A stretch of DNA of 64,000 nt, taken from Geosiphon pyriformis uo1 (Eukaryota > Fungi > Glomeromycota). The translations under genes and the position numbers were made by a program. The stretch covers positions 36,610-100,609 of the forward strand of contig JAAOMT010000175.1 of NCBI GenBank assembly GCA_016748015.1, written 5' to 3'. Below, one piece after another: positions 1 through 64,000 of the stretch. The number at the start of each line of letters is the position of its first letter. Within the stretch, counting starts at the first letter, position 1. The notes below the pieces were generated by a model. It ran no database searches, was not told the DNA's origin, and was given only the letters and a program-made list of their open reading frames with translations.

Positions 1-188
1 CGTAACTACATAAAGCAACTGGCACAGAATTGGCCATTCCACTCATAAGCCCAGCAAGTTCAAATTATAGGAGATAATTTGAAGATAAATTCAGTTACTG
101 GAGGTTCAACCACATCCAGAAAACGTGAATTCACAGCAAACAAGCATCAACAAAATTTAAGAAAAGAGACCAAAAACCTCCGGTAACA
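1..188 (+). mobile_element. 3' end of a Ty3/Gypsy LTR (family C), truncated by window edge; inserted into LINE ORF2
   Basis: Reverse complement of 55717-55905 and similar to 35819-36005; ends ...CCGGTAACA at 188. Confidence 0.9.
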
Positions 189-2268
189 CTGTAAAAATAG
201 AAATTAAGTTGCCTATGTCCTTATGCCAACATATAATATCATTCTGTTTTGCAGAATTGTTCATTCCTTTAATATTGCAAGTTGCAACTTTTCAAACTAG
301 AACATTTATTGAGAAGAGGGTTGGAGAAGCACACCACCAGCCAGAACCAGACCATCAAATTAGGCAGACAGACTCAGAACAAAAGCAGAAAGGCCCTTCA
401 GCATATTTTCTAACTTGATCACATAGGGGGACATAGATGAATCCAAAACTGTAGCAGCTTCACTACTAGTAGTTTCACTCGAGCCCACTTCTATCACTAT
501 ATCATTCTCCAGATTTTGTAAAGAGAGGATTACCAGCAGCTGACATCCAGGACTAGGCTGAGAAACTGCCAGTATGAGAAAGTCCAACCTCTTAGCCAAC
601 TCACCAATTTGTTCTGCGAGGCTGATAAAACTGCTTTTAATATTAACCAATCATATTTCCAAATCATTCACACCAGAAGGGAGAGGTTTATTATCATCAA
701 TAGAACCAAGAAAGAAGTGGGTACCACGAAAAGAACCCGTAAAAGAAATACCAACCACTGATGTTCAAGTCTTTCCACTGAAAGCCAGAGAACAAAAGAT
801 AGGTGCTGACTTTTTGTCATAAATCTTTGCCAATCTGAACTGGTCTTGGGCTGAAAGGGGGGCTTTCCTGCCTCTGAGAATTGACCCAACCTTAACCAAT
901 TTACAAGCAAGAGACATATGACCAGAATTCTTATATACTAAACACAAAGCCAACAAAAGACAAAACCAACAGAGACTAACTCTCTTTATAACAGATGTTG
1001 TAGCAATTGCATTATCCAAATCTAACTCAGATTCAAAACATACTATGACACAATAAACATGAGTATAATTGACAGGATTGTGATTAATAACACAGGTTTT
1101 CCCACCCATAAAACTAATGAAGTTCCACAGGTCATGAGCAGTCATTTCCATAGGGAGAGTAAAAAGTAATGCCCTGTAAATATCCCTGGCATCCCATGTT
1201 TGTTTGTCAATATCAGCTTTGGCCACATATACCGCATTTTTTTCAATAAGAATGGACCACTTAGACACCAAAAAATCAGCTTGAATCTGATCATCTAATT
1301 TGACAATTGCTTTCTGTCACAAACCCACTGATTGTATTTTGATTGCCTTAACCTTTCCAAATTCAGATACTGCAGTTCACACAGTTTCAACAGATGTTCT
1401 CATTGGAATTTTTTTTAGCACAATTGTCCAATTCATACAGTTGTTGATAGGATGCTTGAGATCAGTGTTTATCACAACACCATGATCATTTGCCAATTTT
1501 GCCACAGCCATTATTGCCTTTTTAGAGATAAAAGAAGCCTGGATGATTTCACCAAATTTTAAGGGGGTAGAAGCCCCCCCAAAACCATTTACACCAGAGA
1601 AAATTTTTTTGACATAAGCTAATTTTTCCTGAGATGACTTGTCAGCCACTACTCCAAGATTAATATTCAGAGCAAAAGATTTCCTGACCAAGACCTGCAC
1701 CGTATGTTTGAGAGAGAAAAGAGGAGGGAGAGAGATTGATCCATCTAAAATATCATCATTTTTCATGTCAAAGTTAATTGTGCCAAGAGGTTTTCCAAGA
1801 ATATGCTTAATAACAACTCTTTTGGGGTTTTTGGGCGTCATTTCAGTATCATTACCATTAGACTCTTCCATGCTTTCTTACTGGAAGCTGGTTTCTTTCA
1901 CCAAATACTCCTTTTCCATATTAACACTCTTGAACTCAGTAGTATCCTCACTTATACTCTCAACTGCATCATCAGAGGCACCACTAGCAGTAATATCAAC
2001 CACCTTGATAAGTTCTACCAATAAACCATCTTTGTGCTTCTTTCTAAAAAAAGAGTCAACCATAGCAGAACCAGACAGTAACTTCTTCTTGACTTCCTTC
2101 ATAACAGAAATGCCATCACTGACAGCAGCCTTGTATTTGAACAGAAAAAGTTGTGAAGTGTCTAACTGAATAGTAATAAAAAATAAAGACAGTAAAAAAA
2201 CTTCTCTTAACAAAAAAGTTCTCTTTCAGGAATTTGGGATGTAGGAAAGAAAGAAGTTTTTTTTTTTG
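189..2268 (-). mobile_element. LINE copy 1: 5' UTR, ORF1 and start of ORF2, cut at 188 by an LTR
   Basis: ORF1 peptides match LINE copy 2 (RKSFALNINL...GGASTPLKFGEIIQASF vs KKSFALNINF...RRATTPSKFEEIIQSTF); 189-312 reads V*KVATCNIKGMNNSAKQNDIICWHKD (APE endonuclease start). Confidence 0.85.
360..2130 (-). pseudogene. LINE ORF1 (RRM-like segments plus degenerate CCHC knuckle)
   Basis: ORF fragments 1878-2213, 1377-1871, 765-1271, 360-650; CLVYKNSGHMSLAC knuckle remnant. Confidence 0.8.
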
Positions 2269-2321
2269 TATTAATTTTATTTAACTTTTAAAATAAGTAT
2301 TAAAGGTATTTTATTATAAAA

Positions 2322-2354
<33 letters not shown>

Positions 2355-3880
2355 AATATTGATTAATTATTATCTGTTTTATAGAATTTTTTTATATTTT
2401 TTTATATTTATATAATTTTTTCTGAGTAAATTTTGGTTTTTTATACTAAAATTTTTTTGTTAATTGCTCTTCAAATTTAATTATTTTTTTTAATGTTTTA
2501 TATACTTCTGTAATTATAATTAAAACAGATAGAAATTTTTTAATTCTTTTTTTGAGTTATTAATTATATTAGTTTCAATTTAAGCATTAACTAAAACTAT
2601 ATTTACAATTTTATTATTATCAAAAATATTTTCAGTTGTTAATAATTTATTAACTGTTATAGTATAATCTTCGAAATTTTTGACCAATTCTTGTGTATTT
2701 GATGGTAAATTGTTAAATATATTTATAATAATTGATGTTTCGAATTTTTGAATTTCTAAATTATAAAAAAGAATATTTGTTTTTTACCAACAGTTTTGAA
2801 TTATATTACTTGAAATTATGATTAAACAACATAATTAATTACTTGTTTTATGTTTAATTTATTTCTAAAAAATAAATTAATATTAAATAAAATTATATAA
2901 TATATAATAATATTATTATTATATATATTATATTATTTAATTGTTTAATATTAATTTTTTGTTTAAATTGATGTAAAATATATTAATAATATAAGTACTT
3001 ACATTTGCTTTTAAAAAATTTGATAATATTAATATCTATTGATTAAAGATATTTGAAAAAAAATAATACAAAGTAATATTGGTTAATTGGAATAAATTTT
3101 CTTTAATTTAAATATAATAAGAATTTATATTATTAATCAAAAGTAATATATACCAATTTTGAATTTAAAAGCCTTTATTTATATATTTAAGCTATTTTTT
3201 TCATATATCTGAATACATTTATGCTTTGAAATTAAATTTGTTAATTACAGATAAGTTAAAAATATTAATTTCTTAGATTTTTTGTATATCTAATTATTAA
3301 AGATTATAATTTGTAAAATTAAATTTGTAACAAAAAAAAATATAATTCGAAATTTATTTTATAAAAAGCTCAATTAATTTAATATAATAATAATATATAA
3401 TAATAACAATTAGTAAATATAATATATCAATTTTTTTTTGTATTTTGATATTTTATAAGTATTTGATTTGGTCCTATATAAAAAAAATAATTATGTTTTA
3501 TTAGCATTATATATGTTAACAAAATTAATTTCGAATATAATAATTTTTAATTTTCTTTATTCTTTTAATAAACTTTTAATTGATACATTTTTTGTTTTAT
3601 CATAAAATTAGTAAATACATAACTGGTTTTGTTTTTTGAATTTTTGAACTCATCTATTTAAGAATTGTATTTTATTTTCATATATACTAAAAAGTTTGGC
3701 AATTTTTTTTTAATTAGTTAATTATTGAATTTAATAATAATTATAGTTACTTATTTTATTCAATAACTTAAAGCTTAATCTAATAATAAAAATTTAATGC
3801 TTTTATATTAAATGAATTTTTCTAAGATTTTATTAATTTCAATATTTAACTACTTTATATGTTCTTTAAAAATAAAAAAT
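2269..3880. other. Extremely AT-rich spacer between two divergently oriented LINE 5' ends; includes (ATT)n
   Basis: No ORFs; (ATT)n near 2325-2352; origin not recognisable. Confidence 0.6.
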
Positions 3881-3928
3881 AAAAAACTTTTTTTTCTTCT
3901 TCACTTATTAATTCTCTAAAGAATGCAT

Positions 3929-4775
3929 TGTTACTCATAAAAAGAAACAGATATAGCAGACCAATAAGAGAATAGTATTTAGCACATGAGCACATTGCTC
4001 AGCAATATAGAGCAATATCAGAAATCATGGCACATTGCTCAGCAATGTGGAGCAATGTCAGAAAACATGGCACATTGCTTAGCAATGTAGAGCAATATTA
4101 GAAAATTAGAGCACATTGCTCAGCAATATGAGCATTGCTCAAGAAATCATAGCACATTGCTCAGAAATAAGAGCAATCTCATAGAACATCAATTATGTAT
4201 ATATAGCAGTAGCATTAGAAGTAGAAAAAGCAGAATTCTGTAGTTAGAAATCTTCTATTTTCACAAATATTAAATAAATAAATTATTTACCATTCAAATC
4301 CACTCTTTATTATCAACACACCATGTTGATAGCAATTGATATTTAACCATACTAGAACAATAGCTCTTGATCACAGCTATTGACAAATACTAACTTGCAT
4401 ATTGTCTTGGCTTATTTCTTTATTTTATTTTCTTTATTTTTTTATTACTAACTCTATTGAGGATTAATGTGTGGAGTACTGACATCAGGATATAGCACTG
4501 GTAAAAGACCCAGGAATAAGAATAGGACACTTGATTGAGGATAGCTTACCAGGAAGAATACTGGCCATCAAGCTGAGAAAGAAATTAACAAAACTGTGGT
4601 TTTGGGAAGCTATTAATAAAACCATTGCAATTGAATTTCTGTTCATTATACAAAAGACTCAACCAAAACCTTCAGATAACAATATCTTCAGATATTCCCA
4701 ACAACATTATATTAATTGAGCACCAAGTTATGAGTTTGTTATTTGATTTGAGACCCCAAATAATCACTTGTAACA
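3929..4775 (+). repeat. 5' LTR of A
   Basis: TGTTAC...GTAACA; direct repeat of 20861-21608; CCAAT 3961, TATA ~4198, AATAAA ~4274. Confidence 0.95.
3988..4180 (+). repeat. U3 tandem array of ~39-bp units with palindromic core CACATTGCTCAGCAATGTG
   Basis: About 4-5 units here, about 2 in the 3' LTR. Confidence 0.85.
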
Positions 4776-4777
4776 TT

Positions 4778-4794
4778 TGGTGCTCCCTGTAAAG
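4778..4794 (+). promoter_or_regulatory. Primer binding site of A (probably tRNA-Ile UAU)
   Basis: TGGTGCTCCCTGTAAAG 2 nt after the LTR; complement ends GAGCACCA, as in eukaryotic tRNA-Ile(UAU). Confidence 0.75.
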
Positions 4795-4836
4795 TATAAT
4801 CTTACAGAAAACCAGCACCAACAACCTCATCCAAAA

Positions 4837-7000
4837 GTGGCAGAATCAGAAAGCATAGGAGCAAACCATCTAGGATTCACAAAATTCTTATTTCAACATT
4901 ATTGTCAACACCTAAGATTAAATTATAATCACATATCAGCAGAATTAGCCTTCAATTTCTATGTTAACAAGAGAATTGCATATTTGTTGAATACATTAGT
5001 AAATATTGAATCAGCAAGAGAAACTTTTTACAATGAATTAATTCAAAACACCAGCCTACCAACAAATCATAATTTCACATCCATCATTACTAAGATCAAC
5101 AAAAAAATAAAATATCATACACAGCAAAGATACCCAATTACTTACACAAGTAAAGGTAAAGAAAAACTACAAACACCAACAGTAATACCTCAAAGAATAC
5201 AACCACCTACTTGGAAGAAAACAAAGGTTGAATCACCAACCAACTCATTATACTATTATACATCTGAAAGTGCCATCAATATCTCATCAACAGGTGTGTC
5301 CACATCAAACATGACATCAGCATTTAGACAATTCCCATTTCAAAGCAAACAAAGGAAAGAAGACTTATTAGAACCATATGATACATATTTTGAAGGATTT
5401 AAATCATGATTGCCAATACCATCAGGATTTTGATCACTGCCACCTCAACCAGATTTCAAAACTATGAGTCCTTAAGAAGTCACAGAATTGGAAGGAGAAC
5501 AGGAAGAAGAAGAAGAAGAAGAAGAAGAAGAAGAATCTGAGGATCAGAAATTTACTTACCAAAATCCAATCCCAAAAAACCTGGAATTTAAAACTCCAAA
5601 CGTTCAAACTCTGAATTTTCAAGCTCAGCCAGATCAGAATGATCGAAACCCTGAGACAATTAATCAGCTGAACTTACCTTCAAATATTGTCATCAATCAA
5701 CCACACATTGATCCAATAGCACAACCACTACTACAGCAACTTATCCAGCAACCAATTCAACATCCACAACAACAGCTTTAACTACCAATACAACAACAAC
5801 CAATCATGCCAATGGCTTTTGCACCAATAGCAAAAATTGAGAAGTTCACAGGCAAAGAGGACGACGCCTAAGCATAGATTAATAATGTTGCCAAAGCCAT
5901 CACCATAAACAATTGGGATGACGCAAGAACAATGCAAGTTATCCCATATTTCCTAAAGGATACCACCGACTCATGGTATCATAGCTTGGCCCAGAAACCC
6001 CAAAACTTCAATGCATTTAAAATTGACTTCCTAAGATATTTCAGTGATAATAACAGCATCAACTGCCTGGCAAGTATTTTTACCACCATAAAACAAGAGG
6101 ACACAGAAGCAGTTACCACTTACTTAGGATGCTTCCACAGAAATCTGCACCAAATTCAAGCTATCCAAGCTGATTACTTTACAGCATCACAAATCTTAAA
6201 TCAGTTCATCAGAGGCTTACACAATAGCATTCTTCAACGAGTACATCCAATGCATCTGGTAGACCTTTCTACTGCAGTCACTTATGCTAGAGATTTTGAA
6301 GCTGCCGAGTTAGAAGCCAACTACGCCCAAGCTGTGAATCTAGTAATGAATAGATCATCTGACTTGGATTCTAAACTAAAACAATTCAGTGATTCCATTA
6401 ATCAGAAATTAGAGAAATACTTAACTGACAATTGCCCAATCTATTAACCTCCACAATGACACAATAATCAAGGAAATGCCAATCATTTCCAAAATTAGTC
6501 GTGTCTTTCAATGTCCTCCAATCAGCCATGGCAGCAAGAGACACATGTTTGCCACAACTGTGATAAACAAAAACACCTTAGAGCCAACTGCTGAGGGTAT
6601 AATAACTCATGATCAGGAAATCAATATAGAAACCTCGATGCCAATTTCAAATTCCAAATCAAGAACAATACCAACCTACTCACCTGCCCATGACGCAGCC
6701 ACCAATATATCAACCACAAATATATTAGGCTCCAGTTTATCAACCTCCAACAATCTATCAGCCACAGTTACCAACAATTTATCAACTGCAGCCACAAGTA
6801 ATTTATCAACCTCAACAAATTCAAACACCACCCCAAAACCCAGCTCAAATGACATCAGGAAATTCCAGACCCAGAATCACACAAAACTGGAGATCAGTGA
6901 TGGTTGTACACCAACCAATCCCCAGCTCCTCTCACCAACCCACTGGATTATGCTCACGGAATTCAGGTACCAGTTCCACCCAAAACCCAAATTCCAGCAC
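4837..7000 (+). pseudogene. gag: A gag: N-terminal helical extension, poly-E, capsid domain, CCHC knuckle, YQP-rich tail
   Basis: MAFAPIAKIEKFTGKED at 5812; YFLKDTTDSWYHSL; CHNCDKQKHLRANC at ~6550; (GAA)n 5503-5535. Confidence 0.85.
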
Positions 7001-7189
7001 TATTTAAGTCTCCTGGTTATTTCAGAAGACGTCACTTCTAACAACCTGGAACCAAATCAACCAGCAACACTTACCAACAACATCCCACCAGCAACCATTA
7101 CTGACAACAAATTCTTAGCCGCCATATTTCCTTTTAAACTTGAAGAAATCACAACAGTACCACTATTCAGTGGAGCTATCATAGAGGAA

Positions 7190-7575
7190 AAACCCATCAT
7201 GGTAATGTATACTGATACCAAAGTTGATGGTCAGTATATCAAACTGATCCTGGATAGTGGATTAGCTGGCAGCATCATCACTAAACAACTCATGGATCAA
7301 TTAGGTCACAAAGTTAACAAAGCTGCCAGCACAAGGATTATCACAGCCAATGAAGCAACCAAAACTCCTATTGGTAAGATTGACAACTTCCCTTTTGAAA
7401 TCAACGGCATCATAGTCCCTATCAAAGTTTTGGTGATGGAAGCCACTCAATACCAAGCACTAGTTGGTAATGACTGGCTCACCAAAACAAATGCCATCTT
7501 CAATTGGACCACTCAGAAGTTGCAACTTAGCCAAAATGGCCAATACACCCAAGTACCAGCAACATGTGGCCATTT
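7190..7575 (+). pseudogene. A aspartic protease
   Basis: KLILDSGLAGSII...ALVGNDWL. Confidence 0.9.
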
Positions 7576-7949
7576 CAAACCCAGTCACACACCAGCCCCA
7601 CTAATTGACTTGGAAGAAGAGAAGCCGAAACCCACCTAGAAAGCATACCAAGTGTCATGGGCCAATATCAATCATAATGAATTGCCATCAATACTCGCCT
7701 GGGACGACAATAATCAGGAAAAGGGAAAAAGAAAGGAAGAACTTATCTGGAACACTAACCAAGCCTGTGAAATCAGCAACGGTTAAGAAGACTCATCAAT
7801 CTGGAAGTGGGAGGAAAGCAATCAAGAAAAAGGGAAAGGAAATGAAGAAAACCAACTTAAAACCAACAAAACCACCAAAGCCAGCACTAGTGGCTGGGAA
7901 AAAATCTATTCAACTGACACTAAACCAGAGCCACCATGTATTTCTTTCA

Positions 7950-8575
7950 AGTGTAAAGACTGCAACAAGAAGTTGTTCTCAATGGGAGCTTGGGTTGCAC
8001 CAGACAAAGACTACTGGATGCACACCCATTACTATTGCAAACCATGCCACTGCAAACGCTACAGGTATCCAAAGAGACAAGACAAGTGGAACAATAAACC
8101 ATGTCTTGCTTGTGGAGAACAACTGCTTAATGAAGGGATGTGGAATGACATTTCTGGTTGAGAAAGAACATGTGATGCTTTGTGCCAGTACACAATCCTC
8201 ATCAGTGACTGGATGAGTCATGGAACACCCATTACAGCAGTCTGGCACTGAGCAATCTCTCGCTTAGAAGGTTATCCACACGATAAAGATGAAATCTGGT
8301 GAATGGCCAATGCCAAAGTAAAAAGCACTTTGTCCAGTGAAATTCTGGAGATCAAAAACAACTCTCTAGAACCAACAGACATTGTTTTGGTTCTCAACCC
8401 AGATGCTTTTCTCAACTTAGAAAACAGCCCAGAAGAATTCTATGAACACTATCAAAATCTAGCACCCACAAAAAAAAAGCAAGAGCAACATTTGGAGAAA
8501 ATCAATACCTGATTATGTGACCACTGTTTAATCCCATATGACTTCCAATTCTGTGATGATTGTGACCTCATTTAC
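7950..8575 (+). pseudogene. A Cys-rich (multi CxxC) domain of pol
   Basis: CKDC, CKPC, CLAC, CDALC, CDHC, CDDC. Confidence 0.75.
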
Positions 8576-9155
8576 AATTCACCACCACACATGATCTACA
8601 CAATTCCAGAAGAAGAAGAACCAATCAGCAGCTGCATATTGAAATCAGAATCAGTTTTCGATTCTGATTTAAACTCTGACAACGATGACGATAAAAACAC
8701 CAGTTCTAGCTCTATTCAATATAACAATAAAGATAATAGCAATTTGGACTCTGATTCAAACCCAGAAACATATATTACACTTCCTGATCTCACCAAGGAG
8801 CAGACCTTAAAATGATTCAGTGATAATAATAAAGGGATCAAGCCAGAATATGCACATGATACTAATACCAGGTTTGACTTGAGATATCCAGGGAAAGATG
8901 CCATCAAATTAGAGCCACATTCACACACCTGCATTGATCTGAAAATAGCATTGGAAATACCAGCAACAATTATGGTTCAACTAGCTTCCAGAAGTAGTTT
9001 AGCAAAAAGAGAAATTACTATAAGAGGAGGAATAATCAATGCAAGTTATGTAGAAAATATCATAACAATACTACAAAATGACTCAGAAAAGACCTATATT
9101 ATAGAACCAAATGAAAAAATAGCACAGGTAATATTTTTGTCTCTGGTTAGAATAG

Positions 9156-9811
9156 TGTTACAGATTGGAGTAACAAGCTAATGGATAGCAAAAGAAAACA
9201 GAATTGTAGGGTGATGGAAATAATCAAAGAAGAATTCAACTTTAAAGAGTAAATTGAATGAGTATGGATTTAATGTGCGAGATCAGTCTCATAAAATATC
9301 TCAGTCACTATTCTTTTCAAAGGTAACTGGGGAATCTGAAGGTAGAGGGATAGTCCGTACTGTCAACAATTAATCACTGTTGGTATAATTCTATGCCTTC
9401 ATATCAGTGCTCTTAGAATTCAATATCAGGTATTAACTTGTGCTTTTCAGTCATGTTTATTTAAATAGTCTTCAAATACTACAATTTATTTAAACAGAAA
9501 AAGGCCAACAAGTAATCTTTTATCCTAAGATGTTTAGATACTTGAAGGTAGAGAAAGGGAAATTAGCGATAAGAAAGTGATTGAGATGAAAGTTGTTATT
9601 TTTATTTATTTGATTCTTGTCTGAAAGATGATTTTCTACAGCTAAGAGACTTATCGCTTATATATCTATTGAAAGTGGTCAATGATCAGGTCAACGGTCA
9701 GATTATTGATCAGGTCAATGATCACTATCTAAAAATAGGGTGGCTAATTATATGACATTAGTGGCTAATACATATGATAACTAATAAAAACTATGGGTTT
9801 TAACCATAACA
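9156..9811 (-). repeat. 3' LTR of B (PPT at ~9812-9822)
   Basis: Direct repeat of 16155-16810; preceded on the minus strand by GGAGAGGATGA. Confidence 0.95.
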
Positions 9812-10437
9812 TCATCCTCTCCAAAGAGATTGAGCTCTGGCAAAATCAAACTATTTATGGAATATTCTAATTGAAAGGTTTTATCTAACTCAAAACTAAC
9901 TAGTTTGTTGAAGTTTTTTGTGAATAGAGTGTATAGTACTTGAGGCGAAATAAGCTTTGTATCCAAGAGACCAAATCTTTGTATAAGAGTTTTGGTTCTT
10001 CTTGCAATGGTCAAAACTCTTGGAACATTCAGACGTATAATGTCCAAAATTTCTACTTGTATCTCTGAAGTTGTTTTTTTTGTGAGCTTCATGTCTTTTA
10101 TGATTTTACCAAGGTGACCATAGAGCTCTAGTTGTCTTTCATATGACAAGTTTTTGTCTATGGGCAAGATTTCTTTAATTGTTTTTCCAATTGTGATGGA
10201 AGGTACAAGTATTGCTGCTGTTATGCTTTCCAACAGATACTTATCCATTTTGCTACCAATTTTTTCTCTTCTGGTAGTTGTTTTCTTTGGTTTGATAACA
10301 GTATAAGTTCCACTGTTGTCAGTTATTGTGATCTGTTTTCCAATAGTCAGAGTAGCATTTGGATAGTTTTTGATTCAATACTTATGGAAAATATAGAAAG
10401 TGTTTTGAATGTTTTGATCCAAAAAATAATTGTTCAT
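9781..10437 (-). pseudogene. B ORF3 (unknown function, one internal stop)
   Basis: ATG at 10437 in frame with ORF 9781-10248; runs through the PPT into the LTR. Confidence 0.75.
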
Positions 10438-10478
10438 GTCGATTGAAGATACCTCTGTTTTGGGAATGATGCATTTAT

Positions 10479-11792
10479 TTATACTTGATTTTTGCTGATT
10501 AATTGGGTTGGTATTACCACAACTGGTAACCAATCAAGTCATTTGTGATATTTCTTGAATTATGTGCCATAAACAGGACAATTATTAAAGATTGTTCCAT
10601 ATTGATCTTGTAAGATATAAGAACCATTGTTCAAAACTTTGTTGACTATAAAGGGTTCTTTCCACCAGCTAGAGAATTTATCACCATAGACATTGTCTCT
10701 GTCTAAATGGTATTTCAAAACTAAGTCACCAACACTTAAGGAAAGTGTTTTATATGTTTTTTTTTTCTTAAGCTTTTCTTGAAACTGTTTTATCTTTTCA
10801 AAGGCAATTATCCATGTCTCTATCAATGAGTCAAGAATGGTACCAAGTTTTCTTTGCAAAATGTCTTTGTAATTCTCTATTGTGATTTCTTCAAAGAGTA
10901 TTGTTTCAATATCAGTTTCTATTGGTAGTGTTGCCATTCGTCCATAGAACAGATAAAAGAGTTTATAACTTGTTATGTCATGGTTCACAGTTCTATAAGC
11001 AAACAAAGCTGAAGGCAGTACTTTGTCCCATAAGTTTGTTTCTTTACTTGTTTTGGCTAAGATTTCACACAGTATTTTATTGAAACATTCCACTAGACCA
11101 TTTGTTTGGGGGTGATAAGAGGAGAAAAGTTTGTGATGTATTCCCATTTTTTTACAAAGTTCTTCAACAAGTGTACTGAAAAAAGCTCTTCCTCTATCAG
11201 ATAATAGTTCTTTGGGGCAGCCATAATGGCAAATAATATCTTCATATATGAAATTGGCTATTGAGACTGCTGTTTGGTCTAAAGTGGCTCTTGCTTCTAC
11301 CCATTTTGTAAGGTAGTCAGTAGCTGTGATAATGTATCTTTTGCCATTAGGAGTTATTGTTAAAGATCCAACAATGTCTATATTAATTCTGTCAAAGGAT
11401 TGACCAACAGAGATTGGATGGATATCTTCTTTGCGATTGGGTTTTCCTCTTCTTTGGCAGGTATCACAGGTTTTAATGTAATCAGCAATGTCTTTTCCCA
11501 AGGTAGACCAATAATAGCAAGCTAGAGTTTTCTGGATTGTTTTTGTTTTTCCAAAGTGTCCAGCTAATGGATCAGTGTGCATGTTGTAGATTACAATTTC
11601 TCTTTCTTTAAATCTAATAACTCTCTGGAAGTGGTCAAGATCTTTTCTATTTCTTTTATAAAGTTGGTTCTGGCAAATCAAATAGAAATTTGATTGTTTA
11701 TGCAATTGTTCTCTTTGTTGTCATGTGTATTTCGGTGGGTATTGTTCTTTACCCAAAAATTCCATTAAGGCAGAATAGTTGTCCAAGTCCAT
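10479..11792 (-). pseudogene. B integrase (stand-alone ORF)
   Basis: HTDPLAGH...CDTC zinc finger; IDIVG, LSDRG, YHPQTNGLVE; GPF-like KEPFIV; starts MDLDNY. Confidence 0.9.
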
Positions 11793-11860
11793 TATTGTGT
11801 GTGTTTGTGGGGGAGTTACTAATAATTAGGTTGGTTTGGTTTGAGAGGGTTGTACTGTCA

Positions 11861-14560
11861 CTAGATGGTAAGTTTGGAGAGAGCGTTAGCATTTTGATGA
11901 TTAGTTCCTTTGCAATGTTGAATATCATAGTCGAATTCATCCAGGTGGAATATCCAGCGAGTTATCTGTTTGTGTTCCAGCTTCTTTTTGTTGTGCAGCC
12001 AAACCAGAGCTTGGTGATCTGTTACCACCAAAAACTTCACACCAAGAAGATACTTACTCCAGTAGCTGATAGACTATACTACTGCTAAGCATTCTTGCTC
12101 AGTAACTGAGTAGTTCTGTTCTGCTGGGGAGAGGGTTCTACTGGAATATGCTATAACATGTTCTTTGTCATCTTCATCTTTCTAAGATAGGACAGCACCA
12201 AGTCCAAAGCCAGATGTATTAGTGTAGAGAATAAAGGGTTAATCCAGGTCAGATTGCTTGAGAATAGGTTCTGTAACCAGTTTTTTCTTTAAAATTTCAA
12301 AGGCTTTTTGCTGATGTGTACTCCAGTGGTAATTGACATTTTCCTGAGTAGCTGATTGAGAGGAGAGGCGATTTTGGAGAAATTCTTGACAAATTCTTGA
12401 CAAATTTGCGATAATAAGAAGCCAAACCAAGGAAAGAGCATAGTTCATGAATATTCATTGGCTGTTTGATGTTCTGGACTTTTTCAACTTTGGCTGGGTT
12501 AGAGAAGATTCCATCTTTTGTAATAAGATGTCCAAGGAACTGGGTAGATTGACGACCAAAGAAAGATTTGATTGAGTTGATCTTGAAACCAGCATTTCTG
12601 AGGAGGTCAAAAACCTTTTGCAAATGTTCAAGGTGTTTATTCCAGGTTTTTGAGTATACCATTATGTCGTCCAAATAAACCAGAACAAAGTTTTTTTTCA
12701 CTGATTCAAATACTTTGTCCATTAAGTGTTGGAAAGTGGAAGGGGCATTGGTGAGACCAAAAGGCATAACTGTGAATTCATAGGTGTCATACTTGGTGAT
12801 AAAGGCAGTTTTCTTTCTGCTTTTTGGATCCATCTCTATTTGCCAAAATTCAGCAGTTAAGTTAATGGTTGAGAAGAAAGCAGCATCTTTGAATTGGTCT
12901 AACATTGCATCAATCTTGGAAAGTGGGTACATGTCTTTTTCAGTGATGGCATTTAATTGGTGGTAGTTAACACAGAAGCATAGTGTTCCACCTTTCTTGG
13001 ATACTACTACAATTGGGAAAGCCCATTCACTCTTGGTTTTTTGTATGAATCCAAGTTTTTTCATCTGGTTTATCTCTTTCTTGATGAATTCATTATTGTG
13101 GCAATTGGATTGATATGGTTTTAAATAGATGGGTCGAGTTTCTCTGGTTGTGATGGTGTGTTGTATTACATGAGTTCGTCCAGGGGTATCATCTTCTTTT
13201 GAGATAACTGGGCTATTTCTAGCCAGCAGATTTTCAATGTCTATCTTTCTTTCTTCAGAGGAGAGTTTTCTTTGTTCTACAGCCAGTGATTGGATCTTAG
13301 GTGGTTCATTCTCAAAAGACTTCTGTATTTTTTTCAATTCTTCTCTGGGTATCAAACTAATTGGTTCTCAATCTTTGTAATAGATCAGGCATAATTTGCA
13401 TTTGTTGCTTGAAGAATACAAGGGTTTGTTGCACCAGCATTGGGCACAAGGACCATGTCACCAAAAACTGTATTTGGCTTTCTTGCCAGGTTTTCTTTCA
13501 AAGATTCTTCTAAGGATATCATAATAAGGCCAACAGATCAGCTTGTCATTTACAATGATTTCTTCTTTGTCTGCTTTAACATTGTCTAGTGGTTTGCTAT
13601 TGCTGGTGAAGGTAGTGTAAGTGAGTTCAGCAGTTTCTTCTTGTTCTTCTTATTCTTCTTCTTCATCGCTCTCTTCATCATCTGATTCATTTGATTGTTC
13701 TTCTTTTTGGTTTTGTTTGAGTACTGGGGGAATTGTTCAATGGCAGCACTTAACTACAATGGGTTTCTCACCACATCTGATGGTTAATTCACAAAGTTTA
13801 TAATCAAGCAAAGCTTTTGCTTTTTTGAGCCATTCATTGCCAACAATGATGGTATATTCCTTGGCTTTAGAAACTTCTATGTCAGTTTCAATGCTGATTC
13901 CATTGATGCGGACAGGAACAGCTTTGGCAATACCCAGTCTTTTCTTTTTGTCACCATGTACATTGGTCATTGGTCTGGTGGAAGGTTCATCAATCTTTCT
14001 ACCAATTGCTTCCAAGAAGTGTTTGGCAATGACACTAACAGATGATCCACTGTTCAGGATTAAATCAATAAAGTATCCAGCTACTTGGGCTTTACAAATC
14101 AGAGGGGTGACATTGCTGTTGTCAGCAAGTCCAGCTTGGCAAAGGTGCTTGTTGGTTTTTGGTGTCTTTTTCTTTAAAATCAAGAATTTGTGAAGATCTT
14201 TTCTGAACTGTGGGTGGGTCATTAACTGGCCAAAGATAATATGTGCTGGGGTTTCCATGAGATCTTTGACAACAGAATAGGGTCCAGATTTTTGTACAAT
14301 TTCTGGGGGTTTCAACTTTGGAGGATTCTTAAAAACTTTAGCTTTTGGTGGCTCATTGTTATTAGTGGCAGAAGTTGAGGCTTTGTTGGGGTCTAGAACG
14401 AAATCAACCTTGGCTTTTTTCTTCTTCCTTGTTGATTCTAAGGTGTTGATTGGTAGTTCATCCATGTCATGGTCATCATCAGTTAAGTTAAAAGCATAAA
14501 AAGGGTTTTCTTCTGGTTGGTTTGCACTCTCACCCTTTGGAAGTGCACCTACCAGTTTAA
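11861..14560 (-). pseudogene. pol: B pol: protease, small Cys cluster, RT, RNase H
   Basis: LILNSGSSVSVI; CAQCWC...CKLC; MPFGLTNAP, VYLDDI; ends NANALSKLTI*. Confidence 0.92.
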
Positions 14561-14561
14561 A
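14523..14561 (-). promoter_or_regulatory. Predicted -1 ribosomal frameshift signal between B gag and pol
   Basis: T TTA AAC in register, 7-nt spacer, stem TGCACTT/GAGTGCA; -1 frame leads into MDELP ORF. Confidence 0.8.
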
Positions 14562-16102
14562 GACTGGTAAACTGTGGCTTCAACTAGGAGATCCTCTCCA
14601 AAGAAATTGATGTTGGCATGATTGGGTCTTTGATTGGGGGCATTGTTGTTATTGATTCTGTTGTTTTGGTTGTCATTGTTTCTAGGAACTGGAGGAGACA
14701 AAGGAGGATTGTTGCAATCTCTGGAGAAATGTCCAGTTAATCCACATTTATAATACACAGGAGGACCACGATTTTACTGTCTTTGGTAAGGGGATTGCTG
14801 AGGCTGATTAAAATGGTTTTCAAATCTGGGTTTTTGTGGTTGTTGGTTATCTCTAACTGCTTGGAGTAATAGTTCTAATAGCTGAGCAAGATTTGCTGTA
14901 AGTCTATCTATTAATTGTTCATTTGGATCTTGTATCTGGGCAGCAAAAGAAGTAGCAGCTATTTAAGGAGTAGGAGCCATAATAGGAGCAAGAGCAAAAA
15001 CTGGAAATGTGGATCCCAAATGCATTCTTTGATTGTTTTCAATTTTTTGGGCAAGTTCAATGGCCATATCTATAGTGAGATTATTTTTTAAAGCCAAGAG
15101 AGGCCAAAGAGCATATGATAAATCAGTTTTCAATCCTTTTGTAAAGGAGTGGATCTTTTGCTCTTCAGTCCAGTTTCTACCAGAATCTACACACTTGATA
15201 AGTTTTCTGATTGCTTTGGCATATTTGGTCACAACTTCACCAGAACCTTGGGTTCTTCTTTCTAATTCTATACGTCATTTAGATATTAAGATAGGAGTTC
15301 TGAATTTGTTTTCAAACTGGGTAGTGAAAGAGATGTTGTTTTCTCCAATATTTGCTGAGGTCTATCTAACAATTCTTTGTTAAGCACCAGCATTGGTTTC
15401 TTGTGAAAACCAGGTAGCAGGGGAGTCTTAGAGGTAGCCACCAACAATTTGGAACTTGTATTCATTATCATACTGGTTTGCAGTAGTTGCTCTTTCAAAA
15501 TCATTTAACCATTCAATTGGATCTTGTGTATCACCTCTAAATAGTGGTAGTGGGATATTGTTTCTTCTTCCTAGAGCAGTTTGTATATCTTGGAGGGTGG
15601 CCAGAATGTTTGCTTGCATGGGATTATTAACCATTGGTTCAGGGGTAATTGTTTGTGTAGATGAGTCTGATTTGTTTGATAAAAGGTCAAAAATAGGGGC
15701 AGTTTGGTAGCTTTCTTCTTCTGTTTCAAAGGAAGTTTCAGTTGCTTAATGGGCAGCAATCCAAATGTGGATTTGATGATTCAGATATTCAAAATCAGGG
15801 GGCTGTTGTTCAAAGGTTGCAAAATATAAGAGCTGATTAATACTGTTGTTTCTTTCTTCAAAGTTGTCTTCAAAATAAGCTTGGTCAAAGTAATAGGTTG
15901 TATAAGCTGTATAGGTTTCAGCTGAATGTTTGTTCAGAAACCAGTTCCAAAAGTCTTGGAATTGTCTGCTGGATTGTTTTTCAATAGGAAAGCAAATTAA
16001 GCAGGAGGGCAAAAGATTGAGTTCAATAAAGTCTAGATCGTTTTTGTTGTGTGCTTTAAAGTGTTCTTTTGATTGTTGTGGCAGGTATGAATAATCACCC
16101 AT
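14549..16102 (-). pseudogene. gag: B gag
   Basis: LPLFRGDTQDPIEWL capsid; KCGLTGHFSRDC knuckle. Confidence 0.88.
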
Positions 16103-16131
16103 ACAATAGGAAACAAAGTGGATTTTGACAA

Positions 16132-16148
16132 CCTCACAAGAAGCACCA
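16132..16148 (-). promoter_or_regulatory. PBS of B
   Basis: TGGTGCTTCTTGTGAGG, 6 nt from the LTR end. Confidence 0.75.
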
Positions 16149-16154
16149 CTTTTA

Positions 16155-16810
16155 TGTTATGGGTTGGAGTAACAAGCTAACGGATAGCAAGGGAGAACAA
16201 GATTGTAGGGTAATGGAAATAATCAAAAGGGAATTCAACTTTAAAGAGCAAATTGAATGAGTATAGATTCAATGTGCAAGATCAGTCTTATAAAATATTT
16301 CAGTCACTATTCTTTTCAAAGGTAACTGGAAAATTTGAAGATAGAAGAATAGTCTGTACTGTCAACAATTAATCACCACTGATATAATTCTATGCCTTTA
16401 CATCAGCACTCTTAGAATTCAATATCAGGTATCAACTTGTGCTTTTCAGTCATGTTTATTTAAATAGTCTTCAAATACTACAATTTATTTAAACAGAAAA
16501 AGGCCAACAAGTAATCTTTTATCCTAAGATGTTTAGATACTTGAAGGTAGAGAAAGGGAAATTAGCGATAAGAGAGTGATTGAAATAAAAGTTGTTATTT
16601 TTATTTATTTGATTCTTGTCTGAGAGATGATTTTCTACAGCTAAAAGACTTATCACTTATATATCTATTGAAAGTGGTCAATAATCAGGTCAACAATTAG
16701 GTTAATAATTAGGTCAATAATCACTATCTAAAAATAGAATGGCTAATTATATGACATTAGTGGCTAATACATGTGATAACTAATAAAAACTATGGATTTT
16801 AACTGTAACA
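16155..16810 (-). repeat. 5' LTR of B
   Basis: Direct repeat of 9156-9811. Confidence 0.95.
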
Positions 16811-17419
16811 GTAGCTCAGTTAGTATCAATGGGAAAAAGAGAAGAATTAGGGATAACGGCTAAAGGAATACAAGGATTCGGATCCATGAATAGAATAGAC
16901 GTACCAGTTAATATGGCAGAAAAAAAAATTATTGGCCAAGGAGAAATTATCTCAACTGGTCAAGTAATTTTCATTCCACCATATGACCAGTACATAGTAG
17001 TTATAGAAAGAAAAGTGAAAGATAAGGATCAAATTTTTGAAGCAGAAACAAGCCTTTGTGAATCAGAAGAGATTAGACTTATCAATTTCTACATACCAGC
17101 CAAAAGCCACAACCATATTAAAATTCCCATTTACAACACAACAGGAAATGCCATCACAATACCAGAAGGAACCATCATTGGATACATGAACACTGAATTA
17201 GAAAATCAACCACCAAGCATTATTCCAGATTTTCCATAACTATGTGGATATGTGAATATCACATCACAAACAATTTACAGACGAAATAAATATTATTTGC
17301 TCCAATCAGAACAATTAGAACAAATGAACATGGGAAATTTGGATTCACTTCAATGTATACAACTTAAGATGTTACTCAACAACTTCAACGACATCTTCAC
17401 TAGTGAAAACAAATTTGGC

Positions 17420-18724
17420 AGGACTGACATTATTCAACATCAAATTAAGACTAGAGATACTATGCCAATTAAACAATGAGCATACAGAGTACCACCAGCC
17501 AGCCATGAAATTATCTGTCAAAAGATCAACCAAATACTTGACAATGGACTAATTCAGCTATTTATAAGCCCATAGTCATCACCAGTGGTACTCGTCTAGA
17601 AGAAGAATGGAAAGATCAGATTTTGTGTGGACTACAAAAAATTCAATGAAGTCACTCGTGGAGACAGCTATTCAACTCCATGAATCCAGGAGCTATTCAA
17701 TGCTTTTGGAGGAAATAAATGGTTCTCAACACTAGATCTAGACAGTAGATACTGGCAGGTAGTCATGGATTCAGCAGACAAAAAAAAAATGGCTTTTATG
17801 ACAAGAGAAGAGAATTTTGAGTTTGAAGTCATGTTATTCGGCTTGATAAATGCTCCAGCCATATTTCAATGGTTAATGGAAATAGTATATACTGGCTTAT
17901 TGTGGAAATCAGTAGTAGTCTATTTAGACAACACCAATGTATTCTCAAAAACATTTGAGGACCATTTATATTATCTCCAACAAGTGTTTGAAAGATTAAA
18001 AAGAGCTGGATTAAAATTGAATACAACAAAGTGGTTTTTTGGCAAAACAGAACTCAAGTTCTTGGGACATATAGTAAGCAAAGACAGTATCAAGACAGAT
18101 TCGAATAAGATAGAGATAGTAAAAAAATTTCCAGTATCAACCAACATGACCAAGTTAAAATTATTCTTGGGATTGGCAGGCTATTATTGCCACTTCATCA
18201 AAGACTTCTCTAAGATAACTCAGCCACTTAATCATCTCTAAACCAAGAATGTAAAATACGAATGGACTGAAACCCAGCAAAAAGCATTTGACATCTTAAG
18301 AAGAAAGCTTATTCAAGCTCCAGTGTTGATCTATCTAGATCACAGTAAACTATTCATTATTATTACTGATGCATCAGATCAAGCATTAGAAGCAGTACTA
18401 TCACAGAAAGGATCAGATGGAAGAGAACATCCAGTTGCATATGCCAGCCGAGATTTAACACCAGCCAAAAAGAACTATAGAACACCAGAATTAGAACACT
18501 TAACAATTTATTGGGCAGTCATGAAATGGAAAAAATATTTAAGCCAAAAGTTTGAGGTGTACACAGATCACAAAGAACTGACATCACTCCAAAAACAAGA
18601 ATTTGGAGATGACAGACAATCAAGATAGAAAATGGCACTCTCGCCATATACTTATATCATACATTATAAAAAGGAAAAAGACAACAGAAATGCTGACGGT
18701 TTGTCATGAATAAGACAAATCTAA
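17420..18724 (+). pseudogene. pol: A reverse transcriptase and RNase H
   Basis: RFCVDY, LFGLINAP, YLDNT (decayed YLDD), TDASD, VYTDH, NADGLS*IRQI*. Confidence 0.92.
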
Positions 18725-18793
18725 GAATGTTTCAACCCAAAAAAAAAAAAATATAACAAAACCAAACCAAACTCAATGAAAATATAACAAAAA

Positions 18794-20170
18794 ATGAACA
18801 CCCAAAAATACCAACAACTCAAATATTATATAGATACTCGACAGTTTAAGGAGAAATTATCTCAATCGGAACAAAATAGTATCAAACAACAATCAAAATA
18901 CTTTATTACACACCAAAACATACTTTATCGGAAGAATAGAAAAGACCCAGATCAACCAACCAGAGTAGTTACAGAGCCAGAAAAAGAGACAGTACTATTT
19001 AACATGCACTCAGATCTAACAGCAGGACATTTTTATAAAGAAGTAACTATGGAAAGAACTAGAAAAAAATACTACTGGCCATCAATATATTTAGACATTA
19101 TCCAATATGTTCAAAATTGTGATGCTTGTCAAAAAAGAGGAGGAAGCAGACCCTGTGAACCACTGAAACCAATCAAAATAGGACAACCATTCAATCACAT
19201 CAAAATTGACTTAGTTAGACTATTAACAATTACCAGCAGAAAGAACAGATACATTGCAGTAGCCATAGACTATCTCACTAAATGGCCAGAAGCAAAAGCA
19301 ATTCAAAGAGTGGATGCAGAATCCGTTGCCAAATTCGTCCATCAAGATCTGATTTGTTGACACAGATGTCCAAAAGAATTATTATCAGACCAAAGAACTC
19401 ACTTTGTAAACAGAACACTAGCAGAATTGAGCCAAAGATTCGGAATTAAAAGACCACTATCATCACCATATTATCCACAAACAAATGGTTTAGTTGAAAG
19501 ATTTAATAGAACATTGTGTAAAGCAGTTGCTAAACTCAGCCAAGAAAACCAAGATGAATGGGATTTGTTCATACCATCAGTACTATTTGCTTATCGGACA
19601 ATAAAGCAAAATACTACACAAGCAACACCATTTAAATTAGTATATAATAGAACAGCAACAATACCAGTTGAGATAGAAGTTAACACATATCCAACTGAAT
19701 CAATAACAGAAAAAAATTTCCAGAAAATACTGTTGAGAAGAACATATGACTTAATAGAAATATTGGAAAACAAACAAAGAAGAGCAGCTGATAATATTCA
19801 AAAGTCACAAGAAAAACAGAAAGAAAGACATGATAGTCAACTACCAGACAAACCAGTGGAGTTCAAGATTGGAGACAAAGTACTCTTACATCATACCAAA
19901 ATGGAAAAACAATAGAGTGGAAAATTTGACCCCAAATGGAATGGACCATTTCACATAGAAGAAATTCTTGAAAATGGAGCTTATAAATTAAGATGGGACA
20001 ACAAAATCTTAGCCAAAGCAGCACATGGTGATCAACTGAAACCATATCACCATACAGTGTCACTATTCACCAATAACATTCCACAATTAGGAGTACAATA
20101 AATACTAGTTCAACCAGATGAGATTCCACAAGATCTAAAACCAATCATAATCATTGGACCAAACATGTAA
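18794..20170 (+). pseudogene. A integrase (stand-alone ORF)
   Basis: MNTQKY...HSDLTAGH...CDAC; YYPQTNGLVERFN; WNGPF; no chromodomain. Confidence 0.92.
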
Positions 20171-20211
20171 AATCAAAGACACAGTATATGCAATAAAGAC
20201 AACTAAGAAAA

Positions 20212-20847
20212 ATGGAAATACCAGATCATATTCACACCATAGTTCAACAATTATTCCAGGCCTTAAATCAACAATCTTTAGACATGGAAGTTATTGTTAA
20301 CAACCAAACAATTTGCTATCAAAACACCAAAAGAAAGATAAAGAATACACCATATTAGTGAGTACCAAAGAATAATAAAAACTGGTCAGACAACATAATA
20401 GAAAAAGTAAAAAACACTTTTGGGAAAATACTTATTATAGCACCAACAGAAAAACTTACAAAAGAGAATTGGAAGCAATGGACAGAACAACTTCCAATAT
20501 CATATTGCTACTATTAGCTAGGTCGAAAGTTGAATATTTAGAAGTTGTATATCAACAAATTCAAGAGAGTATTTAACCAAAACATAATACAGCAAATTAA
20601 AAATTTTATTGGGAAAAAAACAAACTCAACACTACATGTGAGAACAATTTATTGACTGCACAACATATTTCAGAATTATTCAGAAATACTGTTACACTCA
20701 GACATGGAAACCATAACTATTAACCAATGGGGAAGAATGAACAATACACAAGTAGAAAATGTGAAGAACAGAGTCGAACAAACAATACTTGAAAAAAAAG
20801 TATTAGAATTAATTCAAAATGAAGATTTCAACAGAGCTCAATATTAA
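20212..20847 (+). pseudogene. A ORF3 (unknown function, ~211 codons with internal stops)
   Basis: MEIPDHIHTIVQQLF...; homologous to ORF3 of C and G; ends at the PPT. Confidence 0.75.
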
Positions 20848-20860
20848 AAGGAAGAGATAA

Positions 20861-21608
20861 TATTACTCATAAAAAGAAAACAGATATAGCAGACCAATAA
20901 GAGAATAGTATTTAGCATATGAGCATATTGTTCAGCAATGTAAAGCAATGTCAGAAATCATGGCACATTGATCAAAAAATCATAGCACATCACTTGGAAA
21001 TGGGAGTGATCTCATAGAACATCAATTATGTATATATAGCAGTAGCATTAGAAGTAGAAAAAGCAGAATTCTGTAGTTAAAAATCTTCTATTTTCACAAA
21101 TATTGAATAAATAAATTATTTACCATCCAAATTCACTCTTCACTATCAACACTCCATGTTGATAGCAATTAATACTTAACCATACTAAAACAATAGCTCT
21201 TGATCATGGCTATTGACAGATACTAACTTGTGTATTGCCTTGGCTTATTTCTTGATTTTATTTTCTTGATTTTTTTATTACTAACTCTTTTGAGAATTAA
21301 CATGTGGGGTATTGATGTCAGGATATAGCACTGGTAAAAGACCCAGGAATAAGGGTAGGACACTCAATTGAGGATAGCTTACCAGCAAGAATACCGGCCA
21401 TCAAGCTAAGAAAGAAATTGATGAAACTATGGTTTTAGGAAGCTATGGATAAAACCATTGCAATTGAATCTCTGTTCATTATACAAAAGACTCAACCAAA
21501 ATCTTCAGATAACAATACCTTCAGATATTTCCAACAACATTATATCAATTGAGCACCAAGTTATGGGTTTGTTATTTGATTTGAGACCCCAAATAATCAT
21601 TTGTAACA
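20861..21608 (+). repeat. 3' LTR of A (PPT 20846-20860)
   Basis: TATTAC...GTAACA; 99 bp shorter than the 5' LTR, mainly by repeat loss. Confidence 0.95.
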
Positions 21609-21714
21609 GCGTTTTTGAAAAAAAAGTTTTTTTATTTTTGTTAGTTTACATATTAACATTTTTTTACCTAATAATTTTTTTATTATAGAGTTGGAGACTG
21701 CTTTGAGTGACAAC

Positions 21715-23548
21715 ATGTTTAAAAAAAAGCTCTTAAAAGTGCTTTCTATAGTCCTACTAGTGATTTTTTTTCACAAAAGAAAAAGATTGTTCTTAGAAAT
21801 ATTAAACACTCTGGTAATAAGAAGGATGTATTTTTAATTAAATCTGGGCCTGGTAATAATGTGTATTCTGATATGAATAGTTTGTTTAGTAATAATGAAA
21901 GAGTTGGCATGTCTGATATTTATGATGGGTCTCCTCTGGACTTAACTGTTACTACTCCCAAAATAAAACATGTTAACACTAGTGCTGGTTTTGGTTCCCT
22001 ATTTGGTTTTTCCAACTTTGATATAGATGATAATGAGGAGGTTTCTTTTCCTCTCCATCTTCCAATTTCTTTAGATAAGAAATGGATTGACTCTAAAATT
22101 GTTAAAACTTAATTGGAAGTTGCTATTAAAAAGTCATTTGCTTTGAACATTAATTTTTTGGTGGTGGAGAGCAAATCAGTAATGACAAAAACACAAGTGA
22201 TCAGAAAAATTTTTTCACTTGTTAATAGTTTTAGAAGAGCCACTACTCCCTCAAAATTTGAAGAGATTATCCAATCTACATTTACCTCAGAAAAAAGCAT
22301 GGAAAGAGTCATATCATTGGCCAAAGAGAAAAGAATTGTCATAAACAATGATCTCAAAAGACAAAGAATTCATTCAGATTAGGCTGTAGTAATTAAAAAA
22401 ATTCTCATAGATACATCAAAAAAAATGATTGTTGCCACTCTGTCTGAGTTTGGTCAAGTGGTGTCAATTCAATTACAACTAATTAGGCTGTGGTAGAATT
22501 TACCAAATCAAGTCAAGCTGATCTGTTGATTGTAAGATAGTTATTTTTAATCAAGAAAGATTCTGTGCATATAACTAAAGCCATAAAAAATTGTGATATA
22601 TAGGCATTAAAAAATTGTTTTAAGGCATTTCTGTTTACTTTGCCAATAAAAACAACAGCTCATAATTTGGGCACTTTATTAAAAAGTGTTAGTGAGAAAA
22701 CTTATATTATTAATCAATTATTTAAATCTGGTAATAAGGTCTGCTGTGCTGTGGTTGGCTTTGAATCTAAAAAAAAATTTAACTCTGCTTTTTGCACAAA
22801 ACCAATCCTTGATGGAGTTAAACTTTTTTGGGCTAAATTTGATTTGGTTTATTGTAAAAAGTGTGAGTATTTTAGACATTCTGTTTTTGAGTGTAATGTG
22901 TCAAAGGCATCAGTTCTGTTTTTCTCAAAACCTTATAAAAAATTTGTCTTAGAGAAGCACTGCTTTCAGCTTACTAAGTTGTATGCAAAAAAAAGTGTTT
23001 CAATTTCTCATCCAGTTGCCTTTGGTAACAAATCTTGGATGCAAATGGCCTCACTTGTTCCTTTTTCTTCTGGTGGTTTTTGTTTCAGTTCTGGTTTTGG
23101 CTTCTCTCTTTCAGGTGTCTTAGGTAACAAAGTTTACACAATGGTTGTTTAAAGTGGTTTTTCAATTAATGATTGTTTGGTATCTTTGAAGCAGTCTTTA
23201 AAGTTTTTGGCTAATCAAGTTTTGGGTATTATAAAAAAGTTGAACATAGTCAATTTAATGCCTCTGGTGCCTGTTTTCTGATTTTCTTCTTTTACTGTAA
23301 CTGTTTTTAGGTTTGAATTCAAAATTGAATATAATATTAGATGCTGTGCCAAGACCTCTTGTGACTTTTTTTCAGCTGTATTAAAACCAAATTCTGCTTT
23401 AGACTTGAGCAGTTTGAAGATTTTAATCACTAAAGTGGGCTGTTTAGAGTCAAAATTGGTGGCTCTTAAGGCTTCTATTAGTTCTGTTTTGATAAAGTTG
23501 GATTGTTTGTGTGCTGGTTTGGGTTTTTTGGTAAAATTTTCATTTTTA
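21715..23548 (+). pseudogene. LINE copy 2 ORF1
   Basis: Homologous to 360-2130; CKKCEYFRHSVFEC knuckle. Confidence 0.8.
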
Positions 23549-26500
23549 TAAGTAATTTAATTTGAAAAATTGCTATGTGTAATGTTCATGGCATCAACAT
23601 TCTAGCCAAGCAAAAAGAAGTTGTACATTGACATATAGACTCAGATAACATAATATTAATTATTACTGAAACAAAGTTAAGATCTAGTATTAAGTCATGG
23701 ATTATAAACAAATTTAATGAGATCAAGATTTTTACATCTGGTTTGGATAAAAATTTTCTTGGTACTGAGATGGCTATCATTGTAAACAATTTTTTGGCTT
23801 GGCATATGTATAAAGTAGATGAAATTTCTGATAGAATTATTTTAATTAAGCTGTTGTTTAAGAGAAAGTTGTTAGTCATGGTTTTAGATTTATATACTGG
23901 TGTTTCTGTCAAAACAAGATTTGGTCAGACATTGGTTATTAATTTCTTCATTGTCAAAGCAGTTAACTTCAGTACTTTTGTGATATTGGGTGAAGATTTC
24001 AATAAAGATAGATCAAAAAAGAGTGCAAGTTTCAATTTTTGTGTAGATCTAGAGTTGGCTAATTTGTTTCTTGAATATTTTTTGGTTAAAGCTTCTACTT
24101 GGAGCAATTTCAGAAGTGTTAAGAAAGTCATTGATTTTATTTTTGTAAGCCAAAATTTGACATTTATTATCACTGGTCACAAGATTGATTCTGTGTTTGA
24201 GTTTTTTAACATTGATTACAAAGTAGTTTTAATTACAATTGGTCTAAATGACTTTTTAGATGTTCAACTTAACAATATATGCAAATAGACTAATATAAAT
24301 AGGTGAAAATTCAGAATTAAGGATACTAATATCAATAAATAAATGAGTTTTTAGAAGTGTTTATTGGGTTTGTTTCTGAAAAGATTGGTGGATTTCAATA
24401 GTGCTAAAAATAGTAGCAACTTAGATTTGATATAGAAGATTCTTAAGGAAATGGTGATATGCTTTGCTAATAAAGTGTTCTCCAAACTATGGTTTTTTAA
24501 GTTTGACAGTTTGAAAAATATGCAGTCTTCAAAGTTTTTCAAGCTAGAATTATTAGTGATCAAACTTGTAAGATGTATCAGTTCAAATTAGTTTTTGAGA
24601 ATTGGCTGTCTTATTAATGCTTGGGTTATCATTAATGAAGAAGAAGCTGTCAAAGTCCATGCTATAATTAATGCTGGTGTTGGTTCTGAAGAATTTTTGC
24701 ATCATTTGTTATGTGTTAAGAAAAAATATTACAAATCAAAATACTATAAATCCAAATCTGTTAGAGATGATTTCATTAGAAGATTTATAGACAAATATAT
24801 AGAAAATTTTTGTTTTGATAAGAGTAAAATAATCAAAAGTGTCTTAAATTGACTATTTCAGAAAGTAGTTCTTAATCACTTGATGGTTGATGATAAACTG
24901 GTTCTAGAGTTATAGATAGTCAAATTTTTAATTAATGCTATTATGGAAGAATAAATAAGGAAGTATACAGTGCCAGAAATTCTGTCTAGTTATTGGCTTA
25001 ATTAATATGCTTCTCTAAGTCACATTAATAACAAAGCTTTTTTGAATGTTATATGTAAGATCAAGGTTGATAAGTTTTTGCAGGTTATTAAGGATTTGCT
25101 TAATAAAAAAGCTGCTGGCCTATTTGGTATTCTGAATAAGCTCTGAAAAAATGGTAATAAATGAGTTTTGGATGGTTTGTTGGATATTTTAAATAGATGC
25201 TTGATGTTAGATACTGTTCTTAAGCAATAAAAGAAGACCTGAGTTTTTATAATACTAAAGTCTTATAATTAGAAGAAAATTCTAACAAACACCAGACTAA
25301 TAGTCTTGATTAAAACAGTCTGTAAAATTTTGTTTAAAATTTTTTCAAATAAGATCTCCTTTGTTTGTAGCAGATTTGATATTTTATGTGGTAATAACTT
25401 TTTAGTATTAAAAAACATGTCTATTCAATTTCTTATTTTTACTGTTAGCTTTGTTGTTAAGAATGTATTGAAGAAGAACCATGAACTATGGCTGGTTCTA
25501 CAGAATATGTACAAGACATATAATTAAGTTGGTTGGTTTCATTTAAGAAACAGTTTAGTTAGAATCAAAATGTGTTCCTGTTTTATTAAGTTTTTTGAGA
25601 CTATACACAATAAAAGATTCAATTATGTAATAATAAATTTTGGGCTAATTGATAGATATACTGTTTATAATGGCCTAGATTAGAGTAAAGTTTTCTCATC
25701 TTTGTTGTGGAGAATCTTTTATGATTCACTACTTTGTGAAGTTAAGAGACATAAAAGTTTATATGAATATAGATTGAATTCTAAGTTTTTCATACATATT
25801 GGCAGACAAGATCAAAAAGATGGCCTGATCTTTTTTTTTGCAGCTGGAACTTTTATGAATAATACTATTTGGGTTGAAAATAGCATGTCTGTCACTCAGC
25901 ATATTTTAGACTTAGCTAATGAGTTTTTTCACATAAATGATATTTCAATCAATATAAATAAAACAGTAACCATATCTATTAATTAGAGAGTAGAAATTCC
26001 TCAGTTGTTAATAAGTGAGTCTTACATCTTAATTGTCAAAAAAGGCAAATTTTATAGATAGTTGGACATCTTTTTGTCTACTAATGGTCTTTTAAGATTC
26101 AGTTTTGCTAAAGCTCAGTCTAATATTAGGTTTTTTGTAAATTTGGTTTTAAAAAAAACAGTGTTTGACAAACAATTTTTATATTTGATATCTGCTGTTT
26201 TACAGTCAATAATTGATTACAGATTACAATTTAGTTATGTATCTTTAAATATGTGTAAAAAGTGAAACAAGTTACTAAGAAAAAGACTGAAGCTAAAAGC
26301 CAATTTGCCCAAAAATTTTTCCAATGAAGCCATTTTTCATCTTGAATTGTATGGTCTTAAAACTTTCAGATAGGTGTTGGTTAAAAACTTTTTGGCAAAT
26401 TTGGTGAATTTTGTAAATTCAAAAGGCATTCTTAGTAGATTATTCGAACATAAGGCCATGGATCTGCAGACCATCAGTTAGATACTCTGACAATCTCTTA

Positions 26501-26910
26501 GTTTCCCAATTATATTGTCAATCAATTTCATAAACTGTTTTCTAGCTGGTGTGACTAACACTCTGATATTATGTAGGCTCTTATTGAACATTAATTTGTT
26601 GAATGTTTTTTGAGCTAGAAATGACATTGTTGTTGCTAATGTATTGGGTTTGAAGTGCTATTTGGGTGCTATAGGTGCTTTGAGAAAATTTGGTATTATT
26701 TTTACAAACCAGCTCTTAGATTATTAGAGTGCATGTTTTACATAGAGTAATTTTTGCAGATAGAAAAAATTGGATCTCAAAAGACTGGTTCTGGTTGGTT
26801 TAGTCTAATAATTAAGTTTATTAGAGATGGCAGTTTGACTAATGAAAACTTTTTTGCTTTTCATCTTATTTCTGATTGTTGTTTAAATAGTTTTGACTAT
26901 GTTAGTAACT
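23547..26910 (+). pseudogene. LINE copy 2 ORF2 (APE endonuclease and RT)
   Basis: KIAMCNVHG, ITETK, LGEDFN, IDFIF; TRLIVL, SSLLWRIFYD, FMNNT (decayed FxDD). Confidence 0.85.
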
Positions 26911-27859
26911 CTTTTTTTGAATGTTGTTAATGTTGATTTGCTGTGAATTCATGTTCTCAGAAAGAAGTTGGACCTCTAGTAACTGAATTTATCTTCAAAT
27001 TATCTCTTATAATTTGAACTGTTGGGCTTATAAGTGGAATGGCCAATTCCATATCAGTTGCTTTGTGTAGTTATGTTGTAGTAAACATCAACTTTTTCCC
27101 AGGAATTGCTTGTCTGGAAGCTCACTAAAAATGTGTAGTTATTTTACTGTAAAAGTCAACTCTTCTACAAGAATTTTACCTGTAGGCTACCCTAATAATT
27201 ATAATAAAAAAAGAAAAAAAAAAGAAAAAAAATATAAAAGAAATAGAATTGTGTCAAAAAAAACGTTTTCTATCCAGGCCTGGAGTTATTAACAGATTAT
27301 TGAAATTGGTAGCTAATCAATTTCAAAACGTTAGTTGTGTTGAAAAAATTTCAAGTATAATAATCAAAGGATTTGGTTTTCGAATATTTAATTTTTATTT
27401 GAAATGTGTAAAAAGTGATTTGTTCTAATTAAGATATTTAAAGTGAGATACTATGTTAAGATACTATGAGAAGATACATTTTCTTGAAGAGAGAAGCTCT
27501 TTTTTTATACAACTTGTTGTAGTACTAGTCTTTGAACCTGCACTTTTCTCTTTGCTATAATTTGGGTGAACTAAAGATACATTTCGGCAAACTACAAGTT
27601 ATTTCACTGAACTATTGATTATTTCAGCCAATTTCTATTAATTTCGGCAAATTTTGACTATGTTAAATGGTTTAAGATATTGTGTAATTTGATCATCTTA
27701 ATTTCTAGAGTACAAATTGAATTATTGATTGAGTAATGATATTTGATAATTTGAATAAATAATAAGTGATATTTGAAATAATGATAATATATGCTAATTA
27801 ATAATAGGAATTATGAGAGTAATTTTATGCTAATTAATAGTTAAATTCTACTGGTAACA
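26909..27859 (-). repeat. 3' LTR of C (terminal ~20 bp lost)
   Basis: Direct repeat of 35838-36790. Confidence 0.9.
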
Positions 27860-28546
27860 TAATCTCTTCCTCAAGACTGAGCTCTGTTGAAATTCAAGCA
27901 CTATCTGTGATATTAAGATAGTGGTCCAAGATAATTGAAGTGATCTGGTCTGAAAATTGTTGAAATTTCAGTTCTGTGAGTTTGCCAATATGTTGAACTT
28001 TTATTGGTTGCAGTATTGAATTTTGTAGGACATTTTTGCAAGTATTGAACAAATCATAAAGTCTAAAAGCTGTTCTAAGTTTGTAGTGAGTGTTTGTTGG
28101 TCCAGCTACTGTTTTAAATTCATTGTGAATTTGTTTTTGTATAGCCTCAAAAGTGATGTTGGTTGCTTCAAGTTCCAGTTTTCATTTATAAAGTGTTTTT
28201 CCAATATGAAAATATCTATATATTAAAGTATGTTTATTGTTCTGTTTATTAAAAAATAGTAGAAGTTTTTGTTAAATTGTGACATTTGGTGGGATGTCAA
28301 TAGAGACAATTAAAAAGTTTTTTTTCAGTGTTTGCTTCAAAAGTTCTGGTAATTTATTTTCAAAGTGACCTCTTGTTTTTTTTTATAGGAGTGATAATTC
28401 TGAGAATTATTTACTACTGGGGCTGTGGTTTCTTTTTGAATGTAATTAATTTGACTTCCATTAATCGTTATGAATAAGTCAGGAAGTGTTTTCAAAGCTA
28501 ACATTAATTTTTGGAATATTTGTTGAATATTTCGGGGAATAATCAT
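27860..28546 (-). pseudogene. C ORF3
   Basis: MIIPRNIQQIFQKL...YRYFHIGKTL...RTAFRLYDLF. Confidence 0.75.
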
Positions 28547-28708
28547 GATAAAAATGACTAACTAATAAACAAAATTTGTAAAAAGAATAAAGAAAATTAT
28601 TTTTGGGTATAGAATTTTTATTTGTTTTTGGGTTTGAATGTTTATAATTATTTACTATTTTTGATTTATGTTTTTGTGTCTTTTAAAAAGGTTTGTAAAA
28701 ATGTTAAA

Positions 28709-30094
28709 TTAAGTGTTCAAGTTTGGTTGTTGTTCTATTATAATTATTGGTTCTAAATTTTGAGAAATATTTTCAGGATTAATTAAAGAGAAATGTGTAC
28801 CAATTTGTGAAATTAATGGTTCAAGATTGTTTTTGAAATGATAGTGTTTCAATCAATCTCCATGTGCAACTTTTGTTAGTACTCTGTTATTAAGTCTTAA
28901 CTTATATGATCTATTGTCTAGAATTTCGTGAATATAAAATGGTCCATTTCATTTATGTTCAAATTTTTCACTCCATTGTTTTTCAGCCTTAGTTCTATAT
29001 AAGAGAACTTTATTTCTAACTTTAAATTCGTTGGTAACTGGTGGTAGTTTGTTGTCATGTCTTTTTTTTTGTAAGGGTTGAAAGTGTTCAATATGAGTGG
29101 CTGTTATGTGTTTCTTTCCTTTTAATATACTAAGAAGAGTGTAAGCTCTTCTTTGAAGTGTTTTTTGGAAGTTTTCTTCATTAATTGGTTGCACTAGATA
29201 TGTTTCTACTGTGAAATTATTTGGTAATATTGCTGTCCTTCCATAAATAAGATCAAATGATGTGTGTTTTATAGTATTTTGTTTTAGTGTTTTGTATGCT
29301 AGTAACACTGATGGAATAAAAATATTTCATTCCTATTCAAAATCTGTTGAGACTTTGGCTAAATATTCATACAATGTTCTGTTAAACTATTCTACAAGTT
29401 CATTTGTTTGGGGGTGATAAAGTGATGATAAAGGTCTTTTAATATTGAATTGTTTACAAATTTCTTGTATCAAGTTGTTCACAAAATGTGTTTCTTGATT
29501 TGATAAAAGTTCAATTGAACATCCATATCTACAAATAATGTCTTTATAAATGAAATTTGCTACTGATTTTACATCTGCTTTTTGGATGGCTCTAGCTTCA
29601 GACCATTTGGTAAGATAATCTACTGTAACTGCAATATAACAATTTTCTTGAGTTGTAATAGATAATGGTCTAACTAAATCAATTCTAACTCTGTCAAAAG
29701 GTTGTCCAACTTTGATTGGATTTAAAGACTCTGTGGGGTGAGTTCCTTATCTTTTTTGACAACTATTACAAGAATCTACATATTGTTGAATGTCTTTTTG
29801 CATGTGAGACCAAAAATAATGTTTAAAAGTTCTCTGAATTGTTCTATCTTTTCCCAAGTGTGTTGAAGAAGAATTTGTGTGCATGTTGTATAGAATTGTT
29901 TTTTTTTCATTTTTTTGTACTAATCAGAGTAGTTGGTTTGGATTTCTGTGATTTTTGTAATAGATTTTGTTGTAGTGTATAAAATATTGTTTAGATTGGT
30001 ATTGTAATCGATGTTTTTCACTTGGAAACCAATTTTCTGGTATGGTAAGAGTCTCCAAATAGTTTTTAAGATTGTTGTAATTTCTGGGATCTAT
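28709..30094 (-). pseudogene. C integrase (stand-alone ORF)
   Basis: (M)DPRNYNNLKNYL; YHPQTNELVE; NGPF; LEPIIII. Confidence 0.85.
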
Positions 30095-30150
30095 TGTTGT
30101 TTTGTTATTTGTTAGTAGGTTGGTAAGTTGTAGTGGATTTGTTGGTGGTA

Positions 30151-33100
30151 TTAATCTTGTTTCATTCTTAAAAAGCTATCAACATTAGTGTATAGTTTTT
30201 CTGGTTTGTAGTGTACAATATATTTGTAGTTCATTAGGAAATTATTCCATTAAGACTGTTTGGTATTTTGTTCAGTCTTCTTTTTATTGAGCCATTTGAA
30301 ACCAATATTGTCAGTTATAATGTCAAATTTTTTTCTATTCTTTAGATATTGTTGAAAATATTTAATAGCCCAAATAACTGTAATAGCTTCTAATTTAGTT
30401 GAACCATATTTGAGTTCTGTTAGTTTGAGTGTTCTGCTGACATAGACAATGACTTGCTCTTGGCTATTTTCATCTAATTGTGATAAAATGGCACTGAATG
30501 CTATATGTAAGGCATCAGTGGCTAGTTAGAATCATTTGTTGAAGTCTGGGCAAGCAAGAACTGAGACTGTTGTTAATTTTGTTTTGAAAGTATTAAAGAC
30601 TTTTTGTTGTTCTTTAGTCCATTGATATGGCATGTTTTTGTTGATAAAATAATTGAGTGGTTTGGCAATTTCTGAGAATTCTTTTATGAATTTTCGATAG
30701 TAGGAGACTAATCTTACAAATCTTCATAGCTCTGTGGTATTTTTGGGAATTTGAAAGTTTTTGACAGCACTGATTGTTCCAGGATTTGGTTTGACTCCAT
30801 CTTTGCTAATAATGTGTCTAAAAAAGATTAAACTTGTTTTTTCAAAGTGACATTTCTTAATGTTCAACTTTAATCTTGCTTTCCATAATCGTTAAAAAAC
30901 TTCTCACAAGTGAATAAAATGAGCTTCAAAGCTTGGGAAGTATACATCAGTGTTATCAAAATAGACAACTACTGATTGTCACAAGAGTCTTTTATATACA
31001 ACATTCATGAGTTATTGAAATGTTGTTGGTGCATTGCAAAGGCCAAAAAGCATAATATTGAATTTATAGTTTTCTTCTTGAGTGGTAAATGCTGTTTTGG
31101 GTCGATCTTTTGGATCTATTTTGACTTGTCAGTATCTACTTTCCAAGTCTAAAGTTGAGAAGAACTTGGCTTTTCTTAAAGTGTCTAACATGTTATCAAT
31201 TCTTGGAAGAGGGTAGGCATTTCCAATTGTGACACTATTCAATTGTCAATAGTTAACACAAAATCTGATTTTTTCATTTTTCTTTTTGATAAGAACTACT
31301 AATAAGGCCTATGCACTTCTTAATGGTTGAATCAATCCATTATTGAGCATTTTTTGGACTTCTTCTCTGATGAATTGGTGGCTGGCAGGTGGTACTTGAT
31401 AAGCTTGTTGTCATTTTGGTAGAACATCTTCTGTGTGGATCTGGTGTTGAACAATATCAGTTTTTCCAAGATAATTGTTGTCTTTTGCAAATATATTTGC
31501 AAATTCAGCTATCAGTTGTTTCAATTGTCTTTGTTGTTGGGGTTTTAAGAGACCCATGTTGATTTGAAAGAGTTTTTCTTCCAAAAGGTGGTAGTTTTTA
31601 GTAGTAAAAATGATGTTTGGATTTGGAAGTAGTGTATGTCTTATAATTTCGATAAAATTAGAGACAATTTGAGGGTTTTTATCTTGAAAAATGTTACTGT
31701 ATATGATTCCAATCTCTAATTTGTTCAATAAGACAATAGGGTAATTATTGGGATTGTAGAATATAACTTGAAATTTTTTTATTCTTTTGGGAATATAAAC
31801 ATTTGGGATTAAGATTTCATGCTTTAAACAGATTTGTTTATTGGATTCAAAAATTTGTTGGGTATTGGTGGGTTTTGAGCAAGTGTAAATTTCATAATGT
31901 TCTCCAAAAGATAAAATAATAGTTGATTGGAGAAGTTGAAGAATCTGGTGGGATTCATTTTGTGTATTGAGAGCTATGTTTACTGGTACTGTAAACCATC
32001 TAATTAAACCAAAACTTTGCATCCCTCTTTCACTTTTTCCCAATTGTTCTCTGTTGTTTACTGATTGTAAACCCGAAATGTTGATTAAAAGTAGATAAAT
32101 TACTTGGACAATCTTTTCAGCATGTTCAATCCTGAATAATTTGTCTGTTTCATTCTGCAACATGATAGTAATGTCTTCAGTATATTCTGCATCTATAACT
32201 CCTCCTCTAATGTTGATTTCTTTGCTTGCTAATAATGATCTGAATGCAATTTGAATCATTGCTCTAGGTAAAATTTCAAGAGTGATTTTGAGATTGATTT
32301 TTGTCAAAGACTTTGGTTGGAGAACCAAAGTATCTTTTCCTGGGTATCTTAGATTATATCTAACATTAATTTCGTGTGCTTTTTCTGGTTTTATTCCTTG
32401 GCCATGGTTGTCAAAATATTTAAGTTGTAGAGGTAATTGATTTTTAAGAAAATAGATGGAAGTACTTGGTAGTTTTTCTACCAGTTCAAATATTCCAAAT
32501 TCGATTTTATTTTTATCATTTTCATCTGATAGAGGAATGCTAAAAGCATAATATTCTAAACACCATTGGTTATCACAAGACATAATACATTCTTCACATA
32601 ATTAAATGTTCAATTGCTCTAATTATTGAATTTAAGCTTCTTTGGTTGGGTATGTATAACTTGCAATTTGGTGGTAGGTTTCTACTTCATTTTTATAATC
32701 AAATCTAATTAATTCTATAGTATACTCAATATATTCAGCTTCTTTCATTTGGTGGACATCTTTTTGTATGGCTCTATTGATTAATGCTATTGCTAAGTCA
32801 AAAATCATTTCAGCATTATGAAGATAGTGATAGAGTTTATTGAGAATATTGTTGTATGCTGCATCAAATGGTGTTTTTTTTTTGACTTTTTCCGAAATTA
32901 ATAGAGCATATTAACAAGTTTGATTACATATTCCTCCTCTCATTGCAACATCAATCCAGTTGCATTCTTTTGGTAGCATATCTCCACATATAAGGCAAGG
33001 TGTGTTGTCCTATTTTCCACTTTTTTTTGGAAATCCAAATCGTTCTCTATGGCATGTTTTGCAAAAGTAGCAGGTGCAAGTTTTATATTTCTCTTCTGAA

Positions 33101-35773
33101 AAAATACATGCTCTCATTGATAAAAGTTTTTTGTTGCAATTTTTGCATTTAAGTAGAATGTAAGGTGGTTTTTTTTGTGGTTCTGGTGTAGAATACCTAA
33201 CTTTTTTCTATTCTCTTAATTCTTCAAAAATCTTTTGTTCTGTTTCCTCAGCCCAATTGGATGTTGATCCAAGTGCCATATAAGTTTCAGTAAGTGGCAT
33301 TTCCTTCTTTTCCTCAAATTCAAACACTAGGGCTTTTTCTAATTGTTTGTTAAAAGTGTTACACATAGCAGGTACTATGGTGTATTGTTCTTGATATGAG
33401 ATTTTAAGTTCCTAAGTTTCTCAATCTAACTTTGCATTGGTCTTAAGAAGCCAATCATTTCTGATGAGAGCTTGGTATTGAGATGCATTCATGACTAGAA
33501 CTTTAACTGAAATGGTGATTTCATCAATAGTGAATGAGAAATTGTCAATTTCTCCTACTGGTGTCTTTTTTATATTATTTGTTGTAATAATTACTGTTTG
33601 GGCTAGTCTGTTAACATTTTGATTAAGTTGTTGCATTAATTGGTAGATGATAATACTTCCAGCAGATCTACTGTCTAGAATTAATCAAATGGGCTTTTTT
33701 TTTACTGTAGCTTTAGTGTATATGGCAGTAATAGCTTTTTGCTCATTAACTGCTGCATTGCTAAGCAAGAATGGTGATTCATTGGCTTCAAATTCGAATC
33801 GAAAGATATCTGACAGGTTGGCATTTTGGGCAATTTGGGCTGATGGAATGATATTGTTAAAAGGGTTTGATCTTAATGCTATAACTTCATCTTCAAAAAG
33901 TACAGATTGTTGAAAATTCGATCTTTCAGGCATTGTAAGATAACTGGGTTGAGTGTAATAGTGATTGGGTCTTTGCTGACCAGAATTTTGAAGAACCAAC
34001 TGGTTGTTTGGATTGTTTCTGTTGTTGTTATTCTGAAATTGATTTTGGGGTGTAAATTGGTTATGTTGAACCAATCTTCTGGCTGGTATTTGATATTGTT
34101 GAGTAGGTGGTGTCTGATATTGCTGAATTGGTAAAGGTTGCTGATATTGTTACTGCATTGGTTGTGAAGCTGGTTAATAGTAACTGTTTTGATTTTGTGG
34201 TCTTGGTGAATAATAAGTTGGTGGTGGAGGTTGGTAATAAGATTGTTGTAGTGAAGAATAACATTGATTACTCCTGTTTTGTTGGTCTCTCTGTAATTTC
34301 TTGCAATCTTGTTTCCAGTATCCTGAGATTTCACAATAATAGCAATTTTGAAATTGGTTGTTGGATGGTAATCCAAAATTGTTTTGATTGCGTTATTGTG
34401 GGGGTTGGTATCTTTGTGGTTGTTGCTGCTATTGTTGTTGATTTGTAAAGTAGCTTTCAACCTTTTTTGTGAGTTGGTTTATTTTTTTTTCAGCTGCTGA
34501 GCTGGTTTTTCCAATAGCTAGATTGACAAGTTTGGTGTGGTTTGCTTCTTCCATTGCTATTTTATAGTTTTTTGCATGTCTAATGACAGTTGCTAAGTCT
34601 TCTAAAGCATGTGGACAAACTTTTTTATGAGTTTGTCTTTTAATTTTGCTATGAACTGATTCAGAATCTGGGCATTGAAATAGTAGTTATTGGTTTCCAA
34701 TTGTCAAATTTGTCTCAAAAGTTTATTGAATCTTTCAAGATAGGTCATAACAGTTTCAGATGTTTTTTGTTTAATATTTTGAAAACAATTGTGAAGAGTG
34801 ATAGAGGTGTTGTTGTCAGTGAATTGTTATAAAAAAGCATCTTTAAATGCTTGCCAGTTTTCAAATGGTTTTTCTAAGTTTTCAAACTATTCTTCTGCAG
34901 TTCCTTGGAAAAAGTATGAGATTACTTTAAGCATTTTTGCTGTATTTCAACCATTTGCATCTCCTGCTTTCTAGACTTTATCAAGCCATTCTTGTGAACT
35001 GGTATCATTGTCTTCACCAGTGAATTCAAGAATCTTTGCAATATAAGCAGTTGTCATGTCTTCTTTATTTTTTGTGGTTTCTTCTTGTTTTGATTCAGTT
35101 TCTTTACTTTTCAAGTTTTTTGAATGATTACTTTCATTTTCCTGTAAGTAATCAATAATATTGGTGCTTGTTGATATGGATTTCTGCAGTTGAGTAGGAT
35201 TTTTAGGTGACTGAAAATCTTCTGGTCTGGAAAAATGGTTAAATGGTGAATTTAGTGTTTGTAGTTAAGCAAGTAAAATTAAAAATAGTATAATAGAAAG
35301 TGGTAATTTGACACTGGTTCTTTGTTCAGGTGTTTGCAAGTATTTGACAGTTGTCTTTGGTAGTATTGGAGTGTTTAAGGTGATTCTTGAGTATTGTTTC
35401 ACTTTTTGTTTGCCTTTGTTGCTTGTTTCTGTTTTTGATTTAAAGTCAAGAGAGTATTTGAACTGTACTGAGTATTTTTCTTCACAATACTCAGTAATGT
35501 TAAAATTAAGTTCTTGAAAGTAAGTAACAAGTGTTTCACTGTTTAGGTCTTTTATTCCCAATTGTGAATAGTGCACTAAATTATTGTAGAGATTGTTTCT
35601 GACTTCTGAAATGTTGTAGTTTCCAAAAAATAGTTGTTGATGCAATTTTCAATGTATTGGTATAGTGATTTTTTGAAAATTTCAATTCCGTCTTGGATGT
35701 TGAATCTTTGCTTGCAGTGTATATAAATTGACTGATAATACTCTAGAGTTGTTGTGTCTGATATGGTCGCCAT
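30151..35773 (-). pseudogene. C gag-pol: gag, Q/N/P-rich region, PR, Cys domain, dUTPase, RT, RNase H
   Basis: ATG 35773; ALIRNDWL; CKNC/CKTC/CLIC; RGGVIDAEY, ERGMQSFG; LPRIDNML; ends NVDSFLRMKQD*. Confidence 0.88.
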
Positions 35774-35818
35774 TTTGAAGTTGTTTTTGTTGTGTTGTTT
35801 CCATGAAAGAGCACCAAA

Positions 35819-36790
35819 TATTACTGGAGGTTTTTGGTCTTTTTTTTTGAATGTTGTTAATGTTAATTTGCTGTAAATTCACGTTCTCAGGAAGTAGTTG
35901 GACCTCCAGTAACTGAATTTATCTTCAAATTATCTCCTATAATTTGAACTGCTGGACTTATAAGTGAAATGGCCAATTTCATACCAGTTGCTTTGTGTAG
36001 TTACATTGTAGTAAATGTCAACTCTTTTCCAGGAATTGCTTGTCTAGAAGCTCACTAAAAATGTGTAGTTACTTTACTATAAAAGTCAACTCTTCTACAG
36101 AAATCTTGTTTGTAAGCTACTCTAATAATTATAATAAAAAAAGAAAGAAAAAAATAAAAAAAATGTCAAAAAAATAGAATTGTGTCAAGGAAAACGTTTT
36201 CTATTCAGGCCTGGAGTCATTAACAGTTTATTAAAATTGGTAGCTAATCAATTTCAAAACATTAGTTGTGTTGAGGAAATTTCAAGTATAATAATCAAAG
36301 GATTTGGTTTTCGAATATTTAATTTTTATTTGAAATGTGTAAAAAGTGATTTGTTCTAATTAAGATATCTAAAGTGAAATACTATGTTAAGATACTATGA
36401 GAAGATATATTTTTTTGAAGAGAAAAGCTCTTATTTTATACAACTTGTTGTAGTACTAGTCTTTGAACTTGCACTTTTCTCTTTGCTATAATTTGGGTAA
36501 ACTAAAGATATATTTTGGCAAATTACAAGTTATTTTACTAAACTATTGATTATTTCAGCCAATTTCTATTAATTTCGGCGAATTTTAACTATGTTAAATG
36601 GTTCAGAGTATTGTGTAATTTGATCATCTTAATTTCTAGAGTACAAATCGAATTATTGATTAAGTAATGATATTTGATAATTTGATTAAATAATAAGTAA
36701 TATTCGAAATAATGATAATATATGCTAATTAATAATAGGAATTATGAGAGTAATTTTATGCTAATTAATAGTTAAATTCTACTGGTAACA
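35819..36790 (-). repeat. 5' LTR of C
   Basis: TGTTAC start on the minus strand, adjacent PBS. Confidence 0.93.
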
Positions 36791-37594
36791 GCATTTTTTT
36801 AATGCCATAAATTTTGTTGGTTGGAATTCCAAGTGTGCATTTGGTGTTGTATATAATACTCTGCATAATTTGTTTAATATGAGTAGGACATTTTGTGTGT
36901 GGTATTTTAATAGTTGGTTTCATGCTAGTTTTATCAACTTTGTTTTTATATTACTTTGATCTTACTTTATGAAGACTCTCTATTACTATTACTTATAGTC
37001 AAGAAAAAATGTTGATATGATTCAAGCTATTCTAATGTGCTGTGTATTTAATATGAATTGGTCAAAAACTTTAACTACACATTTTTTTGTGCTCATGATG
37101 CTGCCACTAAGGAGAATTTAATCTTGTTAACTATTAGAACTTGGATTGATTTGCTAGGTTTTAATGCTACTAACAGTATGATGATTTATTCTCTGTATAA
37201 GACTGGTTTTTCAGATCAATTGTATATGACACTTGCCAAGAGCTTTGTAATAAAAGTGTGGGTAACTGATACAATATGACTTATAGGTAGTGGTTCCAAT
37301 AGTGTTAGTTGTGTTATAAAGCTGGTATGGAGTTTTACCAAAAGTCACAGATCTATCATATGATTGCTGATTGCCAAATTGAGATTACATTATAAGAAAT
37401 GTGATCTGTTGTCATGTAATAGATCCAAGATACTAACAGTATTTGGGCTAGTTTTCTTTTGGTCTCATGATACAATTTTTAATTTTAGTATTAAGCTAAA
37501 TATTTATGTTTGTTTTGGTTTGTATCCTTATTTGACTAGTATTAGATTTGGCTTTCTGTATGACATTCTTGTAGTTGATAATTTTAGTGCTTAG
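36791..37594 (+). pseudogene. LINE copy 2 ORF2 C-terminus (Cys/zf region)
   Basis: AFFNAINFVGW...YFMKTL...VLCI...TFFC; homologous to minus-strand 43190-44620. Confidence 0.7.
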
Positions 37595-38130
37595 TGGTGT
37601 CTTAATTGGCCCAAGTGGTCAGTCACATGTGAAAAAATACATAAGCCATACTTAATATAGAAGCTTATATGTTTCTATAATCTTAGATAGTAGTTGGGCC
37701 TTACTTATTAATTATTTAATAATAAAAAAATGCTTTTTAATTATCATAGAAATAATTAAATAAAAAATAAAGTTTTAAATATTTATTATTGAAATAAGTT
37801 ACAATATTATTATGTTTTATATTATAGTAATTTTTGAAATATTGACAATTTTTTTTATAAAAAGCATTATTAATTGCTATTTATTTTTGTTTTTTGAATA
37901 AAAGTTCTAATATTGTAATAATTTAACAAATTTCTTAAAAAATGTGCTTATAGCAATAATATTAGATTTGGTTTTAACAAGTCTAAATTAAAATATAATA
38001 AAAGCTAATAACTATATATAAAAACAAACAAAATTAAAAAAAGTAAGTTTAATATAAATTAATTTAAATAAAAACTAAAAAAAAATTAATTTAATACATT
38101 TTAACTTTTTTTTTAATTACCAATTAATAT

Positions 38131-39060
38131 TGTTACAGGTGATTATTTGGGGTCTTAAGTCAAATAACAAATCTGTAACTTGGTGCTCAAAAGCTATTTT
38201 GCATTGTTGATGATCTGAAGGTTTTGTATCTAAAGGTTTTGTTGAAGTCCTTTGTATAATGAACAGAGATTCAATAGTTGTTTTATCCATAGCTTCTCAG
38301 ACTTGCAAGTCTGTCAATTCTTTTCTCGGCTTGGTGGCTGGCAATCCTCTGGTAAGTAATTCGTATCTTCTGTACGTGTTCTACCCACTTGCAAGGGTCT
38401 TTTACCAGGCAATTCTTGACGTTAGTAATCAGCACTTTTAATCAATTGGTTAGTGCACAATAACAAAATCACAGAAAATAAAGAAAATAAAAAAATATAA
38501 AAAAAAAAAAGAAATAAGCCAAGGCAATTTGCAAGTTAGTATTCTATCAATAGCCATAATTAAGAGCTATTGTTCCAATATAGTTAAGTATCAGTTACTA
38601 TTAACACTTCATGTTGATAGTAAAAAATGAATTTGATATAGTGAATAATTATTTATTTGAGGATTGTGGTAACTAAGCTAAGAATTCTTGGTGTTGATTC
38701 TTTTTTTTTTTTTTTGTAATTTTAATAATTATGATTTTGCAAGTCTAATTGATTTTATGAGTCTAATTGACTCCACAAATCAATTGACTCTAAGTCCCAT
38801 TGACTAATTTTCTAACTTCTGATACTACTGCTATATATACATATTTGAGATTCCTCAATTCTTCAATTTTTTATGTCAGGAATCCTGGAATTTCTGGAAT
38901 TTTGCAATTCCTTTGAGAGGAATTCTAGAATTCTGGAATTTTGCGATTCCTCATGTGAGAATCCTGCAATTCTTGGAATCCTGGAATTCCACATTTACTA
39001 TATCTATCTATGATTGGCTAATTTATATGCTAATATACTTTCTATATTTTATGAGTAACA
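38131..39060 (-). mobile_element. Solo LTR D (A/F-related family)
   Basis: TGTTAC...GTAACA; TSD ATAT/ACAT; termini match A LTR; GGAATTC(C)-type U3 repeats. Confidence 0.9.
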
Positions 39061-40793
39061 ACATTTAATACATAATATTTGTTCTTATATAAAGAAAAAT
39101 TTCGAATAAATGTTTGATAAAATTATTTTTTGCTCTTTTATAAATTGTTTTTATATAAAAAAAATTGTTAATTAATTAATTAGTTCTATAAAAAATGTTC
39201 TTTGTAAAAAGTTGTTCTTTTATTAAAAAATTTTTATAAAGATCTAATTATAATAGTTAATTTAAATTTAATTTTAATAATAAAAACAAAATTTTATTAA
39301 ATTCTAAAATAAATACTTTTAAAATAAAAATAAATAAATATTAACTATAATATTATAAAATACAAAAATATCTTTTTTATTTTTTATTTAAATTAAGTTA
39401 ATTTGCTTTTGTAATTATTAAAAAACGTTAAAAATTATTCTTAAAAAATTATATGTTTTAAAAGCTAATAACTTGGATAATTGATTATAAAAAAAATTTA
39501 ATATATTAATTTAAATAATTTAAAAGATAATAAAAACATAGACAATATAATATTATGTTATATTTGAATTATTACTTTTAATTTATTAAAATTATTATAT
39601 TTATTTATAATTAATTATATAAGTAATGATAATATTAAAAAAAAAATTTACCAATTTTTGGTATAATAAATACCAAAATTTTTTTGTTAATTAAAAAAAA
39701 AGAGTTTTTGGTTTTATTAAATTGTTTGTTTTGAATATAAACATATTAGCTATTTTTGAAAAAATCTAAATAATAAATTAAAAATTATTAAGAAATTATT
39801 TATTAAATAAATTGTTTTAAAAAAACTTTAATTTTTTTATGATTTTATAAAATAATTTAATTTATATTTACTTTTAAATCTAGTTTTAATTAGACTAAAA
39901 AATTAATTATTAATAAAAAAATCTTAATGAATACTAATCTAAAACAGATTAATAATAGATTAAATTAAGAAGTAATTATTAAAAAAATCTCTGTTAATCT
40001 TCTTAAATTAATATTAAAATTAGTATTTATTAAATTTAATAAGATAAAAACAATTAAAATACAACTAATTGGTCTTTAACAAAAAGTATTAATAAAATTT
40101 AAGAGTGTTAATATTACTACCTTAATAGTTTTTAAATAATTATAAAAATTTTGTACATGTTACTAAAATTAATATAAACAAATAAATATAGAATTTAAAA
40201 AACTAATATTATGCTTTTTTATATATGCTTTTAATATATACTATAGTTTATATTTTTTTAAATCTAGTAATATCATATAATAAAAAAACTTGTATTATAA
40301 TATGTAATTTAATTACATATATATAAGCTTATTGTACTATAATATGTTTTAATTTGACTGTTATTAAAGATGTTATTATTTATTTAATTTTAATTTACAA
40401 AAATATAAGCTTATATTGAACTGGATTTATATATTTTTCTAATTTAAACAGATAGTATTTTATATATATATATACAAAAAAACAAGTTTCTGTTTTTTGT
40501 CCAGTTTTTTTAATAGTAAAACTTGAATTTTAATAGTCAATAATACAAATTTTAATTTTTTTTATAATTTATATTATAACAAAAGACTTATTTAATGTTT
40601 TAAATTATAATTTTATGGCTTTGGCTTTAAATTCATATCTAAATGTTTTAAAACATTTTTTAGAACTTTTGATTAACTGAATTTTCAAAATTATATACAA
40701 GTTAAATTTTTTTTATTTATCTTTATATTTGACAAACATTAAAAAAAATATTTTTTAATATAATATACTACTTTTATATATAACTATTAATAT

Positions 40794-41627
40794 TATTACA
40801 GATAGATTCTTGAAATAATAAAGTTTTTTTTGTAATTTAGTGTTTAAGTTGATTACTGCTGTAATTTAAAAGTTTTAGTAATAAAATTTTTTATATAATA
40901 GACAAAAATTTACTGTAAAAATAGATAATACTTAATAATTAATTTATTCTGATGTTTATATTTTTTTGGTAAACATTTCTAGTTCTTATAATTATATTTA
41001 CACTCTTTTTGGTATTTTTTATCAAGCAATTCTTAATGTTATAATTTCAGTATTTTTATTTTTAATTAATTAATAAAACAAAAAAAAACAAATAAAAACA
41101 TAATAATAAAATTAGAAATTAATATTTTATTAATAATTATAATTAAAAACTATTATTCTAATATTATTAAGTTAATGTTATTAATACTAATAGCATTAAT
41201 ATAAATAAAATTTAATTTTAATAAATCAAGTTTGAATTTATAAATTAATGAATTTAGACATAATTAATTAATATATTTATTAAAATAATTATAATTTAAT
41301 CTAAAATAATAATAAAAGACTAGATTGGTCTTTAAATAAACTTATTTGTTTTTAAAATAGTCTGTTTTTTTGGTTTTTAATATTTTTGCTATATATATAT
41401 AAATTTTTATTATTTAAGATTTCTGAAATTTCTACAATTTTTTTGAATTATTGCTGAAATTTTGGTATTTTTGCTGATATTTTTAGAATTTTTAAAATTT
41501 TTAGAATTTTTGAAATTTCTACTGGTATTTTTAAAATTTTTGATATTATATATTTTAATAATTTTTTACTTTAGTATTGGTTATTTATACTATTATTATT
41601 ATTATTTTGTTTTTTATATAAATAACA
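40794..41627 (-). mobile_element. Ancient solo LTR H (A/D-related)
   Basis: TATTAC...ATAACA; TSD ATAT/ATAT; TGTAATTTAGTGTTTA = decayed TGTAACTTGGTGCTCA. Confidence 0.7.
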
Positions 41628-41714
41628 ATATTTTTTTAACAAAACTTTTAGCTGTATTTAATATAATAAACAAGTTTTTTCTATTGTTTATAAGTAGTTT
41701 AAAAGTTTTAATAC

Positions 41715-42710
41715 TATTACTTAAGTAGAAAACTGATCAAAAATTATCGAAAAAACATAATTATTATATAAAAATACAAAATAATATAAAATAATATGAA
41801 ATAACATAAAATTATATGAAATAACAAAAAATAATACAAAATCACATACAATAATATAAAAAAACACAAAATAATTAGCAATAACATAAGATAATTAATT
41901 ATAACATAAAAAATAAAACAATAACTAACAATGTAAACAATAATTAATAATAACAAATAATTAAAAACAATCTTATAAAATTAAAAAATATGTATAAAAA
42001 TAAATAGTTTTAAAGATAAAAAAAAACAAAATCAAATTTATTTTAAATAATATTCTTAGTTTTCAGAATAATTTTTTATTTTATTATCTTTTATATTTTT
42101 ATCAATTAAAATAAAATATTATTATTTAATTTATAATTTTATAAATTTGAAATTTACTTTATTTACTTTTGTGTTAAGTCAAATACAAATAAACATAATA
42201 TTTTTAAAACTTTAAAATAACAAATTAGACTAATTATTCTTAATTACAGTAATTAACAAGATATTAATTTTTTTTTAGGTTTTTTTTTTATTACTTTTTT
42301 TTTTAAGAAATAATAACATTAAAAATAAACTGTTTTAGAATTAAATTTTATAATAGCCTGGTAAAAAAAAAGAAGCTTTTTTTAGAATTAGATATTAACT
42401 TTATTTTGTTAATTTACCAAAAAAACAAAAAGACAATACCAAATTTTAGCTTTTATAATTAACTAGCATAAAGTAAAACAGACTTATATTAACACAATTA
42501 TTAAAACAATATTTTTGTATTTTATAACCAAAAAACTTAACAAATAAAACTTTAAACAATAAAACTTTCAAAGACTGATTAATAAATTAAAACCAAACAT
42601 ATTGCCACTAAAAACTTTTAAACAATATTTTAACTTACTAAATAAGCTCTTATTACTAAATTATAAGCATTAAATATTATAATACTATACTATCAAATTT
42701 ATTTATAACA
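41715..42710 (+). mobile_element. Ancient solo LTR (family G)
   Basis: TATTACTTAAGTAGAAAA start and internal similarity to 47480-48452; flanks ATAC/ATAG. Confidence 0.78.
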
Positions 42711-43059
42711 ATAGTTAAAATTGGTAGTCTAAAAATTAAATTTTTGGTTTTAAAAAAGTCATTAAAACAGTTTTAAACAAACTTATTTTTTTTGTTTAGA
42801 TAATAGTATAATATTTTATTTTTAATAAGTAGTTTAATCTGAAAAATAACTACTATAATATAAAAAACATAAATATTTTTGTCAAGCAGAAAAATATTAT
42901 TAAATAGCATAAAAGTTTGAATAATAATATTTTAATTATAACTGAAACTAAGTTTTATTCAAGTGTAAATTAATTTATTACAAATAAAATTTAATAAAAT
43001 ATAAGTTTTTATTTTAAGATTAGATTTAAACTTTTTAAATACAGATATTGTAATAATTA

Positions 43060-44624
43060 TTTTTTTTTTATCATTTTACAAATAAAGCTCAAATGTTATC
43101 TAGCACAATACATCAAACTAAATAATCTAAACTAAGTGCAAATCATGTATTTTTTATATGTGACCAGCTATTTGGGTCAATTAAAACAATATTATAAATT
43201 TATTTTGACAAAAACCATACAATTAGTACCAAAAAAAACTGCAAAGCTTACAAAAACCAAAATTAATGCTATATGTCTTTGCAATCTCAAGCAACTTGAC
43301 AATACTAACAGAAAACAAAGACAAAAGATCACAAATATCATAAAACACAGAACTATTATTTGCAATTAAATTTTTTTTCTCCATAAATACTTTATACTTA
43401 GTCCTTATTAACTACATATTAACTTGATGAGCCATTTCCAAGCTTTATACCAACTTGAAAATTTTCTTGCTGAAAGTTTTGGCACAGCCAAAAATAGAAA
43501 CATTCTCTAAACACAAAGTCTTTACACAATACAATATACACAGTATTGTTAGATGTACATACTAAAAGCAATTGTAAAACACAAAACAATGATAAATTTA
43601 AGTCTAATACAGAACTTTACTAAACAAAACATAAATCAAGTAGTTTTTTGCAAACACCAGTGTCTATTATACATTGTTATAGGATGGTTTTCTTGGTATA
43701 TTTAATTGCCAATATCCCATTTTAATTGCAATCAGTTTTTTGTGAGTTCCTCAATTCTATTTGTGTGATAATATTACTGTTATACTAAAGGCTTTCTCTT
43801 TAATGTCACAATGTAAGTTATTTCTCAATTCCTGATTGTTGTATGTGTTTATGTACTCCTTCCCAGAGGCTAAACTGAAATCTACTCACTGTTTAGGGTC
43901 TTTTTTGAGGCTATCTTTGCAATTGCCTGATGTGTTTCTCTAATCTAGAAACACAGAATGTTAATAATCTTTAGTGCTTTTCTTAATTCTTACAATAAAG
44001 CTTTTATCAATTAGTAACAATGTGAATAATCTTGATCAAGGATTATTCTTCCAAGGGATTCAGTTGATAATGATAGTTTTATTCAATAAATAATACAAGT
44101 AAGTTTCTTAACACTTTGGGTTGTGATAATTTAGTTTTAAATATTTTTTTCATTTCTTTTTGATTTAAAAATTTTTTGGAATATTTTATTTAAAAGTACA
44201 ATTTAAAGTAGAGTTTGTTGGATAAATTGGATCTATTGCTTGATAAGTTATGATTTTTATTACTTTCTTGACTTTTCTTAATATTAAAGCTATTGTATAT
44301 ATATATGTTTGTAGTTCTATGAAAAAACACATTGTAATACTTTCTTTTTAATATTTCAACCTGGTGTTTGCTGCTATCACCAGTTGGTGTTGACTGCTAT
44401 TGTGAACTGGTACTTGTCACTATTACAAGATGGTGTTTTGCTATTATGTTAATCATTATCTTTCTAAAATTATTATTACACTATATTATGATTGAATAGT
44501 TTATATTATTTTTATGATTCTTTTGCTAAATTCTTAAACTGTAACAACATATAAAAAAATAATCAAAAAGCTTAATTTCCTCACAATATAAACACAATAC
44601 ACTGGAATACTTTTTATTATATAA
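43060..44624 (-). mobile_element. LINE copy 4, 3' end with poly(A), split by solo LTR E1
   Basis: poly-T 43060-43069; 3' UTR resembles reverse complement of 37600-37705; LYNKKYSSVLCLYCEE...FFIC. Confidence 0.75.
43675..44546 (-). mobile_element. Solo LTR E1
   Basis: Perfect TSD ACAT; reverse complement of 52961-53834. Confidence 0.93.
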
Positions 44625-47479
44625 GTGAATCTAGTATAGATGATTTCCATGAGTTATTGGAAAATAGCTGAAGTATTTATTAAGCTAAATGGCATTACAT
44701 TAAATTTAAAGTTTTCTTCTCTGATTGTAAATGCTGTTTTTTCTTTGTCAGTTGGGTTTATAGCTACTTGCCAATAACTACTGTTTAGATTCAATATTAA
44801 AAACTATTTTTTTTTTCCAAATACATCAAATAATTTTTGGATCCATGAAGTTAGATAACTATCTTCATAAGTAATATTGTTGAGCTTTTTATAATCTACA
44901 CAAAAGTGGATCTTTCTATTTTTCTTCTGGACTAGTACTATTGGTAATGACTATAGACTCATTGATAATTGAATTAATCTATTGTTTAATATCTGGTTAA
45001 TTTCTTGTTGGATGATCTTATAACTTGCTGGTAGTACTCTATATGTTTATTGTTTTATTATTATTGCATATTCTGTTTTGATTTGGTGTTAGATGATATC
45101 AGTTCTATCAAATTCATTTTCATTAGCAAAAATGTTAGTAAAATTGTTGAGTAATATTTTAAGTTGCATATATTGAAGTGGGTCTAAGTTTCCCAAGTTC
45201 ATTTGTTCCAATTGTTCTGGTTGGAGCAAATAATATTCTTCTTGTCTATATATTGTTTGTAATATGATATTCACATATTCACAAAGCTATGAAAAATCTG
45301 GAATAATGTTTGGTGGTTGGTCTTTAACTTTAATGCTTAAATATCTGATGGTAGTTCTATTTGGTATTTTGATAATATCTTTAGTTATATTGTATATGAA
45401 AATTTTGATGTGTTTATATTTCTTGGCTAATATGTAGAGATTAGTAATTTCAATCTTTCCTAATTCACAAATGGTTGGTTCTACTTCAAAAATCTGGAGC
45501 TGGTCTCTTATTTTTTTTTTATTACTAATATATATTGATTATATGATGAGATAGAAACTAATTAATTGGTGGAAATAATTTCTCTTTTATCAATGATTTC
45601 TTCCTCTATCATATTGACTGGTACATTTATTCTACTTGTGAATTCAAATCTATTTTTCTCTCTTGTAGTTATCCCTAATTTTTTTTTGTTTTTACTAATA
45701 CTAAATGAGCTATTTTGACCAAAGATATGAATATTGTCTGTACTATCTTTTTATTTGGTTTAATTATATATGGTTTTTCTAATTTATTTTGTAGTATTGC
45801 ATTGATATTTCTTACATATCCTGTGTTAATTATTCTTTTTCTAATACTGATTTTTTTTTTGCTAAACTAGATCTAAATATTAATTAAATTATTATTGTAA
45901 CTGGAATTTCTAATGCTATTTTTAATTAATACAAATGTACATATTGAGCTTCAATGTTATGGCATATTTTCTTGAATATCTTAGATCAAATCTTGCATTA
46001 GTATTATGCATGTATTCTGGCATGATATTTTTATTATTATTACTAAACTATCTTAGTTCTTGCTCTATAGATAAATTTGGAAGCACAATATATTATTCGG
46101 AGTTGTAATTAAAGTTTAAATTGTTATTGTTATTGCCATAGTAAATGGTATTAGAATTATTGTTGTTGTTATTATCAAAGTCTGAATTGGAATTGAATTT
46201 TAATTCCAATTTTGTTGTGTATTCACTAATTGGTTTTTCTTCTTCAGGAATTGAGTAGATTATTTGTGGTGGTAGATTGTAAATAAAATCACACTTATTA
46301 CAATATTTGAAGTTATATAATATTAAATAATAGTTACATAGTTAGGTGTTTAATTCTTTTGATTATTGCTTTTGCTCTTTTTTAGTAGGTGCTAATTTCT
46401 GGTAATATTTGTAGAATTGTTCCAGATTTATAATGTTAAGGATAATATTGGGGTTTGAAATTCAAATAGTTTCTTTGAATTCTGATGAGTTGTTTTTAAT
46501 TGTTTTTATTTTTTCTAGAGACATGTCTTTGATTTTGGTAATTGCTATTCTTCAGATTTTGTCATCATTGTGTGGACAACTGTTCAAACATTTTACAGCT
46601 CTTTTCCAAACAATGTCTATTGGCATTTTTTTTATCTAATCACTTATAAGAATTGTGTATTGACATAAGTTGTTATATGTTCCTTTATAACTAAAAATAT
46701 TATTCCATATTTTTTTGTGTAGAAAAGTTTCTCCACAAACAAGGCATGGTTTGTTGTCTCATTTTTTTGGTCTTTTTGGTCATCCAAAGCATTCAAGAAC
46801 ACATAAGTAACAGTAGTACTTGGTTGCCATTGGCCATTTCTTATTGTTACTACAACATACATTTATTGTTAACAATTTCTTGCCACAATTAACACAGATT
46901 AGCTTGGATTGATAATAAGTTGACTGGCTTTGATTGGTGGTAATGTAAGGGATATATGTAGAGGTAGTTGTTTAAAACATTTTTTTTCTCTTTCTTTTTC
47001 TTTTCTTCCTATGTGAGTACTGGTAACAAGCTGTTATGGTTGTCATTAGCCCAAAAGGCTTGATAAGCCTTCCAGATAGATTTTTTTTTTCCTTCAATTC
47101 AATTATTGATTGTGATTGGGTAGTTTGTAATTTGAAATGACTGCAAGTAGCAAGTACTTGCATGTGTTGTTTATTTTGACTGAATTGTAGTTCTTAAGTA
47201 ATTTAGTCAAGCACAGTACTGGTTTTTAACAGCCAGTCATTATCAACTAATGCTTGATACTATGTGGCTTCTATAATAAGAATCTTGATTAATGTAATAA
47301 TGCTGTTAATTTTAAATGGGAAGTTGTCAATTTTGCCAATTAGAGTTTTTGTTGCTTCATCCATGGTGATAATTCTAACATTGGCAGCATGATCAACTCA
47401 GTGACCTAATTGGTCCATGAGTTGTCATGTAATAATATTGTCTGCTAACTTACTATCAAGGATTAGCTTGATAAAGTGA

Positions 47480-48452
47480 TATTACCTGAGTAGAAAAACC
47501 AATCTAATATTATAAAAAAAACATGACCAAAAACATGATAACATAAAATAACACAAAATAATGTAAAAGAATACAGAATAACATATAATAATTCAGGATA
47601 ACATAATACAAAACTTAATAAGATGTTATAATATAAAATAACTTAAAACATAAGATAACTAGTAATAATATAGAAAAACAAAGCAAGAACAGAAATAGTA
47701 AAGCAATAACTAACAAGAATAAAACAATTAAAAAACAATTCTATAGAACCAAGAAAAATATATAAAAATAAGTAGTTGTAGAAGTTAGAAAGACAGCCAG
47801 ACAAGAATTAATTTTCTTTCCATATAGCTATTATATCTTATAAAAATTAAAAGACTTATTTAAAACTTAAAATAATCAATATATGGTTATTTATTATTCC
47901 ATATTTCTCTTAAACTAATTTCTGTTTTGTACTTTCATTTTGGAACAAATATTTTTAGCATAAATACTTCGAAACATTAACAACTTAAACCAATTACTCT
48001 TGATCATAGTAATTGACAATACTAATTTATCTTCTTTTATTTTTATTTTTTTTCTTTTATTCTCTCTTGTGAAGCAGCAACATAAAAAAATTGACTGTTT
48101 GGAAATAGATTTTATGATAGCCTGATAAAAAAAAGAAGCTTTTCTTAAGTTTAGATATTAACATTATCTTAGTAGCTTATTAAAAAGGCAAAAAAACACT
48201 GCTAAATCTTAATGATTGTGCATATTAGCTCAAAAAAGGTAGCTCATATTTACAATAAAAGTTGCAAAACATGAAAGTAAAAACTCTGTGTCTTATAACC
48301 AAAAAATTTTATAGATAAATACATATTTAAAAAAAGACCTTCAGAGACTGATAATAAGAATCAGCTGTACTACAAAGACTATTCAAAGCTTTTATTATTC
48401 GAATTAGAGCACTAAACATTATTACCATATCTTATCAAGTTTACCTGTAACA
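47480..48452 (+). repeat. 5' LTR of G
   Basis: Direct repeat of 58371-59356. Confidence 0.92.
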
Positions 48453-48514
48453 TTTGATGCTTTCTATGAGGTTATAAAAACCACAGAGACAGAACACCTC
48501 AGAAATTCACAAAA

Positions 48515-51500
48515 GTAGTGACTATTAGAACAGTAAAAAAAGATCACTTACCATATAAAAAAGCATTATTTTAATATTTTAGGAAAGATTTAAGAATATC
48601 ACTCAAAGCTGTTACAGCTAAAAATAATTTTTGTTAATATCTACATGCAAAAATTAACTGTCTGCTAAGCCAAGCAACAGATATAAGAAGAATCAGAAAA
48701 CAGATATATCAAAAATTATTGCCATATTCAACAGAAACCACCACCTGAGCTATAGCTAAGACTTTTTGTATAATTAACAAAAAAATCAAAGAATACATAA
48801 CACAACAGTATTCTCAAGTAAAAGAAAGACAAATAGCAAAACCTAATTTCACAGAATTTAAATTTAAATCTGAAAATACAACAGCTGCACAAAAAAAAGC
48901 CTGATCCATAGTCAACAAAAAATCAAGATTTCTTTTACCAATTATTCTGTCATATTATTAGACACTAAAAAGTAGAATCCTATTTAACCAATTCATGAAA
49001 ACACAAACAAAAACTTCAAGAACTCTCAAAATCCTATACTTCTGGGACTATAACAATAATCTTTGGACAAAATCTTTAGAAGAATATGAATCATTATTTC
49101 AGAATCTTACTTCAACAGCCAACCAACTCAGTAGAAGCATATCCTCTTAGACATTACCATTAATACAGTCCCTAGCAGAGTTAGCAATTATTTCTACAGA
49201 AAAAACAATCATCTTGCCACTTATTGGTCTTAACAAAAAGAAACAACCAATATTAGCATTTGAAAAACAATATAGTATACCACCATTAAATCTCTCATCA
49301 TTAGTAAGTCAATTATCTCTTGTTTTTTAGATAATAACTTACCAAAATATTGCTAGATTGGAGAAATTCTCCAGTAAAGAAGATAATACATATATCTAGA
49401 TAACAAAAACTAAAAAAGCAATTATTGCCAATAATTGGAATAATGACAAAACAATTTAAGCACTGTTTTTCTTCTTAATGAAAACTGCAAACTCATGGTA
49501 CTAAAGTCTCAAAAAAAAACCTACCACCTTTACTGTCTTTAAACAGGCCTTTTTATAATACTTTTGTAATTTTAACATATTTATCTGGCTACAAAATCAG
49601 TTCAACAATAAAACAAAAAAATTACAAAGCAATGACTACTTATTTTGAACAATTTAATCAAGTTTTTTGACAGATACTAGCAATTGAGAAGAATTACTAT
49701 ACTATAACACAAGTTTTTAATTAATTTGTCAAAAAATTAAAGAGCAGCATTCTATGATCCATGAAACCTCATTATTTGACAAACCTACAAGAAGCAGTCA
49801 CTCTTGCTCATGATTTTAAGTTGGCAGAACAAAAAGCTAATCATATTTAAGTCATTAACTTGGCCATCAATAAAATCTCAGATATTAACACTAAAATAAT
49901 CCAATTAAGTAAGACATTAACTCAAAAAATTAAAAGATTCTTAGTTAGTACTACTGGAACTTATCAGCCACTTCAACAAAAAGACAACAACAACAACAGA
50001 TACCAACAGCAATAGAATTATTAACAACAACAACTCTGGAGATCAGACCTCCATAATTGTTATTACTGTTAGAAACTTAGCCATATTGTTTAGAAGTGCT
50101 AAAAAAAAATAGCAGATCAAAACAAAAGCAACTACTATTAACAACAACTGAAATATTTTCAAACTATAGGAGCTTAATATTTTACTTCTTAATACCAACC
50201 AAGCCAGTATTTTAAGCAACTGCTCTAAAATTAGTATTTACTACTATAAATATTGGCTCAAACAGTGTTTTAATACTAAAATCTCATATATAGCTAGTCT
50301 AGATCTTACATAATTGATTATAACCAGGGATGACAAAACAATAATAGAAACCAAACACAACTTTTAAATAGACTATTCTAACCAAACAATCATGGCAATA
50401 TCTCATTATGACCAATACTAATTAAATATTCCAATTAGATTTCATACCATGGCTTTATTAAAACTCTGAATTTTAGTAATATTACATTTTTAGAAGAAAA
50501 AAATATAAGAAAAACTCTTAATTCTTTGACTTTAAACCAAATTAACAATATAATTCCACCTGCTACTATTATAGAAGACACTACTCTGGCTGCTATCTTC
50601 TCTTTTGACATTGATAATTTGAACACAACTAGTCTGTTTAGTGGAGCTGCCATTAATTAGAACAAACTAATCACAGCAATATATACTAATACTTAAATTA
50701 GAAACATAAACATTAAATTAATTCTCAACAGTAGATTAGCAGGTAGTATAATTATGAAACAACTTATAAATTAATTAGGTTACTAAGTAGATTGTGCTAC
50801 CACTGCCTAAATCATTACTGCAGATAATAATACCAAGACTCTAATCAGAGAAATTAATAATTTTTTATTCAAAATTAGTGGAATTTAAATTCTTACCAAG
50901 GTGCTTATCATAAAAGCCACACAATATTAGACTTTTATAGAAAACAATTGGCTAATAAAAACCAATACTACTTTAGGCTGGAATACATAAGAGCTCCAAA
51001 TTACTTTTAAAAAACAACATGCTTGAATATCTACAATGTGCAAATATTTCTAAAGAGCAATTCCAAAACAACTTTTAATTGAATTTAACAAACTGATTTC
51101 CTAATCAATCTTAGAAACATACCAGATTTCTTGGGCAAATAATTTCTGAACAGAGCTACCACCACCTTTTACTTGAGAAAAAAAAGAAAAAAAAAGAGCT
51201 GATAAGAAACATTAGGTTTTACTATCAATGTATCAAACACTACAAACAAAAAATTAACCATACTAATCTCTGAAATTAATCTGTATTGATTGTGGAAAGA
51301 AATTATTTTTGATGGATGCATGCATTAAAAATAATAAAAAATAGCCAACCACTACCAGATATTATTGCAAATCTTGCATATTAAAAGATTTGGAGATCTG
51401 AAATAATAAAGTAAATAGAACTATATGCTATGCCTTGCATATGACAAAGTCCTACCAGATAAAAAATTGTGAAATAATGTCTTTGGTAGAAGAAAAACAT

Positions 51501-54500
51501 GTAATAAAATGTATTAATATACAGTATTGATCAACAATTAAATACAAAAAAAAACTCTGATTAACAATGCCTGAAAATAGGCATTAAACTATTTGAATAA
51601 TTACTCATATAACAAAAGTAAACTCTAAAGAATGACAAGTGTTAAAGCTAAAGATGTTTTACCCTATAAAATATAAGAAATCAAAAACAACCTTTTAATG
51701 CTTTCTGAACCCAAATACAATCCATTCACAGATAATTTAGAAGCATTCCAAAATTGATACTAAGACTTAGCTCCAATCCAAGAAGAGCAAAAACAAAAAC
51801 TAGCTGACTTAAACATAAAACTGTGTGATCACTGCCTAATTTTTTGTCATTTTTAGTACTGTGACAAGTGTAATCTCTTGTTTAATCCAATGCCAAAAAC
51901 ACTATATCTTATCATTAAATTACCAGAGCCTAATGAAAAATATGAATCCACTATAGAAGATTAAGAGCCAAGAAAGACTACCAAAATAAAACAGTTCTCT
52001 GCCTATCTAAATCTTTCCAAAAAATTAGAATTGAAATAGTACAGTAACAACAATAAAGAAATATGCCTGGAAAAAGCACATAAAACTGATGTTGGCTTTG
52101 ACTTAAAATATCCAGAACAATTATCTATTATTATAGTCTCATATTTTTTTGTAAAAATAGATCTCAAAATAGCTTTGGAAATTCCTATTAGCATAATAAT
52201 ACAAGTTGCATTCCAGTTTAGTCTTACAAAGAAAGAAATTAATATGAAAAAAGAAATCATTGATGTCAGTTATACAGAAATATTATTGTAATACTACAGA
52301 ACAATTTTGACAAATTTTATAAAATAGAATTATAAGAGAAGATTATCCAAGCTATCTTTTTACTTCTTTTAAAAATACCACAGTTGACTTCAGTTACTAC
52401 CTGAGAAAAATTAGATCTTACTACCAGAGAAATCAATAGGTTTGGATCAAGTGGAAAAAGAAATGTACTAGTTAATTTTATTAAGGAAGACAGTGACAAG
52501 ATAAAACTTATTTATATTGATACAGTTATCTTCATTTCTTTATATCGACAATACATTTTTAAAGTAGATTGGAAAATTCAAGACCAAGTCCTATTATTTG
52601 AAGTTAACTCTAAAATCTGTTCTTTAGCTAATATTACAAATATATATATACTTGCCAGAGCTTATAAACATTTCAAAATTTCCATCCATAATTATACTGA
52701 AAACATTATCAAAATCCTTAAAGATACTTTTATTGAATCTATTTCTCCTAACATACAGAATCTTAAACAACTTCAGACTATTCCAGATTTTACACAATTG
52801 TTTTTATTTTGTGATATTATTTTACAAGTATGGAATCTGCCAAAAAAAAGTTATTTGTTTATACTGAAAGAAATTAATAAACTCAATTTGGGAAACTTAA
52901 GCACCTTGCAACAAATACAGCTTAAAGTTCTCTTAATCAATATACTAACATTTTTGCCAGTGTTATGGTTTAAAAATTTAGCAAAAAAATCATAAAAATC
53001 ATATAAACTATTCAATCATAATATAGTGCAGTAATAATTTTAGAAAGGTAATAATTAACATAGTAGCAAAACACCATTTTGCAATAGTGGCAAGCACCAG
53101 TTCACAATAGCAGCCAACACCAATTAGTGATAGCAGCAAACACCAGATTGAAATATCAAAAAAAAGTATTACAATGTGTTTTTTTATAGAACTACAAACA
53201 TGTATATATACAGTAGTTTTAATATTGAGAAAAGTCAATCAAGTAATAAAAATCATAACTTATCAAGCAATAGATCCAATTTATTCAACAAACTCTTCTT
53301 TAAATCGTACTTTTAAATAAAATATCCCAAAAAACCTTTAAATCAAAAAGAAATGAAAAAGAATATTTAAAACTGAATTATCACAATTCAAAGTGGTAAG
53401 AAACTTACTTGTATTATTTATTGAATGAAACTATCATTCATCAGCTGAATCCCTTGGAAGAATAATTCTTGATCAAGATTATTCATGTTGTTACTAATTG
53501 ATAAAAGCTTTATTGTAAAAATTAGAAAGAGTGCTAAAGACCATTAACATTCCATGTTTTTAGATTAGAGAAACACATTAGGCAATTGCAAGAATAGCTT
53601 CAGATAAGATCTTAGACAGCAGATAAATTTCAGTTCAGCCTCTGGGAAGAAGTACATAAACATACACAACAATCAGGAATTGAAAAATAACTTAGATCAC
53701 AACATTAAAGAGAAAGCCTTCAGTATAACAAGTGATATTATTACACAAATAGAATTGAGGAACTCATGAGAGACTGATTGCAATTAAAATGGAATATCAG
53801 CAATTAAATATACCAAGAAAACCATCCTGTAATACCAGCAAAAATAAGTTTGGACATACAGACATTATAAAACATCAAATTGATACAAGAAATACCTGCC
53901 CTATTAAACAATAGACATATTGAGTAATTCTAATAGGCAATAATTTGATTAAAAAAGAAGTATAATGAATGTTAGACCATGGACTGATTAAGCAATTATT
54001 AAACTCTTGGTTCTCTTCAGTGGTGTTGGTTACTAAAAAGAATAAAAAAATATGGTTCTGTGTAAATTACCAAAAATTAAACAGTGTTACTTATGGCAAT
54101 AGTTACTCTACTTATTTTATATAAAAAATATTAGACAATTTAGGCAACAAAAAATAGTTCTCATTATTAGACTTAGCCAGTAGATATTGGCAAGTGAAAA
54201 TAGATCCCAAAGACAAAAAGAAAATAGTCTTTATCATGTGAGATAAAAACTTTAAATTCAATGTAATACCTTTTGGGCTGTATAATGTTTCTGCTATTTT
54301 TCAATATCTTATAGATGTAGTATACAAGAAAATTCTTTGAAAATCAGTCATAGTCTATTTGAACAACACCAATATGTTCTTTAAAACATTTGATGATCAC
54401 TTATTTTACCTACAACAAATTTTCAAACATCTTTGAGGTGCCAAATTGAAACTCAACCCTGACAAATGTTTCTTCAAAAAAACTGAGCTGAAATTCTTAG

Positions 54501-55158
54501 AACATATAATCAGCAAGAACAAAATCAAGCCAGATTCAGATAAAGTCCAAAAAGTCAGAGATTTTTCAGTTTCAACTAATCTATGAAAATTAAGAGGATT
54601 CTTAGAACTAACTAGATACTACTACAGATTTGTTAAAAAATTTTTCAATATTGCAAAACCTTTTTACTACCTACTGTTAAAACACATATCATACTTATAA
54701 AAAAAAAACCAGTAAAAGGCATTCAATTATCTCAAACAGTGATTAATTACAGCCCCAATATTAATCTATTTTGACTTTAACAAACATTTTATGATTGTTA
54801 CTAATATCTTAAAAATGCACTTGGAGTAGTTTTGTCTCAAATTGGACCAAAACAAAGAGAATATCTAATTGCTTATACTAGTTACAGCACCAGTCCAGCA
54901 GAGAAAATATACAGTATGACAGATTTGGAATGTCTCATCATCTATTGAGCAGTACAAAATTGGAAACACTATCTTTACTAATTATTTAATCTATACACCA
55001 ATTATAAGAGACTTATTTGGTTACTCAGTAAACTACAACTAGAAGGAAGATATGCATAATGAAGTACTTATCTGCAACAATTTTCATACAAAGTTCATTA
55101 CAAAAAAAGATCCAAAAACATTAATGTTGACAGTTTTTTGAAAATGATACAAATCTAA
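48515..55158 (+). pseudogene. G gag-pol (gag, PR ~50670-51050, Cys domain ~51280-51880, dUTPase ~52030-52450, RT/RH ~53840-55158)
   Basis: LILNSRLAGSII; CIDC, CKSC, CDHC, CDKC; DVGFDLKYP, NRFGS; IPFGLYN; ends NVDSFLKMIQI*. Confidence 0.85.
52961..53834 (+). mobile_element. Solo LTR E2 in G pol
   Basis: Perfect TSD CCAG; removal restores FASKNKFG. Confidence 0.93.
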
Positions 55159-55168
55159 TCTTGAATTC

Positions 55169-57503
55169 ATAAATACAAATACTTATTAGCAATTACATCA
55201 GTATCTATTAATACTACAGTTCAAAGAGATATTATCTTAACAAAAACAAAGTAATATATAAAAACAAGCTTGTAATTATTTTATCCAGAACAATTAACTA
55301 TATTGCTGAAAATGCCAAAACCACACTACCCTACAATAAATTATAAAAGACAATAAAAAAAAACTATTTTATATAACATGCATTTTGACTTGACCACAAG
55401 ACATTTTAACAAAGATACTACTTTAAAAAAAACAATGAACATATATTATTGGTCAACAATATATAAAAATATTTTTGAATATATCTTTAACTATGACTTA
55501 TATTAATGAAGAGAAGAAGCTAGAACAATAAAACCACTTCAACTCATTCTAGTTGGAAATTTATTTGATAGAATAGAGATTAATTTGGTTGGTTTTTTCT
55601 CAATTACATTTAAGAGAAATTGTTACATAGCTGTAGCTATAGATTACCTTACTAAATGGCCAGAAACCAAAACAATTCAAGTAGTTAACATTAAAACAAT
55701 AGCCAAGTTTGTACACTGTTACCAGAGGTTTTTGGTCTCTTCTTAGCTCTTGTATGTTTGTTGTAATGCTGTTAATTTACGACTATGGGAAATGTTTGAA
55801 CCTCCAATAATTGAATTTATCCTTTCAAATTATTTTCTATAATTTGAATTGCTGGGCTTATAGTGAAATGGCCAATTCCGTGCCAGTTACTTTATGTAGT
55901 TACGTTGTAGTAAATGTCAACTTTTTCCCAGGAATTGCTCGTCTGGAAGCTTATTAAAAATGTGTAGTTACTTTGCTGTAAAATTCAACTCTTCTACAGG
56001 AATCTTGTCTGTAAGCTACCCTAATGATTGTAATAAGAAAAAAAAAGAAAAATAAAAGAAATGTAAAAAAAGTAGGATTTTATCAAGGGAAAACGTTTTT
56101 TTCTATCCAGACCTGGAGTCACTAACAATTTACTGAAATTGGTAGCTAATCAATTTCAAAATGTTAGTTGGGTTTTAGGGATTTTCTAAGTGTAATAATT
56201 AAAGAATTTGGTTTTTTTCAAATTATTTGATATTTATTTCTTTTTGTGTGTATAGAAATGGTTCTAAATAATAAATCTAAAGTAAGATACATTTTCTCGA
56301 AAAGAGAAGCTCTTTTTTTATACAACTTGTTGTAACACTATTTTATGAACTTGAACTTTGCTCTTTTCTACAATTTAACTGAACTAAAGATACATTTCGG
56401 CAAACTACAAGTTATTTCTGCAAACTATTAGATATTTCAGTGAATTTCTACAAATTTCGACAAACTTTTGAATGTTACATAGTTCAGGGTATTGCATAAT
56501 TGATCATCACAATTATGTTACATTTGTGTTATGTACAAATTGGGTTATTAATTAAATGATAATTTCAGATATTTTGCTAAATGTAATAAGTGATAATTAA
56601 AATGATAATATGCTAATTAATGATAGAAATTATAAGGATAATTTCATGCTAAATAATATCTTTAATTTTGTCTGGTAACAATACCAAGATTTAATTTGTT
56701 ATCATAAATGCCCAAAAGAATTGTTATCTGACCAAGAAACACATTTTGTCAATAGTAGATTAACTAACTAAGCCAATAGTTTGGAATAAAACTACTTTTA
56801 TTATTATTATATTACTTACAATCAAATAAACTGATAGAATAATTTAACCAAACATTATGTGAAGCATTAGCAAAAATAAGTAACAAAAATGCACAAGAAT
56901 AAAACTTATTTATATCTTCTGTATTATTTGCATACTAAACATTAAAAGCAAAATACTATCCAGTTCATACCATTTAAACTAGTCTATGGAAGGAAAGCTA
57001 TCTTATTTATTGAACAAAAAATACCTTCTTTTCTAACAAAAACTATTACTGAGGAGAATTTTGAAATTATCTTATATCAAAGAACATATTAACTTATAGA
57101 AATATTGGAAAACAATTGTAAAACAGCAGCTGACAATATTAGCAAAGCTTAAAAACAACAAAAAAAAAGACATAATAATCGCATACCTAACCAACCAATC
57201 AAATTCAAGATTGGAAACCAAGTACTATTACATCATACAAAGACTAAAAAACAGTGAAATGAGAAGTTTAACCCAAAGTAAGATGATTTATTTCACATAC
57301 ACAAAGTTTTAAGCAATAAAGCTTACAAATTATAATTGGAAGATAAGATTTTAAAGAAAGTAACACATAGAAATTGGTTAAAAATTTTTCATACAAAACA
57401 AAAATTATTATTATCTGTACTTCAACTAGAAACACAAATTCTATTAATTAGACTTGAAAATATACCATGAGATTTGGAACCAATTATCATTATCGAAACA
57501 TAA
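55169..57503 (+). pseudogene. G integrase (stand-alone ORF), split by a solo LTR
   Basis: (M)NTNTY*QLHQYL; IDYLTKWPE; AKFVH|QDLIC; LEPIIIIET*. Confidence 0.85.
55717..56680 (-). mobile_element. Solo LTR of family C in G integrase
   Basis: TGTTAC...GTAACA; TSD ACAC/ATAC; similar to C LTRs. Confidence 0.92.
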
Positions 57504-57584
57504 TTAATACATGACTATTTAATTGGAAAATTTAAGTATATATAACCATTAAAACAACAAAAATAAATTGATAGAACTTGCAAT

Positions 57585-58356
57585 ATGAATTTTTTAGATC
57601 AAATTCTGCAACTCTCAAAACAACTATTTAATACAATTCAACAATTTACCACTTAAATAGAAATTACTATTAATAAAAAAGAGATACAATACAAAAACAG
57701 GAGTAGAAAAAAGATGGGTAAGAGTTTAATTAAAACTAAATAATCTCATCCCTATAAACAATCTTCTATTTTAGTGGTCAGTACTTTGCACAACAATTAA
57801 GGAAAGAGGAGGACAAAAAAAAAGAAAGAAATACATTTTGGACAAAGCTCAATACAATTAAGAAGAAGAAAAAGATAACAGAAATAAATACATGTTAGGC
57901 AAAGCTCAAAGAAATTAAAGAAGCTTTGAGCAGGCAAATGTTAAAACCAGTAACAGAAAAATAGATAATAGAAAACTTTAAAGTATGAAAAAAAAACTGC
58001 CACTAGTCTACTGGTTTTATAAGATTAGTGAACAACTAAAATTGAGTACATTATACAAAAATTTTAACCATCAGACATTTAACAAAGCAGCTTTTAAACA
58101 AGTAGAAAAATTCATAAAAAAAAGCAACATAATACTAAATTATAAAGCAGCATACTGCTTATACTTAGCATTCAAATATTGACCAGCCATACTACTAAAC
58201 AGTTCATTAACAACTATTATAATCAACAATATAGGACAAATAACAAATAATCAATTTAAAAACTTACAAAAAACAATACTCAATGCTATAATTAAACACT
58301 ACACAAAGAACACAGATTTTACAAATACATACAATTTCACACAAGCTTAATTTTAA
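57585..58356 (+). pseudogene. G ORF3
   Basis: MNFLDQILQLSKQLF...LPLVYWFYKI...KAAYCLYLAF. Confidence 0.72.
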
Positions 58357-58370
58357 AAAAAGAGGGATAA

Positions 58371-59356
58371 TATTACCTAAGTAAAAAAACCAATCCAAAG
58401 TCATGGAGAAAACATGACCAAAAATGTGATGTTATGAAATAACACAAAATAATACAAAAAAATACAGAATAATATGTAATAACTCAGGATAACATAATAC
58501 AAAACTTAATAATATATTATAACATAAAATAACTAGTTAAAACATAGAATAACTAGTAATAATATAGAAGAATAAAGTAATAACAGAAATAGCAAAGCAA
58601 TAGCTAGCAAGAACAAAACAATTAAAAAGCAATTCTATAGAACCAAGAAGAATATATAAAAATGAGTAGTTGTAGAAGTTAAAAAGACAGCCAGACAAAA
58701 ATTAATTTTCTTTCTATATAGCTATTATATTTTATGAAAAATAAAAGACTTATTTAAAATTTAAAATAATTAATACATGATTATCTACTATTCTATGTTC
58801 TTTTTAAACTAATTTTTGTTTTATACTTTTATTCTGAGACAGATGTTCTTAGCATAAACACCTGAAAAAACTAATGACTTAAACCAATTGCTTTTAATCA
58901 CAGTGATTGACAATACTAATTTATTTATTTTTATTTTTATTTTTATTTTTTTTATTTTTTTTTATTCTCTTTTGTAAAGTGGCAACATAGAAAAATCAAC
59001 TGTCTGAAAATAGACTTTATAATAGCCTAATAAAAAAAGGAAGTTCTCTTTAAGTTTGAATAGTAATATTATCTTGGTAGCTTACCAAAAAGACAAAAAA
59101 CACTACCAGACCTTAATAACTGTGCTTGTTGGTTCAGAGAAAATAACTCATATTTACAACAAAAGTTGTAAAACATGAAAGTAAAAATTCTGTGTCTTAT
59201 AACCAAAAAACTTCACAAGTAAATACACATTCAAAGAAAGATTTTCAGAGACTGATAATAAAAATCAGCTGTATTACAAAGACCATTCAAAGCTTTTATC
59301 ACTTAAATTAGAGTACCAAATATTACCACCATACTCCACTAAGTTTACCCATAACA
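58371..59356 (+). repeat. 3' LTR of G
   Basis: Direct repeat of 47480-48452. Confidence 0.92.
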
Positions 59357-61740
59357 GTGGCCATCAACTTTTATATTGGTGTACATTACAGTAATTGGTT
59401 TTGCTTTAAAAGTGGCTCTACTGAATAGAAGCATTTTGACTGGTTTTTTAAGTTCAAAAAAAAATAATAGTAAGTAATTTGTCTTTGGTAATGATTGCTA
59501 GTAGAATATTGTGAATAGATAATTGAGTTTGATTGAATTTTAATAGATTAAGTATAGTGATTTCTGGAGATACTAAGAGACTTAAATAGTGTTGAACATT
59601 CAGGTTTTGGGCATAGTTAATTTCCAAATTTTGCTGTTATGATTTCAATTATTGGGCTGTTAAACTGGGAATTAGTTAATGTATTACTATCATTGATCTC
59701 CAGTTCTGACAGATTTAAGTAGTCCTCAGCCTTTGGCTTCTGTTTTGATATAAGTCTTATGGCTGGGTTTGAATTTGTTGGGATTGATAAATAACTTAGA
59801 ACTGTAGTTAATATATTATTGGTACTAGAAGCTAATAAATTGGCAGTAAGTATATTGTTTGTTGCATTATTGAGGTGTAATGAAGTTAATATAGTTGATA
59901 ATTTGGAGTTTAAAATTGGTGATTGGGGTTTCAATATTGATTTCCTGATCATTAATCATTTAACTGAGTGTAGCAGTTGATTTGCAAATGTCTTTGTTTA
60001 CTATAATAGTAACAAATATGCATTTTTTGTTATTACTGTTAATTGGTTGATAAAAATAGATGCAGTTGATTTTGAAGATGATTTGGGTTCTCTGAATTAC
60101 TGTGACATTGTAAAAATTAATAAATTGCTTAATTGTTAGTTAAATATTCCTCTAATTTTTGATTAATAGAATTACTAAATTGTTTTAATTTGGAGTTCAA
60201 GTTAGATGATTTATTTATTACTAGATTAATGACTTAAGTGTGGTTGGCTTTCAGCTCAGCTGATTTAAAATTTTAGGCATATGTGACTGCATCTTAGAGT
60301 GTTTGTAAGTGCAATAAACATATGTATTGTAAAAAACTACTGTGTAGACCACAAATAAATTAATTTAAGATTTATAGTACAGTAAAATAATTTGCATTGA
60401 TGACTTGTATTTATTACAGATTTCAATAAAAGTGTCTTAAGTAAGTAGTAACAGCTTTAGTATCTTTTTACTTAATGATAGTAAGAATATTTGCTAGACA
60501 ATTGATGCTGTTATTGTTACTAAAATATCTTAGAAATTCCAGTTTAAACATATTGAAGTCTTGAGACTTCTGGATCAAGTGTTAATATCATAAGTTGGTA
60601 ATATCTTAAAGAAAGTATGAAATTGTCTATAATGCTTTGGCATTGTCTTATCTATTGACTGTGATGGCTTTTTTTACATCATTGAACTAAACTTGTGTGT
60701 TGTTTTCTTTACCAGTAAATTTCTTAAGTTTTGTAATTGATGTGTATGCCATTAATGCAAGTAATAGTTGTAGTTGTGGTTGTTGTTAAGGTTGTTGTTG
60801 TGGCAGTAGTAGTTGTAGCTGTTGTTACAGTTATTGTGGTTTGGCAATTGGTGCAACTGATGATAAATTGATCATAATTACTGAAGGTAAGTTTTGGAGA
60901 ACAATAAGAGCTGGGTTTGAATTATTTGGGTTTTGCTGGATTGAAATAATCAGAATTTGAATTTTCAGATTTTCTGAAATCAGGTTTTGATAATTAAATT
61001 CTTAATTTTCATCTTCTTTCTCTTCTGAGTTGGTTCTTTCCCAAAGACTAATGGCTCTAAAATTAGGTTAAGGTGGCAGTAATCAAAATCTTAATAGTAT
61101 TAATAATTATAATTTAAATTCTTCAAAAAAATCACCATAAGTTTCCAATAAATCAGTTTTTTCTTGTTAGCTTTAAAACATTATTCTTGCTGATGGTGTT
61201 TTTGTTAATGATAATACAACTTCTAATAGTATATTAATAGTACTTTTAAGTATATAATAATATGATAAATGTATAAGTAAAATAATTTTTGGCTTCTTTC
61301 ACATCAGTAGTTGTATTCTTCTTGGTGTTTTTGTCAGAATTTGTAGTTTTTTTTTGTTTTTGTTTGCATAGGTAATGGAAAATTTTTGTTGGGTGTAACT
61401 TTCAATTTTTCAGTTAATTTCAGTAATAGTAGAAGCAAAATTGTAATTTAATAGTAAGTTGGTATATTGAATTAATTCAATATAGAAATTTTCTTTTGCT
61501 GATTTAGTATCTGTTGGTTTTTCTAGAAAGTAGGTAATTCTGTTATTGACATAACAATTGAAGACTAATTTGGCTGGCCAATGATTGTTGATTAATTTTA
61601 ACTATTAGTAATATTGTTGAAATAGAGATTTTGTGAATTCTAAGTAATTTGTCCTTATTATTTCTGATTTTGCCACTGTTTCAAATAGTTGTTACTGGTG
61701 CTAATTTTTTGTTGAATTATATCTTACAGAGAGCACCAAA

Positions 61741-62470
61741 TATTACAGGTAATTATTTAGAATCTGGAAACAAATAACAAATTTATAACTTAATGCTCAA
61801 TATCTTGGTGATATTGGTAATATCTGAAGGTTTTTGTATTTAAAGATTTTAGATGAAGTCTTTTGTATAATAGACAGAGATTTAATGATTGTTTTAATAG
61901 CTTTCTAAAATAGTTATTCCATCAATTTCTTTTTCAATATGGTGGCTGGTTTATTTTGGCAGTTATGCTCTTCTAATAAGCTATCTATTAATATATATAT
62001 TCGATTTTACTCTTATTTTTGGGTTTTTTATCAAACTATTTTTAATGTTAATATTACTCAATACTTAATCTCTTTAATTAGTAAGTAAGTTAACACAACA
62101 AAAGAAAATAAAAAAAAATAAAAAAAAAATAAGAAAATTAGTATCCTGTCAATAGCTGTAATTAAGAGCTATTGTTCCAATATAATTAAATATTAAATAT
62201 TATTAACATAGAGTATTAATAATAGATGAATAATGAGAATTCTTAATCAACTGATAATAATATGGATTTAGATGATAATAAGTATGTTTTATTGAATATT
62301 TTATAAATTTATTTCAAATATTACTGTTATATATATATAGTTAATATTATATGAGATTTTTAAAATCCTGCAATCTTTTTAAAAAAATTCTGGAATTCCT
62401 TTGTTACTACACTTACTTCTGATTGGCTATTTTTCTAACTATATAATATTCTTAATTTTTATAAATAATA
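61741..62470 (-). repeat. 5' LTR of F
   Basis: Similar to A and D LTRs; PBS adjacent at 61723-61738. Confidence 0.85.
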
Positions 62471-63900
62471 ATGTGTATTTCTTACCACAAATTAATAAAA
62501 TATTGGACACTCTAGAAAAATTTAAATAGTTTTCAATCCTAGATCTTATTAGTGAATATTGACAAATAACCATAAATTCTAATGATTAAGACAAAACTAG
62601 ACCAAACCTTGTAGTTATAATTCTATATTTTCTTGTAAAAATAAATATAAAAATAACTTTAAAAATTTTTATTAATACTATAATTTAAGTTGTATTTCAG
62701 TCTAGTCTTACAAAGAAAAAAATTAACATAAAAAGAGAAATTATTAATACTGGATACACAAAAAACATTAATATAATATTATAAAACAATTTTAACAAAC
62801 TTTATATAATTAAATTACAAAAAAAAATTGCCCAAGCTATTTTTCTGCTTTTCATAAAAATACTACTATTAAATCCTTGTTATCATGCACAAAAAATTAG
62901 GTTTTACTGCTTAAGAAATTAACAAATTTGAATCAAGTAAAAAAAAATGTACCAATTAATTTTATAGAGGATAATAGTAACAAAATAGAACTCATCTACA
63001 CTAATATAGTTATCTCCATTTTTGTATATTAATAGTTTATTTTAAAAGTGGATTGAAAATTTTAATATCAAGCTTTATTATTCAAAGCTAATCCAGAAAT
63101 TTGTTCTCTAATTAATGTTATTAACTTATATATATCTGCTAAAGTTTACAAATATTTCAAAATTTCTATTTACAATCTTATGGAAGAGATTATTAAAATT
63201 CTTGAAGAGATCCTTATTAGTTTTATTTCTTCAGACATTTAGAATCTTAAGAGATCCCAGTTTATTCCTAATTTACACAATTGGTTTTATTTTGTAACAT
63301 TATCTTATAAGTATAAAATCTGTCAAAAGAAAGTTATTTGTTTATACTGAAAAAAATTGCTAAACTAAACTTGAAAAATTTAAGTATCTTATAACAGATA
63401 CAACTTAAAGTTTTTTTGAATTAATATACTAATATCTTTGCCAGCAAAAATAAATTCAGATACACTGATATTATAAAGCACCAGATTAACATAAAAAATG
63501 TCAGATCTATTAAACAACAATTTGATTAAACAAAAAATACAATAAATATTAAATAATAGATTAATTAAAAAATCATTAAGTCCTTGGTTTTTTCTAATAG
63601 TATTAGTTACCAAAAAAAATAGGAAAATACATTTTCTGTAAACTACCAAAAGCTCAACAGTATTACTCAAGAAGACAGTTATCCAACTTTTTTTATTCAG
63701 GAAATTTTGAATAATTTAAAAAATAAGAAATGGTTCTCTTCTTTAAACTTAGTTAATGAATATTGGCAAGTCAAAATAGACTTCAAGAACAAAAAAAAAA
63801 CAGCATTCATCATGTAAAATAAAAATTTTGAATTCAACATAATGCTTTTTGGACTTTGCAATGTCTTAGCTATCTTTTAACATTTTATAAATATTGTATA
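62471..63900 (+). pseudogene. Decayed Gypsy pol fragments: short RT piece (62471-62600), then G-like dUTPase-linker-RT (62600-63900)
   Basis: FLPQINKILDTL...ILDL; KKIAQAIFL; FASKNKF; MLFGLCN. Confidence 0.75.
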
Positions 63901-64000
63901 TAGGGCATGCTGCAACAAAACCAAACAAAGTGAACATTCTATTATGTAACATAAATGAAAGGCTGATTTTATAATATGGCTGTAAAATTGACCAGTATGA

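Follow-up and report, generated by a model that had tools for sequence, protein, structure and literature searches.

LTR retroelements bring integrase into the particle by way of a Gag-Pol polyprotein, at a fixed ratio to reverse transcriptase (RT). Gmr1-like elements carry the integrase before the RT, foamy virus Pol keeps its integrase and is made from a spliced mRNA, and caulimoviruses are without an integrase. For Ty3/Gypsy elements, the profile of the Metaviridae gives one to three genes, with the integrase inside pol (PMC7879559). Ginger1 transposons have inverted repeats, no RT and usually an OTU or Ulp1 tail, as stated in the available part of Bao et al. 2010 (PMC2836005). Precedents for termination-reinitiation, as given in the accessible portion of PMC5972666, comprise stop/start overlaps, a 63-nt spacer (LINE-1) and an upstream RNA fold (victoriviruses); TAV is likewise named there, and reinitiation past a long ORF is described as inefficient without a helper.

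The window, i.e. the whole 64,000-nt stretch of contig JAAOMT010000175.1 from Geosiphon pyriformis analysed here, holds nested LTR elements, with element B inside element A and a C-like solo LTR splitting the integrase of element G (Table 1). Four LTR pairs, 83–93% identical, come with TGGTG-type sites and purine tracts, gag has a capsid domain, and the domains run in the order protease (PR), RT, RNase H (RH), integrase (IN). The RT is of the Ty3/Gypsy type (RVT_1 and RT_RNaseH) and nested among fused Pol proteins in a tree without curated reference clades; the best solved match to a relative, L016, is Ty3 RT (E 2e-106, 360 bits against 203 for the next entry). LTRs, primer-binding site, polypurine tract, gag and the PR-RT-RH-IN order are common to these elements and Ty3/Gypsy elements (PMC7879559), whereas the integrase here is a separate ORF outside pol and ORF3 is a small helical protein with no recognisable env. 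Unlike in Gmr1-like elements, the integrase follows RNase H.

Table 1. Features of elements A, B, C and G in the window
Feature	Position	Strand	Remarks
A, 5' LTR, aligned part (may start near 3931), then PBS-like TGGTG site	4079..4775	+	89% identity to 20912-21608
A, gag and protease region, decayed	5878..7639	+	Pfam Retrotrans_gag, Ty3_capsid, aspartyl protease
A, dUTPase (between protease and RT)	8816..9155	+	Pfam dUTPase E 2e-14; 3' side cut by insertion of B (B LTR starts 9156)
A, RT and RNase H, decayed	17300..18721	+	7 in-frame stops
A, pol stop TAA	18722..18724	+	
A, spacer, 69 nt	18725..18793	+	A/C-rich, unstructured, 3 G, no AG, two ATGs; in frame
A, stand-alone integrase ORF from ATG 18794	18794..20170	+	H2C2 finger, core, GPF motif; internal decay stops; end approximate
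A, ORF3 remnant, broken	20212..20860	+	likeness to ORF3 family by eye
A, 3' LTR, aligned part	20912..21608	+	
B, 5' LTR	16155..16810	-	91% identity to 9156-9811
B, protease, RT, RNase H, decayed	11864..14579	-	
B, pol stop TAG (11863-61) and 68-nt spacer	11793..11863	-	no ATG, two YAG; out of frame
B, stand-alone integrase ORF from ATG 11792	10560..11792	-	one internal stop
B, ORF3, runs into 3' LTR	9781..10374	-	no Pfam match, no BLAST link to ORF3 family
B, 3' LTR	9156..9811	-	
C, 5' LTR	35839..36790	-	93% identity to 26909-27859
C, dUTPase (between protease and RT)	32077..32415		
C, pol stop TAA (30153-51) and 56-nt spacer	30095..30153	-	no G, no AG; out of frame
C, integrase ORF from ATA 30094	28895..30094	-	ATA likely decayed ATG
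C, ORF3 remnant	27939..28268	-	weak match to ORF3 profile, E 0.016
C, 3' LTR	26909..27859	-	
G, 5' LTR	47479..48452	+	83% identity to 58370-59356
G, dUTPase (between protease and RT)	52040..52377		
G, pol stop TAA (55156-58) and 10-nt spacer	55156..55168	+	out of frame
G, integrase ORF from ATA 55169	55169..57332	+	frameshifted; C-like solo LTR inside at 55717-56680
G, 3' LTR	58370..59356	+	

All four RNase H-integrase junctions in the window are split. As an earlier note on this DNA had it, pol stops three to four codons past the last RNase H motif in every copy, the spacers are G-poor (0–3 G each) and a start codon, ATG or ATA, lies at an equivalent place in all four; the coordinates of stops, spacers and starts proved correct on rechecking. 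The spacer of A also holds two ATGs (at -67 and -18) that had gone unmentioned. The copies had been presented as four divergent families, yet trees group A with C (99) and a dUTPase insert is common to A, C and G, which makes two lineages likely rather than four independent witnesses. Around element B (9152-9155/16811-16814) and the solo LTR in G (55713-55716/56681-56684), flanks match over 4 bp with one transition, which suggests 4-bp target duplications. LTRs of the G family and a related LTR fragment carry 10-nt tandem arrays (41715-41964, 47492-47681, 58403-58602); by eye, decayed ORFs at 21700-24300 and 765-1877 resemble a non-LTR element, and 23632-24288 looks endonuclease-like, with no Pfam match.

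All four window copies are dead and full of stops, and the differences within their LTR pairs are nearly all transitions (55/56 in B, 50/57 in A, 61/67 in C), a share of about 90% or more that points to repeats in this genome being heavily mutated from C to T. The window alone therefore cannot separate design from decay, and related DNA was taken from metagenomes, where the 80 best stretches out of 541 confirmed ones were used. Of these loci, 55 show where pol ends as well as where the integrase starts—several of them near-duplicates, six of which were left out of the signal statistics—and all 55 are split; in 21, pol is open for at least 400 codons and the integrase for at least 390. Fifteen further loci have an in-frame stop 3–20 codons before the integrase start, while of the remaining ten one lies too near a contig edge and nine lack an integrase start. 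A continuous RH-IN frame in intact relatives, for which the earlier note had proposed to look, was thus found in none of the 70 informative loci among the best 80 of 541 stretches, and an integrase that lies outside pol throughout marks these elements as a variant of Ty3/Gypsy rather than canonical members.

Mutational decay, which the poor state of the window copies might suggest, is ruled out as the cause of the pol stops by the 21 otherwise open loci, all of them split. Taken together with its companion idea, that a DNA transposon of the Ginger1 type landed behind pol and supplied the integrase, it is a highly improbable explanation: Ulp1-bearing Ginger1-like proteins do occur among the relatives, and one protein, P0124, is truly fused with its integrase nested among split ones (99), yet the integrase sits inside LTR pairs and the Ulp1-bearing proteins fall outside the split branch of the integrase tree. 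The claim that the split is ancestral design withstood comparison, with 55 of 55 junctions split, 15 more stopped ahead of the start and 90 of 120 listed relatives beginning with Met exactly there, and these counts support design, not decay, as the apparent origin of the layout.

With the element B integrase as query, 381 relatives of 212–676 aa were found, and the closest named one among the matches listed is a G. pyriformis protein (70% over 48% of the query). Besides the 90 of 120 listed relatives with Met at the predicted start, 27 start later and three carry 5–33 extra residues; none of the 120 bears an RNase H end. A search for longer forms gave 99 proteins, four of them above 250 bits: two RT-integrase gene models without the RNase H end and without the integrase start, one gag-protease-integrase join and P0124, a real fusion with a 6-residue linker that forms a single-member cluster. 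Among the matches listed in a profile search rescored by best single domain, with a profile built from stand-alone proteins, fused Pol proteins first appear at 424 bits, and above this score everything is stand-alone or a fragment, P0124 and those gene models excepted. Stand-alone integrases with a named source belong to Rhizophagus, Paraglomus and Lichtheimia, each represented here by protein sequence; the named homologues are Glomeromycota plus one stand-alone Mucorales match, and the group is likely one of mycorrhizal fungi. The single viral-contig match (L081) is distant and fused. Members of five integrase and ORF3 clusters (P0237, P0263, P0264, P0495 and P0540) carry bacterial or archaeal MAG labels on contigs of 1.6–2.5 kb, likely through binning contamination.

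In the integrase alignment H72, H79, C109, C112, D139, D198 and E234 are invariant, as is Met1 in all 46 aligned proteins, rows that were chosen as full length. The Ginger1-type motifs H2C2, DDE and GPY/F are present in the split integrases, and the start motif of the earlier note is likely the YPYY motif of Bao et al. 2010 (PMC2836005), to judge from its position and description rather than an alignment. As far as the available part of that paper goes, Ginger1 and YPYY-type Gypsy integrases have in common with those described here a free-standing enzyme of about 400 residues with a GPY/F motif and, ahead of the zinc finger, an N-terminal motif; its account of that N-terminal motif is without the split layout. 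Unlike Ginger1, with its terminal inverted repeats, lack of RT and CCGG/CCGT target sites, the integrase here lies between RT-RH and the 3' LTR. The layout described in the accessible part of PMC3248453 has two ORFs only. That no described family shows a stand-alone integrase layout, as had been supposed, agrees with a literature search that found none, its scope excluding Repbase, GyDB, subscription papers and supplements. What we observe is a real, widespread and apparently undescribed split-integrase form of Ty3/Gypsy.

Quick trees with SH-aLRT support, without bootstrap, put all 30 sampled split integrases on one branch (93), together with seven stand-alone proteins and P0124; in a larger integrase tree two long-branch fused rows also fall inside. 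In the RT-RNase H tree the split elements form two groups (96, 99), which meet three fused proteins at an open fork; the tree is compatible with a single origin of the split, without establishing it. The RT of P0124 lies outside both groups, and L022, L033, L056 and L058 switch neighbours between the integrase and RT trees, which suggests exchange at the RT-integrase junction.

Stop-to-start gaps run from -20 to +727 nt, with 52 of 55 within 163 nt and 22, 18 and 15 loci in the three frames. Twelve of the 55 pol stops overlap the integrase start, three of them as ATGA (-4) and two as TAATG (-1); in the overlap loci an upstream ATG lies only 7–42 nt before the start, leaving little room for a separate capped leader. 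An A at -3 precedes 45 of 64 integrase starts against 136 of 406 internal ATGs. In 32 spacers of 20–200 nt (L068, L075 and L080 left out) six ATGs were seen where 30.9 are expected, whereas the 50 nt upstream of the stop show no depletion (23 vs 10.3, 22 vs 12.6 and 6 vs 8.9 expected in three groups). No ATG intervenes at 34 of 43 non-overlapping junctions; nine have one or more, among which the 727-nt gap of L063 holds 12. The gap of L045 and of L069 contains a small additional ORF whose end overlaps the integrase ATG (+4, +8). As read from sequence, then, a separate and conserved integrase ORF with the marks of true initiation is established.

In 24 of the 80 loci a 38-nt motif lies 18–106 nt past the pol stop and ahead of the ATG by 0–32 nt, in most cases 3; a weak variant occurs in L020. 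A stem of 4 bp, a purine-rich bulge of 12 nt and a 6-bp stem closed by a CANNGUGA loop make up the fold of the motif, with which a two-pair pseudoknot, resting on one variant, is compatible. Pairing holds in 97.6% of cells across 21 distinct sequences, and both partners vary in 7 of 10 pairs, compared with three at most when the pattern is slid, figures for a structure derived from the very sequences scored and for shuffles that ignore kinship. The motif is absent from the window, found nowhere else in the 374 kb searched, without an Rfam match (17 loci) and without a pattern match in viral contigs; prokaryote genomes gave a single match, with a weak model score (E 0.06). The majority of carriers make up a single integrase branch (98), L007 and L064 carrying the motif outside it, and pol in this branch has a Cys/His-rich tail of 235–343 aa where measured. 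A Cys/His-rich domain after RNase H, with no Pfam match, was seen at L038:3506-4438 and in 12 others; in window elements, an HxHxYC..C stretch that resembles it by eye is located between the protease and the dUTPase (window 7787-8161).

Downstream of the integrase, one ORF3 family joins 17 of 21 ORFs, and its profile matched 36 loci and, weakly, element C. The protein has 119–266 aa and is predicted to be all-helical (pLDDT 95), with no Pfam match in the nine family members scanned; in errantivirus-like elements ORF3 would be an envelope protein with surface and membrane domains. Searches by sequence, Atlas, Foldseek and VIA-align (best Z 4.4 in the last) gave no clear match, which is not proof of a new fold, and none of 46 proteins from a homologue search carries a eukaryote name. 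ORF3 is often found -38 to +167 nt from the integrase stop. It possibly acts as a putative helper of reinitiation or packaging. Other accessory genes include a different ORF3 with a helix-turn-helix match (L016:6546-6941; HTH_24, E 1e-5), a thymidylate-kinase-like tail on pol in L027 (weak Pfam match) and a Nudix ORF after the integrase in L043.

How, then, is the integrase made? Three routes had been proposed earlier, among which reinitiation fits best and splicing is disfavoured. We give a probability of roughly 55% to translation by termination-reinitiation at or after the pol stop on genomic RNA, preferred here as the one route that would cover overlaps, plain spacers and relay ORFs alike; the accessible part of PMC5972666 gives precedents. 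Ribosomes would end at the pol stop and restart at the integrase ATG of the same RNA: directly where stop and start overlap, or, across spacers of 24–163 nt, after scanning of an unstructured, ATG-poor stretch by the small subunit, as in the window copies, while in one subgroup the 38-nt folded RNA before the ATG might hold or place the ribosome. Such coupling would tie integrase output to RT output and keep it lower. Overlapping stop and start codons, a spacer near 63 nt and a nearby RNA fold are shared with victoriviruses, caliciviruses, SART1 and LINE-1 as described in the available part of PMC5972666, the function here being inferred. The elements of caliciviruses and victoriviruses lie upstream, as far as that source goes, whereas here the fold lies between stop and start; set against the termination-reinitiation systems covered there, the junctions also lack the UGGGA motif (TURBS-type enrichment: none, 4/51 against 4.3 in control windows) and vary far more in gap length.

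Readthrough or frameshifting into an ordinary Pol-integrase fusion is an idea to which we give almost no credence, since gaps of -20 to +727 nt in all three frames, overlaps included, put both out. Fifteen of the 55 junctions are admittedly in frame, four of the 14 inspected lack a second stop, and recoding is used elsewhere in the same elements. The TGA-CTA context is a readthrough signal. Neither it nor TAG-CAR occurs at any of the 55 pol stops, against 7 of 14 inspected upstream stops with in-frame TGA-CTA at gag-protease or protease-RT boundaries, and the recoding signal thus appears to be kept where fusion is needed and not at the RH-integrase junction. The seven stops themselves, single in-frame TGA-CTA between protease and RT (five) or gag and protease (two) at L022:870, L033:2882, L056:3290, L058:902, L063:3358, L055:3552 and L027:372, are probably sites of readthrough, unusually placed for LTR elements. 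Splicing, either of a 5' leader to the integrase ORF or of an intron whose removal takes out the stop and yields a fused Pol, is very unlikely. It could draw on branch-like words and YAG in spacer B and on the three joined database gene models, but two of these are missing the end of RNase H and the beginning of the integrase, and in the third the integrase is joined to gag-protease sequence, so that they look like prediction artefacts; 8 of 32 spacers lack YAG, and Met1 is invariant. On potential splice sites, the spacers of A and G lack AG as the earlier note states, and that of C lacks it too: the sole AG there overlaps with the ATA, apparently an ATG in decayed form, and YAG occurs in B alone.

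Unlikely, though it accounts for several observations, is an integrase made from a shorter RNA that starts in or near the spacer, through an internal promoter or processing of genomic RNA with the fold as nuclease block or cleavage site. ATG depletion that begins at the pol stop, the strong start context, gaps of 365–727 nt with many ATGs and a compact fold just 5' of the ATG would all suit it; against it, 39 motif-free upstream regions share no non-coding 6-mer bar RNase H codons and C/A-rich words, and the overlap loci would need a promoter within RNase H coding sequence and a leader below 45 nt. Internal ribosome entry, in which ribosomes would be drawn to A/U-rich spacers or the folded RNA whether or not pol is translated, strikes us as improbable: the G-poor, unstructured spacers are in its favour, as is a fold with covariation in 7 of 10 pairs that keeps a near-fixed distance from the ATG, but 12 of 55 loci have no spacer at all, and nothing in this route calls for an ATG so close to the stop (52/55 within 163 nt).

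Several facts weigh against termination-reinitiation as well. Nine of 43 spacers contain an ATG, the 12 ATGs of L063 would be hard to scan past and spacer A has two; the unstructured spacers come without an apparent helper, there is no UGGGA enrichment, and ORF3 lies more than 1 kb past the integrase in L025 and L029. A fold downstream of the stop, mostly 3 nt before the ATG, fits internal entry or a protected 5' end equally, as ATG-poor spacers fit a short 5' leader, and different branches may use different expression routes.

However it is translated, an integrase made outside Gag-Pol would enter particles by binding its own RNA, Gag or RT, likely through its putative N-terminal helical (YPYY-type) part. 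An enzyme made apart from Gag and needing separate packaging is common to these elements and foamy virus Pol, and several ORFs on one RNA are common to them and caulimoviruses. A wider reading, tentative and with the odds in our view somewhat against it, is that of an old undescribed polycistronic LTR lineage in which gag-pol, integrase and a new helical protein would be relayed from one RNA, a new 38-nt RNA class would park the ribosome on the integrase start in one branch, and the integrase would be the first of any retroelement necessarily packaged in trans.

The separate integrase gene breaks the one-polyprotein rule of Ty3/Gypsy elements, and a lineage without the Gag-Pol link must have other solutions for both translation and packaging. 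A free-standing YPYY-type integrase in an LTR element is the intermediate type missing from the Ginger1-Gypsy question of Bao et al. 2010, and the trees here do not place Ginger1 inside the split group. Intact split copies are easily misannotated as broken, as carrying false introns or, in MAGs, as bacterial. The 38-nt RNA offers a small candidate signal for second-ORF expression in fungi and, should the relay reading be true, would constitute a minimal eukaryotic reinitiation or entry signal.
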